NCBI RefSeq assembly: GCF_032854445.1
Contig: NC_088304.1
Span: 22,489,513-22,553,512 of the forward strand
DNA: 64,000 nucleotides
From: Liolophura sinensis
Taxonomy: Eukaryota
Direction: 5' to 3'
Shown here: positions 1 through 64,000 of the stretch, piece by piece
Layout of the letters: each line of letters starts with the position of its first letter
Numbering within the stretch: position 1 is the first letter of the stretch
Position numbers and translations under genes: made by a program
The notes under the pieces: model-generated
The model's input: only the letters and a program-made list of their open reading frames with translations
Told to the model about the DNA's origin: nothing
Database searches by the model: none

Positions 1-3000
1 TGTGGACTGCTAACTTAATAGACTCAAGTGAGGACACGACAGAGCGCTGTGGACTGCTAACTTAATAGACTGGAGTGGGGACACGACAGAGCGCTGTGGA
101 CTGCTAACTTAATAGACTGGAGTGGGGACACGACAGAGCGCTGTGGACTGCTAACTTAATAGACTGAAGTGAGGACACGACAGAGCGCTGTGGACTGCTA
201 ACTTAATAGACTGGAGTGAGGACACGACAGAGCGCTGTGGACTGCTAACTTAATAGACTGGAGTGGGGACACGACAGAGCGCTGTGGACTGCTAACTTAA
301 TAGACTGGAGTGGGGACACGACAGAGCGCTGTGGACTGCTAACTTAATAGACTGGAGTGAGGACACGACAGAGCGCTGTGGACTGCTAACTTAATAAACT
401 GGAGTGGGGACACGAAAGAGCAATGTTGACTGCTAACTTAATAGACTCAAGTGAGGACACGACAGAGCGCTGTGGACTGCTAACTTAATAGACTGGAGTG
501 AGGACACGACAGAGCGCTGTGGACTGCTAACTTAATAGACTGGAGTGAGGACACGACAGAGCGCTGTGGACTGCTAACTTAATAGACTCAAGTGAGGACA
601 CGACAGAGCGCTGTGGACTGCTAACTTAATAGACTCAAGTGAGGACACGACAGAGCGCTGTGGACTGCTAACTTAATAGACTGGAGTGGGGACACGACAG
701 AGCGCTGTGGACTGCTAACTTGATAAACTGGAGTGGGGACACGAAAGAGCAATGTGGACTGCTAACTTAATAGACTGGAGTGGGGACACGACAGAGCGCT
801 GTGGACTGCTAACTTAATAGACTCAAGTGAGGACACGACAGAGCGCTGTGGACTGCTAACTTAATAGACTGGAGTGGGGACACGAAAGAGCGCTGTGGAC
901 TGCTAACTTAATAGACTCAAGTGAGGACACGAAAGAGCGCTGCGGACTGCTAACTTAATATACTGAAGTGAAGGCATGACCGAAAGAGCGCTGTGGACTG
1001 CTAACTTAATAGACTGAAGTGAAGGAATGATAGAAAAAGCGCTGTGGACTGCTAACTTAATAGACTGGAGTGGGGACACGACAGAGCGCTGTGGACTGCT
1101 AACTTAATAGACTGGAGTGGGGACACGACAGAGCGCAGTGGACTGCTAACTTAATAGACTCAAGTGAGGACACGACAGAGCGCTGTGGACTGCTAACTTA
1201 ATAGACTCAAGTGAGGACACGACAGAGCGCTGTGGACTGCTAACTTAATAGACTGGAGTGGGGACACGACAGAGCGCTGTGGACTGCTAACTTAATAGAC
1301 TGGAGTGGGGACACGACAGAGCGCTGTGGACTGCTAACTTAATAGACTGAAGTGAGGACACGACAGAGCGCTGTGGACTGCTAACTTAATAGACTGGAGT
1401 GAGGACACGACAGAGCGCTGTGGACTGCTAACTTAATAGACTGGAGTGGGGACACGACAGAGCGCTGTGGACTGCTAACTTAATAGACTGGAGTGGGGAC
1501 ACGACAGAGCGCTGTGGACTGCTAACTTAATAGACTGGAGTGAGGACACGACAGAGCGCTGTGGACTGCTAACTTAATAAACTGGAGTGGGGACACGAAA
1601 GAGCAATGTTGACTGCTAACTTAATAGACTCAAGTGAGGACACGACAGAGCGCTGTGGACTGCTAACTTAATAGACTGGAGTGAGGACACGACAGAGCGC
1701 TGTGGACTGCTAAGTTAATAGACTGGAGTGAGGACACGACAGAGCGCTGTGGACTGCTAACTTAATAGACTGGAGTGGGGACACGACAGAGCGCTGTGGA
1801 CTGCTAACTTAATAGACTGGAGTGAGGACACGACAGAGCGCTGTGGACTGCTAACTTAATAGACTGGAGTGGGGACACGACAGAGCGCTGTGGACTGCTA
1901 ACTTAATAGACTGGAGTGGGGACACGACAGAGCGCTGTGGACTGCTAACTTGATAAACTGGAGTGGGGACACGAAAGAGCAATGTGGACTGCTAACTTAA
2001 TAGACTCAAGTGAGGACACGACAAAGCGCTGTGGACTGCTAACTTAATAGACTGGAGTGGGGACACGACAGAGCGCTGTGGACTGCTAACTTAATAGACT
2101 CAAGTGAGGACACGACAGAGCGCTGTGGACTGCTAACTTAATAGACTGGAGTGAGGACACGAAAGAGCGCTGTGGACTGCTAACTTAATAGACTGGAGTG
2201 AGGACACGACAGAGCGCTGTGGACTGCTAACTTAATAGACTGGAGTGGGGACACGACAGAGCGCTGTGGACTGCTAACTTAATAGACTGGAGTGGGGACA
2301 CGACAGAGCGCTGTGGACTGCTAACTTGATAAACTGGAGTGGGGACACGAAAGAGCAATGTGGACTGCTAACTTAATAGACTCAAGTGAGGACACGACAG
2401 AGCGCTGTGGACTGCTAACTTAATAAACTGGAGTGGGGACACGACAGAGCGCTGTGGACTGCTAACTTAATAGACTCAAGTGAGGACACGACAGAGCGCT
2501 GTGGACTGCTAACTTAATAGACTGGAGTGGGGACACGAAAGAGCGCTGTGGACTGCTAACTTAATAGACTGGAGTGGGGACACGAAAGAGCGCTGTGGAC
2601 TGCTAACTTAATAGACTGAAGTGAGGACACGAAAGAGCGCTGTGGACTGCTAACTTAATAGACTGAAGTGAAGGAATGATAGAAAAAGCGCTGTGGACTG
2701 CTAACTTAATAGACTGGAGTGGGGACACGACAGAGCGCTGTGGACTGCTAACTTAATAGACTGGAGTGGGGACACGACAGAGCGCTGTGGACTGCTAACT
2801 TAATAGACTGGAGTGGGGACACGACAGAGCGCTGTGGACTGCTAACTTAATAGACTGGAGTGAGGACACGACAGAGCGCTGTGGACTGCTAACTTAATAG
2901 ACTGGAGTGGGGACACGACAGAGCGCTGTGGACTGCTAACTTAATAGACTGGAGTGAGGACACGACAGAGCGCTGTGGACTGCTAACTTAATAGACTGGA

Positions 3001-4063
3001 GTGGGGACACGACAGAGCGCTGTGGACTGCTAACTTAATAGACTGGAGTGGGGACACGACAGAGCGCTGTGGACTGCTAACTTTAATAGACTGAAGTGAA
3101 GGCATGATCGAAAGATCGCTGTGGACTGCTAATTTTATAGACTGAAGTGAGGACACGAAAGAGCGCTGTGGACTGCTAACTTAATAGACTGGACTGAAGG
3201 CATGATCGAAAGAGCGCTGTGGACCACTAACTGTATGGACTGGAGTGAAGGCATCATCAAAGAGCGCTGTGGACTGCTAACTTAATAGACTCAAGTGAAG
3301 GCATGATCGAAAGAGCGCTGTGGACTGCTAATTTTATAGACTGAAGTGAGGACACGAAAGAGCGCTGTGGACTGCTAACTTAATAGACTGGACTGAAGGC
3401 ATGATCGAAAGAGCGCTGTGGACCACTAACTGTATGGACTGGAGTGAAGGCATCATCAAAGAGCGCTGTGGACTGCTAACTTAATAGACTCAAGTGAAGG
3501 CATGATCGAAAGAGCGCTGTGGACTGCTAACTTAATAGACTCAAGTGAGGACACGAAAGAGCGCTGTGAACCACTAACTTTATGGACTGGAGTGAAGGCA
3601 TGATCAAAAGAGCGCTGTGGACTGCTAACTTAATAGACTGAAGTGAAGGCATGATCGAAAGAGCGCTGTGGACTGCTAACTTTATTGACTGAAGTGAGGA
3701 CACGAAAGAGCGCTGTGGACTGCTAACTTAATAGACTGAAGTGAAGGCATGATCGAAAGAGCGCTGTGGACCACTAACTTTATGGACTGGAGTGAAGGCA
3801 TGATCAAAAGAGCGCTGTGGACTGCTAACTTAATAGACTGAAGTGAAGGCATGATCGAAAGAGCGCTGTGGACTGCTAACTTTATTGACTGAAGTGAGGA
3901 CACGAAAGAGCGCTGTGGACTGCTAACTTAATAGACTCAAGTGAAGGCATGATCGAAAGAGCTCTGTGGACCACTAACTTTATGGACTGGAGTGAAGGCA
4001 TGATCAAAAGAGCGCTGTGGACTGCTAACTTAATAGACTGAAGTGAAGGCATGATCGAAAGAG
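1..4063. repeat. Satellite array with a 47-bp unit of about 85 copies. A variant subfamily of about 51 bp (gaagtgaaggcatgatcgaaagagcgc) dominates from about 3060. Higher-order repeats of about 200 bp occur at about 3100-3300 versus 3290-3490, and also in the 400-2400 region.
   Basis: The unit tgtggactgctaacttaatagactggagtggggacacgacagagcgc recurs at positions 1 and 48. Variant units recur in fixed order. The array ends abruptly at 4063. Confidence 0.95.
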
Positions 4064-6892
4064 CGCATATTTAAAGTTAAAATGAACATATCTCGTGAAT
4101 CTAAATATGTTGTACACGCACTATATATGAAAGGGGTTTAGCAAACAATACCGCGTCAGACAACAGATTCGAAATCCCGTCGATACACGTACACAAAGAA
4201 CAGTTTTCATGAGAAAAGCGTTTTCTGCTTGTTAGACATCATTTTAGACATTGTTATCCCTCTTAAAGAATGCCTTTCAAGAGTTTTTTTCCATTTCACA
4301 AGTTTAGGTAGGTAAGCAGTCTTTGTTAGAAGTTAAAAAATCTTTTATCATTAAGTGTTCGCCTAGTGTAAATGACAGCCATCGACTACCACGCCTTTAG
4401 ACCATTCTGTCCACACTTGTGTATTACATTGTTATATATATTTTTATGATTAATATACGTAATGAAGAATATTATTGTTTAACTTTAGACTAAGGGACAC
4501 ATAATTGATTCTGAGTGGCTGGTGTGAGAGATAAGTAAGTTTGGGCTATGTCCAGTCTAAGCTGAATTTTAGGTATGGCAGATTTATTCAAGACTGTAGG
4601 GTTTAACCCAAGAAACCGTATCTCCGCTGTCAGCCAATCAGCAACAATTATGTCTCCATTTAAAGATTAGTACACATGTATTACCCTTTTTGATGTCCCT
4701 CTGTCTATATACCTGTTCCAAACGCTCTTACCTGTTCTGGAGTGTGATTTTTTGTCTAAGTGACCATGCATTCCCGGGTAACATGTCCATATAATGTAAA
4801 TAAACACCAACACGCGCGTTTCTAAGCTGTGTGTATACTTGTATTTAAATCAGTAACGCGTCTCTGCTGAGGCTTTTCAAAATGGTACAATTAATAGTCA
4901 CATTTGTACTTTCTGCTGGTTTAAATTACCATATTCTTTATATCGAAAAACATATTGTTATTCAGAAACGCACACATAGCTTATACATGCACATTACATT
5001 CTATTGCACTTGGTAATCCTACTACGTGATAGCCTGCATGCGCGCAGACAGCAGCTTGCACTTGAATTGCACACATGCAGTGAGGGGAACTTTACCTCAT
5101 TTAATAAGTAACATTTGTAGGGGTGTCATTTATAGTCAGGTAAAGCAACTAGGCTCTATTAGTCACATTGTGACTTAGTGATAGGATACGCAAATGTATG
5201 GTGTCAACAATCCTCATATTGGGCGAGGCGTCATATATTTACATATCCTATCACTGAGTCACCATGCATCGAATTTCTCTTAAAAAGACCGATCTGTTCA
5301 GTGCAGAAGACCGATGTATAAGTGAATCGCTTCAGCGATGTGACCATTGTCGGACCATAACGAAGGGAGATAACCTTCTCAGCAGACACAATTGACGTCA
5401 TCTGCACGATTCGAGAATGTCTGTACCCGACGTGACCGTTGTTGTCCAATTAAAAGCGGAGTATTTAGTTTGATGCGGGATAAAGCAATAGGCCTATACA
5501 GGACACTGGGGAGAGGACCGTGGTCTAGTGTTTGTATTAGCTTGAGTGAAGCTTCATTAAACGCCGACATGAAGCTACGTCTTTATATCGTCGTTATCAG
5601 ATCATGAAACGTCGCCAAAATCGATGTTTCATCTAATTGAAATAAAATACGCTACTGCCAACCTTGCTGCAAGAGGACGTGGTTTGACCCAGTGGAAGAA
5701 CTGGAGTAGATAAATTCCAGCAAACATTACAATAACATAAGTGCGAGCAACACCCATAGATCATGCCTGTACACAAGTTGAGGCCGGAAGACGTGAAGCT
5801 GTGACCAGAGGTTGTAGAACTAAATTCTCATTAGGCCATGACGCTGCTTCTTGTTGATGCTTGAGTTTGGTTTCAAAGAGGAGTGACCCAGATTAACCGA
5901 TCTTGAGCAGGAGTTGTCACCCTTGATCGTCCGACAAGAGAACAATCAGCAAGGGACCAATACTATTTACACTGCATGCGAAGCTCTCTGCGTTCACTTT
6001 ACATGACTGCCACAACAAGCAAATTTTGCACAAAAATCTTGAACAACGCCGAGGTCACTGGGGTCATGAGACAGGAAGTGATGCTTTTGTTTCGTATAAT
6101 ACTATAGGGGATATAAAATAAGAATTTACCAATGGACGGCTACTTCTTCCGAATTATATCAAGCCAATAGGGAAGCGGGATAAAAATGTGTCAGTCAGGG
6201 CAGTCATTTTGCCCGACTCGCCTCACTTGATGTGCAAGTTACAACATAGGGAGTGATCAAGCAAAACGGTGAAAATCGGTAGTATCTACAAAAACTCAAA
6301 TATTTAAATAAATGCTGTCGTTGGATTGTCAAGACTAAAATTTTTAGTCGTTCTAAAATAATAAAATTTGGCTTTATGCTTTATGGACAAGTGGTCCGAC
6401 ATACTGTAGACTGATGACAAAGAAATGTCTTTCTTTTTATGACAGGAAATATAAATATAACATAAATGGTGATTGGCTATCTCCGTGGTAGCTATTTCGT
6501 GGTCAGAGTTAGTGCTACCAGTGAGAAGCTCGTATTTATTTATTTTCGGGTGGTGGTTGAAAGCAACCGCTTTTGTCATTGGCTGATGCAAGAACGAGCT
6601 GCCGGAAGGGTATCAAAAGGCAAAAATGGTCGAGATTCATCTCAAACCACGTACGGAGTTTAAGTTTTTTATTTGGAACGATTCAACAATTTTTTTAGCT
6701 AGTCCCTTCTAGCATCCGTACATATCCGGTAATAAATAAAGGTCGCATTGTAGCATTTGTCCTAATCGCGAAAATGGACGGGAGTGTGTAAAGGTGCATA
6801 AAATGAGTCTTGTGTGTCCTATTTGTATCCATTCTTAGGTATATATGTGAACGTGCCCGGGCATATGCAGTTACGTGGGTTATGATAAGAGG

Positions 6893-7060
6893 GGCGTAAA
6901 ACTGAAAAGCATAACAAATTGGCACATTCAGAAATAAGGCACAACAAACCCACACATTCAGAAATAAGGCGCAACAAACCGACACATTCAGAAATAAGAC
7001 ACAACAAACCGGCACATTCAGAAATAAGGCAAAAAACCGGCCCATTCCGAAATATGCTGC
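6893..7060. repeat. Tandem repeat of about 30 bp in about 5 copies (cacattcagaaataaggcRcaacaaaccSa).
   Basis: Direct repetition is visible in the sequence. Minus-strand ORFs 6695-7157 in the ORF track are artifacts of this array. Confidence 0.85.
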
Positions 7061-7171
7061 AACAAAATACATTGGCTGTATTAAAATGACACAAAACTAA
7101 AGGAGAATACGCAAATTCGCAGACGTAAGACACATACTCCTTACAGCGTATGCTCAATACAATGTCAATAC

Positions 7172-7250
7172 TATCAAATTTGTACAGAAATTTTGAAGAA
7201 CATCAAGGTCACTGGGGTCACGCTGATGAGATTGGAAGTGATGTCAGGAA
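7172..7250. repeat. Dispersed repeat copy of about 75 bp (caaatttgtacagaaattttgaagaacatcaaggtcactggggtcacg...ggaagtgatg). A second copy lies at 6018-6095.
   Basis: Both copies are visible in the sequence. The 7172 copy sits about 50 bp upstream of the candidate first exon of the astakine-like gene. Confidence 0.6.
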
Positions 7251-7278
7251 CCTCCCCCCCCCCCCCCCCCAAAAAAAA
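7243..7278. repeat. Homopolymer tract C20 followed by A9.
   Basis: cctcccccccccccccccccaaaaaaaaac. Confidence 0.9.
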
Positions 7279-7303
7279 ACTCTGTCTTAACGCTTGTTTT
7301 TAA

Positions 7304-7402
7304 ATGGACACCAGTGGTGACGATTCTAAGTCCAAGCAAGCCTACGTGCATCACACAGGCCCCAGAGGTCAAGCTTGTCTAGTTGTGGCAGTGCTGCGAA
7401 AG
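7304..7402 (+). CDS. Candidate first coding exon of the prokineticin/astakine-like gene (MDTSGDDSKSKQAYVHHTGPRGQACLVVAVLRK). It ends at a donor AAG|GTGCGT in phase 0, which is compatible with exon A1.
   Basis: The ATG is in Kozak context (taaATGG) and is preceded by an in-frame stop. There is a strong donor at 7403 and its phase matches the acceptor at 7584. There is no classical N-terminal signal peptide, so this call is weak. Confidence 0.2.
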
Positions 7403-7584
7403 GTGCGTAAAGAGGGTTACATATTCTGAAAGGAGTATACGTAAGACAAGGTATTGTCTTGGGAAGGGCTTCTTCAACCTCTGGTTGGTCATTGTTATGT
7501 TGAAGTTTTGCTCCGCCGAGGTCGCAGGGCTAAATATCCCTAATAACGGAGTCTGTTTTCTGTGTTTCTCTTGACGACCGCTAG

Positions 7585-7720
7585 GTGGCCGTGGCAGTGG
7601 GGAAAAGATTTTGTAGTTCGCAAAATGATTGCCTGAAAGGAGAATGCTGTCGTAACAACCAGCTCAGAGGGAAGAGGTCAGTGTATGGAGTATGCGAGCC
7701 ATTGGGTAACGCTGGTTCAA
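7585..7720 (+). CDS. Prokineticin/astakine-like gene, exon A1. It encodes the N-terminal half of domain 1: VAVAVGKRFCSSQNDCLKGECCRNNQLRGKRSVYGVCEPLGNAGS.
   Basis: The acceptor is ...gaccgctag|gtggcc and the donor is ttcaa|gtaagtat (GTAAGT). The cysteine spacing C-x5-C-x4-CC-x12-C-x-PLG matches the prokineticin/Bv8/astakine motif ...C-x5-C-G-x-G-x-CC-x7-R-G-x-R-x-C-x-PLG. Confidence 0.55.
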
Positions 7721-7819
7721 GTAAGTATTAAATTACTCTGACGTCTTAGATATTAATCTGCATTTCAACCAGTCGGCGGCAAGTGTTAACGCCATAAGGA
7801 AATAACTATGTACTGACAA

Positions 7820-8262
7820 CAAGACAATGTATATGGAAAGACGGAATTATGTATGGAAACAAGGGATTATATATGGAACAAGGATTTATTTATTTATTTT
7901 ATTTATGTGATTGTTGTTTTACGCCGAACTCAAGAATATTTCACTTATACGACGGCGGCCAGAACCCGGGGCGGAAACCCACGACCATCCGCAGGTTGCT
8001 GACAGACCTTCCCATGTACGGCCGGAGAGGAAGCCAGCATGAGCTGGACTTTAACTCACAGCGACCGCATTGGTGTGAGGCTTCTGGGTAATTACGCTGC
8101 GCTAGCGCGCTAATCAACTGAGCCACGGAGGCCCCCGGAACAAGGAATTATGTATGGAACAAGAAATTATGCAAGGGAACAAGGAATTATATATGGAACA
8201 AGGAATTGTGTATGGGAACAAGGAATTATGAATGGAAACAAGGAATTATGAAGGGTCAAGTA
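7820..8262. repeat. Minisatellite of 24 bp (ggaacaaggaattatgtatg)n, interrupted by a SINE insertion at 7876-8141.
   Basis: Repeat units lie on both sides of the SINE. A possible 10-bp target-site duplication (ggaacaagga) flanks the SINE. Confidence 0.7.
7876..8141 (-). mobile_element. tRNA-derived SINE, family A, full length, minus orientation.
   Basis: In minus sense it has a tRNA-like head (ggcctccgtggctcagttgattagcgcgctagcgcagcg...gagttaaagtccagctcatgctgg), a conserved body (ccgtacatgggaaggtctgtcagcaacctgcggatggtcgtgggtttcc) and a (aaat)n tail. Confidence 0.85.
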
Positions 8263-8437
8263 AATGCTGATATAAAAGGCTGATCGCTGGCAAATAGTCA
8301 CACCAAATCGGTGAAATATAGTCTTTTGTCAGTTTGCCTCTGTTAGGCTTGTATTCCAACTGTTCATCTAAAAGCTTAAACAGTATCACCTTCCATGTCC
8401 CTAGCATCATTGATCTTGATCAGAGCGGTCTATGTTC

Positions 8438-8554
8438 CAGATTGTTACCTGAGCCTCTTCCAGGTCTCTGAGGGTGTCTATTCCAGCTGTCCATGTGTTC
8501 GGGGTTTGGAGTGTAAGGGCTCAGGATTAGTTGAAGTCCCTTACGGGGAAATGG
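8438..8554 (+). CDS. Prokineticin/astakine-like gene, exon B1. It encodes the C-terminal half of domain 1: (N)CYLSLFQVSEGVYSSCPCVRGLECKGSGLVEVPYGEM(G).
   Basis: The acceptor is gttccag|at and the donor is aaatgg|gtaagtgg. The exon enters and leaves in phase 1. It contains the CPC...L.C motif of the colipase fold. At 117 nt it is the same length as paralogous exon B2. Confidence 0.55.
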
Positions 8555-8647
8555 GTAAGTGGATGACACTGACACAATTACGCCACTAGTACATAAAGCT
8601 ACACGTGCTAGAATGTTCTTATTTTGTATATGTAGGGATTCTGTGCC

Positions 8648-8832
8648 CGAGTGGTCTATGTGCTATCGCAGCACAATGACCCAAGGAGCCTCTCACCAAT
8701 GAGGGCGCTTGTGAGTTCAAGTCAAGCTGACGCTGGCGTTATTTTCGGTCGTAGGGCCTACGTCGGAAGGTCAGTCTGCAACCTGCGGATGGTCGTCGGT
8801 TTTCCCCGTACCCTTCCCAGTTTCCTCCCACC
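8648..8832 (+). mobile_element. Diverged, partial SINE family A copy.
   Basis: Body similarity: gacccaaggagcctctcaccaatg...ctgcaacctgcggatggtcgtcggttttcc...cctcccaccatta. Confidence 0.6.
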
Positions 8833-10051
8833 ATTAGGCTGACCTCTGCGGTATCAGTGATACAATCTTGACAAAGGCGTAACAAACCATTCGTAGAAAT
8901 AAATGGATAAATAAATAACTAAATAATAACTAAATATGTATGACCCTTAAGGCATCATAGTGTTGGCGCCTATTGTCAGCCTGGTTAAACGCTTCCTGCT
9001 TTGTTTTTTTTTACTGGAGAACGTTTTTTATGCCAGGAACATTGCTGACGGGCGGTTCATGTCAGGATACACAGAATACACGATGTTGTCAAATATAGTC
9101 ACTGCAGTTTAGGTTTGAATGTGCCAGCAAAGCTTAAGCTTTATGTAGACTGAAATCGACCTTAAGAATAGTTTTTTTAACAATGAAAATTTTGTTTTTG
9201 TTTTCCCTTAGAATACGCCATTGCAACTTTGCAGTCAGGGTTCCCTGTAAAGATGCATATAGCATGGGCCTATCTGGAAGGTCAATATGGCGTTATAATG
9301 GATTAACCTATTTATCCTTACCGCCTTGTGACACCATTGCATAAATACATGTACATCGACCACGAGATTGATCTTCATATGCCGTTTGTCACCAAAGTGG
9401 AGATGAAACCAGAATAGGCTAACCCTGAGCTATAAACAAAACAACAACAACCACAAAATAAACAAACAAACAAACATTGATGCATCCAAGGCGGAGATTA
9501 GTACAACTCTTACTTAAACTGTGCTTAGTGAATCTCACCTTTTGCTCTGAGATTATCTGCATATATTTTGATGCATGCACAACTCATACAGATTAACAAG
9601 ACAGGCACTTCCTCTGGTTATGACGAATGTTTCTAACATGACTGTTTACAGACGTTGTACTGACATTAAATCTGAATATTTATTCACAGAGATAATGTGT
9701 TTAAAATATTTTACCCCACGTGGAACATTACGTGCACCTCTTTCATTTGCTCGCCACGGTTGACTGAGCACCGAAGAGTCACATGACATTTTGAGTCATA
9801 CTTGCTGACGGGCCAAACCTGTCATGTGATTTTCCTTGCATAACGGATTTCCTTTATCACAGATGACGTTTAGTTTATCAACAATGACCCCGCGCTTGGA
9901 TTTTTCAGACAAAAATTCCTACAAATGTTACTTTCAATTGAGTTATTTGAAAAAGCTTGAATGCATGCTCGACATTTTAACAAAAATCAACCAAGAATTA
10001 CATACAGCCATGTACACTGGATAGAATTGCCATTTTAACCGTTGCAAGATG

Positions 10052-10320
10052 CAGCTAGGTCCTCCATGGCCCAGTGAATAGAGTGCTAGCTGAGCACAGT
10101 GACACAGTGCCTCTCTTGATGAATTTAGAGTCCAGCTTATACTGGCTTCCTCTCTGGTCATAAATGGGGAAAGTCTGCCAGTAACTTGCGAATGGTGGTG
10201 GGGTGCCTCCGGGCACATTCCGGTTTCTCCCCACCAGAATTCTGGCCACCATCGTATAAGTTAAATATTCTTGAGTACGGCGTGAAATAAATGAAATAAA
10301 TAAATGCAGTATGCTGAATG
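10052..10320 (+). mobile_element. SINE family A, diverged subfamily copy, with a tail ataaatgaaataaataaatg.
   Basis: It shares the body ggtctgccagtaacttgcgaatggtggtgggg...ccaccatcgtataagttaaatattcttgagtacggcgtgaaataaa. The region 10128-10395 including the flank is duplicated at 15086-15345. Confidence 0.7.
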
Positions 10321-10500
10321 AAGGAATGAATAATTATGGATCCCACTCCAGTCATGTGAAATGTTTTTCTTGCACCCAAAAAATACGCTGAAGCTTTTTT
10401 CACACCTCTTTTCATTGTAAAGCCTTAAGATTGACCTTGTGCACAACCCTTGTAATACGCAAGAGATGTAGACCTATGACGTCAACTTTTATGTTGCTAA

Positions 10501-10638
10501 GGAACCTGTGTGAGGCCATCCTGTAAGTCGGCAGCCGATTGCGGACCGGATGAATGCTGTGTTAACCCCAACCGTCCAAGAGGGAAGAAGAAAAGGTCTA
10601 CCGGTTATGTTTGCCAGAGTATGAAAAACATAGGAGAC
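10501..10638 (+). CDS. Prokineticin/astakine-like gene, exon A2. It encodes the N-terminal half of domain 2: (G)TCVRPSCKSAADCGPDECCVNPNRPRGKKKRSTGYVCQSMKNIGD(G).
   Basis: The acceptor is gttgctaag|ga and the donor is gacg|gtaagga. Phase is 1 at both ends and is compatible with B1 and B2. The Cys motif is paralogous to exon A1. Confidence 0.55.
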
Positions 10639-11343
10639 GGTAAGGATTACAAAGGATCAGGACAGATTTTAACGTGGTGAACAATGCCCACCACCGGATA
10701 TTTTAAACAGCGCCTGCATGACCTAGTAGTTAAGGCATCCGTATAATCGGTTCAAGTTTAAAGACGGAAATTGGTAATCTGTCTACTTTTAGGTGTTGGT
10801 GTACTGTCGCTATAGATGGAGTGTCATGTTTAGTGTCATCGATTCGGTATTCCAGTGAGGCAGCACTGGTTTATGGCTAAACTCAGATTCAGAAACAGCA
10901 GGCTGAGAACCCAATGATAGGCTAGATTATCGCCCCTAAAGGATAGACAAGAAAACATGCATGTTTCGGCATAGATATACTTATGTTCCTAAATTGCGCA
11001 ATCGGAGAATTCTGCGCAAATTAATATTTTCGTGTAGGATTTAAACATTACAAACAGTGTAAATTTTTACAGCTTATATAATATGATCGAAGTAAACCAT
11101 TTGTACAGAGATGGCTGAAGATATAGGCTAAATCATTTTTACAATATCTAAGACTAAAAGAAAAGAAAATTTTAGAAGCTTTGCAAACCTAGACAGTTAA
11201 GCTATATCTGTAAAGATCTTTGTGCACAATAAAGACAACGCGACTCAAACAATAAACCATTTGCTTTTAACGTGTCCAAAACAAAATCCAAGTGTAACCT
11301 CAACCAAATAGACACCATTTTACACAGATCATAGGGAGAATAG

Positions 11344-11490
11344 TATATGAATCAACGGCTGAGGATGCTCTACCCACGACAGACCATTCGAATCTGTCGT
11401 AACCTGTGGATGGTTGTGGGTTCCCCCAGGCTTTGCACGGTTTCCTTGCGCCATAATTCTGGCCGCCTTACAGCCAGATAAGTAAATAAA
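11344..11490 (+). mobile_element. SINE family A fragment covering body and tail.
   Basis: aacctgtggatggttgtgggttcccccaggctttgcacggtttcc...ccataattctggccgcc...taaataaataatcaaa. Confidence 0.6.
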
Positions 11491-11768
11491 TAATCAAACC
11501 CGATCTGCAAGACTTTACAGTTTACAGACACTGGTACGTAATTCTGGGGACCTCTGCGCGAGAAGAGTAGACTGAGGGAAATCCGGCTGTCCCGTGTATT
11601 TTTGCCAAATGCTGTCTACATGTACTCACGCAGAGAACAACGTCGCAACAGGTGAATTAAACTAATAAAGCTGTGTAAAAGAAATAAGGGAATAAAATAA
11701 TCTATTATTCAGAATCCTAGCTGTAATCAATAAATCGATGAAGTCTTGACTGATTTCTTCGCTTGCAG

Positions 11769-11885
11769 GTTGTTTGGTAAGTTACGGATCCGGAGTTCCG
11801 TCATCGGTTGGGTTCATGTGTCCCTGCAAAGCCGGTCTTACCTGTACTCCGAGTGGCTACTCAGACATGCCCCTGGGACCCATGG
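11769..11885 (+). CDS. Prokineticin/astakine-like gene, exon B2. It encodes the C-terminal half of domain 2: (G)CLVSYGSGVPSSVGFMCPCKAGLTCTPSGYSDMPLGPM(G).
   Basis: The acceptor is cgcttgcag|gt and the donor is cccatgg|gtaagtggcc. The exon is 117 nt and contains the CPC motif. Its last 30 nt plus the donor are the seed of the downstream 78-bp satellite. Confidence 0.55.
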
Positions 11886-23814: not shown

Positions 23815-23940
23815 GAGAGGTATATAAGTACGCCTCGGCTATATTAGCACTAACATAACTTTTCAGTGTGCTAATAATAAATATTCTGTTTTCGACGAAT
23901 CAAGTACACGCCAATCTGGGATACATGACGTCATTACTGT
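23815..23940 (+). promoter_or_regulatory. Possible promoter elements. A TATA-like box (ggtatataagt) lies at about 23818. A perfect CRE palindrome TGACGTCA lies at about 23928. Two further CRE-like sites lie at about 23250 and 23305.
   Basis: The motifs are read directly from the sequence. The location is 250-360 bp upstream of the candidate ATG exon at 24179. Confidence 0.25.
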
Positions 23941-24178
23941 GTTAGGAAAATTTTGTCCCAAATATCTTGAAAGGAGATATAATTCCGGGATTAGGCATCT
24001 CTGTCTATAATTTACAACTTCCGGTAGGAAAACAAGCCCAGCATCTGTTCATCCAATAGTTACCCGTCAGGAAACCACGTGACTAGTAAATCACGAGACA
24101 GAAACGCGAAATGAAATGAGCTAGCAGGATATGGTCTGCCATTCCTGAGCTATACGGAGAAGAAAACAGATAAGGGCG

Positions 24179-24296
24179 ATGGGGAAGCGAAGTAGTGTAA
24201 TTGTGCCGTACGTTCTGTGTGCTGTTCTAGTGCTGGTGGTTGTGGGCATGGCAGTATGGCGCGACCGCGGGGAAGAACACATCGGGCACGGTCAGG
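24179..24296 (+). CDS. Candidate first coding exon of a type-II membrane (signal-anchor) protein: MGKRSSVIVPYVLCAVLVLVVVGMAVWRDRGEEHIGHGQ. It is possibly exon 1 of the C4-like gene, but its end phase (0) does not fit exon 28407 (phase 2), so at least one intervening exon would be required.
   Basis: The ATG has a good Kozak context (gcgATGG) and an in-frame stop lies upstream. There is a 21-residue hydrophobic stretch and a donor cag|gtaaat. Confidence 0.3.
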
Positions 24297-25329
24297 TAAA
24301 TAGCTCTAGAAATAGTCAAAATTTTACCTTTCAAAAAACAAAACAAAAAAAAAATGAAAAAAGAAAAGAAGGTTAATTTCTAATTTATGGCCCTGTATTT
24401 TACATTGTAAAGTAACTGACGGCCAATCCGCGCGGTATACCCTAGTTCCTCTAATTTTGGGACACCTGGTCTGTTCTTTTCGGTCAGTGTGTACAAGTAA
24501 TTGTAGCAGGAATGTATTGTTTCTTTTTTGTCTCCATGGTTAGTCCATCTAATGAACAACATATTCATATTTTTACTTTTCCAAAAAACTGGAAAAGAAA
24601 TGTAATTGTTTACTTTCAGCGCTACTAATATCTGTCCTAAAATTAGAACAAATTTGGTGTACATAACTTTGTCAGTAAGGTGTACCACTAGTACAAAGGA
24701 ACGTATGTATTTTCAGTACACAAAAGCATCTGACTGACTAGTTTTCTTCTCTTATATTTGTGCAATTTTTTTCTGTATTTGTTTAAAGACGATTGACCTC
24801 AGTCTTAAGGTCATTTGGAATTTTTCTCGACTAAACGAATGAATCGGATGACAAACTAATCAAAGCACAAACCTAAAAAAAGATAGGTTGGCATAAGATA
24901 TATGCACAAAGCATTTCATTTCATTCGAATCTAATCATGTATTCAATTTAAAGTTGCCGTATTCTCATTGATATTCAAGTTTTTGGGTCAGCTTGAGAGG
25001 GATGCCTAGGAAATAATTCAGCAATCTTGAAAAAGCGGATATTAAGCCATATTCTTTGTAATTATGATAAATATACAAGATAGAGCTTGGACAGTCCGGC
25101 ATAATGTGCCTTGTGTCTCACTATAAGCTAGAGTCTATTTATCTATTTATTTATGTATTTAATTACACCATGATCAAGAATATGTGATTGATATGAAAAG
25201 TATCTGGCTAAACGGGCCGGTCAAACATATGGGAAAGACCTGGATTCGAACCAGCGATCCTATTGGTCAAGGGCAAGTTGATTTCCTACAGAAGCCATTG
25301 GTCAGCTGGTGACTTCGGCATTAGTGATA

Positions 25330-25430
25330 CTTCAGCACTTTGAGGGCATGGACACCCCCTGTCATACAAACACCTAATGACTCATCGTTGTCATATGACG
25401 AAAAATTGTTAAGTACGACGTGAAACCACA
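25330..25430 (+). mobile_element. 3' fragment of a second SINE family (B): ...catatgacgaaaaattgttaagtacgacgtgaaacc.
   Basis: It matches the tail region of the minus-strand SINE-B copy at 57725-58105. The adjacent 25195-25330 holds a minus-oriented tRNA-like/SINE head (gacctggattcgaaccagcgatcc). Confidence 0.4.
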
Positions 25431-26223
25431 AGTATACATCGATTCCCTTTCAAAAGCCAAATAGAGAAAGTGACGTTTCAACAAAGTGTTCACACGGTTT
25501 AGATAGCTACAGAGTGTTATGATTTTGTCTTAACGTTGAACTTATGAGATTAATGGCATATGTTTTACAAATTTTCATTTTATGTCTTTAAATTTAACTA
25601 ACTAGGATGTGTATGTACATGCAGACTTTATTTAGTCAGCCTAGTATGAACTCCATGTGTACAACGCAGCTGGTGGCTGGGGGAGATGTTAAAGGGATAA
25701 GGGGTTACTGCTGATAAGGATCTGTAATTAGATCTGTATTATACATCAAAATGCCACTTCCTGCTCCACAGACAGGCCAATATACCTCTTCATCACAACA
25801 CTCCACTTAATGACTAATGTACTTAATATCCACTTATCCACATATCAGAATCGCACTGCAGTCGTTTGAAGAGTAGTGGTGGTAGAGTTGCTGAAGCGAC
25901 ATCAAAACTGGTCTGTTTTCATTTTTGCGAAATCAGAGCATAACGGATCTTCTATAGACACAACATACTGTGAACACAAAGAAGAATTGCTGCCTTTTAT
26001 CCCCAACTAATATCCAAATGAAAAGTCAGGCTATCAACCAGTTATACAATATCCAAAGTCAAATAGCCAAAGGTTACTTTCATAAACAAAATTACCAATC
26101 ATGGTTTCATCATTTCAAAGTAAGATCTATATCTGGAAGTCTGCAATTAGAAGTCGTCAACAGTTTCCAGTGATGTCAGGAAAACATTACAGGTGTAATA
26201 TCAGATGCATGAAATCCAGGAAG

Positions 26224-26450
26224 GGCTTCCGTAGCCGAGGGGGTTACCACACCAGCGCGGTGCAATGACTCAGGAGTCTCACTAATGTGGTCACTGTGAG
26301 TTCAAGTCCAGCTCAAGCTGGCTTCCTTTGCTCTGCCGGGTTTCCTCCCACAATAATGCTGGCCGCCATCGTATAAGTGAAAGTTTCTTGAGAACGGCCT
26401 AAAACATCAACCAAATAAATAATAATAAAAAAAATAAATAAATCAAATCA
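26224..26450 (+). mobile_element. SINE family A, diverged copy.
   Basis: ggcttccgtagccgagggggttacc...gcaatgactcaggagtctcactaatgtggtcactgtgagttcaagtccagctcaagctgg...ccaaataaataataataaa. Confidence 0.8.
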
Positions 26451-26794
26451 AATCCAGTAGGTTGTCCACAAGACACACGTGTAATATCCAATACATCAGA
26501 TCCAGTAGATAGTCCACATTACTTTATGTATACATATTTGAAGGTGTATGTTGGTATCATCCAAAATATTCTGTTATAATGCAAGAAAAAGTAGTAAAAA
26601 AAGTGTAAAAGGATACAAGGTTTCAACAATTGTCCTGATGCCTTATCGTACAACCCGAATTTATTACAGTGTATATAAAAAGAGATTAAATATATATGCA
26701 ATATACATGCACGTTCGACATTTATATTAAACAGATGTGCGCTGATATTTTATCTAAAGACAGCAGACCCACCGCCCAGTCATAATAAAGCTGA

Positions 26795-27790
26795 CACCGC
26801 ACCTGATCCCAGCTGGTGGACTAAGCATTCCCGAGGCCTGGTCCCTGCTAGTGGACTAAGCATTCCCGACGCCTGATCCCTGCTGGTGGACTAACCATTC
26901 TCGACACCTGGTTCCTCCTGGTGGACTAAGCATTCTGGAGGCCTGGTCTCTGGTAGTGGACTAAGCATTCCCTACACCTCGTCACTGATGGTGAATAAGC
27001 CTTCCCAAAGCCTGATCCCTGCTGGTGGACTAAGCATTCTTGAGACCTGGTCCCTGCTAATGTACTGAGTGTCCCCGAGGCCTGGTCCGTGCTGGAGGAC
27101 TAAGCATTCCCTAGACCTGGTCCCTGCTGGTGGACTAAACATTACCAAGGCCTGGCCCCTGCTGGTGGACTAAGCATTCCCTTGACCTGATCTCTGCTAG
27201 TGGACTAAGCATTCCCTTGACCTGATCTCTGTGGGGATTAAGCATGCCCGGGCCTGATCCCTGCTAGTGGGCTAAGCATTTCCGAGGCCTAATCCCTGTT
27301 GGTGGACTAAGTATTCTCGAGACCTGATCCCTGCTGGTTGACTAAGCATTCCCGAGACCTGATCCTTGCTGGTGGAATAAGGATTCACGAGACTTGGTCC
27401 CTGCTGGCGAACTAAGCATTTCCGAGCTCTAATCCGTGCTGGCGAACTAAGCATTTCCGAGCTCTGATCCCTGCTGGTGGACTAAGGATTCCCGAGACGT
27501 GATCCTTGCTGGTGGAATAAGGATTCACGAGACTTGGTCCCTGCTGGTGAACTAAGCATTTCCGAGCTCTAATCCGTGCTGGCGAACTAAGCATTTCCGA
27601 GCTCTGATCCCTGCTGGTGGACTAAGGATTCCCGAGACGTGATCCCTGCTGGTGAACTAAGCATTGCCGAGGCCTGGCCCCTGTTGGTGGACTAAGCATT
27701 CTTTGGGCGTGAATCCTGTTGGTGGACTAAGTATTACCTCGATCTGGTCCCTGTTGGTGGACTAAGCATTCCGGAGACCTGGTCCCTTAT
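26795..27790. repeat. Satellite with a 35-bp unit in about 28 copies (ctggtggactaagcattcccgaggcctggtccctg). A 140-bp higher-order repeat is visible at 27390-27470 versus 27530-27610.
   Basis: Direct repetition is visible. ORFs 27272-27594 are artifacts. Confidence 0.9.
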
Positions 27791-27984
27791 TGAATGTGCT
27801 GTCATCACATAAATCTAACAAACTGCACCTAACATCACTGCATTTTTAATACATTTAATTAAGACGTTACGTTTAACAGAACGCCTGTCGTTTGAGAGAT
27901 GTTAATATGAATTCTATTATTATACGACAATATGCCGTCATATTCAAACGAACATTCTGTTGTTCTTTAAGAATATTTATGTTG

Positions 27985-28105
27985 AATTGAGACAATATGT
28001 GTGGTATATTTAACAGAATAATCTGCTGCAATAACAGAAAACATTCTAGCATTACTCACACAAAAAGACTTTCTGTTAAAATTATTAGATTAATTTTTGG
28101 GTATT
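27985..28105. repeat. Dispersed repeat family D. It contains the short inverted motifs ttaacagaa / ttctgttaa. A second copy lies at 63150-63270.
   Basis: 27990-28100 (aacagaataatctgctgcaataacagaaaacattctagcattactcacacaaaaagactttctgttaaaattattagattaat) is about 80% similar to 63175-63265. It is possibly MITE-like. Confidence 0.45.
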
Positions 28106-28304
28106 TCTGCTTTCTGTTTTGGGATGATTCTGCTATAGTCAGCATAGTGCTAGGTGACGTAATTAGCTACGTTTTAAGCATTCTTCGATGGTAAACATTC
28201 GGAATGAAACCCCCAGTTGAGGTAATTGAACACGAGGCCAGATTTCACCGATTAGGTGTGACCATTTGCTACATGCTACATGCAGCTGTGAGACAGCTGT
28301 CCAT

Positions 28305-28372
28305 GGTGTCCCACCCCCCCCCCCCCCCCCCCCCCACCCCCATCCACCCCCACACACACACCCAATCCCTCA
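28305..28372. repeat. Long C homopolymer of about 27 C followed by a short (CA)n tract. This gives G27 on the other strand.
   Basis: ccaccccccccccccccccccccccccacccccatccacccccacacacacacc. A similar C18 tract lies at 33655-33685. Confidence 0.9.
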
Positions 28373-28406
28373 AATCTACAGTTTTAAGATTGTGTTATTT
28401 CCGCAG

Positions 28407-28480
28407 GAATCATGAACAACCAAAACAGAGACTGGTCAAGAGAGAGGAAGAAGATGCTTCGGCTTACAGTCACTATACAG
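28407..28480 (+). CDS. C4 (collagen IV NC1)-like gene, internal exon: (x)NHEQPKQRLVKREEEDASAYSHYT(G). It contains a dibasic R-L-V-K-R furin-type site.
   Basis: The acceptor is ttatttccgcag|g and the donor is tatacag|gtaatat. It enters in phase 2 and leaves in phase 1. The leaving phase matches the next exon. Confidence 0.4.
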
Positions 28481-28781
28481 GTAATATATAAGAGTTACGC
28501 ATGTACCAGAACCACATGTAACTAACCATTTGCTTAGCTACGCCTTGGAAAGGTAAACTTCTTGTCAGCTGTTTACTATCGTCAACAGTCGGCGGTTACA
28601 TGCAGCTCTGTGTAAGTCCGCATAATGTGGCCATGTGGAAAGAATTTCCAAGATGTGATCTTAAATATATACATGTGCTTTGGATCATCTGCAGAAATTA
28701 TTACAACAGCTATTAGCGTACATTCTAAATCATAGTGAAATTGTTAGAAATTATTTCTACCCACATTTGTGTGTTGTATAG

Positions 28782-28850
28782 GTGGCGCCATCTACATCCG
28801 GTGGGGGAGACTATCGTGTCCAGAACCTGACAGCAGTCTTGTGTATGAGG
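28782..28850 (+). CDS. C4-like gene exon encoding the start of the NC1-like domain: (G)GAIYIRWGRLSCPEPDSSLVYE(G).
   Basis: The acceptor is gttgtatag|gt and the donor is tatgagg|gtgtgt. It is in phase 1 at both ends. The sequence CPEPDSSLVYEG resembles CPSGTKILYHGYS at the start of collagen IV NC1. Confidence 0.45.
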
Positions 28851-29239
28851 GTGTGTTTTGTTCATCTGTTATACTGCATGCTGCATATGATTGGCTGATT
28901 AGGTTACACTCGGCAGAATATATTTACATTTATCGATTTCTAATCGATCAGATGGTATAACATTTTGAAGGAGAACCTTAACCCTATTCATTTATTCAGC
29001 AATATTGCTTTGATGCACACATATGGCTTCAGGCCGAAATGTACTCGTATCCATTAACTATGGTATGGCGTATGGTGTATGTTATATACCAATGGGCTGC
29101 AAGTTGTGCCGCCATGATCTGCTGAACTTCATTCACCACACATGCATAAGTATTGTAATTGGTGAACTTGAAAGGTTTTAACGGAGACATGAAGAAATAA
29201 GGCGAACTAGTTGGCCAACATGTATCGTATTTCAAAGAT

Positions 29240-29507
29240 TTATTTATTTATTTATTTGATTGGTGTTTTACGCCGTACTCAAGAATATTTCACTTATACG
29301 ACGGCGGCCAGCATTATGGTGGGTGGAAACCGGGCAGAGCCCAGGGGAAATCCACGACCATCTGTAGGTTTCTGACAGGCCTTCCCACTTACGGCCGGAG
29401 AGGAAGCCAGCATGAGCTGGACTTGAACTCACAGCGACCGCATTGGTGAGAGACTCCTGGGTCATTGCGCTGCTCTAGCGCGCTAACCAACTGAGCCACG
29501 GAGGCAC
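29240..29507 (-). mobile_element. SINE family A, full length, minus orientation. It lies in an intron of the C4-like gene.
   Basis: Reverse complement of the family A consensus. The (taaa)n tail is at the 5' side and the head ...ctgagccacggaggcacc is at the 3' side. Confidence 0.9.
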
Positions 29508-29939
29508 CCTTATTTCAAAGACGTTTGGCAGTTTGTGGTATGGTATGAAATCAGTAGCTACCCTCATACCAATAATGAGGTCAAGGCATCATCACGTAAA
29601 TGTCAAAGATTTCACAAGCCTTCGATCCACATTACGGGATCATTACCATGTGTATCGAAAGCTTGTGAAACCTTTTACATTTACGTGGCGATGCCTTCAC
29701 TTCATTATTACCATTGAACCCACGTACAAGTATTTGAGTCTCGGAGTTTTCTCCCTTGTGGCGAAAAAAAAAAGCATTTGAGGATGGCGATTTCCTGATA
29801 ATGGCGAACGGAGCATGTGATGAGGGCAGCCACAGCCGTGTACTTTGAGAGTCTTGAATGCATACAAGCATTAAGATTTATATCATAATGATAATACGAT
29901 TTGATAATGGTCGAAAGTCCTCTGGACTTCTGCTCATTC

Positions 29940-30125
29940 GTCTATTTATTTATTTATTTATTTATTTATTTACTTGATTGCTGTTTTACGCCGTACTGAA
30001 GAATGTTTCTCTTATTCGACGGCCTCCAGTAGTGTGGTGGGAGGAATCTGAGTAGAGATCAGGAGAAACCCCAGGCCTTTTCACGTATGACCGAAGACGA
30101 AGTCAGCATGAGCTGGACTTGAACT
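29940..30125 (-). mobile_element. SINE family A, truncated and diverged, minus orientation. It ends about 25 bp before the acceptor of the last C4 exon.
   Basis: tttatttatttatttatttatttatttacttgattgctgttttacgccgtactgaagaatgtttctcttattcgacggcctccag...gtcagcatgagctggacttgaactc. Confidence 0.75.
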
Positions 30126-30151
30126 CTCATTTGTGTTTCACATATTTTCAG

Positions 30152-30654
30152 GAGCTGCCGGAGGCGGATATTTCGGCCATGCCGGAGCCCCAGCCAACAT
30201 CATGTGTATGCCAAGGGTACCGACGTGGGGCCAGCACAACGATCAGTTTTTCGGAACAAAGGGGCATCAGTCTTACATGTACGGTGTAGAGTACAAGCTT
30301 CAAGCCCTGGACTTTCCCTTTGGACATGAGCACGCTGAAGCCCTGGAGAACCATAACGTGCCCTGCGCGGTATGCATGAGCAAGGTGCGAGGAAGCCAGC
30401 TGATGGTGCCAGGACGGATGGACTGTGTCCCTGGCTGGCACCTCGAGTACTCAGGCTTCCTGATGGCAGGGGATTACCAGACGACGGGGGCCTCGGAGTA
30501 CATCTGCATAGACAAGGACCCGGAGGCCGATCCGGCCGGCTACCGCGGCGAAAGCTCACATAATCTCGTCCCTGTGGAAGCCCAGTGCGGTTCTCTCCCC
30601 TGTCCCCATTACGTAAGTGGTCGAGAAATAACCTGCTCTGTGTGCACCAAGTAG
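30152..30654 (+). CDS. C4 (collagen IV NC1)-like gene, terminal coding exon of about 167 aa: (G)AAGGGYFGHAGAPANIMCMPRV...PCAVCMSKVRGSQLMVPGRMDCVPGWHLEYSGFLMAGDY...CSVCTK*.
   Basis: The acceptor is catattttcag|ga and the split Gly codon is completed across the intron. The motifs CAVC-x15-CVPGW-x3-YSGF match collagen IV NC1 / 'short-chain collagen C4' (CAVC...CPSGW..LW.GYSF). Codon usage is GC-rich and non-repetitive. The stop TAG is at 30652-30654. Confidence 0.7.
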
Positions 30655-31265
30655 TGTAAATGGGTTATATATCAGTGCTGTCTGCTCTATGTGCACCGGT
30701 TGAATAGGTTATGCGCCAGTGTGTCCTGTGTGCATATAGGTTATATGCCCCTACGTCAGTGATATTTGTTCTATGCATCACATAACGTGAATCAAAAGTT
30801 TTACGTCAGTGTCATCTCTTTTGCGTTTGCACCCTGTAACGTGAATACGTTCTGCGGCACCGTTATCTGTTCTGTGTGTGCACCAAGCAGCGTGAATAGG
30901 TTATACGACGGTGTTATCTGCTCTGTCTGCACCAACTAGCATGAATAGGTTGTACGTCAGTGTTTTCTGCTCTGTGTGCGCCAGATTGCATGAACAGGGT
31001 ATTCGTCATTGTTATTTTCTAAGTGCGCATACCAAGATAGCGTGAACAGGCTATACGTAAGTGTTATTTTCTATGTGTGCACACTAAGTAGCGTGAATAG
31101 GCTATACATCAGTGTTATTATCTATATGTGCGCACCAAGGTAGCGTGAATACGTTATACGTCAGTGTTATCTATTGTCTGTCTGCACCAAGTACCTTGAA
31201 TAGTCTATACGTCAGTGTCATTTGCTCTGTCTGATCCAAGTAGCGTGAGCAGGATCTGTATCGTC
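30620..31265. repeat. Tandem array of about 11 units of 57-60 bp, seeded from the last 12 codons and stop of the C4 exon. Units look like (ct)gtgtgcaccaagtagcgtgaataggttatacgtcagtgttatctgct.
   Basis: The first unit overlaps the coding end ...ctgtgtgcaccaagTAGtgtaaatgg. Each later unit keeps tgcaccaag-tag. The array forms the start of the 3'UTR. Confidence 0.85.
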
Positions 31266-32197
31266 TTTTTGTACATGTAACAATTAGTGTTAATAAGATC
31301 TATGTTACAGGTTATATATCTGTGGTATCTGTGTTCCGTTTTCTTTTTGTATGTAACACGTTTTATGGCGGCTAATTGTCTTATGTAACCAGAGTGAATG
31401 GATAACAGAGGCACCATCAAATCACTGAAGCTGTTATATCAATCCAGTTGGGATAAAGCCCGTATTTCTTGTTCAAACATTACGCGTCATTTTAATCCTA
31501 TTATTGATAAGATATGTAATATTGAGCCTTGGTAAACCTTTGTGCGCATGCGCCCGTGAGGTGTACACATATAAAACAGATGGATGGTCATGTTGCATAG
31601 TTTGAGGCAGTGATCATGGCGACGATTTTGACAGGCCTCCGATGATAAGAGAGGTACCTCAACACCAGCGAACACAGATTTTTGACGAAAATAAATTCAG
31701 CTTTAATGTCTGGAAAGGATTAAGTTTTGGAGTCATGTCTGTTATAGCTGCCTCGTTCATAAAACATGCTTTTCGCATCTTGCATTACGTCACTATTAGC
31801 TAGACAACGTATTTCATGAAAATCTGCTACGAGAAATATGACTTACGTAAGAAGTTTTGTGAAAGTTGACCCTGTTTTTTAACTGGTAGACGTCAATTAG
31901 AAAGTATATTTAGGTAAAAGCTGCTTCCTACATTCCACGGAGACCAGAGGGTCGAATGGTCTAGAGGATGTAAATGTATTGCTGGCGATTAAGTGCCTGA
32001 TATTGACATTGACGGATAGAAACCCAGAGTGATATCATCCAAGTTCCAGAACTAGAATCTCTCACGTCCAGAAAGTGTCATCCATAATATGAGTAATGCT
32101 GATACTTAAAGAAAACCTGCTAAATAACATCTTCCAATCTGACATATTTAGTTATGTGTCATGTCTCATCTTACCGTGTAAGAGCAAAACAACGACA

Positions 32198-32420
32198 GAG
32201 GCGCCTCTCGCCGGTGCGTTTGCTGTGAGATCAAATCCAGCTCATGCTGCCTCCACGCCGTTCGTACCTGGGGAAGGCCTACCAGCAACCTGCGAATGGC
32301 TGTAGCTATCACCCGGGATCTTCTCGGTTTCTTGCCAACATAATACGGAAATGAAGAAATATTCCTGAATAAGGTGTACAACACCAATCAAATAAGTTAA
32401 TAAATAAATAAAATCATACG
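32198..32420 (+). mobile_element. SINE family A, diverged and 5'-truncated.
   Basis: gtgagatcaaatccagctcatgctgcc...ccagcaacctgcgaatggctgtagc...caacaccaatcaaataagttaataaataaataaa. Confidence 0.7.
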
Positions 32421-32507
32421 TTTACGTGCCGATTTCGTTTAACCATAAGACTTCATAGACACACGCTGATTTCGACTTCATGAAAATAACCGATAAGTTA
32501 TCAAATT

Positions 32508-32625
32508 TCTTATTTATTTAAATCACTTTTACTCCAGAATATTTCACTTATACGACATCGGCAAGCATTATGGTTGAAATAAAACCGGGCAGAGTATGAG
32601 GGGAACCCACGACCATCCACCATCC
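32508..32625 (-). mobile_element. SINE family A 3' fragment, minus orientation.
   Basis: tttatttaaatcacttttactccagaatatttcacttatacgacatcggcaagcattatggttgaaataaaaccgggcagagtatgaggggaacccacgaccatcc. Confidence 0.6.
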
Positions 32626-33193
32626 GGTTTTTAACGGATAATAACCTGATTGTGGTCAACATGCATGCACCGGTATAATTGAAGAATCTCAACATATATC
32701 AGTTTTGTATTTGCTTTCTATTTAGACTCAACGGTACTTGGTGTTTAATGGAATACGTGTATATAAAATCAGCGTAATCAGCTCTCGGGAAATGCCCGGA
32801 GATCTTCACTCAAGACATTCGGTGTCAGTTTGACCTTCCAACTCTTTCCTAAACGATCACTAGTGATAGTAAATCTTAGACGGGGTGTGATAACATGGGC
32901 TGTTGGCATATTTATTCACTCAGTGTTTTAAGTCGTCACCTAAAATAATTCACTTACATAACCGTGGTAAGGTTGATGGGTGAAGAACCTGAGAGAACCT
33001 ATGGCTCCTCGTTAGACGCCTAACAAACGACAGCTGGATTCGAACGTCCCACCTCACAGATAAAATGCTTAATTATCTGATATAGATATGAACAGACCTA
33101 TTATATCTATAATGTAAACTACCAGTGAAGACAGGTCAAGATAATAATTGTACTGATACACAATAATTATTTAGCACCATTAAAACTTATCAG

Positions 33194-33443
33194 GGGCCTC
33201 CTTGGCTCAGTTGGTTAGCGCGCAAGCTCAGCGTAATGACCCAGGAGGCTCTCACCAATGCAGGCGCTGTGAGTTCAAGTCCAGCTCATACTGGCTTCCT
33301 CTCTGGCCGTAAATGGGAAAGTATTCCAGCCACCCACGGATGGTCGTGGGTTTCCCCCAGGCTGTGCCCGGTGTCTTTCCACCATAATGCTGGCGGCCGT
33401 CGTATAAGTGAAATCAGATAAATCAATCAAATAAATAAAATTA
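33194..33443 (+). mobile_element. SINE family A, full length.
   Basis: ggcctccttggctcagttggttagcgcgcaagctcagcgtaatgacccaggaggctctcaccaatgcaggcgctgtgagttcaagtccagctcatactgg... Confidence 0.9.
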
Positions 33444-34266
33444 AAACCTATCCGTCTTATAGATTGTACGTTTTAGGCACAGAAATGCTCTTGGAGGTAT
33501 TAAGTTTGAAACATTTTCAGGGCCTGGTGGAGATGAAATAGGGCAAATACGGCATTGAGCTTTGCTGGCGGATAATTTTGACATATGTATAAGCAACAGA
33601 GATCGTTTGACGCGATTTGCAAAGTGTGGCGGGTGGGGGTGGGGCGGCATCGGCCTTTACCCCCCCCCCCCCCCCAACCCCACGCTTCCTACTCCACTGA
33701 ATGTACATGTATTATGTATTGCGTTTGATGAAATGAAAATGTCACGTTTCCTAATTCAAGGGCGGTTACTCTGCAGAACGAGTGGTGTCCCGTGATATAC
33801 ATGTACATCCATAGGCCATACGGTTTCAAGTGCGCAGCAGTGCGCATGTTCAGAAAGATCCAAACCGGGGACGAATACAAGCGATTGATCATTTATACTT
33901 ATTCTACAAACACTTCGGAATTTGGCGATAGCGTAGGATTTGGCTCATTTCATTAAGTAATATGTGTGTAGTTCTCAAAGTGTTCTTGTTGAAAGAAATG
34001 TACGAGTCAGTGTAAAAATTTAGGCGTCACACAGCCTTCACGTAAACTGCACAAAATTGGCTGTGCTTTAACGCTCGGATGTGACATGCGTATTTGGGTT
34101 ATTCAGGCGGAATGTGAACCTTTGTTGTTGTTGGTAGATAGATAGATGTTATATCGTATGTATATGTCTGACACCAAACAAGTCTGATGTAACACACCAC
34201 GTGCGATATTGATCTCCGTCACCACTTGAACTTGTACGGAAAGCCATAATCGAAGTTTTGGTTGTG

Positions 34267-34700
34267 TCACCTGGCGTAGTGAGTATTAACCACGATCCAT
34301 TCCTCACTCCAGTTCTCACGGAACTCTTCTGCGGACATATTATCCTCATGGTTACGCTCTATTAGATCAAATATGGCTGAGAAAGATTCATGATTGTCTT
34401 CGACGAATTTTATAGAATCCGCGGTGATTCCCATCATAGTTTGTACAAGTCCGTTCTCGAACTGTTGTTAGTCATTCACTAGGTTTTCAAACTGACTCCA
34501 ACATTTCGTGCCTTTCCGTAAACACTCGTGCTCCTCGTCACCCGTGCCCTATGCGAATCTGATGTTTCTAATTAGGCCTTTGTAATCTTCCCAAGTAAGG
34601 AATCAATCTTTGTTGACGTCCAGGAACCGGAAATAGAAACGGAACCTTGTTTCCATCGTCGATCAATAAATTCCGTCAATTGTTGACTAACCTGCTTAGA
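34267..34700 (-). pseudogene. Degenerate sarcoplasmic-calcium-binding-protein (SCP)-like copy, minus strand. It is collinear with the 54.5-55.4 kb locus but carries frameshifts and stops. The longest surviving ORF is 34267-34437: MMGITADSIKFVEDNHESFSAIFDLIERNHEDNMSAEEFRENWSEEWIVVNTHYAR*.
   Basis: The reverse complement reads ...tttattgatcgacgatggaaacaaggttccgtttctatttccggttcctggacgtcaacaaagat... (compare FRFLDVNKD of the 54.5 kb copy, with 1-nt indels) and ...acaaactatgatgggaatcaccgcggattctataaaattcgtcgaagacaat (compare QTMMDFL...KFVEDY). It is intronless like the other copy. Confidence 0.5.
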
Positions 34701-34839
34701 AAAGGAAATCACTGCTTTACACTAGAATGCATATTCGTGCCTGTTAAAATCACAAGATCTAAAATGAAAACTGTGTTATCAATATCATTCTAGTTATTTA
34801 CTGCGCTTTTGAGTGTGTACGCGGCTTTTATATAAGCGT

Positions 34840-34960
34840 TGGTATCCGTGGGTTGATGGATGAGACATAAGTTGTATTCAGTAAGGAGGTCAACCGACAG
34901 CTGAATTCGAACTCCCGACCACATTGGTGAAGGGACAGTGGTCCAAACAGAAGCAGTATG
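34840..34960 (-). mobile_element. Diverged tRNA-derived SINE head fragment in minus orientation (gaattcgaactcccgaccacattggtgaagg). Similar fragments lie at 32955-33060, 38455-38560, 43480-43570, 45185-45290 and 62930-62990.
   Basis: These contain the reverse complement of a B-box-like GGTTCGAAT(T)C plus a family-A-like ccgcattggtga motif. They are old or diverged relatives of family A. Confidence 0.4.
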
Positions 34961-35065
34961 TATCCTGCTCACATCAGTTCTGACCTATAATGATCACCCC
35001 AATAAAGGTCTCAAACCGTAAGCTGCTTATTTATCACAGACGCCGTGTACTGTGTAATAAACATT

Positions 35066-35322
35066 TATTTATTTATTTATTTGATAGGTGTTTTTACGCC
35101 GTGCTCAAGAATATTTCCCTTATACGACGGCGGCCAACATTATGGTGGAAGGAAACCGGAGAGACTCCGGGCGAAACCCACGATCAGCCGCAGGCTGCTG
35201 ACAGACCTTCTCACGTACGGCCAGCATGGGCTGTACTTGAAATGACAGCGACCGCATTGGTAAGGGGCCCCTGGGTAATTGCGCCGTGCTGGTGTGCTAA
35301 CCACATCGGGCACGGGGGCCGG
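35066..35322 (-). mobile_element. SINE family A, full length, minus orientation.
   Basis: The (aaat)n tail is at the left. The body is ...ccgcaggctgctgacagaccttctcacgtacggccagcatgggctgtacttgaaatgacagcgaccgcattggtaagg. Confidence 0.85.
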
Positions 35323-36479
35323 TATAATAGATAAGGCGTTGTTATTCATAAGCAATTACCATGTTCAGTTATCTATCAGTTTGTAAATGAGAACTGAAGG
35401 ACCCCATGCGACTAGATAGGAAATGGCCCCACTTCGGTGCAGCAGTGAGATGTAATGTTTTTTCATGCAGAAAAACAAGTAGAACTGCAAGTAAGCAAGT
35501 CAAATTACACGTAAACAAGTCAAATTACAAGTAAAAAGTACAATTACTGAAAAAACATGTGTGCGAAAAATTGGAGTGATCAGATTTATACTTCTTGTTT
35601 TATTAAAAGACAATGGTAGGGTCAAAACCAGATTTGCTATTATAAGGCGTTGTATGGGAATTCCCTTCGTAGTAAAAATAGGATTGCGCGAACCAAAAAC
35701 ATTTTCACATTTTCAGTGTCTAGTTAGGGAGTAGTAATATATAACGAAGTATCGTGTTGGTTCACTCGACCTTTTTTTATAAATAAAAAAAGAAAAAATA
35801 AATAATATGGAAGTTCAGAGGAACTCTGCATTCACCATAATATTTCATAGCTTCTAACTCATTGGTCGCACTGGTCCAGTGGTAACTTGCGTTGTGTGTC
35901 GAATAGGATAACAAGTTTAAAATACTTTATTTTTTAGTGCTTAATAAGGAGAGGTGTTGGAAGGGGTTGATTAATTTGAAACTCACAAGACAATCTTTCT
36001 ACATATATATTTCTTCGAATATTGTTAAACTATATGTTAAGTGTACATAAATTATTGTAAATCTGTACAGATTATATACAGTTTTCTTTTAATGAAAGCT
36101 CAACGCTATTTATTTCGTACAATTGTTCAATTATATAGAGAAAGAGGTCACATGTTTATCAGTTTAGCTTCGTAATAAATGTATATGTAGACACTGTCAT
36201 ATATTCACGGTATAATTTGTGAGAGAAAACTTGCTTGAAATATCAACATTAGACGTCAAAGGATATTATCCTATCCATTTAACAGTATAATGTAGGCTGA
36301 TGCTTAGCAACGAATATTTAAGCTTGACCTGTTTCATCGGCTACTCTTGTTACATATAAATTTCAACCGCATACCGGGGAAGCCTTTGTGTCTTTTCGCA
36401 GACGATCTGGCAGTATGAGCAGGTTGGAAATCGACCTGAGAGAAAATATTGGCACTCCTGTAAGGATAAGCCTTGATTT

Positions 36480-36800
36480 AACACAGTTTGTATCTATCAT
36501 TTGCGTAATTTTCATATATTAGTAAGGAAGATAATTAAAGGGGCCTATATTAAAATTGACCCTGAAAATATCTTTGAAAACTCTATCAATTTGGATAAAA
36601 GAATCATTGATTCGCGTAATTTTCACATACCATTAAGGCAGACAATCAACCGGTTTACGTTAAATTTAAGCCGGAAAATATTAATGAAAACACTATCAAT
36701 TTGGATAAATGAATTATTGATTCGCGTAGTTTTCACATATCAGTAAGGAAGATAATCGGTTTACATTAATATTTCACCGGAAAATCAATTTGCAGAAAAG
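36480..36800. repeat. Three tandem units of about 105 bp (attgattcgcgtaattttcacata...aggaagataat...ggaaaatat...atcaatttggataaa).
   Basis: Direct repetition is visible. Confidence 0.8.
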
Positions 36801-37039
36801 AATTATTGATAATGATAAATGAATGGTCCAAGCTGTCCGTGTACATGTAGTACTCCAGCGAGGTCCCGTTTGTCTTCAGATACAAGTGTCCGGGGTAGAT
36901 CAATATCTTGTAAATATAACAGCAGAAATGTAACAAAAATATATATGCTATGTTTCACGTAAAGTTTGTTATGTATAAAAAATGCACGTTCAGCATTTCG
37001 AATTTGTACCTGAAGGTAACTGTGGCCTGATATGAACAT

Positions 37040-37745
37040 TAGTAGTGTGAGTCATGAAAACCTGGCAGAACTAGCTGTTCATGTGAACACTAGCAGCGTG
37101 CGTCAGGAAAACCTGGCAGGACTAGCTGTTCACGTGCACACTAGCAGTGTGAGTCATGAAAACCTGGCAGGACTAGCTGTTCACGTGAACACTAGCAGTG
37201 TGAGTCACGAAAACCTGGCAGAACTAGCTGTTGACATGAACACTAGCAGTGTGAGTCATGAAAACCTGGCAGGACTAGCTGTTCACGTGAACACTAACAG
37301 TGTGAGTCATGAAAACCTGGCAGGACTAGCTGTTCACGTGAACACTAGCACTGTGCGTAATGAAAACCTGGCAGGACTAGCTGTTCATGTGAACACTAGC
37401 AGTGTGCGTCATGAAAACCTGGCAGGACTAGCTGTTGACGTGAACACTAGCAGTGTGAGTCATGAAAACCTGGTAGGACTAGCTGTTGACGTGAACACTA
37501 GCAGTGTGAGTCATGAAAACCTGGCAGGATTAGCTGTTGACGTGAACACTAGCAGTGTGAGTCATGAAAACCTGGCAGGACTAGCTGTTCATGTAAACAC
37601 TAACAGTGTGAGTCAAGAAAACCTGGCAAGACTAGCTGTTCATGTGAACACTAACAGTGTGAGTCAAGAAAACCTGGCAAGACTAGCTGTTCATGTGAAC
37701 ACTAGCAGTGTGCGTCAAGAAAACCTGCCAGTACCAGCTGTTCAC
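37040..37745. repeat. Satellite with a 51-bp unit in about 14 copies (cactagcagtgtgagtcatgaaaacctggcaggactagctgttcacgtgaa). The + strand reads as a perfect 17-aa repeat (VHVNTSSVSHENLAGLA), which gives the 261-aa ORF 37032-37817.
   Basis: The period is 51 bp, equal to 17 codons. There is no splice or start context beyond the repeat itself. Confidence 0.85.
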
Positions 37746-38134
37746 ATACCTTCGTTACTATTAAACAATCAAAGGTGCGGAGCGTTTGCTGTGGTGGGAG
37801 TAGGGGATGAGTGGTGAGTGAGAGGTACTATATCTGATCAAGACGGTCCAAGCCTGTTTTCGTGCACAGATTTTGACCCGGGGATCATGATTGCTGTGTA
37901 CAGGTAGACCTTATATGTATGTACATCAGGAAGCCCTCGGGACATACATATATTTAGATCCAATTACAGATACGGCATTGCATTTCTCGAGGACTCCATG
38001 ATGGACAGCCTTACAAGATAAATGATATTCTTATATGAACGTTATTATTATGTAGGTGACATAAATGAATCGTTCAGCTGTATACATGGTACATGGTAAA
38101 CTATGACGTCGAACGCGACATTCACTAGTTATCC

Positions 38135-38315
38135 GTGTTCCTCTCCGGTCGTAAGTGGGAAGGTCTTGCAGCAACCTGCGGATGGTCGTGGGTTTCCCCT
38201 GGGTTCGGCCCGGTTTCCTGCCATCATAATGCTGGCCGCCGTCGTATAGATGAAATATTCCTGAGTACGGCGTTAAACACCAATCAAGTAAATAAATAAA
38301 TAAATAAGTCACCAG
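38135..38315 (+). mobile_element. SINE family A 3' part.
   Basis: ccggtcgtaagtgggaaggtcttgcagcaacctgcggatggtcgtgggtttcccctgggttcggcccggtttcctgccatcataatgctggccgccgtcgtata...caccaatcaagtaaataaataaataaataag. Confidence 0.8.
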
Positions 38316-38789
38316 TGTGCATTTTTTATTTTATTTAATTACTTATTTATTTATGTGATTGCCAGTTTTCACTTTAACCACGATGAGTGGAGAAAACCAG
38401 GGAGTGCCCAGAGCAAATCATCTACCCTCTTTAGGTAACTGACAAACCTCCTGAAATAAAACCGCGTCCAAAGCAACATGAGCTGGATTTGAATACGCGA
38501 CCTCTGAGGTCAAGGGCCTGATTGTTGCAGCCAGTCAGAGTTTAATCATCCGAGCCAGCGGTGGCTATAACAGCTTTATAAGCATGTCAGTAATGGCGCT
38601 GACCTCCTTTATACATACATGTGGAAAATCACGTGAAGTCCCAAACATTGCACCAATCCAATTACGTTATCGCTCTCGTTATCGCTCAGCAAATTTCACC
38701 GCATACAGACAACGGTAGTTTTCGATTTCAAGCAGTTTTCGACGTAAATTAAGTTGTGTGCAAACCAAAATCTTTGTTGGGTATGTTTT

Positions 38790-39300
38790 ATCACTGGCTG
38801 AGGTGGTTTGCTGTATGCGATGAGGTTGTTTTTTTTTTTTGTATGTGCTGACGGAGTTTTTGGTATGTACTGACAGGGTTTGTTGCCCTCACTAACGGTG
38901 TTTAAACTGGCGAAGTTTGTTGTATAAACTGACGGGGTGGTTTTTTGTATACGCTGTCAAGGTTTGTTGAATACGTTGATGGGGTTTAACTGTTGCATGC
39001 GTTGACGGGGTTTGTTGTATATGCTGACGTGGTGTGTTATATATGCTGACGTGGTTTGTTATATATGTTGACAAGATTTATTGCATACATTGATGGGGTT
39101 TGTTGTATGCGCAGATGGGGTGTGTTGTATATACTGATGGGGTTTGTTGTACACACTGAGTTTGTTTTATGTGCTGACAGGATTTGTTGTACATACTAAT
39201 GAGGTTTGTTGTATGCGCAGTTGGGGTTTCTTATATTTACACTGACGTGCTTTGTTATATTTGCTGACAGGGTTTGTCGTGTACACAGACGAGATTTATT
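38790..39300. repeat. Tandem repeat of about 22 bp in about 22 copies (gctgacgtggtttgttatatat / tgatggggtttgttgtatgcgc variants).
   Basis: Direct repetition is visible. Confidence 0.8.
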
Positions 39301-40089
39301 GTATACACTCAGGGGGATTGTGGTATGCGGTGTGGCAAGCTTTCAAAACCTTGTGCGGGACACTTTATCGGTCCGTGTACATTTGTGCTATGGTGTTATC
39401 TTTTTCAACCCACCAGAAATCACTTAGTTATACTGACATTAGCAACAGAATTGTCAGCAGATGTTTATATAATACCGGTGATAACATGTGATATTGAATA
39501 TATAGTTTTTTAAACAAAAAGGATGAACAACACAGTGACAATGCTAATGATTTCATAATCTCACTGATACAGTAGTACATTTGCTAAGGCCTACCTGATA
39601 TAACCAACAGGTAACAGGTTCTCTGTGTCATAAACTCGCTAATTTATTCAGCTGTTTCCAGGCATAAAATACAGTTCACATGTACATAATTGTATACAAA
39701 GTTGTCTTGTAATTTACACAACATTCATAAAGGAAATCATATATTTTGTACTGTATACTATTTTTTTACAGTTGTGAACATGTATGTATTGGTGGCAGAG
39801 ATGTTCTGATAAAAGCTCTACACGGACACATGTGGCCAGTTTCATAACGATGTGATACATGTACAATAATCGAACAAATAGGGCAACTGTACGACAAATG
39901 TACGCCAAAAAATGCCATACGTCGCTTTGTTAAACTGAGCCCAGATGCATCCATAAAGACGTGGTGACATCAACGTGACAGGAGTAGAAATTCTGGATAA
40001 CCGATTCTAGCAAGTGTCAGGTCATGTTCTGTGCGCTTATAAAACGGCTTCGGGTTTTGAACCAATCGACCAACAGGATTTATTTTTTA

Positions 40090-40290
40090 AAATTAATTTA
40101 TTTGCATTTTTACACCGTAGAGGTTTCCAAGAATATTTCGCTTATACGACGGCAGCCAGCATTTTGATGGGAGGAAACCAGGCAGACCCCGGAGGAAATC
40201 CACAATCGTCTGCAGGCTGTTAATTGACTTTCCGGAGAGGAAGTCTGGGCGTGAACTCACAGTGATCGCATTAATGAAGAATCCAGGACG
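40090..40290 (-). mobile_element. SINE family A variant in minus orientation. Its tRNA-like head is replaced by a short tandem (GGACARAAGCMCCGC)n tract at 40285-40405. An inverted copy of that tract plus SINE body lies at 41385-41480.
   Basis: ...ccggagaggaagtctgggcgtgaactcacagtgatcgcattaatgaagaatccaggacgcaagccccacggacagaagcaccgcggacaaaagccccgcgaacagaagcc. 41385-41440 reads gtttgtcc...gcttttgtcc (the reverse complement) followed by ccattggtggaaggcacctgggtcattgc. Confidence 0.55.
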
Positions 40291-40504
40291 CAAGCCCCAC
40301 GGACAGAAGCACCGCGGACAAAAGCCCCGCGAACAGAAGCCCGGGCGGACGAAAGCCACACGTACAGAAGCCCAGCGGACAAAAACCTCGGCGGGCGAAG
40401 CCCCGTCGTCTTAATTAACCGACAAAATATATCCGACAGTCTAAGAAACATGATCTTAAATATTAGTTGATGGGGATTTCATACAGTGTGAATTGTTTTC
40501 CATC

Positions 40505-40615
40505 TGAAAATTTGTCATCAAAGCTTACCCCAGTCTGTCACTCGGTTTTGTCATCAAAGCGTAACCCAGTCTGTCACTCGGTTTTGTCATCAAAGCGTAA
40601 CCCAGTCTGTCACAC
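40505..40615. repeat. Three tandem units of 35 bp (gtcatcaaagcgtaacccagtctgtcactcggttt).
   Basis: Direct repetition is visible. Confidence 0.85.
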
Positions 40616-43600
40616 GGGTTCAACAGCTTTCCTCTCATAAGTGTTGTACACATACGTTTTCAAAACAATATCTCCAAACATGACTGTCTGTGATGTCTCT
40701 AATACTATTATCGAATATTTTTCATCGAGCAAATATAAGTTTATTCGTCCATTATACTAACTTTATTTGCCTGAAATATTTCAGCATGTTGTATATTCGC
40801 AGTATCACCTCGCGGCTGCCGTCAGATATGCATTTCGAATGGGTTTACAGGCATCTTGTGCAACTTTATGTGTTCAATGTAACAGTTGTATTTAAACATT
40901 TCGATTATTTAGAAATTTAAACCAAATCATATTATAGGTCACAAATAAAATATTGTTTTTTTCATAGGTTACTGATTATCTTATATATATATTTTATATC
41001 CGCTAGATGGCCGCCTATGATAAATAAAAGGAATCGGTGATCTTAACATTAAATCGGAAGCATTCTATATTCAATGCGTGGATTAAAATTTAAATATTAT
41101 TCCCTGAAATCAGGAAAAATGACTTTTGGCATCATGTTTTTGAACATACACTCTGAAAGGTCTTTCTTTCGTTTTCTGGGGTTAGCTCTTTCCAGTGTCG
41201 TCAATAACGGTTAGAATACATGGAGATTGAACGAGTACGAAAGGGTCCTATTGCTTGCATACCATGCATCAAAATCTGAAACGTCACTTCAGGGAGAAGT
41301 TTTCTCAAACAAGCAAACAACGTATGTCATTTACCATACACACTTAATATTCATCGAGGGGCTTATGTTCGCTCGGGGTTTTGTCCTCCAGGGTGTTTGT
41401 CCGCGTGGTGTTTGTCCACCTGCGCTTTTGTCCGTTCCCCATTGGTGGAAGGCACCTGGGTCATTGCATTGCATTGAGACAATGACCGTTAGGCTATGGA
41501 GGAAGACACTAACAGGATTTACAACAGACATGCATTACCCCTCTACTGATCAGAAGGGACACAGCTTCAACTGACGGACGATCATGTCGTCTAAGGACAG
41601 GAGTGGAGTATAATGCATGTGCTCAGTAAAGTCTGCCAGTCAGCTATCTGTTTTGGGTAAACTCTGTTGGGCAGGACGATTGCTCTGTACTAAGAACTCG
41701 TATACTTTCACTTATACGACGGCGGCCAGCATTATGGTTGGAGGAGACCGGACAGAACCCGGGAAATCTACTGTCAATTAAGTTCCTCTAGAATCTCGGT
41801 AATCCCTAATAACGGTGACAATGATGGTTAAAATCACTTTCTAAATAGCATCTGCCAATCTAACAGGTCTCCAAAAAGCAACCTGGAAGCGGACGTCAAC
41901 GAAGAACTACGGGGCAAACGTTACATGAGATGTACATCTTTCCGAATCGTGCTTATTATGGTCATATGAAAGTCAGCTGAAGGTCAACGCGCTGTCCAGC
42001 CGCCGTCAATGGTGAAGGCTGAGCCGGTAATCTGGTCAGCTGAGCGCGTGCACAGGAAGTGGATTAAATCTGCGATCTGGACAAAAAACAAACAGAAAAC
42101 TTTGTAAGAAACAGTATTAAAACACGTATTAAATCACCCAGTATAAAGTACGCATTCTAGATTCTGTCTGACAGGAGCTGACATTGCTACTATTTATGCA
42201 TTTACACGAACAGTTAGAATAAAACCCTGACTGAGGATAAACTGACAAGAGGTCGTATTTCACCGGTTACGTGTGGCCATTTGCCAGCTATTACACTATC
42301 ACTGCCCTGGTTTTACTTTTTTATGCTGTAAGTCTTCAATTATATCATTTACTAATACAACCTTAGTATATACATGGCCACGTTGTGGCTACAATATTGG
42401 CCAACTATCGTTAAACCATAACCAGTCACTCATTCTTGTGGAGGCGTGGAAGCCAAACAGAGTCCTTTGAGGGCGTGTATGAGGTGGTGAAAACCGATTT
42501 TCCGACGTAGTTCCAGTGTTAAAGTGTACTGCGGCGTAAGGCTTAATTCTCTGTGGGTATGTAAGCCCCCTCCTCCCCTAGAGCATCGTTATTGTTAAGC
42601 ACGATACTTAGTTCATCAAATACCTGTCAAATTATTTTTTTTGAGAGAAATGTTTTTAGTGTTGTCTGTTCACACACACACACTGGCTACACGATACAAA
42701 ATGATCCCGTTTCCACAAAGTGTTAAGTTCAAGCAAACTCATGTTTTTTTCGGGAAGTGTGAGAATTTCTTTCTTCGGGAGACAAACATTGCCGAACACA
42801 AAACACTGTACTGCTCCGATTTACCGAAATTACGTTCAGTAATACAGATTTACTCTCTCCGAAGTCAGAAGAAAATTCATTTCATCCACTACGCTACAGC
42901 ACAATCATTTTCACACCATGTATGTTGATCCTGAAAACGTAACAATGGCATCGTTTAAAATCTAATACTTTGCAGCCGATAGTCAAAGATCAGTTGGACC
43001 GACCCTTTAATACCACTAGTCAGTGTGCTCGGTACTACGTCATCGTTAGAGGAGCTGACCCACATTCGCGCGCGCTAACACCTTATAATAGAGGTTATTT
43101 TCAGGGTGGTTCTAATTACCTTCGGAGAGGGTTGCATCTGTTTTGAGGCAAGAAAATTGCAAATATAACGGAATGTGCATGATTCGAAGTTGTATTTTCC
43201 CTACAACATTTCTCATCACACCGGCTATGAAAGTTAAACGGGATTATACAGTACGACGGTAAATGACAGTTGCTAGTGTTAACAAACTTGAAAGGTGAGA
43301 AATCAATAACACAACCATTAATGGCGATGTTTCCCTTCCAATAAATCGATTTGTTCATTTGATTTCGCTTTAAAGCTGTACGCAGGAGTGTTTCACGTGC
43401 AAGGCAACATTCGAGTTTATCTTCTGAGAAAACGAGACATAGACGGGAAAAAAACAGCCATACTTTGCTAGGAATCTGCGAGGCCTCCACCGAACAAGCG
43501 AGCGTTGGATATGAACTCGAGGCCTCATCTGTTAAGGGTCAATCGCTTGCCACGAGAGCGGCGCTTTCGGTGAATAAGCCGGCAATAAGCAATGTTCGCT

Positions 43601-44369
43601 TGACTGCCAGTGATCATATTCTCCTCAATATTAAGTAGATGTTAATACAGTCTTATTTTCAAGGCCCCAGGTCCCGGGATCACGGGACGATCTTAGACTT
43701 AAGTCCAAATTTTAATCATTCAATTTGGTATGTTACGTTTCGTTACTTTAGCAGAAATTTTGTTGTACAATAACTCACCCAGAATTTACGTTGCCAAACA
43801 ATATTTTGATTTTGTTACATCAGGTATAAGAAATTTAAAGTCATCTGAAATTTTTATTTAAGCCTAGGATCGCATCAAAATGCGACAAGGATGATGAAAC
43901 TGCCTTAAACTTAAGTTAGACAACATTTTAATTGTAGCTGTGTTGAAGCTTTGACTTAAGACGTTTGATAAATGCGAGCCCCGCTGACAGTAATGGCGTC
44001 AATAACGCGCCTTAACGTGCTAATATACATATATTCCTCATATTTTGGAAGCACTACATTGTTTTTGGACGAAAACATATTTAGCGGCTGACTTGTGTTT
44101 CTCTTCGAAAAACTAGTAAATTTATCTAAACTTTTTTTATGATGCTTTTTGAAATTCCACGAAGACTTACTTGAGAAACGTCCACAAATTCTTTGGTGGG
44201 TTGAAATGTTTCCAGCAAGCGTAGCTACAAAGACAGTACAGATAGAGACACATTTCATTGGGTGTAGGGGAGTGAAACTCGGATTCCAATGAAAGATGAA
44301 TAAAGTGGAACCTAAAAGCGAGGTTTATGGCTGTACGGTTTTAAGGGAAATAAAGAAAGTTGAAAGTTG

Positions 44370-44639
44370 TTTATTTATTTATTTATTTGATTGGTGTTTT
44401 ACGCGGTACTCAAGAATATTTCACTTATACGACGGCAGCCAGTATTATGGAGGGTGAAAACCGGGTAGAGCCCGGGGAAACCCACAACCATCCGTAGGTT
44501 GATGGCAGACCATCTCACGTACGGCCGGAGAGGTAGCCAGCATGAGCTGGACTTGAACTCATAGCGACCGCATTGGTGAGAGACTTCTGAGCCATTACGT
44601 TGCGCTAGAGCGCTAACCAACTGAGCCACGGAGGCCCCC
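44370..44639 (-). mobile_element. SINE family A, full length, minus orientation.
   Basis: The tail tttatttatttatttatttgattggtgttttacgcggtactcaagaatatttcacttatacgacggcagccag is at the left. The head ...ctaaccaactgagccacggaggcccc is at the right. Confidence 0.9.
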
Positions 44640-45289
44640 GAAAGTTGTTTAAAAGGCTTTCAAATAAATTTTCATATTTGAGATATATTTTATATATTTT
44701 CATCAGCCCTCTATTTTGGGGATTTTACTTTCCTTTCAACAATGTTGAATAAGTGTGCCTGAATGCAAAGAATGTCTCAGTATTGACGAAAACAATGAGT
44801 ATATTTAATTATAATCAAGAAGAAAAAGACAATGAAAAATCCCACAATGCATCAGCAGGTACCTTAGCGTCCGGAAATGAGACGTTGTCCCGTTCACTAA
44901 CTGTCCTTATCTGACCCTGAGCAACTACAACACAAATCTCTGCAGTTATATTCCAACGTTATTAGAATTCATCTCATATACACAATGTCTAATAAATAAT
45001 AAAGGTGCCTGTACATGTACACAATATCACAAAATGAACATTTTAAATTCTATCGTTTACGCTAATAACAGGCCTCAATTCATGAATCAGTTATTAGATC
45101 AATTTGAATGGCGTTTTTCCAAACGTTCATCAGTATTTCAATTATAACGACGGCGTTCGGATTTATGGATAAATGAAACCAGAGGCAGTCGGGTGAAAAT
45201 GCTCACAGGTGAAACTGAAACCGAACCGGAGTCAGCTGGGTTCGAACCCGCGATAATTCATTTGTAGCTGCCAGCCGTTTCCAGTCCTA

Positions 45290-46100
45290 CTGCCTAAGAC
45301 AGAGGAATGGACGTGAGGATTGTATGTAGACACCATCAGGCAGAACAATGGATGTGCGGGTTGTACATGCAGATACAATGAGACAGAAGCATGGTTGTGT
45401 GGATTGTACACGCAGACACAAGGAGAGAAGAATGGACGTGGGGGCAGTACATCCAGACACAATGAGACAGAACAATGGATGTGCGGGTTGTACATGCAGA
45501 CACAATGAGACAGAACAATGTATGTGGGGATTGTACATGCAGACACAATGAGACAGAACAATGAATGTTGGGATTGTATATGTGGACACAATGAGACAGA
45601 AGAATGGATGTTGGGATTGTATATGTAGACACAACGATACAGATCGATGGATGTGCGGATTGTATATGTAGACACAATGAGACAGAACAATGAATGAGGC
45701 ATTGTACATGCAGATGCAATGGGACAGAACAATGGATGTGGGGATTATACATGCATACACAACGGAACAGAAGTTTGTCATGGGGGCAAAGAGGCAGAAC
45801 AATGGATGTGGGGATTGTACATGCATACACAATGAGACAGAAGCATGGTTGTGGGGATTGTACATGCAGACACAATGAGACAGAAGCATGGTTGTGGGGA
45901 TTGTAAATGTACGTGCAGAGGCAATGCGACAGAACAATTGATGTGGGAATTGCACATGCAGATACACAATGAGACAGAACATTGGATGTGCGGATTCAAC
46001 ATGCTGGCGCAATGACAGAGAACAATGGAGATGCGGATTGTACATGTAGACACAATGAGGCAGACGAATGGATGTGGGAATTGTACATGCAGACAGTGTT
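45290..46100. repeat. Satellite with a 43-bp unit in about 19 copies (gacacaatgagacagaacaatggatgtgcgggttgtacatgca).
   Basis: Direct repetition is visible. The overlapping ORFs 45232-46131 on both strands are artifacts. Confidence 0.9.
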
Positions 46101-46239
46101 CTGTAAACATCAGTGAAATAACCTCGTACATGTAGAGGCTGATCTAACCTGACACAGCTAAACCTAGTGAATTACCAAGGACACATTACTAGTATGGAGG
46201 AAACCGAAAAGAAAAAAAAATACATGGAAACTCTTGGAT

Positions 46240-46375
46240 CTTGCCAGTTAAAACTCCCTCGGGAAGGTCTGTCAAGAATCTGCGAATGGTTGCTGGTTTC
46301 CCCCGGGCTTTGCCCGGTTTCCTCCCACCATAATGCTGGCCACCGTCGTATAAGTGAAATATTCTTGAGTACGGT
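46240..46375 (+). mobile_element. SINE family A 3' part.
   Basis: gaaggtctgtcaagaatctgcgaatggttgctggtttcccccgggctttgcccggtttcctcccaccataatgctggccaccgtcgtataagtgaaatattcttgagtacgg. Confidence 0.8.
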
Positions 46376-46771
46376 ACACCAGTATAAATGCAAATAGTCA
46401 TGCGTGCCTCGTGATTTGTTCGTTAGGCTTGGAGCTCTTCAATGGATGAAGGTGATATTGTGCAGCCTTCAATATATCTCCATGTTCACATTGCTCTCCC
46501 GAGTTTACTGCCACATAGCACAACCAAATCATTGGCACATGGGGATTTCCCGGATTTCCATTTTCTCACTGGTTAACAAATCACATATCTAAGTAAAGGC
46601 TCACAGTATAAAGCTACCGTGAGACACGATAAAGGTTATGATATTGCTGATTTTCTATTTTGAAGTGTTTTAACTTTTAACCAAAAATTCAGAAAAATTA
46701 AAACTTATAGGCAATGGGCTTTTATTTCCATAGAGTCTTCCTTTGTTTTAACATTGTCGTGTAAACCCTAC

Positions 46772-46875
46772 CTTGGTCAGCCCCACGACACCGTGTTTAG
46801 CAGCACAATAAGCGGATTTCTGGGGAGAGGCTACTAGCCCGTGCACAGACGCTACGTTGATTATCCTGCCCCACC
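46772..46875 (-). CDS. SDR (3-hydroxybutyrate-dehydrogenase-like) gene, exon 5: (G)[34 protein letters not shown]. It contains the catalytic Y-x-x-x-K.
   Basis: On the minus strand the acceptor is cattttctctctag|gg (entered in phase 1 from exon 4) and the donor is accaag|gtaggg. It matches bacterial Bdh[36 protein letters not shown] nearly residue for residue. Confidence 0.65.
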
Positions 46876-47486
46876 CTAGAGAGAAAATGTCAACATTTCA
46901 CGACGTATATGAATCATTATAAATTATGTAGGCCTATTTCCGTAATAAAGAATTTGCTATATATTGCAAGGCATTCATTTCTGTTCGTCGACAGAAACAA
47001 TCTTGGTTTGCATAATCAACGGATGATATAAGAAAATTTATACTTGGACTTATATGTTGGGATACCCTATTTCTTTTAATTTTTGGGACACCTGGTCTAC
47101 TCATTTTAGCCAATATATATGGAATTGTAGCAGGAATATTTTCCTCACATGGTTAGATCATCCAATGAACAACATACTCAAGTCTTTAATTTCCAAAAGG
47201 TTGGTAAAGAAATGTAATATTCTACTTTCAACACTAATAATATCTGTCCCAAATTTTAGAAGAATTAGGGTATTCAAAATATTTGGAGTTGTCAAAAAGG
47301 TGCAAACGATCATATACTAATGTTATAAGTGCTAATGTTGCGTTGTTCATAAAAAAAACATTGTGGCACAAGACCCGTATCTATTTACATACTGCGGCTG
47401 TAATAAACGAAAGAGAAAGCAAACAGAATGGAAAAGCACTAATATGAGAGATGGAAAAATGAAAACGTATTAGACATTCGGATTAC

Positions 47487-47609
47487 CTTTGGTTTTCATT
47501 CCAGGTAGGAATGATCGGATGAGGTGAAACGGAGCGGAAAGCATGACGGCGACAAGTAAATTCCACTTCTCTACAGGAAAGTCCTCTACAGGACAAACAT
47601 GCTGTAGTC
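47487..47609 (-). CDS. SDR gene, exon 4: (G)LQHVCPVEDFPVEKWNLLVAVMLSAPFHLIRSFLPGMKTK(G).
   Basis: On the minus strand the acceptor is ttgtcttctttcag|ga and the donor is aaccaaag|gtaatccg. It is in phase 1 at both ends. It aligns to BdhA IQHTALIEDFPTEKWDAILALNLSAVFHGTAAALPHMKKQG. Confidence 0.65.
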
Positions 47610-47984
47610 CTGAAAGAAGACAAACACAAAGCTGAGCAGCTGTTCAGTTCGACTGAACAATTCTTTGTTTCGCGAGAGCGGAAGTCAAACTACTATTATG
47701 TTACCGCACTTTATTCTTGGAAAACCTCCAGCTCAGTTCATGCCACACTCCTTACAGCGCATGCGTCGCTTTCTACCTTTCGCTTTGCATATATGTGACA
47801 CACGTAGGCTATTTAGGCTTAGCCTCATCACTTGTGTCCTCCCGCGGAACTATTTAATCATCATTCATCAAAAAACTTGTTTTAAGGTTTTAGTTAGAAT
47901 CATGTTGCACATACTCTACATAAAGAAAATGAATGTGTATAAAGTATTGTGAGAGACAAAGATTGACAAGGATTGTTTGTGTTT

Positions 47985-49235
47985 TCTGACATCATCACCC
48001 CACACATAAGCCGTAAGTGTAAAGGCTTACCAACGTTATTCACAACACGTCTACACCGTGTACGTCTTAATATTTCACCACCCCATACAGAAGCCGTAAG
48101 TGTAAAGGCTTACCAGCATTATTCACCAACACGTCTACACCGTGCTCATCTTAATATTTCACCACCCCATACAGAATCCGTAAGTGTAAAGGTTTACCAA
48201 CGTTATTCATAACACCTTTACACCGTGTACGTCTTAATATTTCACCACCCCACACAGAATCCGTAAGTGTAAAGGCTTACCAACGTTATTCACAACACGT
48301 CTACACCGTGTACGTATTAATATTTCACCACCCCATACAGAAGTCGTAAGTGTAAAGGCTTACCAACGTTATTCACAACAGGTTTACACCGTGTGCATCT
48401 TAATATTTCACCACCCCATACAGAATCCGTAAGTGTAAAGGCTTACCAACGTTATTCACAACACGTCTACACCGTGCTCGTCTTAATATTTCACCACCCC
48501 ATACAGAATCCGTAAGTGTAAAGGCTTACCAACGTTATTCACAACACCTTTACACCGTGCGCATCTTAATATTTCACCACCCCACACAGAATCCGTAAGT
48601 GTAAAGGCTTACCAACGTTATTCACAACACGTCTACACCGTGCTCATCTTAATATTTCACCACCCCACACAGAAGCTGTAAGTGTAAAGGCTTACCAGCA
48701 TTATTCACCAACACGTCTACACCGTGCTCATCTTAATATTTCCACCACCCCACACAGAAGCTGTAAGTGTAAAGGCTTACCAACGTTATTCACAACACGT
48801 CTACACCGTGCTCATCTTAATATTTCACCACCCCACACAGAATCCGTAAGTGTAAAGGCTTACCAACGTTATTCACAACACGTCTACACCGTGCTCATCT
48901 TAATATTTCACCACCCCACACAGAAGCTGTAAGTGTAAAGGCTTACCAGCATTATTCACCAACACGTCTACACCGTGCTCATCTTAATATTTCACCACCC
49001 CACACAGAAGCTGTAAGTGTAAAGGCTTACCAACGTTATTCACAACACGTCTACACCGTGCTCATCTTAATATTTCCACCACCCCACACAGAAGCTGTAA
49101 GTGTAAAGGCTTACCAACGTTATTCACAACACGTTTACATCGTGTGCATCTTCATGTTTCCTCACCCCATACAGAAGCCGTCAGTATAAAGGCTTACCAG
49201 CATTATTCACCAACACGTCTACACCGTTCGGAAAT
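47985..49235. repeat. Satellite with an 80-bp unit in about 15 copies. There are two unit variants (accagcattattcaccaacac / accaacgttattcacaacac). In minus sense each unit equals the last 33 nt of SDR exon 3 (..EHGVDVLVNNAG) plus the first 47 nt of the intron, including the GTAAGC donor.
   Basis: The minus-strand reading of a unit is ...gatgagcacggtgtagacgtgttggtgaataatgctg|gtaagcctttacacttacggcttctgtatggggtggtgaaatattaa. The genuine exon end at 49198 is the first unit. ORFs 47973-48212 and 49144-49356 are artifacts. Confidence 0.9.
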
Positions 49236-49322
49236 TCTCTTGCCACTTCGTTACACATGCGGGTCACCTCAGATTCCAGACTCAGATCTGCATCAACGAA
49301 ATGGCATCTTACGCCATGTTTC
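49198..49322 (-). CDS. SDR gene, exon 3: (R)KHGVRCHFVDADLSLESEVTRMCNEVAREFPNGVDVLVNNA(G).
   Basis: On the minus strand the acceptor is atttcttccag|ga (phase 2, joining exon 2's trailing AG) and the donor is aatgctg|gtaagcc. It aligns to BdhA HGVKVLYDGADLSKGEAVRGLVDNAVRQMGRIDILVNNAG. Confidence 0.7.
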
Positions 49323-50120
49323 CTGGAAGAAATATAATTTTCATCACATCGATTAATATATTTACGTATTACTTTGATAGATTTTTATTCCCTACTGCAG
49401 AATCAGCTTGACAAACTGTTACATCAAAAACTTCGCATCTTATCTATTCCCTAACAAACCTCCACACTTTTGGGTTCCTAGGGTAACATAGGTTCTAAAG
49501 TTGTGAGCCTATGTTACCCTAGGAATATACAAATGTGTTTACTTTAACTCTTCTTGTCTGTGCATGGAGCTCGTACTAGAAATGACGATTTATTTGCTTC
49601 TGTCAAGTCTTACGCTATCTAACTGCTTCACCCGTAAAACAACAGTAAAATAGGATTTAGCAATAGATTCCACACTTTGGATCTGAATTGCGCAAGCTAT
49701 TAATTCGTCTTGGATGTTGGCGTAAACATACAAATCTGTGATATCTTGTGAGAAAAGAGCGTGAAGCTCGCTCTCTGTGTTCTCCTGGATGTTGATCCGG
49801 CACCTGGCGACAAGCCACAAACTCAGAATTAGCATGTTGGTGATTTTTTTTTAACTGAGCTCTGCCCCACCGTTTGTCTTCCACCTATATGCCTGGCGAT
49901 AGACCACAGACCCAGAAAGTAGAATGTTAGTGGTTTTGGGTGGGCTCTGCCCAATCAGTGGTATTCCGCCAATATGGCGTGCAGGCCGTCACGCCTGAGA
50001 ACGTTGGTTCATAACTCACCAAAGGTCGGTGGTTCTGTCGTACCTGCCAAAATATTCTTAAGTAAAACATCCAGTGAAATAAACATAACTGTTAAATGAC
50101 ATGCATACATACACCTACCT

Positions 50121-50277
50121 GTTGATGTTGTCCTGAATTGCTTGTATCTGATGTCGGTCTCCTAGACCGTTCACGATGACGTCACAGCCTCGTTCAGCTA
50201 ACGTCTCCGCCACTCCGAGTCCGATGCCGGATGTAGACCCGGTTACAAGGGCGGTCTTACCCGAGAGGTCACGACCT
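50121..50277 (-). CDS. SDR gene, exon 2 (Rossmann-fold NAD-binding start): (x)RDLSGKTALVTGSTSGIGLGVAETLAERGCDVIVNGLGDRHQIQAIQDNIN(R).
   Basis: On the minus strand the acceptor is gtaatactcctcag|gt and the donor is caacag|gtaggtgt. The TG-x3-GIG glycine-rich motif appears in the specific form GSTSGIGLG(I/V)A, which is typical of (R)-3-hydroxybutyrate dehydrogenases. The upstream Met exon was not found. Confidence 0.75.
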
Positions 50278-50579
50278 GAGGAGTATTACACCGTAAAACT
50301 ATAGTGGCGAGGACTGCATAGGGCCTGGCGCTGTGTGATGTATTTTATTTATTTATTTATTTGACTGGTATTTTATTGTATATTTCCTTTAACCGATTGC
50401 GGCCAAAATTATACTGGTAGAGTTGTCCACGTTCGAGTTAAGAGCAGTATTCTGCATGAGCTGGGCTGTATTAACATAACATGTATCCATGACCATGGGG
50501 TGTATTCAAAAATAGAACTAATCTTATGTATTTCGTCGGGCATACGTCGAGATATCAGCTGCGTTGATCTTCTCTGCGC

Positions 50580-50960
50580 GTGAATGTGATGCGTGTGTTT
50601 ACACATGCGTACCTACGTGAATGTCGCGGTGGGCCTAGACATATTGCTGTGCATACACGTTTGTATATACAGGATTTCATGCGCATGTATATATGCATGC
50701 ATTTGTGCACGTCAGAGTTCACACGTGCATGCATCAACGTACATTTATACCTGTATATATACTTACGTGCATGGTAGTGTCCAAAACCCCCACGCCCACT
50801 AGCACCATCACCCCTACCAACACCTTCATAACCATCCCACTCCGCACCGCGCCACCCCCGCAACCGCCCACACCTCCACTATCACTATCACATGACCCAT
50901 AACAGCACCCCTACTTCCACCCTGACACCCACCCAGCCTACGTCCCCCACCCCCACCCCC
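50580..50960. repeat. Low-complexity block upstream of the SDR gene with respect to the minus strand. An alternating purine-pyrimidine tract of about 190 bp (gtgcatacacgtttgtatatac...gcatgcatcaacgtacat) is followed by a CA/C-rich tract that reads G-rich on the minus strand (ggggtgggggtggggg).
   Basis: Read from the sequence. There is potential for Z-DNA and G-quadruplex formation. ORFs 50555-50902 are composition artifacts. Confidence 0.7.
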
Positions 50961-52589
50961 AGCCTCACTCACTGGTTTTGGCAAATCCACGTTCCCTAGT
51001 AACACAGGAGTTTACAGTGACGTTTTATATGATCAAGTAAGCCCCTCGTTTAAACGTACACTCTCAGCATACCGCACCAAGAAAAATATAGAACTGGCTA
51101 AGCGGATACCCACACAACCGAACCTTACTTACATAGAACTGTCCAAGCAGATGCCAACACAACTAAACCTTGCATACATTATTTGACTGGTATCTTACCC
51201 CATACTCAAGAATATTCAATGGTCAAGCTGTACCACGTGACTATAGTTACGTTCCGAACGCGAAACAGTGTATTTGTGTTGACCCGTTTATTCGAGCAGC
51301 TTATCGGTCCGTCTGACCCATATAAACGTGTCTTTATCTAATGGCGCTTCTCAACGTACATGCGGACCTACACATTGCTCATATGCACAGGACATAGGAA
51401 AGCCCGGAGACTAGTACTTACATGCACTAGCGGACTCGTCACTGAATCTTCTGCTAGGGAGGTAAAACCCACAGCCGCTACCCCCCACTAGGGTAGGGTC
51501 ACGTCGTGAACAGCTGGACCATTTCAAACAGACTTGCATTAGCCTATTGCAGAAGCGCAAACGAGAAACGTACTTCATTCTCGGGTTAATGTTTAGAGTA
51601 CCACGTGCAAGTGGGCATGCTTCGACAGTCTTCGAGAAAACTCGGCAATCGTCGGCAGTTAACAGTGTTGATAATAAGCATTGATTTAAGGAGTAAAAGC
51701 CATCGAGTTGTGACGGCGCCACGGAGCGATGACTGCAACAAAAATGTTGTGAGGGACCCCACTTAACAACAACTGTAACTCTTGTTTTCAATCAATTCGA
51801 TAGGTCACGCAATACAATACATATAACAGCAAGGGAACAAAGTCGCTTTGACCTCAGCAGAGTTGCGCCGGAAATAGCTTTCATGTACATCCAGCCCCAC
51901 GTATGAATAGTCACGACACTCTTTGACACGATCTACCTGCGGTCACTAGCTAGATCTACATGAACTGATGTCCTATGGCCGCCATCATTGTTTATCCGTT
52001 TAACTGTTTCATTAATGTTGAATTTTGAACTACATGGGTTTATGATAAGCTATTGAATTTTATTGGATTCCTTGGGTGAGAAAACAACATGATTTGTAAC
52101 CTAGATCAACAATCTATGTGCCCTGGAAAATGATATAACACTTTTTTTTGTTTTTTTTGTTCGATTTCGGTCATTTTGTAAATCAAGATGGCGGCCGTAT
52201 TTGCGGTAGGACGGGGAATCAGTGTACCCTATCAGCACTTCCTGTTTTTGTGAGGACGAATATAATTCTGTGTATTTTAGGGTGTAGAGCCTTTTCTCGA
52301 TGCCAGCCTGCCATTTTTTGTGTATGAGTGCATGCTTGGTATCAAAGTAATGGGAATTTTCATAACTTTGGGCAGGTGTGAGCTTTAATGACGAAGTTTG
52401 AAATTCTGGGCGAGAGGACACAAGGAGACAGGTGATGTTAACCCTATAGGCTGAAAAGAGCACATTTGGTTCTATTTGGTGGTGCCTGCTGCATAATTTT
52501 GCCATCTTTCCTCGCAATACACGTAAATACACTCTGGGGTAACAGCAAATACACTCTGGGGTAACTTGCAAATACACTCTGGGGTAACA

Positions 52590-53030
52590 CATATAAAACG
52601 CATCTACAACCTATTGTCATATTACAAAAACGCGCCATTCGAACGATAAGCCTATCAGACCGCCTGACACACACAGCACCAATATTTGCTAGTCTCCAAA
52701 TATTACCATTGTCTCTCTTGAACACTTACTCGATATTACTCCTTTCCCACAGATTTTTTTATCAGCCTTTTAGAATCCCCAGAAGTCTACATAATCATCT
52801 ACTGAAACTAAATTTAGTAACGCAGCGAAATACCAGACGTCATGCTCTAGATTTTTACAGACCACTATATCGTTCTAATTTATCTTTTCGTTTGCTCAAA
52901 ACAGCGGGGCCTAGGGAATGGAACATGCTACCAGATAAACTACGTTGTATCGAGTCTATTTCACTATTTAAAACTAAACTAAAACAACATCTCCTGCAGC
53001 AAATAACAAATAAACGTTGTGCCTAGGGTA
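52590..53030 (+). mobile_element. 5'-truncated non-LTR retrotransposon (LINE) 3' end. It carries the C-terminus of the RT ORF (...VILQKRAIRTISLSDRLTHTAP[1-nt frameshift]IFASLQILPLSLLNTY...NTRRHALDFYRPLYRSNLSFRLLKTAGPREWNMLPDKLRCIESISLFKTKLKQHLL*), followed by a short 3'UTR.
   Basis: These are characteristic LINE ORF2 C-terminal motifs (KRA.R.I...HT.PLF..L.IL.L; NTR; R.NL.KFS....GP..WN.LP...K...S...FK..LK..L). There is a frameshift at about 52680 and no RT core upstream, so it is a dead copy. Confidence 0.6.
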
Positions 53031-54535
53031 TTGTTTCATTGTGTGTCGGCTTTGTTAATGATGTTATTCACTTTCTCTGTCCGCCATATATAGCATGTAT
53101 TTGTATATTTCTATCGGGATAGATCAAGCTCCTTGGAGCTTTACTCCCGCCATATGTTTCTTTAATCTTGTATTAGCCTTATGGCATTCTAATATTCGTG
53201 TGTCTCGAGTAATATTTATAGCATGGTTTTGTGAGTGTCTGTTCGGGTGATCTCCGTGCTTTGATAAGAAAATTACAGAGCAGACACGAACAGCCGAAAT
53301 TGTGTTTCCTAATATATCCTATATATTTGTAGTTACTATAAGTTAAAGCGATAAGGCAAGATTTATGCATATGTATATATAGATATGGTGAATAAAGAAA
53401 TCTGAAATCTGAAGCCTGAAAACGGCAAAGCTGGCAATTGCTGAGTCCATGGCGTCCTCCATCTTTAACACCCTGTAATTTATGCTGAGGGTGTGTTGCC
53501 TCTCAACCAATGAGATTCGTTAAAATTGCCGGCTTGTTCGTGTAAACTCGGAACCTACGTCCAACATTCCGGTTTCCTGATCGTCAAGCGGAATCCGAAC
53601 TGTACTGTTCGCTACCTTCTGAGTTCTACCGGAAATGTACGAACCGCACTTCGGCTGTTACGAACCGCACTTCGGTGGTTTCCGACGGCAATTCTCCTCC
53701 TAACACAAAAGACTTCAGGACTAGTTCTTAGGCAAAATGGAGTCACCCACAGCGGATGTTGGCGCTGACTTTATTTATAATTTATCAACTTGAGGTACAT
53801 ATTAGAATTTTTAAATTAAATATTAAAATTTTCTACTCCTTTAAGGGTATTCCTGTAGACCTATTCTCTTAATTATATTACACTTGGTCATGTGAGGACA
53901 TTGAGCACCACTCCTTGCATTATCCCGGAAAACCTATTTTCTGCAGCACGTGCATGAACACTGGTCAGTTTTCTTAACAGCTAATTCTTTGGCCCCTTGC
54001 GACTGGTATTCTTCAGAGCGATATATGTACGTAGTTCCTGGTTTAACTAGAAATCCTGTACCAGAACAGGAATTATACATTTTTATTTATTCAGCGGTAT
54101 GAAATTTAAATTCATTCTCAGGATGAGTTCGTCATCAGTTTACAGAAAAGGACGCCTTCTGGGGTGGAGACAGAAAGGTCCTTTTTGTATAAAATACAGT
54201 GAAAAAAACTGTTGAGGCTGCGAGAGATTAACTCACTCACTCACTCACTCACTCTTGTTTCCGGCTGGTCTTGATAAGAATTCCTGAAATCAAATTGATT
54301 TATGGTTATCAAGCACGTCAGAGAAAATGCCTGTGGCCGTTTACTTTTCTTTCCACAAACTATTCCTAAATAAATCATATTGTTTTATTTATTGTCTATT
54401 CTTTTAAACGAAATCAATCTTAGCATATACAAAGGAGAAGAGCATTTGAATCAGATTGATATTGATAAATAATGTTTACGAGATAAATCACATCGTATGA
54501 ACAAGTGATTTGTTTTTCGACGGGTTCCTCAAAAA

Positions 54536-54853
54536 TTGGCCAAATTTATAGATCAAAACGTGGAAGAAAGATTCCACCGTTATTTCCGGTTTTTGGACGT
54601 TAACAAAGATCGCGACATTCGCTGGGAAGATTTCGACCAACTGATGAAGAACATTTGTTCGACATACGGAGCAGGTGATGAGAAACTTGATAGATTAAGA
54701 GAAGACACCAAGAATTGGTGGACAAAGGTGGGAAGATTGGAAGTCGACGAAGAACTATCTGAAGACAGATATCTACAAACTATGATGGATTTCTTAACCA
54801 CGAATTTGGCTAAATTTGTCGAAGACTATCGGGAAAGTTGTTTGACGCCATAG
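54536..54853 (+). CDS. Sarcoplasmic calcium-binding protein (SCP)-like EF-hand protein, N-terminal segment (...AKFIDQNVEERFHRYFRFLDVNKDRDIRWEDFDQLMKN...DTKNWWTKVG...DRYLQTMMDFLTTNLAKFVEDY). It then runs into a frameshifted partial duplicate and stops.
   Basis: It has an EF-hand loop DVNKDRDIRWED and a KNWW motif, as in invertebrate SCPs (compare scallop SCP SLDVNHDGIISIENVEE...QKWWDTY). There is no in-frame ATG before residue 30, so the true start is probably upstream or spliced. Confidence 0.45.
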   Translation: MAKFIDQNVEERFHRYFRFLDVNKDRDIRWEDFDQLMKNICSTYGAGDEKLDRLREDTKNWWTKVGRLEVDEELSEDRYLQTMMDFLTTNLAKFVEDYRESCLTP

Positions 54854-55074
54854 ACCGTAGGCCTACCCGTGACGACAAGATGTCAGCAGAAGAATTCCAC
54901 ATGTATTTCAAACTATTCAACGTGACCGACTCGGAGGCTCGGAACGGTTAGTCGGTATCCGACACCTGTGATGAGGAGTGTAAGGGCTTACGGGGAGATG
55001 CTAGGACCTGGTGGACAAAGTGTGAAACTCTAGCGGTAGACAGACAACTGGCCGTGGATGGATAAGCACCAGCT

Positions 55075-55377
55075 ATGACAGGAATGTTCATCGCGGATTC
55101 GACCAAATTCCTCGATGAATATGGTAAACCTTTCTCTGCCGTGTTTGACGCCATAAATCATAACTATGACGACAGGATGTCAGCAGAAAAGTTTTTAAAG
55201 TATTTCAAAGTTTTCAACGTAACTGATTTGGAGGCTGTGGAGAGGAATTGTCAGACGATTGACGTCACAAAGAAAGGAATCATCACGCGAAAGGAATGGA
55301 TCTTGGCTAGTATTAACTACGCTACTCGACAAGACCCAGACTTCGATCATGGCTCCCTGTGCATGTTCAGGTGGTGA
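55075..55377 (+). CDS. SCP-like protein, C-terminal segment: MTGMFIADSTKFLDEYGKPFSAVFDAINHNYDDRMSAEKFLKYFKVFNVTDLEAVERNCQTIDVTKKGIITRKEWILASINYATRQDPDFDHGSLCMFRW*.
   Basis: It aligns with the EF3/EF4 region of SCPs (FNMIFDVIDTDKDRSIDLNEFIYAF). It is preceded at 54855-55074 by degraded duplicate copies of the WWTK...VEDY and DDKMSAEEF...NVTD segments, which carry stops. The locus therefore contains an internal tandem duplication of about 330 bp. Confidence 0.45.
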   Translation: MTGMFIADSTKFLDEYGKPFSAVFDAINHNYDDRMSAEKFLKYFKVFNVTDLEAVERNCQTIDVTKKGIITRKEWILASINYATRQDPDFDHGSLCMFRW

Positions 55378-55779
55378 CCGAGATGTTATCGCACGTCCAT
55401 GGTATGTTACTTTTTGGTGACTTGGTGCCAGTAATATACACTCCTCAATACCCCCATTAACAGCAGATTCAGTTACAGGATAAGGTAGTATATGTTATAA
55501 GGGGACAATAGTTAACGTATATCAGGGGACACAACTCTTATGACCTCTTAACACTACTGGATAGTCTCTCTTGACTTGCGCATCTGATCAGTTTTCTCTT
55601 TCTTATAGCGCTTACTACGCATTTAGCAAACTGTGAATACTCTTGAAGAGTTCTACTCTACTTGCCAACATTTTGGTATGTGGTATACTTAGGCCATTTA
55701 AAATCGGCGTTTTGAACAGGAAATTTGCAAATTGGTTGGTGTTCAGATCTAGCTTTGGCAGATTCACTGATTTACCCGT

Positions 55780-56900
55780 TCATGTACATGTGCTGTGTTT
55801 CCCAGATAAACCTTCCTGTATATGTGCTGTGTTCTCAGAAAAAACTTCCCGCATATGTGCCGTGTTTCCCAGGTAAACCTTCCTATTTATATGCCGGGTT
55901 TCCCAAATAAACCTTCCTACATATGAGCAGTGTTTCCCAGATAAACCTTCCTGTATATGTGCTGTGTTTCCCAGATAACCATTCCTGTATATGTGCTGTG
56001 TTTCCCAGATAAACCTTCCTGTATACGTACTGTTTCCCAGATAAACCTTCCTGTATACGTGCTGTGTTTCCCAGATAAACCTTCCTGCATATGAGCTGTT
56101 TCCCAGATAATCCTTCCTGTATACGTGCTGTTTCCCAGATAAACCTTCCTGCATGAGCTGTGTTTCCTAGATAAACCTTCCTGCATATGAGCTGTGTTTC
56201 CCAGATAACCCTTCCTGTGTATGTGCCATGTTTCCCAGATAAACCTTCCTGTATACGTGCTGTTTCCCAGATAAACCTTTCTGCATATGAGCTGTGTTTC
56301 CCCAGATAAACCTTCCTGTATACGTGCTGTTTCCCAGATAAACCTTCCTGCATATGAGCCGTGTTTCCCAGGTAAACCTTCCTATTTATGTGCTGTGTTT
56401 CCCAGGTAAACCTTCCTATTTATGTGCTGTGTTTCCCAGATAAACCTTCCTGTATACGTGCCGTGTTTCCCAGATAAACCTTCCTGTATATGTGCTGTGT
56501 TTCCCAGATAATCCTTCCTGGATATGAGCCGTGTTTCCCAGGTAAACCTTCCTATTTATGTGCTGTGTTTCCCAGATAAACCTTCCTGTATACGTGCTGT
56601 TTCCCAGATAAACCTTCCTGTATACGTGCTGTGTTTCCCAGATAATCCTTCCTGGATATGAGCCGTGTTTCCCAGGTAAACCTTCCTATTTATGTGCTGT
56701 GTTTCCCAGGTAAACCTTGGTATAAATGTGCAGTGTTTCCAAGATAACTCTTCCTGTATATGTGGTATGTTTCCCAGATAAACCTCCCTGTATGTGTTCT
56801 GTGTTTCCCACATAAACCTTCGTGTATATATGTTATGTTTTCCCACATAAACCTTCTTGTACATATGCTTTGTTTTCCGGGTAAACGTTGTTGTAGGCTC
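55780..56900. repeat. Satellite with a 34-bp unit in about 32 copies (cccagataaaccttcctgtatacgtgctgtgttt).
   Basis: Direct repetition is visible. ORFs 55643-56977 on both strands are artifacts. Confidence 0.9.
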
Positions 56901-57724
56901 ATTTTGAGTAATTTTAGACCAGCGAGGCCGTGTGGTGCGCAACTGGCGCAGTTTTTTCTTGGGTGAGCCATAAACATATATCTCTTCAGTTAGCTGGGTA
57001 AACCTTCCTATAACCGTTCTGAAACTGGGTGAATTGCAAAACTGCTAATGCGACAAGTGCAAGTTTGTACATTCGGCTCTATTTTATGTTTTTTTTTATT
57101 GATTCTTCATCATTGGAGTTTTGGCGATTCCAAAAAAGAAAACTTAGATAAATCGTGATTTCGTCTAACATGAATGCCATCATATCATCCTCATAAGTGT
57201 TAACCCTGAAGATGCATCGTCAGCGCGATGTGGCTTCTTCCTGTCTGTCTAATTTGCATGACAGCACGGTGTTGGTGATCTGGGGCCGATTACGCAAAGA
57301 AATCGTACCTACACTCAATTTCAGACCGAACAATTATGTTTACAACTGAAATAAAAAAATAAGCTACGCCACTTGCACAAAGGATTTGTAAGGCAATTGT
57401 AAATTTTCAACGATTTGTAAAGTTACAATCGCAATCGTAGGAAAATTTGAACAGTACATAAATGGACATTATGAAATGAATTCTACAGCATAAGGATTCA
57501 GGAGCTAACAGCAACAGCGTGGGGGGGGGGGGAATGCTTGTAACATCTTTTTGAGACAACTACATTGTACATCTTGGCAACTGAAGTCGAAAAGTACTAA
57601 GTCTACATAAGGCAAGTATTTAAAGTCAACGCTTATTTTGGGGGCGACTGTAAATATTTACATCAGGATCAACCCGATTGCAATTTTTAACTGTAATTTA
57701 CAACTGTGGTAGCTTATAATCCAT

Positions 57725-58105
57725 TCGTGCAAGTGTGAGTGAGTGAGTGCTTGGGGTTTAACGTCGTACTTAACAATTTTTTCAGTCATATGACGACGAA
57801 GGAATCTTTAGGGTGCATGTACGTGTAATGTGCCTCCTTGTAGCAGGATGGATTTCCACCGCTCGTTTATTTAGTGCTGCTTCACTGAGACGACTTACCG
57901 AAGGCAAGTAAGCTGCCCCGCCTGAGCCATTATACTGATACGGGTCAACCAGTCGTTGCACCTATCCCCTTCATGCTGAACGCCAAGCGAGGAAGTTACA
58001 ACTTCCTCTTTTAAAGTCTTAGGTGTGACTCGATCAAGGATTGATCCTGGATCTACCGAAGCGGACGCTCTACCAACTGTGCTATCCGGGCCGGTACCAT
58101 TCGTG
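57725..58105 (-). mobile_element. Second tRNA-derived SINE family (B), minus orientation. It has a tRNA-like head (accggcccggatagcacagttggtagagcgtccgcttcggtagatccaggatcaatcc), a body, and a tail ...aaaaaattgttaagtacgacgttaaaccccaagc(actc)n.
   Basis: The reverse complement of 58040-58100 shows D-loop/A-box (TAGCACAGTTGGTAGAGCG) and T-loop-like motifs. The tail with a (CACT)n microsatellite is at 57725-57790. Related tail fragments lie at 25330-25430 and about 54195-54262. Confidence 0.55.
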
Positions 58106-58984
58106 CAAGAGGGTGTCGAATGTAAGCTAAGGCCACGACCGTCACTCGAGTGATACACAATCAAATTGGGATTAGGATCCTTTGTGCAAGCGGCCCCTCA
58201 TCTTTAGCATGTATCCTCGCTATTAAGGGAATACATTATCAAGATACGAAATACCTAAAAGAATTCGTCAAATATTTTCAGATAAATTAATCACTGTCTT
58301 CCTTCAATATCGAAGACAAATGACCAGTGGAATAAGTCAGCACATAGAAAACAGTGTTTGAAGAGGTTAAACGATGAACCGAACAGATAAAGTGAATCAA
58401 AAAAAAAAAAAAAAAACAGAACAACACAAAATGAATTTTAACATGGCTTTATTTCGACCGGAAAGTTCAAATATATATATTGCACAAGAAGACCTCTATA
58501 ATGAAGTACAATGATTTGAATACGAACATTTACATGCTCACAAGTAACACAAGTGGGCCAAGCCTTCGACGACTCTGCGATCCGCAAGTGACAAAATACA
58601 GAAATACTAAGAGGATGAGAACAAGAAAATAAATAAAAATGAAAATGAAAACGTCACAACGAACTAAAAGAATTTAAATTAGTTTTGTCACCGAGTACAT
58701 CTATTCATGGCCGAAATGCAGAATTTCGTAAAAACCTGAAAGAAATGACATTCAAAAAATAACATTTTCGAAAATGACTTAACTTCAAAAAAGCATATTG
58801 CTATGTCCAAGAGAGCTGAGGGTCATTGGGCGGGTTGGTTTAGGTATGTCGGGGTCTGGCTGGATGTGAGGGTAGCTAGGGGTGGGATAGTCGGGGATAA
58901 GATTCAAGAATCATTGAAAAAAATGAAGTAAAACAACTCTCTCTTAGGCGACCAGTTGGTCTTCATGCTGACTGACATCCATGC

Positions 58985-59755
58985 CCACCACACTGTATTC
59001 TTTAGTCACTTCTAGCGCATGACAAAGTACATGTACGTAATGTACACATTAGTCACTTCCAGTGTAAGACAAAGTATGTACATAGTGTACACATTAGTCA
59101 CTTCCAGTGCATGACAAAGTACGTGTATGTAATGTACACATTAGTCACTTCCAGCGCATGACAAATGACATGTACATAATGTACACATTAGTCACTTCCA
59201 GTGTATGACAAAGTGTATGTACGTAATGTACACATTAGTCACTTCCAGCGCATGACAAATGACATGTACGTAATGTACACATTAGTCACTTCCAGTGTAT
59301 GACAAAGTGTATGTATGTGGTGTACACATTAGTCACTTCCAGCGCATGACAAAGTACATGTACGTAATGTACACATTAGTCACTTCCAGTGCATGACAAA
59401 ATGTATGTACGTAATGTACCCATTAGTCACTTCTAGTGCATGACAAAGTACAGGAAAGTAATGTACACATTAGTCACTACCAGCGGATGATAAAGTACAT
59501 CTACGTAATGTACACATTAGTCACTCCCAGCGGATGACAAAGTACGTGTAAGTAATTTGTTGGTGCCAGCGGATGACAAAGTACAGGAACGTAATGTACA
59601 CATTAGTCACTACCAGCGCATGACAAAATGTATGTACGTAATGTACACATTAGTCACTTCCAGTGTATGACAAAGTGTATGTATGTGGTGTACACATTAG
59701 TCACTACCAGCGCATGACAAAGTACATGTACGTAATGTATACATTAGTCACAAAC
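58985..59755. repeat. Satellite with a unit of about 46 bp in about 16 copies (cattagtcacttccagtgcatgacaaagtacgtgtatgtaatgtaca).
   Basis: Direct repetition with a period of 45-48 bp. ORF 59663-59950 partly overlaps it. Confidence 0.9.
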
Positions 59756-62700
59756 ACTGTCATGAACACTATTGTTAACACTATCAAAAACTTACCTCAT
59801 GACTTGACATTTGTAGATCAATGTTTTCTACCTTGTAAATCGATATACCCAAATGATTATGATCCATCAAGTTCTCTCAAGGGAGACCGATGTCAGTCAC
59901 CCGGACAAGGAGGTCTTCTCATGGCTCAACATATGTTAAATCTAGACTGAGAAATGTTTTAAGAACTGCAACCACCCTGAATTAGAGCAAAGAAACGTAC
60001 CAACGACTGCAAATACCAAGCCATCAGGACCAGGAATGTTTCAAGACCCAAAATAACAATCAAGAAACCCGGTTTAAGAACGGTGCACGGACGCGTGGAC
60101 AACGAAATGTTTCGACTCTGCCAAAAACTGAGAAATGTTGGCCAAGAAATGATCTCATATGTTCTAAAAAGTACTGTAATACATGCATTAAATACTAGTA
60201 GCTGTTCCATGGAAATGACATAAATCTGTACCAGTGTGCAGAGCTAAATGTACATGCAAAAGTACCCGATAACCACTAATCCAGGCTTGGTCATCAAGGA
60301 GTTTCTTATTGTAAAAACAGTATTAAAAACTAATCTCCAAACTACACAGGGGTTTTTTTTCTGGCAGTGAGATACACAAACATTTGTCTTCTAACACTGG
60401 TACTGTCTGTGCAATCTCTGCCTTATAGACCGTAACTTCATTGCTTTTGCGAGTGAAGGGAATAGATACTATATGTGTATTGCTGTCAATCAGCGCACGT
60501 TTTGATCAAACCTGCCATTAGCCCAGAACTGGTATCCGAATATATGTAAATTTATAACACAAAACAGGAAATTCATCTGTTCTACTCTCGAGAATATTTG
60601 ACAAGCTGCAATCTCACTCATGCTATTTACCCGTCCGGACAATAAGTCACCGATACTCCCTTGAAGTTTACGTCTGAAACAATCAACATCTTCGTTGGAT
60701 TCACTTGCATGACATTTTTCGTCTATACTTTTAACCATACTGACATCTATTGCCACATGTACAACCAACAACTGGTCAAATACTTCTTAACATGTCGTAC
60801 ACAAACTCAACCTAGTGATAACTTGTATTACTTTCTTTGTTTATACGGCATAACCAGTCAAATATTCTATAACATTTTTAAACTTACAACCAGCTTTTAA
60901 CACATATTTTTTTTACACTTCAGTCGCTGATTCCAATACACCTTGCACAGGTATGATGAAGAATTCTGTGCTTTGCTTACATCTTGCAACAACACCAGCG
61001 TTCATGAAGATTTTAAACAACCTACCATAAATGATCCCAAACACTGAATGGATATACAATGCCACATTGTAACACGACAGCATGAGCTGCTGTACTGTTA
61101 GATCAAGTTATATCCAAGTCAAGTGACAGAACCTAATGCTTGTCTTCAATTATATATATATAGGATTTCACTGTGTCCACATTCACAGTTTTCAGGAAAT
61201 TCTGAATGGGTCAAGCCATCATTAGATTTCAATAGGGTCTTTCCAAACAGGTCCACTAATACAAATTCGTGTTTGTTACTAACTCCTCCAAATAATTCTT
61301 TTAAATAATACATTTTGTAGTTTCCACCGAAAGCGTGCACATCTTATGTGATCTAACATATTAATATTGTCATCAACAAAACCCCTACCTATTTGACTAG
61401 ATGTTGAATCAGACCATGAAGAGACTAGTCGTGCATCCAGAGGAAGAGGTTCAAAACCAGCTCTCTCTTTTGATTCAGAAGCCTCAAAGACGACATGGAC
61501 ATTAAATACCTTTGGCGTACTGCTTAGTCAAAGAAAGAAAAATGCCCAGAAATATAAAAACATCCAGAGGTTCCTCATATATCCGGTCAGACAAGACCCC
61601 AATAAATAAGTCATAAATAAAAACATCTACTTTGTACACTGAATAATTCGATTATCTCTTAATGGAGGAAGTTGCTGTGAAGACAGTGATATATTTACAC
61701 GTAGAACTAAAACATACATTAAATAAGACCTTATAAAAATCTACAATCTATCTATAAATGTAACATAAAACTGTGCAGTAAATGTCACGGCTCAAAGGTT
61801 CACTTTCACTCATGGGATTGTCCGTTAACTTTTATCATCATATCTGGGATGGGGATATTCTATCTAACTGGCAGTACAGCTCTACATGGCCCAATACACA
61901 GCAATCGTAACTTTTCTGTTTTATTCACACCACAACAATACACTACAGTATGGACTGTGTTCTGTTCAGTGAGGAAATTAACACCGGTAACCTTCTGCAT
62001 ACACAGAACCTGTTGGATGTGATCATCAAACTCTACTACATTGGGTATCGGTTGGGTATGTTCAGAACTGTGTCAGTTATTCCCTATGAGCATATATATT
62101 TTACCCAAATAGAGGAATACTAGCAATGCATTAGTGGTGACGAACAGTGCAGGCAGTATGTCGAGGGTAAGGGGACCAAGGTTTTCTGTCTTGCCCACAG
62201 TGCTGTTTATATTCCAAATACGCAGGCAAATCTTATCGTCATTGGGTGTACAAGCCCGGAAGGTATATTTTTTTACGAGCAATTTAACGAAGACGGCACT
62301 TAAACTAACATGTGCACAGGTGTTCTGTGATTCTATAGAGAGGTAAGCGGTTCACAACTATATCGTGTCACTTTTTGACACCATTTTTGCCTCTCGTATT
62401 AACAGAAACCAATGTGAATTTAGTCGACCTTTTTGAATTAAAAATGGTATTTCTAAGATAAAGATCCAAATTACTAGCAAACAGCCACCTACAATCATGT
62501 GAACACAAAACTTACATACATTGACTGAGAACACATTTGACAGGCATCATTACAGGGCTCATAAGTTTGGGGAGCTGGCAACACTGTCAGCAAGGAAATC
62601 TGCGGTGATATTTGATGCATCGTCTGGTAGACCTTTCAACATATATGGTGACCCGATGAATTCAGTACCAGTCAACCACTTAAAAAGGCAACTCCATGAA

Positions 62701-64000
62701 AGCAGACCAATTCTGTAAGACGAATCGGAAGCTAGACACGACGTGATCTCCTTACTAACAAACGGCGTGGGTGAAGAAAATGGTCCTCCGAACGTTATTG
62801 CACAGGATATTCAAGACCGAGGCCATCTGGACACCTGCCGTTTTACTCGCGCATACATGCCATGTAAAAATCAGTGTACGTATTAAAAAGTATTGTGGTT
62901 ACTTGGGATTTGCATCAGTTTGGTAGAGCTTAGATTCAATTTTGGTGACCACTCCGGGATTCGAACCACTGAGATGTAATGGTGTGGTAGTTTTAATAAA
63001 CCCAGCATAGGACCGTTTTGTGGGAGCGCGTTTACACTAAAAAATTCATCTGTTAATTTTAACAGAAAGTCTGCTGTTTAAGTGATACTAGAGTATATTC
63101 GGCTACTGTAACCTAATACTGTATCATGTTCAACATAATATTCTGTTAGTCTAACAGAATATTTGTGCCATATTTAACAGAATAATCTGTTGCAATAGCA
63201 GAATGCATTCTAGCGTCAATCAGGAAAAAGACTTTCTAATAAAATTAACAGATTAATATTTTGAGTGTAGGTAAAAAAAGGATTGGACATGACGCGATGT
63301 TCAATCTGTACTTCTACATAAAAACGCAGTTCACGGACAGGTTTATCACATGTACATAGCGACCGCTGTAAAAACTTTCATTATTACCATATTAAGTGAC
63401 CTTTGTGATCTAAAATAGCAGTTTTGTGCAATAATCCACATCTCACTTATTCCTGTGAAATTCAATAAAATCCTTGCAGAAAATGAGACAACTGGTAAAT
63501 GCAGACCAATTCATGATAAAATAAGCAAGCGTTCAATAATCATTGCTGTAGACCTCGGTAACATCACTTGTGTAAATCAACATCATGAAAAGCTGTTTCC
63601 TTATTATAAAAATTTGGTCCTTTGCCGACATAACAAATATTATGACTCACAAAATAATTTCAAAATAAAATATAACAAAACAAACAATGTTAAATCCTTT
63701 TAACGCACTATTTCCTGATGTAATTAAAATCTATGCAACTTACGCTGCCTGGATTCAGGGCACAAAGATTAAAAGTTCAATAAAACAAGATGCCCATGCG
63801 AGTAGTTTCATATTCTAGAAGTTCATCTCGTATCAAATGAACCACATGGGACCATCTGTATACATCCCTTGTTATCAGTCATCGAACAGGGCTAAAAGTT
63901 GAACACAGTTTAGGCGTCAAAACCAGCTCAAAGTTGAACACAACTTGTGGCGTCTGGTCCTTATGCGTATGGGTCTATGGAAACGTTTACACTTAATAGG

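Follow-up and report, generated by a model that had tools for sequence, protein, structure and literature searches.

A BdhA-type 3-hydroxybutyrate dehydrogenase-like gene of the chiton Liolophura sinensis shares its introns with other invertebrates and has a truncated exon 6 in the assembled copy

Bacterial D-3-hydroxybutyrate dehydrogenases of the BdhA type are known from structures of the enzymes of Pseudomonas fragi (1WMB, 2ZTL), Alcaligenes faecalis (2YZ7), P. putida (2Q2Q) and Sinorhizobium (3V2H). The chiton protein is collinear with these over the whole mature protein, and the TGSTSGIG, NNAG, Ser-Tyr-Lys and C-terminal DGGWTA motifs are common to both. The chiton gene differs, however, in being nuclear, in having eight introns and in encoding an extension of ∼53 residues, whilst it also has Met for the tetrad Asn and lacks the beta-F/CPGW segment in the assembly. 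A eukaryotic enzyme of the same bacterial-type family has been structurally characterised, the beta-3-hydroxybutyrate dehydrogenase of Trypanosoma cruzi (PDB 9C5H-9C5O), which matches the chiton protein with E = 2e-47 to 2e-45 (phmmer) and 42–43% identity in structural alignment, although this is a protist rather than an animal enzyme. Vertebrate BDH1 (SDR9C, lipid-requiring, mitochondrial) has the same nominal activity and, like vertebrate BDH2/DHRS6, belongs to the same SDR superfamily as the chiton protein but probably to a different SDR family; no BDH1 or BDH2 entry was found in the 60 best PDB sequence matches or the 50 best structure matches. In amphioxus, 14 BDH1-like genes have been described (PMC3184775) and BdhA-type genes are present as well, so the two types coexist.

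Genes of the same subfamily as the chiton gene are present in the invertebrates Magallana gigas (XP_034329316.1), Amphiura filiformis (XP_072047737.1), Glandiceps talaboti (XP_077979074.1), Branchiostoma (LOC109480375 and a paralogue) and Owenia fusiformis (CAH1781755.1). They carry the MLxxPF signature, as it does, and their introns agree with its introns in position and phase (exons of 125, 123, 104, 62, 54, and 90 nt), and amphioxus, Glandiceps and Owenia have an extra leader exon, as in the chiton. The oyster and brittle-star proteins, unlike that of the chiton, have no N-terminal extension, and the relatives keep the 73-nt exon 6 intact (VVALETAGTGVTCNAICPGWV...), which the chiton copy does not.

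The DNA analysed here (the window, 64,000 nucleotides) contains the single annotated L. sinensis BdhA/PHB_DH-type gene, for a predicted NAD-dependent (R)-3-hydroxybutyrate dehydrogenase-like classical SDR. The product of the locus matches XP_064613216.1 at 100%, named 'D-beta-hydroxybutyrate dehydrogenase-like' in RefSeq; this self-match was recovered by profile search and was absent from the first protein search. The coding sequence occupies 51578-41984 of the minus strand, with nine coding exons across 9.6 kb (Table 1), and a neighbouring ORF at 30133-30654 on the same 36.6-Mb contig corresponds to XP_064613215.1. An earlier note, made from the letters of the sequence alone, had proposed four minus-strand exons, which are exons 2–5 of the nine; three of them were exact, whilst the first had been placed 2 nt too high, at 50277-50121. 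The 169-aa peptide joined from them corresponds to residues 54-222 of XP_064613216.1, and by tblastn against the window all four pieces were located on the minus strand with 98–100% identity apart from split codons. The junctions join in phase, as had been claimed, across N-R/K-H-G, NAG/LQH and KTKG/WGR, with phase 0 after GLTK, and the boundaries have canonical AG/GT sites. Of the eight spliceosomal introns in the whole gene, seven have GT-AG sites.

Table 1. Coding exons and intronic repeats of the chiton locus (positions in the window), and coding exon sizes of the genes compared.
Feature	Position	Strand	Description
Exon 1 (CDS)	51422..51578	-	157 nt; Met and N-terminal extension MKYVSRLRFCNRLMQVCLKWSSCSRRDPTLVGGSGCGFYLPSRRFSDESASA(C); donor GTAAGT; exact match to XP_064613216.1 residues 1-53
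Exon 2	50119..50275	-	157 nt; RDLSGKTALVTGSTSGIGLG..., NAD-binding TGxxxGIG motif; acceptor cctcag, donor gtaggt
Exon 3	49198..49322	-	125 nt; KHGVRCHF...VLVNNAG; size and phase same in 6 of 6 species compared
Exon 4	47487..47609	-	123 nt; LQHVCPVEDFPVEKWNLLVAVMLSAPFHLIRSFLPGMKTKG; Gln149; Met at expected catalytic-tetrad Asn position
Exon 5	46772..46875	-	104 nt; catalytic Ser197, Tyr210, Lys214; also His199, Lys207
Exon 6 remnant	45267..45293	-	27 nt of conserved 73; AVGLETAGS; good acceptor ctctgtcttag
Exon 7	44863..44924	-	Conserved 62 nt; (x)AQGQIRTVSERDNVSFPDAK; acceptor agatttgtgttgtag, phase 1; donor gtacct
Exon 8	44171..44224	-	54 nt; LRLLETFQPTKEFVDVSQ
Exon 9 (CDS)	41984..42076	-	90 nt plus stop; IADLIHFLCTRSADQITGSAFTIDGGWTAR
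83/84-bp tandem array	47992..49227		Intron 3; 14.8 copies
43-bp satellite	45297..46095		Intron 5; 18.9 copies; ends 4 nt upstream of exon 6 acceptor
∼270-bp dispersed SINE-sized repeat	44367..44643		Intron 7
∼270-bp repeat, second partial copy	46258-46374		Intron 5
Chiton exon CDS sizes			157-157-125-123-104-[broken]-62-54-90
Amphioxus exon CDS sizes			83-174-125-123-104-73-62-54-90
Glandiceps exon CDS sizes			81-173-125-123-104-73-62-54-90
Oyster exon CDS sizes			155-125-123-104-73-65-51-90
Amphiura exon CDS sizes			173-125-123-104-73-62-48-87
Owenia exon CDS sizes			141-152-125-123-177-62-144

The introns hold satellites and a SINE-sized repeat, and the earlier reading, a nuclear SDR gene with introns that resides in the host genome, is upheld. 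The 83/84-bp array arose from a segment spanning the 5' splice site of exon 3, with ∼30 nt of exon before it and ∼53 nt of intron after it. At least 20 copies of the ∼270-bp repeat, 70–90% identical, occur in the window. Scanning the window with Rfam and for tRNAs gave no matches.

By its sequence, the protein is a member of the BdhA/PHB_DH-type 3-hydroxybutyrate dehydrogenase family, agreeing with the bacterial BdhA type recognised in the earlier note. TIGR01963 and NF009093 (PRK12429) are its top families, with XP_064613216.1 scoring 267.9 bits for the former, below the curated cutoff of 307.05, and 265.3 bits for the latter, which passes the cutoff of 258 and covers profile positions 3-258 of 259. 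Six animal members tested all fall under the TIGR01963 cutoff (230–300 bits), yet this is their top family. The best PDB matches (phmmer) are bacterial D-3-hydroxybutyrate dehydrogenases (E = 1e-52 to 1e-56), and over exons 2–5 the bacterial enzymes are 57–62% identical to the chiton protein. Identity to amphioxus is lower, at 52%. The AF2 model of the chiton protein (pLDDT 83) is closest to 1WMB, 2ZTM, 2YZ7, and 2Q2Q (TM 0.90–0.94 normalised to target), with P. fragi BDH (1WMB) the closest fold (E = 1e-28, TM 0.90), and the top 46 Foldseek matches are D-3-hydroxybutyrate dehydrogenases except for 5YSS, an entry listed as aminocaproic acid cyclase.

The classical SDR motifs TGSTSGIG and NNAG and the residues Ser197, Tyr210 and Lys214 are all present, and the Asn of the N-S-Y-K catalytic tetrad (AINLSA motif) is replaced by Met169 (VMLSAPF). 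Every animal member has Met here, as do 25 of the 335 sequences collected, some of them bacterial. The Gln, His and Lys with which the bacterial enzymes bind the substrate carboxylate, as placed by the P. fragi structures, are present in the chiton protein. Members of the family would be expected to interconvert 3-hydroxybutyrate and acetoacetate via the Ser-Tyr-Lys centre, a function predicted from their likeness to the characterised bacterial enzymes. The N-terminal extension (∼52–53 residues) is coded by the extra 5' exon; its residues 1-26 include seven basic and no acidic residues, and the AF2 pLDDT is <50 at residues 1-37. This basic extension is probably a mitochondrial presequence.

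BdhA-type members were found in three amphioxus species (Branchiostoma), the annelids Owenia and Dimorphilus, the oysters Magallana gigas and M. angulata and the mussel Mytilus, as well as in Amphiura (brittle star), Glandiceps (acorn worm) and Didymodactylos (rotifer), and annotated homologues extend to at least seven animal phyla. The exon series 125-123-104-73-62-54-90, with the same phases, is common to six species of five phyla, bar the deviations of single species seen in Table 1. Seven of the eight chiton introns are identical in position and phase to those of amphioxus, and five positions are common to all six species compared. Because intron positions are shared across five phyla, the gene is older than the bilaterian radiation, its exon-intron structure having been settled by that point, and many marine invertebrates have kept it. 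Animal sequences did not form a supported clade in NJ trees built from 127 or 31 sequences; in an NJ tree with no bootstrap support, the chiton groups with a Logan transcript and then with mussel and annelid, with bacterial and unattributed sequences interleaved. As this clade is unsupported and some bacteria share MLxxPF, the argument that the animal genes share common descent rests mainly on the intron positions. The best explanation overall, which we hold with high confidence, is an old, vertically inherited animal BdhA-type gene, the exon 6 of which is truncated in the assembly.

The broken exon 6 is a new point beyond the existing annotation. When intact, this 73-nt exon supplies beta-strand F together with the 'PG' motif (CPGW) of the substrate loop; in the chiton, reading continues in frame from the remnant AVGLETAGS into YK and a stop, the 46 nt coding GVTCNAICPGWV are missing, and no in-frame GT donor is present for the remnant. 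The earlier note had guessed that the C-terminal exons would lie beyond the 43-bp satellite, below 45290, and had suggested searching there for a PG motif. The exons do lie where it placed them, but beta-strand F and the PG motif (TCNAICPGWVxTPL), with their substrate-pocket residues, are absent from the window; regex and tblastn searches for the PG-motif exon, on the minus strand and then over the whole window, found no match with bacterial, amphioxus, annelid, mussel, hemichordate and brittle-star queries. With exon 6 truncated and lacking a GT donor, no canonically spliced full-length product would be possible from the assembled copy.

The RefSeq model takes only 45293-45276 from the remnant and lengthens exon 7 upstream by 25 nt to 44949, adding ITAEICVV from former intron, and the resulting exon 6-7 junction is non-canonical (GC..AT or GG..AA). 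RefSeq normally requires evidence before accepting a non-consensus junction, so an unusual mRNA with this junction may be real. In silico, skipping exon 6 leads to a premature stop after TKLLRVR, and the frame is kept if exons 6 and 7 are both skipped or a weak GC donor is used; four hypothetical isoform products had no match in the protein collection. AF2 places the intron-derived EICVVV as a strand at the beta-F site with low confidence (pLDDT 61–73), and it is conceivable from this model that a functional protein has been rebuilt using it. An alternative in which ITAEIC is a divergent form of VTCNAIC and a SINE has entered exon 6 was rejected, since exon 7, conserved at 62 nt and with a phase-1 acceptor, begins right after this stretch and the intervening 330 bp have no second copy in the window. 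A tRNA-like GGTTCGAACCC box near the breakpoint gave no convincing alignment to the two other such sites.

Elsewhere the gene is intact. Of the 79 columns in which 93% or more of 45 relatives agree, the chiton differs at 10, eight of which fall within residues 229-240; outside these residues 68 of 70 conserved columns are intact, and there are no other lesions in the gene. Since the remaining gene is free of decay, the lesion would be recent, allelic or an assembly error, with a deletion from mid-exon 6 into intron 6 as its simplest cause. The assembled copy is either an allele damaged not long ago, a defect of the assembly or a variant with unusual splicing. It could be that the defect is an assembly artefact, or one haplotype of a heterozygous deletion beside the 43-bp satellite, and that the animal makes a normal full-length enzyme. 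The breakpoint lies ∼30 nt from this 0.8-kb satellite and, as noted, the other exons and splice sites and nearly all conserved columns are intact, though we consider this account less likely than not. Past the breakpoint the sequence occurs only once in the window and runs unbroken as far as the acceptor of the conserved exon 7, which resembles a clean deletion and is unlike a collapsed repeat; moreover, the published L. sinensis assembly is reported to be HiFi-based (PMC11068029).

As to where the family came from, a stem animal or earlier eukaryote may have taken up a bacterial 'MLxxPF' BDH, after which the gene would have gained introns and disappeared from vertebrates and from other lineages. 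Such a scenario bears on origin alone and does not conflict with the best explanation given above. The animal proteins are as near to bacterial BDHs as to one another, and the Asn-to-Met signature is found in a minority of bacterial BDHs (sequences P0001, P0111, and P0149, Fictibacillus and Deinococcus), the contig of P0001 being judged alphaproteobacterium-like by its neighbouring genes. The animal distribution also looks patchy, with no vertebrate or arthropod member among the matches named. However, protist members are also present in the family (from an MMETSP transcript, from a foraminifer and, in the PDB, from T. cruzi), which fits descent from an early eukaryote equally, for example via the mitochondrial ancestor. 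The NJ tree has no resolving power, and slow evolution of a tetrameric SDR accounts for the high bacterial identity. Ancient acquisition appears somewhat unlikely. A broader version, which we regard as doubtful, would make the BdhA type an ancestral, possibly mitochondrial, marine-invertebrate enzyme that came from 'MLxxPF' bacteria before the bilaterians and was lost in vertebrates, the chiton copy now either dying or having its beta-F rebuilt from intron by a non-canonical splice.

The earlier note had also raised the possibility of a horizontally derived or otherwise unusual enzyme, and at the level of this organism that suggestion does not hold: the same subfamily is present in at least seven phyla, introns are shared across five, and the gene is ordinary and already carries the correct family name in RefSeq. 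The protein thus falls into what is essentially a common animal subfamily, an outcome the note itself had said would count against the suggestion. A recent transfer of a bacterial bdhA confined to the chiton or mollusc line, with introns acquired later, might be read from the top-scoring non-self matches, which are bacterial and exceed amphioxus in identity, but this is most improbable and, on the sequence comparisons, is effectively refuted by the shared introns, with the spread of homologues over phyla and the host satellites and SINE-like repeats within the introns also against it. Contamination by bacterial DNA, or a symbiont sequence wrongly placed in the chiton scaffold, for which the bacterial-type family assignment alone speaks, is already refuted by the spliceosomal introns with their host repeats, the flanking mollusc genes and the exon structure common to other animals, and its probability is next to nil.

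The importance of the locus beyond annotation is small, relatives being already annotated in many invertebrates. The RefSeq chiton model, however, masks a broken exon behind a non-canonical junction and should be checked before comparative or functional use. In the literature collection searched, covering invertebrate, oyster and trypanosome bacterial-type BDH, no paper was found that discusses the BdhA-type enzyme in invertebrates. That five phyla share the exon structure makes a clean case for an enzyme of bacterial appearance being an old animal gene, and it cautions that best matches alone are insufficient for calling horizontal transfer. In invertebrates, the role of the enzyme could be in ketone-body use, or in the use of 3-hydroxybutyrate from dietary bacterial PHB.

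The gene is already annotated, as the 305-aa protein XP_064613216.1 ('D-beta-hydroxybutyrate dehydrogenase-like [Liolophura sinensis]'), which came out as a 100% match in a search with a profile that combined two amphioxus paralogues and the fragment from the window. The L. sinensis genome was first published under the name L. japonica, which was later corrected (PMC11068029, PMC12441733). When the four-exon peptide proposed in the earlier note was searched against the window by tblastn, all four pieces matched on the minus strand with 98–100% identity, and they represent exons 2–5 of nine. Three of these exons had been placed exactly, while exon 2 had been placed 2 nt too high; inspection of the boundaries confirmed exact joins at canonical splice sites, with the four exons starting in differing codon phases. 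With XP_064613216.1 mapped onto the window, the C-terminal exons fall past the 43-bp satellite, where they had been predicted.

Coordinates of gene and repeat features in the window (exons 1, 8 and 9 and the RefSeq pieces of exons 6 and 7 from mapping of XP_064613216.1)
Feature	Position	Strand	Details
Exon 1 CDS	51578-51422	minus	Met and basic 52-residue extension
Exon 2	50275-50119	minus	157 nt; cctcag/GT CGT GAC ... AAC AG/gtaggt
Exon 3	49322-49198	minus	125 nt; ttccag/G AAA ... GCT G/gtaagc
Intron 3 tandem array	47992-49227		83/84-bp unit
Exon 4	47609-47487	minus	123 nt; tttcag/GA CTA ... AAA G/gtaatc
Exon 5	46875-46772	minus	104 nt; tctag/GG TGG ... ACC AAG/gtaggg
43-bp satellite	45297-46095
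Exon 6, short RefSeq piece	45293-45276	minus
Exon 7, RefSeq (extended)	44949-44863	minus
Exon 7, conserved	44924-44863	minus	62 nt; acceptor agatttgtgttgtag/; phase 1
Exon 8	44224-44171	minus
Exon 9 (last coding)	42076-41984	minus
Dispersed repeat, ~270 bp (SINE-sized), examples	44367-44643; 29239-29509; 22587-22856; 20271-20527
Single-exon ORF	30133-30654	plus	XP_064613215.1 (LOC135476997)
Tandem array	30840-31248		49-52 bp
Minisatellite	1-4046		47 bp x85
Minisatellite	11857-14831		78 bp x38
Minisatellite	21010-22041		44 bp x24
Minisatellite	26801-27787		35 bp x28
Minisatellite	37033-37745		51 bp x14
Minisatellite	55779-56886		34 bp x33

Long minisatellite arrays are unusually abundant in the window, and several produce long spurious ORFs. 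The ~270-bp dispersed repeat is found 20 or more times in the window, its copies being 70–90% identical to one another; two copies lie in introns of the gene. A unit of the intron 3 array spans the donor junction of exon 3, with ~30 nt from the exon end, the GT donor and ~53 nt from the start of the intron; besides the authentic 5' splice site, 14 further copies of it in exonic context thus lie within the intron. These read …GTGAATAATGCTG/GTAAGCC, three matching the real junction exactly over that stretch, and they are potential decoy donors; a higher-order 251-bp period is also visible in the array. Elsewhere in the window, the single-exon ORF, directly followed by a 49–52-bp array, matches XP_064613215.1, from the same contig as XP_064613216.1, and has relatives only in molluscs; those of bivalves and gastropods carry the label 'short-chain collagen C4-like'.

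Assignment of the gene to the bacterial BdhA type, as suggested previously, is upheld, as the exon 2–5 fragment scores best with two 3-hydroxybutyrate dehydrogenase models, TIGR01963 and NF009093, and among solved structures (PDB) is closest to bacterial D-3-hydroxybutyrate dehydrogenases (E = 1e-52 to 1e-56). The best database matches are bacterial enzymes with 57–62% identity and one amphioxus protein with 52%, and the whole-protein HMM score is over the NF009093 cutoff and under that of TIGR01963. The cofactor motif, Ser197, Tyr210 and Lys214, and Gln149, His199 and Lys207 are all present, and structure comparison of the AF2 model supports a 3-hydroxybutyrate dehydrogenase fold, the type to which the Trypanosoma cruzi beta-3-HBDH (PDB) also belongs. 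By analogy with the bacterial enzymes, the protein would interconvert (R)-3-hydroxybutyrate and acetoacetate in an NAD-dependent manner, and its basic leader, free of acidic residues over the first 26 positions, suggests mitochondrial targeting. Met169 (codon 47537-47539, exon 4) stands where the SDR N-S-Y-K tetrad has Asn (within AINLSA in most bacterial BDHs). This xMLxxPF form occurs in every animal member and in 25 of the 335 collected sequences (homologues P0062, P0142, P0389, P0269, P0393 and P0249 among them); a minority of bacterial BDHs also show it, among them those of Fictibacillus, Deinococcus and the contig of the top bacterial match, which was judged alphaproteobacterium-like from its neighboring genes.

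An exhaustive profile search over 1.8 billion cluster representatives, followed by name look-ups, placed the subfamily in molluscs (the oysters Magallana gigas, XP_034329316.1, and M. angulata, and Mytilus galloprovincialis), annelids (Owenia fusiformis, Dimorphilus gyrociliatus), an echinoderm (the brittle star Amphiura filiformis), a hemichordate (the acorn worm Glandiceps talaboti), cephalochordates (three Branchiostoma species, two paralogues each) and one bdelloid rotifer, with further members in protists (one MMETSP transcript, one foraminifer). Two M. galloprovincialis models (P0317, P0390) are chimeras of an unrelated 340-residue N-terminal part and a BdhA-type C-terminal two-thirds. 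Since amphioxus has BDH1-type genes as well (PMC3184775), at least one animal possesses both kinds of enzyme. Next to the BdhA-type gene lies a divergently oriented second SDR gene in amphioxus (locus L001, 1-8327 and 10001-16719), this being the BdhA-type paralogue P0142, and likewise in Glandiceps (locus L005, 1-2569 and 3001-9002); these may represent an old head-to-head pair.

Five animal loci were fetched, and each protein was mapped onto its own genomic DNA. Exon CDS sizes were 83-174-125-123-104-73-62-54-90 in amphioxus, 81-173-125-123-104-73-62-54-90 in Glandiceps, 155-125-123-104-73-65-51-90 in oyster, 173-125-123-104-73-62-48-87 in Amphiura and 141-152-125-123-177-62-144 in Owenia, where the 177 and 144 exons reflect two intron losses (104+73; 54+90). 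The chiton exons 125-123-104 ... 62-54-90 are identical in position and phase. Intron positions common to five phyla indicate that the gene, its introns already in place, was present in the bilaterian ancestor. As to its earlier source, the presence of xMLxxPF in animals and some bacteria would be compatible with ancient transfer as well as with an origin in early eukaryotes or by endosymbiosis; animal monophyly of BdhA-type genes is unsupported in NJ trees. The shared intron positions exclude a transfer specific to the chiton or to molluscs, and the description of the gene as unusual or horizontally derived does not hold at the chiton level. Contamination is excluded because the gene has spliceosomal introns carrying host satellites and the dispersed repeat, which also bears out its residence in this genome.

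The exon that follows ...GLTK measures 73 nt in all other species and encodes VVALETAGTGVTCNAICPGWVxT, comprising beta-strand F and the PG motif. The chiton has a good acceptor (ctctgtcttag/) 4 nt past the end of the 43-bp satellite, whose last unit provides the polypyrimidine tract, and from 45293 a remnant reads GCA GTA GGA CTG GAA ACG GCT GGC AGC (AVGLETAGS), 7/8 identical to Owenia and amphioxus. The exon is then cut, 27 nt past the acceptor, by TAC AAA TGA and unrelated unique sequence. No in-frame GT donor was found ahead of this stop, nor was the rest of the exon (CPGW/PG motif) found anywhere in the window by regex and tblastn. Exon 7, the conserved exon that comes next, is undamaged. 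The RefSeq model bridges the lesion by joining 45276 to 44949 (T228/I229), which implies a GC..AT (or GG..AA) intron, the other seven junctions all being GT-AG, and inserts ITAEICVV, encoded by the stretch that in other species serves the conserved acceptor as polypyrimidine tract. Skipping exon 6 gives a frameshift (TKLLRVR and stop), skipping exons 6 and 7 keeps the frame (270 aa), and a weak GC donor, CTG/GCAGCT (45272/45271), with the conserved acceptor also keeps it (298 aa); all alternatives are without beta-F and the PG motif, and four hypothetical isoform products had no match in the protein collection searched. Ten of the 79 columns kept in ≥93% of 45 relatives differ in the chiton; eight of these ten lie within residues 229–240, and the others are a conservative A-to-G in the remnant and V211C. 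Outside the lesion the gene is intact. The AF2 model is a confident SDR fold (pLDDT 83) that dips to 61–73 at residues 231–250, with EICVVV placed as a strand. Most simply, a deletion that starts midway through exon 6 and reaches into intron 6 would account for this; it may be a recent or an allelic event in the animal, or may have arisen in assembly beside the satellite.

Because of the exon 6 defect, the activity of this chiton copy is probably lost or altered. Only the intron conservation across phyla and the broken exon concealed in the RefSeq model are mildly new; the chiton gene is an ordinary representative, already annotated, of a gene family that extends across the invertebrates, and no lineage-specific acquisition.

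What the first reader, a model, noticed from the sequence alone, without database searches (positions are those of the whole stretch)
47985..49322. Second, independent exon-junction-derived satellite: 80-bp array made of the VLVNNAG exon end plus donor of the SDR gene
On the minus strand, exon 3 of the SDR gene ends ...gaatttccgaacggtgtagacgtgttggtgaataatgctg|gtaagcc (E F P N G V D V L V N N A G). The adjacent 1.25-kb array consists of about 15 units that each read ...gagcacggtgtagacgtgttggtgaataatgctggtaagcctttacac... That is the last 33 nt of the exon plus the donor plus 47 nt of intron. Some units have a 1-nt deletion (gtgttgtgaataacgttggtaag). This has exactly the architecture of the astakine-gene satellite: exon tail plus donor plus about 48 nt of intron, amplified in the intron immediately 3' of the source exon. 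Two unrelated genes 35 kb apart show the same phenomenon, and the C4 3'-end array is a third case. Together they suggest a recurrent local mechanism, such as replication slippage or unequal exchange nucleated at exon ends, or a splice-site or RNA-associated process, rather than chance.
Basis: seen in the sequence. Interest (0 to 1): 0.82.

Follow-up and report, generated by a model that had tools for sequence, protein, structure and literature searches.

The report
Intron minisatellite repeating an exon-intron junction
An 83-84-bp stretch spanning the end of one exon and the start of the next intron of a mollusc dehydrogenase gene has been copied 14 more times inside that intron; this kind of junction-repeating minisatellite is already known from several human genes and is probably a tolerated by-product of local duplication.

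Summary
Tandem Repeats Finder gives an 83-bp period, 14.8 copies and 92% matches at 47992-49227. On the minus strand, unit 0 is the authentic junction: the last 30 nt of the VDVLVNNAG exon (49322-49198), the donor CTG|GTAAGC and 54 nt of intron. Fourteen more copies fill 76% of the 1588-nt intron.

The exon is genuine. It belongs to a bacterial-type 3-hydroxybutyrate dehydrogenase SDR gene. The Lottia gigantea orthologue has an intron at the same NNAG|G position, 452 nt long and with no array. The array therefore came from the exon, not the reverse.

Three copies match the real junction exactly over 41 nt. Eleven carry a 1-nt deletion and two substitutions. Use of any downstream donor would add a stop five codons later.

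This architecture is already described for human F7, LMNB2, PDGFA, CBS and IFI6 (PMC1557585), so this is a new member of a known kind.

Three of 17 arrays gives a crude, post hoc P of about 0.001-0.03. That hints at exon-end seeding but does not show it. Function is most likely none.

The parts
49198..49322 (-). Exon 3 of the SDR (3-hydroxybutyrate-dehydrogenase-like) gene. It encodes (R)KHGVRCHFVDADLSLESEVTRMCNEVAREFPNGVDVLVNNA(G). The acceptor is ttccag|G and the donor is CTG|GTAAGC.
   Evidence: Translation. tblastn and HMM matches to Lottia and bacterial BDH. Pfam adh_short E=6e-43 for the joined exons.
49144..49227 (-). Unit 0 of the array, which is the authentic junction. It holds the last 30 nt of exon 3 (49227-49198) and the first 54 nt of intron 3 (49197-49144).
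   Evidence: Unit slicing and alignment. The TRF array ends at 49227.
47992..49143 (-). Fourteen further head-to-tail copies of 83-85 bp, the last one diverging in its tail. Each carries a pseudo-donor: TTG|GTAAGC in 10 units, CTG|GTAAGC in 3 and TTG|GTAAAC in 1.
48936..48976 (-). Unit 3 pseudo-junction, identical to the authentic junction over 30 exonic and 11 intronic nt.
   Evidence: it also gives a spurious GVDVLVNNAG tblastn hit.
48685..48725 (-). Unit 6 pseudo-junction, identical to the authentic junction over 41 nt. Units 3 and 6 show the same pattern of differences from the consensus across the whole aligned unit, three units apart.
48103..48143 (-). Unit 13 pseudo-junction, identical to the authentic junction over 41 nt, but set on a distal-type intron part.
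47610..49197 (-). Intron 3, phase 1, 1588 nt. The array occupies 76% of it. Without the 14 extra units it would be about 436 nt. The acceptor is tcttctttcag|GA.
   Evidence: The Lottia orthologous intron is 452 nt with no array.
47487..47609 (-). Exon 4 of the SDR gene, encoding (G)LQHVCPVEDFPVEKWNLLVAVMLSAPFHLIRSFLPGMKTK(G).
50119..50275 (-). Exon 2 of the SDR gene, carrying the TGSTSGIG cofactor-binding motif.
11857..14831 (+). Parallel case 1. A 78-bp array of about 38 copies whose first unit spans the end of a cysteine-rich (astakine/colipase-like) exon, ...GYSDMPLGPMG|GTAAGTGG, with the exon ending at 11885.
   Evidence: The paralogous exon at 8380-8555 has the same ...GEMG|GTAAGTGG end but no array.
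30626..31248 (+). Parallel case 2. An array of about 12 units of about 50 bp whose first unit spans the last ~27 nt of the short-chain-collagen-C4-like coding sequence (including stop TAG at 30652-30654) plus 3'UTR.

Best explanation
This is a boundary-spanning intronic minisatellite.

Origin (inferred). A local tandem duplication, by replication slippage or unequal sister-chromatid or homologue exchange, copied an 84-bp segment. That segment ran from 30 nt before the exon 3 donor to 54 nt into intron 3 of a 3-hydroxybutyrate-dehydrogenase-like SDR gene. Further unequal exchange and gene conversion expanded and partly homogenised it to 15 units.

Why it persists (inferred). Only the most upstream copy adjoins the rest of exon 3, so splicing from that first donor gives the normal mRNA. 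All later copies are simply removed with the intron. The array is therefore tolerated, whereas duplications inside exons or across acceptors would break the gene.

What is shown: the anatomy, the direction (exon to array), the derived state relative to Lottia, and the mosaic unit structure.

What is only inferred, by analogy with human F7 IVS7: that only the first donor is used and that the array has no function.

Predicted side effects:
- The intron holds 14 strong decoy donors, and use of any of them gives a stop after five extra codons.
- Unequal exchange within the exon-derived 30 nt would place the deletion-type tail into the exon, where it reads ...GVDVL-stop. The array is thus a mutational hazard.
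- The exact copies produce spurious exon hits in homology-based annotation.
For: - Array statistics and uniqueness within the window.
- Unit 0 is the real junction, and the units align over their full length.
- The exon is ancestral coding sequence. GVDVLVNNAG aligns to GVDILVNNAG or GVDILINNAG of bacterial and Lottia BDH, with Pfam adh_short at 6e-43.
- The Lottia orthologue has the intron at the same NNAG|G phase-1 position, 452 nt long and without an array. The window intron without the 14 extra units would be about 436 nt.
- Units are mosaic. The exon-type 30-mer sits on proximal-type intron parts in units 3 and 6 and on a distal-type part in unit 13. Distal units share characters with unit 0. 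There is a weak 251-bp higher-order period. This is the signature of unequal exchange and conversion.
- Every downstream donor would add KPLY-stop.
- The units show no unusual DNA secondary structure (z about 0) and there is no Rfam match.
- Human genes F7 (37 bp x5-9), LMNB2 (100 bp x10-15, covering most of the intron), PDGFA (81 bp x16-18), CBS and IFI6 have the same design. In F7 only the most upstream donor is used, through 5'-to-3' scanning (PMC1557585).
Against: - No transcript data were available, so donor choice is untested. In human CBS and IFI6 the two proximal pseudo-sites are used as well.
- Three exact 41-nt copies of the junction, against 10 differences in the 54 intron-derived nt of unit 0, could reflect conversion from the exon or selection rather than drift. 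The sample is too small to tell.
- Three arrays in one 64-kb window start in coding-exon tails, which is more than a uniform-placement null predicts. Purely random seeding may therefore be incomplete as an account.
- The gene may not be intact. No exon matching profile positions 173-218 (the NAICPG...TP segment) was found. Tolerance could then partly reflect relaxed constraint.
Confidence: 0.8

Rival explanations
1. Exon 3' ends are preferred seeding sites for minisatellites in this genome. A mutational process tied to exon ends would nucleate the founding duplications. Candidates are polymerase pausing, R-loops or fork stalling at splice donors and coding-sequence ends, or nucleosome-edge effects. 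This is the first reader's idea, and it concerns origin bias, so it is compatible with the best explanation.
For: Three of 17 arrays in the window start 26-31 nt before the end of a coding exon and extend downstream. A crude null expects 0.2-0.6 such arrays, giving P(>=3) of 0.001-0.03.
Against: - The window was picked because of these arrays, so the P value is post hoc, and the exon count is only bracketed.
- The other 14 arrays carry no more donor-like motifs than shuffled sequence.
- One of the three cases involves a stop codon and 3'UTR, not a splice site.
- In the Lottia orthologue, neither array reiterates a junction.
- About a quarter of the window is minisatellite, so some exon overlaps are expected genome-wide.
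- Selection alone explains why only downstream-extending overlaps survive.
Confidence: 0.2
2. The array is functional. Reiterated strong donors and G-runs would recruit U1 snRNP or splicing factors, or provide alternative poison donors. This would tune SDR expression by unproductive splicing and nonsense-mediated decay, or protect the long intron.
For: There are 14 pseudo-donors matching 5-7 of 9 consensus positions, and three are identical to the real site over 41 nt. All would give a premature stop. In human CBS and IFI6 the proximal pseudo-sites are used (PMC1557585).
Against: - The array is absent from the orthologous Lottia intron.
- Units drift freely, including in the donor (GTAAAC in unit 12) and the exon-derived part.
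- There is no conserved structure or known RNA family.
- In F7 the pseudo-sites are silent.
- The host gene may itself be incomplete.
Confidence: 0.1
3. Reverse direction: the array belongs to a pre-existing dispersed or transposon-borne satellite family, and the exon end captured a monomer.
For: Bivalve genomes carry many transposon-borne satellite-like arrays (for example PMC7492417, listed). Absence elsewhere in the genome could not be checked.
Against: - The exonic 30 nt encode the GVDVLVNNAG motif shared with bacterial and Lottia BDH at the same alignment position, with a conserved intron right after it.
- The unit occurs nowhere else in the 64-kb window.
- It gave no hit in the metagenome contig collection (a weak test).
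- The left flank of the array is the exon itself, not a transposon terminus.
Confidence: 0.02
4. Assembly artefact: a spurious expansion or mis-join of reads at the junction.
For: Tandem arrays are prone to length errors in assemblies. Copy number cannot be verified here.
Against: The units carry structured, position-specific variation, with two subfamilies and proximal and distal variants. Three independent arrays of different sequence show the same design.
Confidence: 0.03

Closest known systems
Human F7 intron 7 VNTR (37 bp x5-9), as studied by Borensztajn et al. 2006 (PMC1557585)
   Same: The first monomer spans the exon-intron boundary, so the authentic donor is followed by identical pseudo-donors in the intron. 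The array lies directly 3' of the source exon.
   Different: The F7 unit is 37 bp with only 4 exonic nt, against 83-84 bp with 30 exonic nt here. F7 pseudo-sites are all identical, whereas here 3 of 14 are. For F7, exclusive use of the first donor and copy-number polymorphism are shown by experiment. Here neither could be tested.
Human LMNB2 intronic repeat (100 bp x10-15; de Stanchina et al. 1997) and PDGFA intron 4 repeat (81 bp x16-18; Bonthron et al. 1999), as summarised in PMC1557585
   Same: Unit length (81-100 bp) and copy number (10-18) are similar. [quoted passage not shown] In these human genes only the authentic donor is reported to be used.
   Different: The host lineage and gene differ (a mollusc SDR/BDH-like gene). 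I know these papers only through the citing text and did not compare sequences.
Human CBS IVS13 31-bp VNTR and IFI6 (6-16) intron 2 minisatellite
   Same: These are boundary-spanning minisatellites that supply multiple donors.
   Different: [quoted passage not shown] Here any such use would give a premature stop, and actual usage is unknown.
Intron gain or sliding by tandem duplication of a segment containing AGGT (for example PMC3265369, PMC4974935; listed)
   Same: The same mutational event is involved: a short tandem duplication that multiplies splice-site sequence inside a gene.
   Different: Those duplications lie inside an exon and create a new intron. Here an existing donor junction is duplicated many times and no new intron or exon arises.

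Membership tests
Boundary-spanning (junction-reiterating) intronic minisatellite (F7 / LMNB2 / PDGFA / CBS / IFI6 type) | Head-to-tail tandem array of a minisatellite-sized unit (about 10-100 bp) | tested here: met
   TRF period 83, 14.8 copies, 92% matches; 15 anchors spaced 83-85 nt apart.
Boundary-spanning (junction-reiterating) intronic minisatellite (F7 / LMNB2 / PDGFA / CBS / IFI6 type) | The first monomer spans a genuine exon-intron boundary | tested here: met
   Unit 0 is 30 nt of exon 3 plus 54 nt of intron. The exon and the intron position are confirmed by homology with Lottia and bacterial BDH.
Boundary-spanning (junction-reiterating) intronic minisatellite (F7 / LMNB2 / PDGFA / CBS / IFI6 type) | [quoted passage not shown] | tested here: met
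   There are 14 pseudo-donors. CTG|GTAAGC occurs 3 times and is identical to the authentic site; TTG|GTAAGC occurs 10 times and TTG|GTAAAC once.
Boundary-spanning (junction-reiterating) intronic minisatellite (F7 / LMNB2 / PDGFA / CBS / IFI6 type) | Only the most upstream donor, or the first few, is used in splicing | not testable with these tools
   No transcript data for this species. It is shown only that any downstream donor would add KPLY-stop.
Boundary-spanning (junction-reiterating) intronic minisatellite (F7 / LMNB2 / PDGFA / CBS / IFI6 type) | Copy-number polymorphism (VNTR behaviour) | not testable with these tools
   Only one haplotype is available. A look-up of an array-encoded ORF in public assemblies found nothing.
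Dispersed or transposon-borne satellite family (for example Helentron-carried arrays of oysters) | The same monomer family is present at many unlinked loci, with arrays flanked by transposon sequence | tested here: inconclusive
   No other copy in the 64-kb window and none in the metagenome contigs. The rest of the genome was not available. One flank is the exon itself, which argues against this.
Tandem exon duplication (mutually exclusive or alternative exons) | Each copy is a complete exon with its own acceptor, an open frame and a donor | tested here: not met
   Units hold only the last 30 of 125 exon nt. Each is bounded by stops (for example *DEHGVDVLVNNAGKPLHLQLLCGVVKY*). The TTACAG acceptor-like motif is present in only 5 units.

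The most novel reading that the evidence does not exclude
In this mollusc genome, minisatellites may be seeded preferentially in the last ~30 nt of coding exons, roughly ten-fold over random placement, by a process coupled to transcription, splicing or replication. Exon tails would then be a systematic source of intronic and 3'UTR arrays. The three cases in this window would be typical rather than lucky.
Probability: 0.15. Interest if true: 0.6.

Novelty: new member of a known kind. Interest (0 to 1): 0.3.

Why it matters
Taken alone, this is a further example, apparently the first noted in a mollusc, of a design known from human F7, LMNB2, PDGFA, CBS and IFI6.

It has three practical uses:
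- It is a natural test of how the spliceosome picks one of many near-identical donors. Three decoys match the real site over 41 nt.
- It is a predictable source of null alleles, because exchange with deletion-type units puts a stop into the exon.
- It is a trap for homology-based annotation, because three false GVDVLVNNAG hits appear.

The larger question is whether exon tails are preferred seeding points. That can be answered cheaply with a genome-wide count, and it would be of real interest only if the excess holds.

Tried and rejected
- A scan of public metagenome contigs for the unit found 0 hits. This says little, because mollusc DNA is rare there.
- An exact look-up of a 79-aa ORF running through the array in public assemblies found nothing on record. 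Copy-number variation and presence in other samples could therefore not be assessed.
- A protein search for closer SDR orthologues found nothing above 62% identity. The best named animal hit was Lottia at 57%, so only one distant orthologous intron could be compared.
- An Rfam search of 47000-50500 gave no match.
- Single-strand DNA folding of both unit types and of the astakine-like unit gave z-scores of 0.0-0.6. A hairpin-driven slippage explanation has no support.
- I tested whether the 56-bp array in intron 8 of the Lottia orthologue also reiterates its junction. The exon tail is no more similar to the unit than shuffled sequence (245 of 500 shuffles reach the score), so this was rejected.
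- I tested whether array units in the window are generally rich in donor-like 9-mers. They are not; every P is 0.19 or higher.
- I searched for degenerate extensions of the other 14 arrays into their flanks. Short extensions appear at two arrays (16991 and 38915) and an outlying copy near a third (8137); for the rest the TRF ends are sharp. I did not relate any of them to exons.
- Pfam support for the 'astakine' label is weak. Only a sub-threshold Colipase_C hit appeared for the paralogue, so I call the gene astakine/colipase-like.
- I looked for the missing SDR exons (profile positions 173-218) by regular expression, tblastn and a profile HMM over all six frames. None was found.
- I ran no further search on the flanks of the other arrays, because the expected gain was small.

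Full report
**1. What is there**

Tandem Repeats Finder reports an array at 47992-49227 with period 83, 14.8 copies, 92% matches and score 1998. A marginally better 251-bp period (93%) is also reported. The 34-nt core of the unit occurs 10 times with 3 or fewer mismatches, against 0 expected from shuffles. All 10 lie inside this array, so the unit is not dispersed within the window.

Read on the minus strand, the motif GGTAA[G/A]CC occurs 15 times at spacings of 83-85 nt. The first occurrence is at 49198. That first occurrence is the end of an open exon segment that reads KHGVRCHFVDADLSLESEVTRMCNEVAREFPNGVDVLVNNA(G).

Similarity between unit 0 and the later units begins at ACGGTG, 30 nt before the exon end. 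It runs 54 nt into the intron. The monomer is therefore 30 nt of exon, then the donor, then intron. That totals 84 nt, or 83 nt in the deletion variant.

**2. The exon and the gene are real**

The joined exons match Pfam adh_short at E = 6e-43. They match thousands of 3-hydroxybutyrate dehydrogenases, at up to 62% identity to bacterial proteins and 57% to Lottia gigantea LOTGIDRAFT_209094.

I located these exons on the minus strand:
- 50275-50119, carrying the TGSTSGIG motif
- 49322-49198, carrying the NNAG motif
- 47609-47487
- 46875-46772, carrying the YxxxK motif
- 44224-44171
- about 42079-41987, the C-terminus

In the Lottia genomic locus (L001) the orthologous exon also ends ...GVDILINNAG|gtatgg. 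The next exon starts GLQYV after a 452-nt intron that contains no tandem repeat. The intron position and phase are therefore ancestral and the array is derived.

The window intron is 1588 nt (49197-47610), with acceptor tcttctttcag|GA. The array fills 76% of it. Without the 14 extra units it would be about 436 nt, close to the Lottia value.

The 30 exonic nt of the unit encode GVDVLVNNAG, a motif shared with bacterial enzymes. The exon therefore donated sequence to the array, and did not capture a satellite monomer.

**3. Internal structure of the array**

The alignment of the 15 units shows two forms of the exon-derived part.
- Units 3, 6 and 13 are identical to the real junction over 30 exonic and 11 intronic nt.
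- The other 11 share a 1-nt deletion and two substitutions, reading GTGTTGTGAATAACGTTG.

The exon-type part sits on two different intron-part backgrounds. It is proximal-type in units 3 and 6. Those two units have the same differences from the consensus and lie three units apart. It is distal-type in unit 13.

Distal units (8-13) share characters with unit 0 that proximal units lack (TGTATGG, the ...CA tail). Unit 0 itself differs from the consensus at about 10 of 54 intronic positions.

This mosaic, the edge divergence and the weak three-unit periodicity are what unequal exchange and gene conversion produce in minisatellites. Nothing in the unit predicts an unusual DNA structure (z about 0). 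No Rfam family matches.

**4. Consequences for splicing (inferred)**

The authentic donor CTG|GTAAGC matches 7 of 9 consensus positions. The pseudo-donors match 5-7.

The intron begins GT AAG CCT TTA TAC TGA in frame. Use of any downstream donor would therefore add KPLY and a stop.

The deletion-type tail read in the exon frame gives ...GVDVL-stop. Unequal exchange inside the exon-derived 30 nt would thus create a null allele.

The three exact copies already produce spurious GVDVLVNNAG hits in tblastn, which is a warning for annotation.

**5. Comparison with what is known**

A literature search led to Borensztajn et al. 2006 (PMC1557585). [quoted passage not shown] The examples it gives are:
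- F7 IVS7: 37 bp x5-9, with 4 exonic nt
- IFI6 intron 2: 25 pseudo-sites
- CBS IVS13: 15-20 repeats
- PDGFA intron 4: 81 bp x16-18

In F7 the pseudo-sites are functional but silent, because a 5'-to-3' scanning process selects the most upstream site. In CBS and IFI6 the two proximal pseudo-sites are also used.

The present array meets every structural criterion of this class. The behavioural criteria, donor usage and copy-number polymorphism, could not be tested. I found no report of such arrays in molluscs. I therefore file it as a new member of a known kind.

**6. The 'recurrent mechanism' claim**

Both parallel cases are real.

On the plus strand a cysteine-rich exon ends ...GYSDMPLGPMG|GTAAGTGG at 11885. 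It is followed by about 38 units of 78 bp that repeat its last ~29-31 nt, the donor and ~47 nt of intron. The tandem paralogue ends ...GEMG|GTAAGTGG at about 8555 and has no array, so that array is also derived.

'C4' is a short-chain-collagen-C4-like coding sequence that ends ...REITCSVCTK-stop at 30654. Its last ~27 nt plus ~24 nt of 3'UTR are repeated about 12 times up to 31248. The first four copies are degenerate and TRF misses them, but they are significant against shuffles.

So 3 of 17 arrays start 26-31 nt before the end of a coding exon. I used a crude null: founding duplications placed uniformly, 20-45 exon 3' ends in the window, and a minimum overlap of 5-10 nt. It expects 0.2-0.6 such arrays, with P(>=3) of 0.001-0.03.

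This is suggestive but weak, for five reasons.
- The window was flagged because of these arrays.
- The exon count is only bracketed.
- About a quarter of the window is minisatellite, so many such overlaps must exist genome-wide by chance.
- The remaining arrays have no excess of donor-like motifs.
- The third case has no splice site, which argues against a splice-specific process.

Selection explains the direction of the overlaps. Only duplications that extend downstream from an exon end leave the mRNA intact. Selection does not explain an excess in number. In the Lottia orthologue neither array reiterates a junction.

I give about 0.15-0.2 to a real seeding bias.

**7. Caveats**

No transcript, population or sister-species data could be reached. 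The species itself is not in the protein database. The closest named relatives of a neighbouring gene are bivalves and cephalopods at 50% identity or less.

The SDR gene may be incomplete. No exon matching profile positions 173-218 (the NAICPG...TP segment) was found on either strand. The interval where it should lie (46772-44224) holds a 43-bp array and two inverted copies of a SINE-like element.

**8. Verdict**

- The derivation from the exon junction is supported.
- The array is most likely a neutral, tolerated by-product of local tandem duplication and unequal exchange.
- It belongs to a class described in human genes since the 1990s.
- The clustering of three exon-tail arrays in one window is the only unusual element, and it needs a genome-wide count before any weight is put on it.

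Noticed in passing
window 30626-31248 (+): The ~50-bp array after the short-chain-collagen-C4-like gene begins inside the coding sequence tail. The last ~27 nt, including the stop, plus ~24 nt of 3'UTR are reiterated. TRF calls the array only from 30840, but four degenerate copies upstream are significant against shuffles. A Logan contig (L002, SRR26493809) aligns at about 80% DNA identity over 30137-31078 (coding sequence and array region) and matches the array repeatedly at 72-81%. That array is therefore shared with a relative or paralogue.
   Followed up: partly
window 11857-14831 (+), compare 8380-8560 (+): A 78-bp array of about 38 copies reiterates the end of an astakine/colipase-like exon plus its donor. 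The tandem paralogous exon has the same ...MG|GTAAGTGG end and no array. Pfam support for the family label is only a sub-threshold Colipase_C hit.
   Followed up: partly
window 44224-46772 (-): The SDR/BDH-like gene lacks any detectable exon for the NAICPG...TP segment (profile positions 173-218; exons 6-7 of the Lottia orthologue). The gene may be a recent pseudogene, carry a deletion, or be mis-assembled here.
   Followed up: partly
window 44296-44660 (+) and 46172-46440 (-), and at least 10 other places (for example 7798-8150, 10058-10420, 15055-15380, 18427-18735, 20290-20580, 22620-22840, 29200-29475): A SINE-like element recurs throughout the window; its chance ORF reads ...FTPYSRIFHLYDGGQHYGGRKPG... 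An inverted pair of copies brackets the 43-bp array (45297-46095) in the interval where the missing SDR exons should be.
   Followed up: no
whole window: About 25% of the window (about 15.9 kb) consists of 17 minisatellite arrays with units of 15-110 bp. One is a 47-bp array of at least 85 copies cut off by the window start (1-4046).
   Followed up: partly
window 41987-50275 (-): The animal SDR gene is most similar to bacterial 3-hydroxybutyrate dehydrogenases (up to 62% identity), more than to its Lottia orthologue (57%). It nevertheless has introns at positions shared with Lottia. It is a bacterial-type BdhA lineage in molluscs, of old but unexamined origin.
   Followed up: no
L001 5842-6393 (Lottia gigantea KB201304.1): Intron 8 of the Lottia orthologue holds a 56-bp AT-rich array that starts about 30 nt after the donor. 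Its units are not significantly similar to the exon tail, so it is not a junction-derived array.
   Followed up: yes
window 37020-37814 (+): The 51-bp array (14 copies) keeps one reading frame open for 265 codons, as 17-residue repeats VSHENLAGLAVHVNTSS. Whether this is a coding repeat or chance was not examined.
   Followed up: no
window 48945-48974, 48694-48723, 48112-48141 (-): The three exact junction copies give tblastn and HMM hits (GVDVLVNNAG) that could be mis-annotated as extra exons of the SDR gene.
   Followed up: yes
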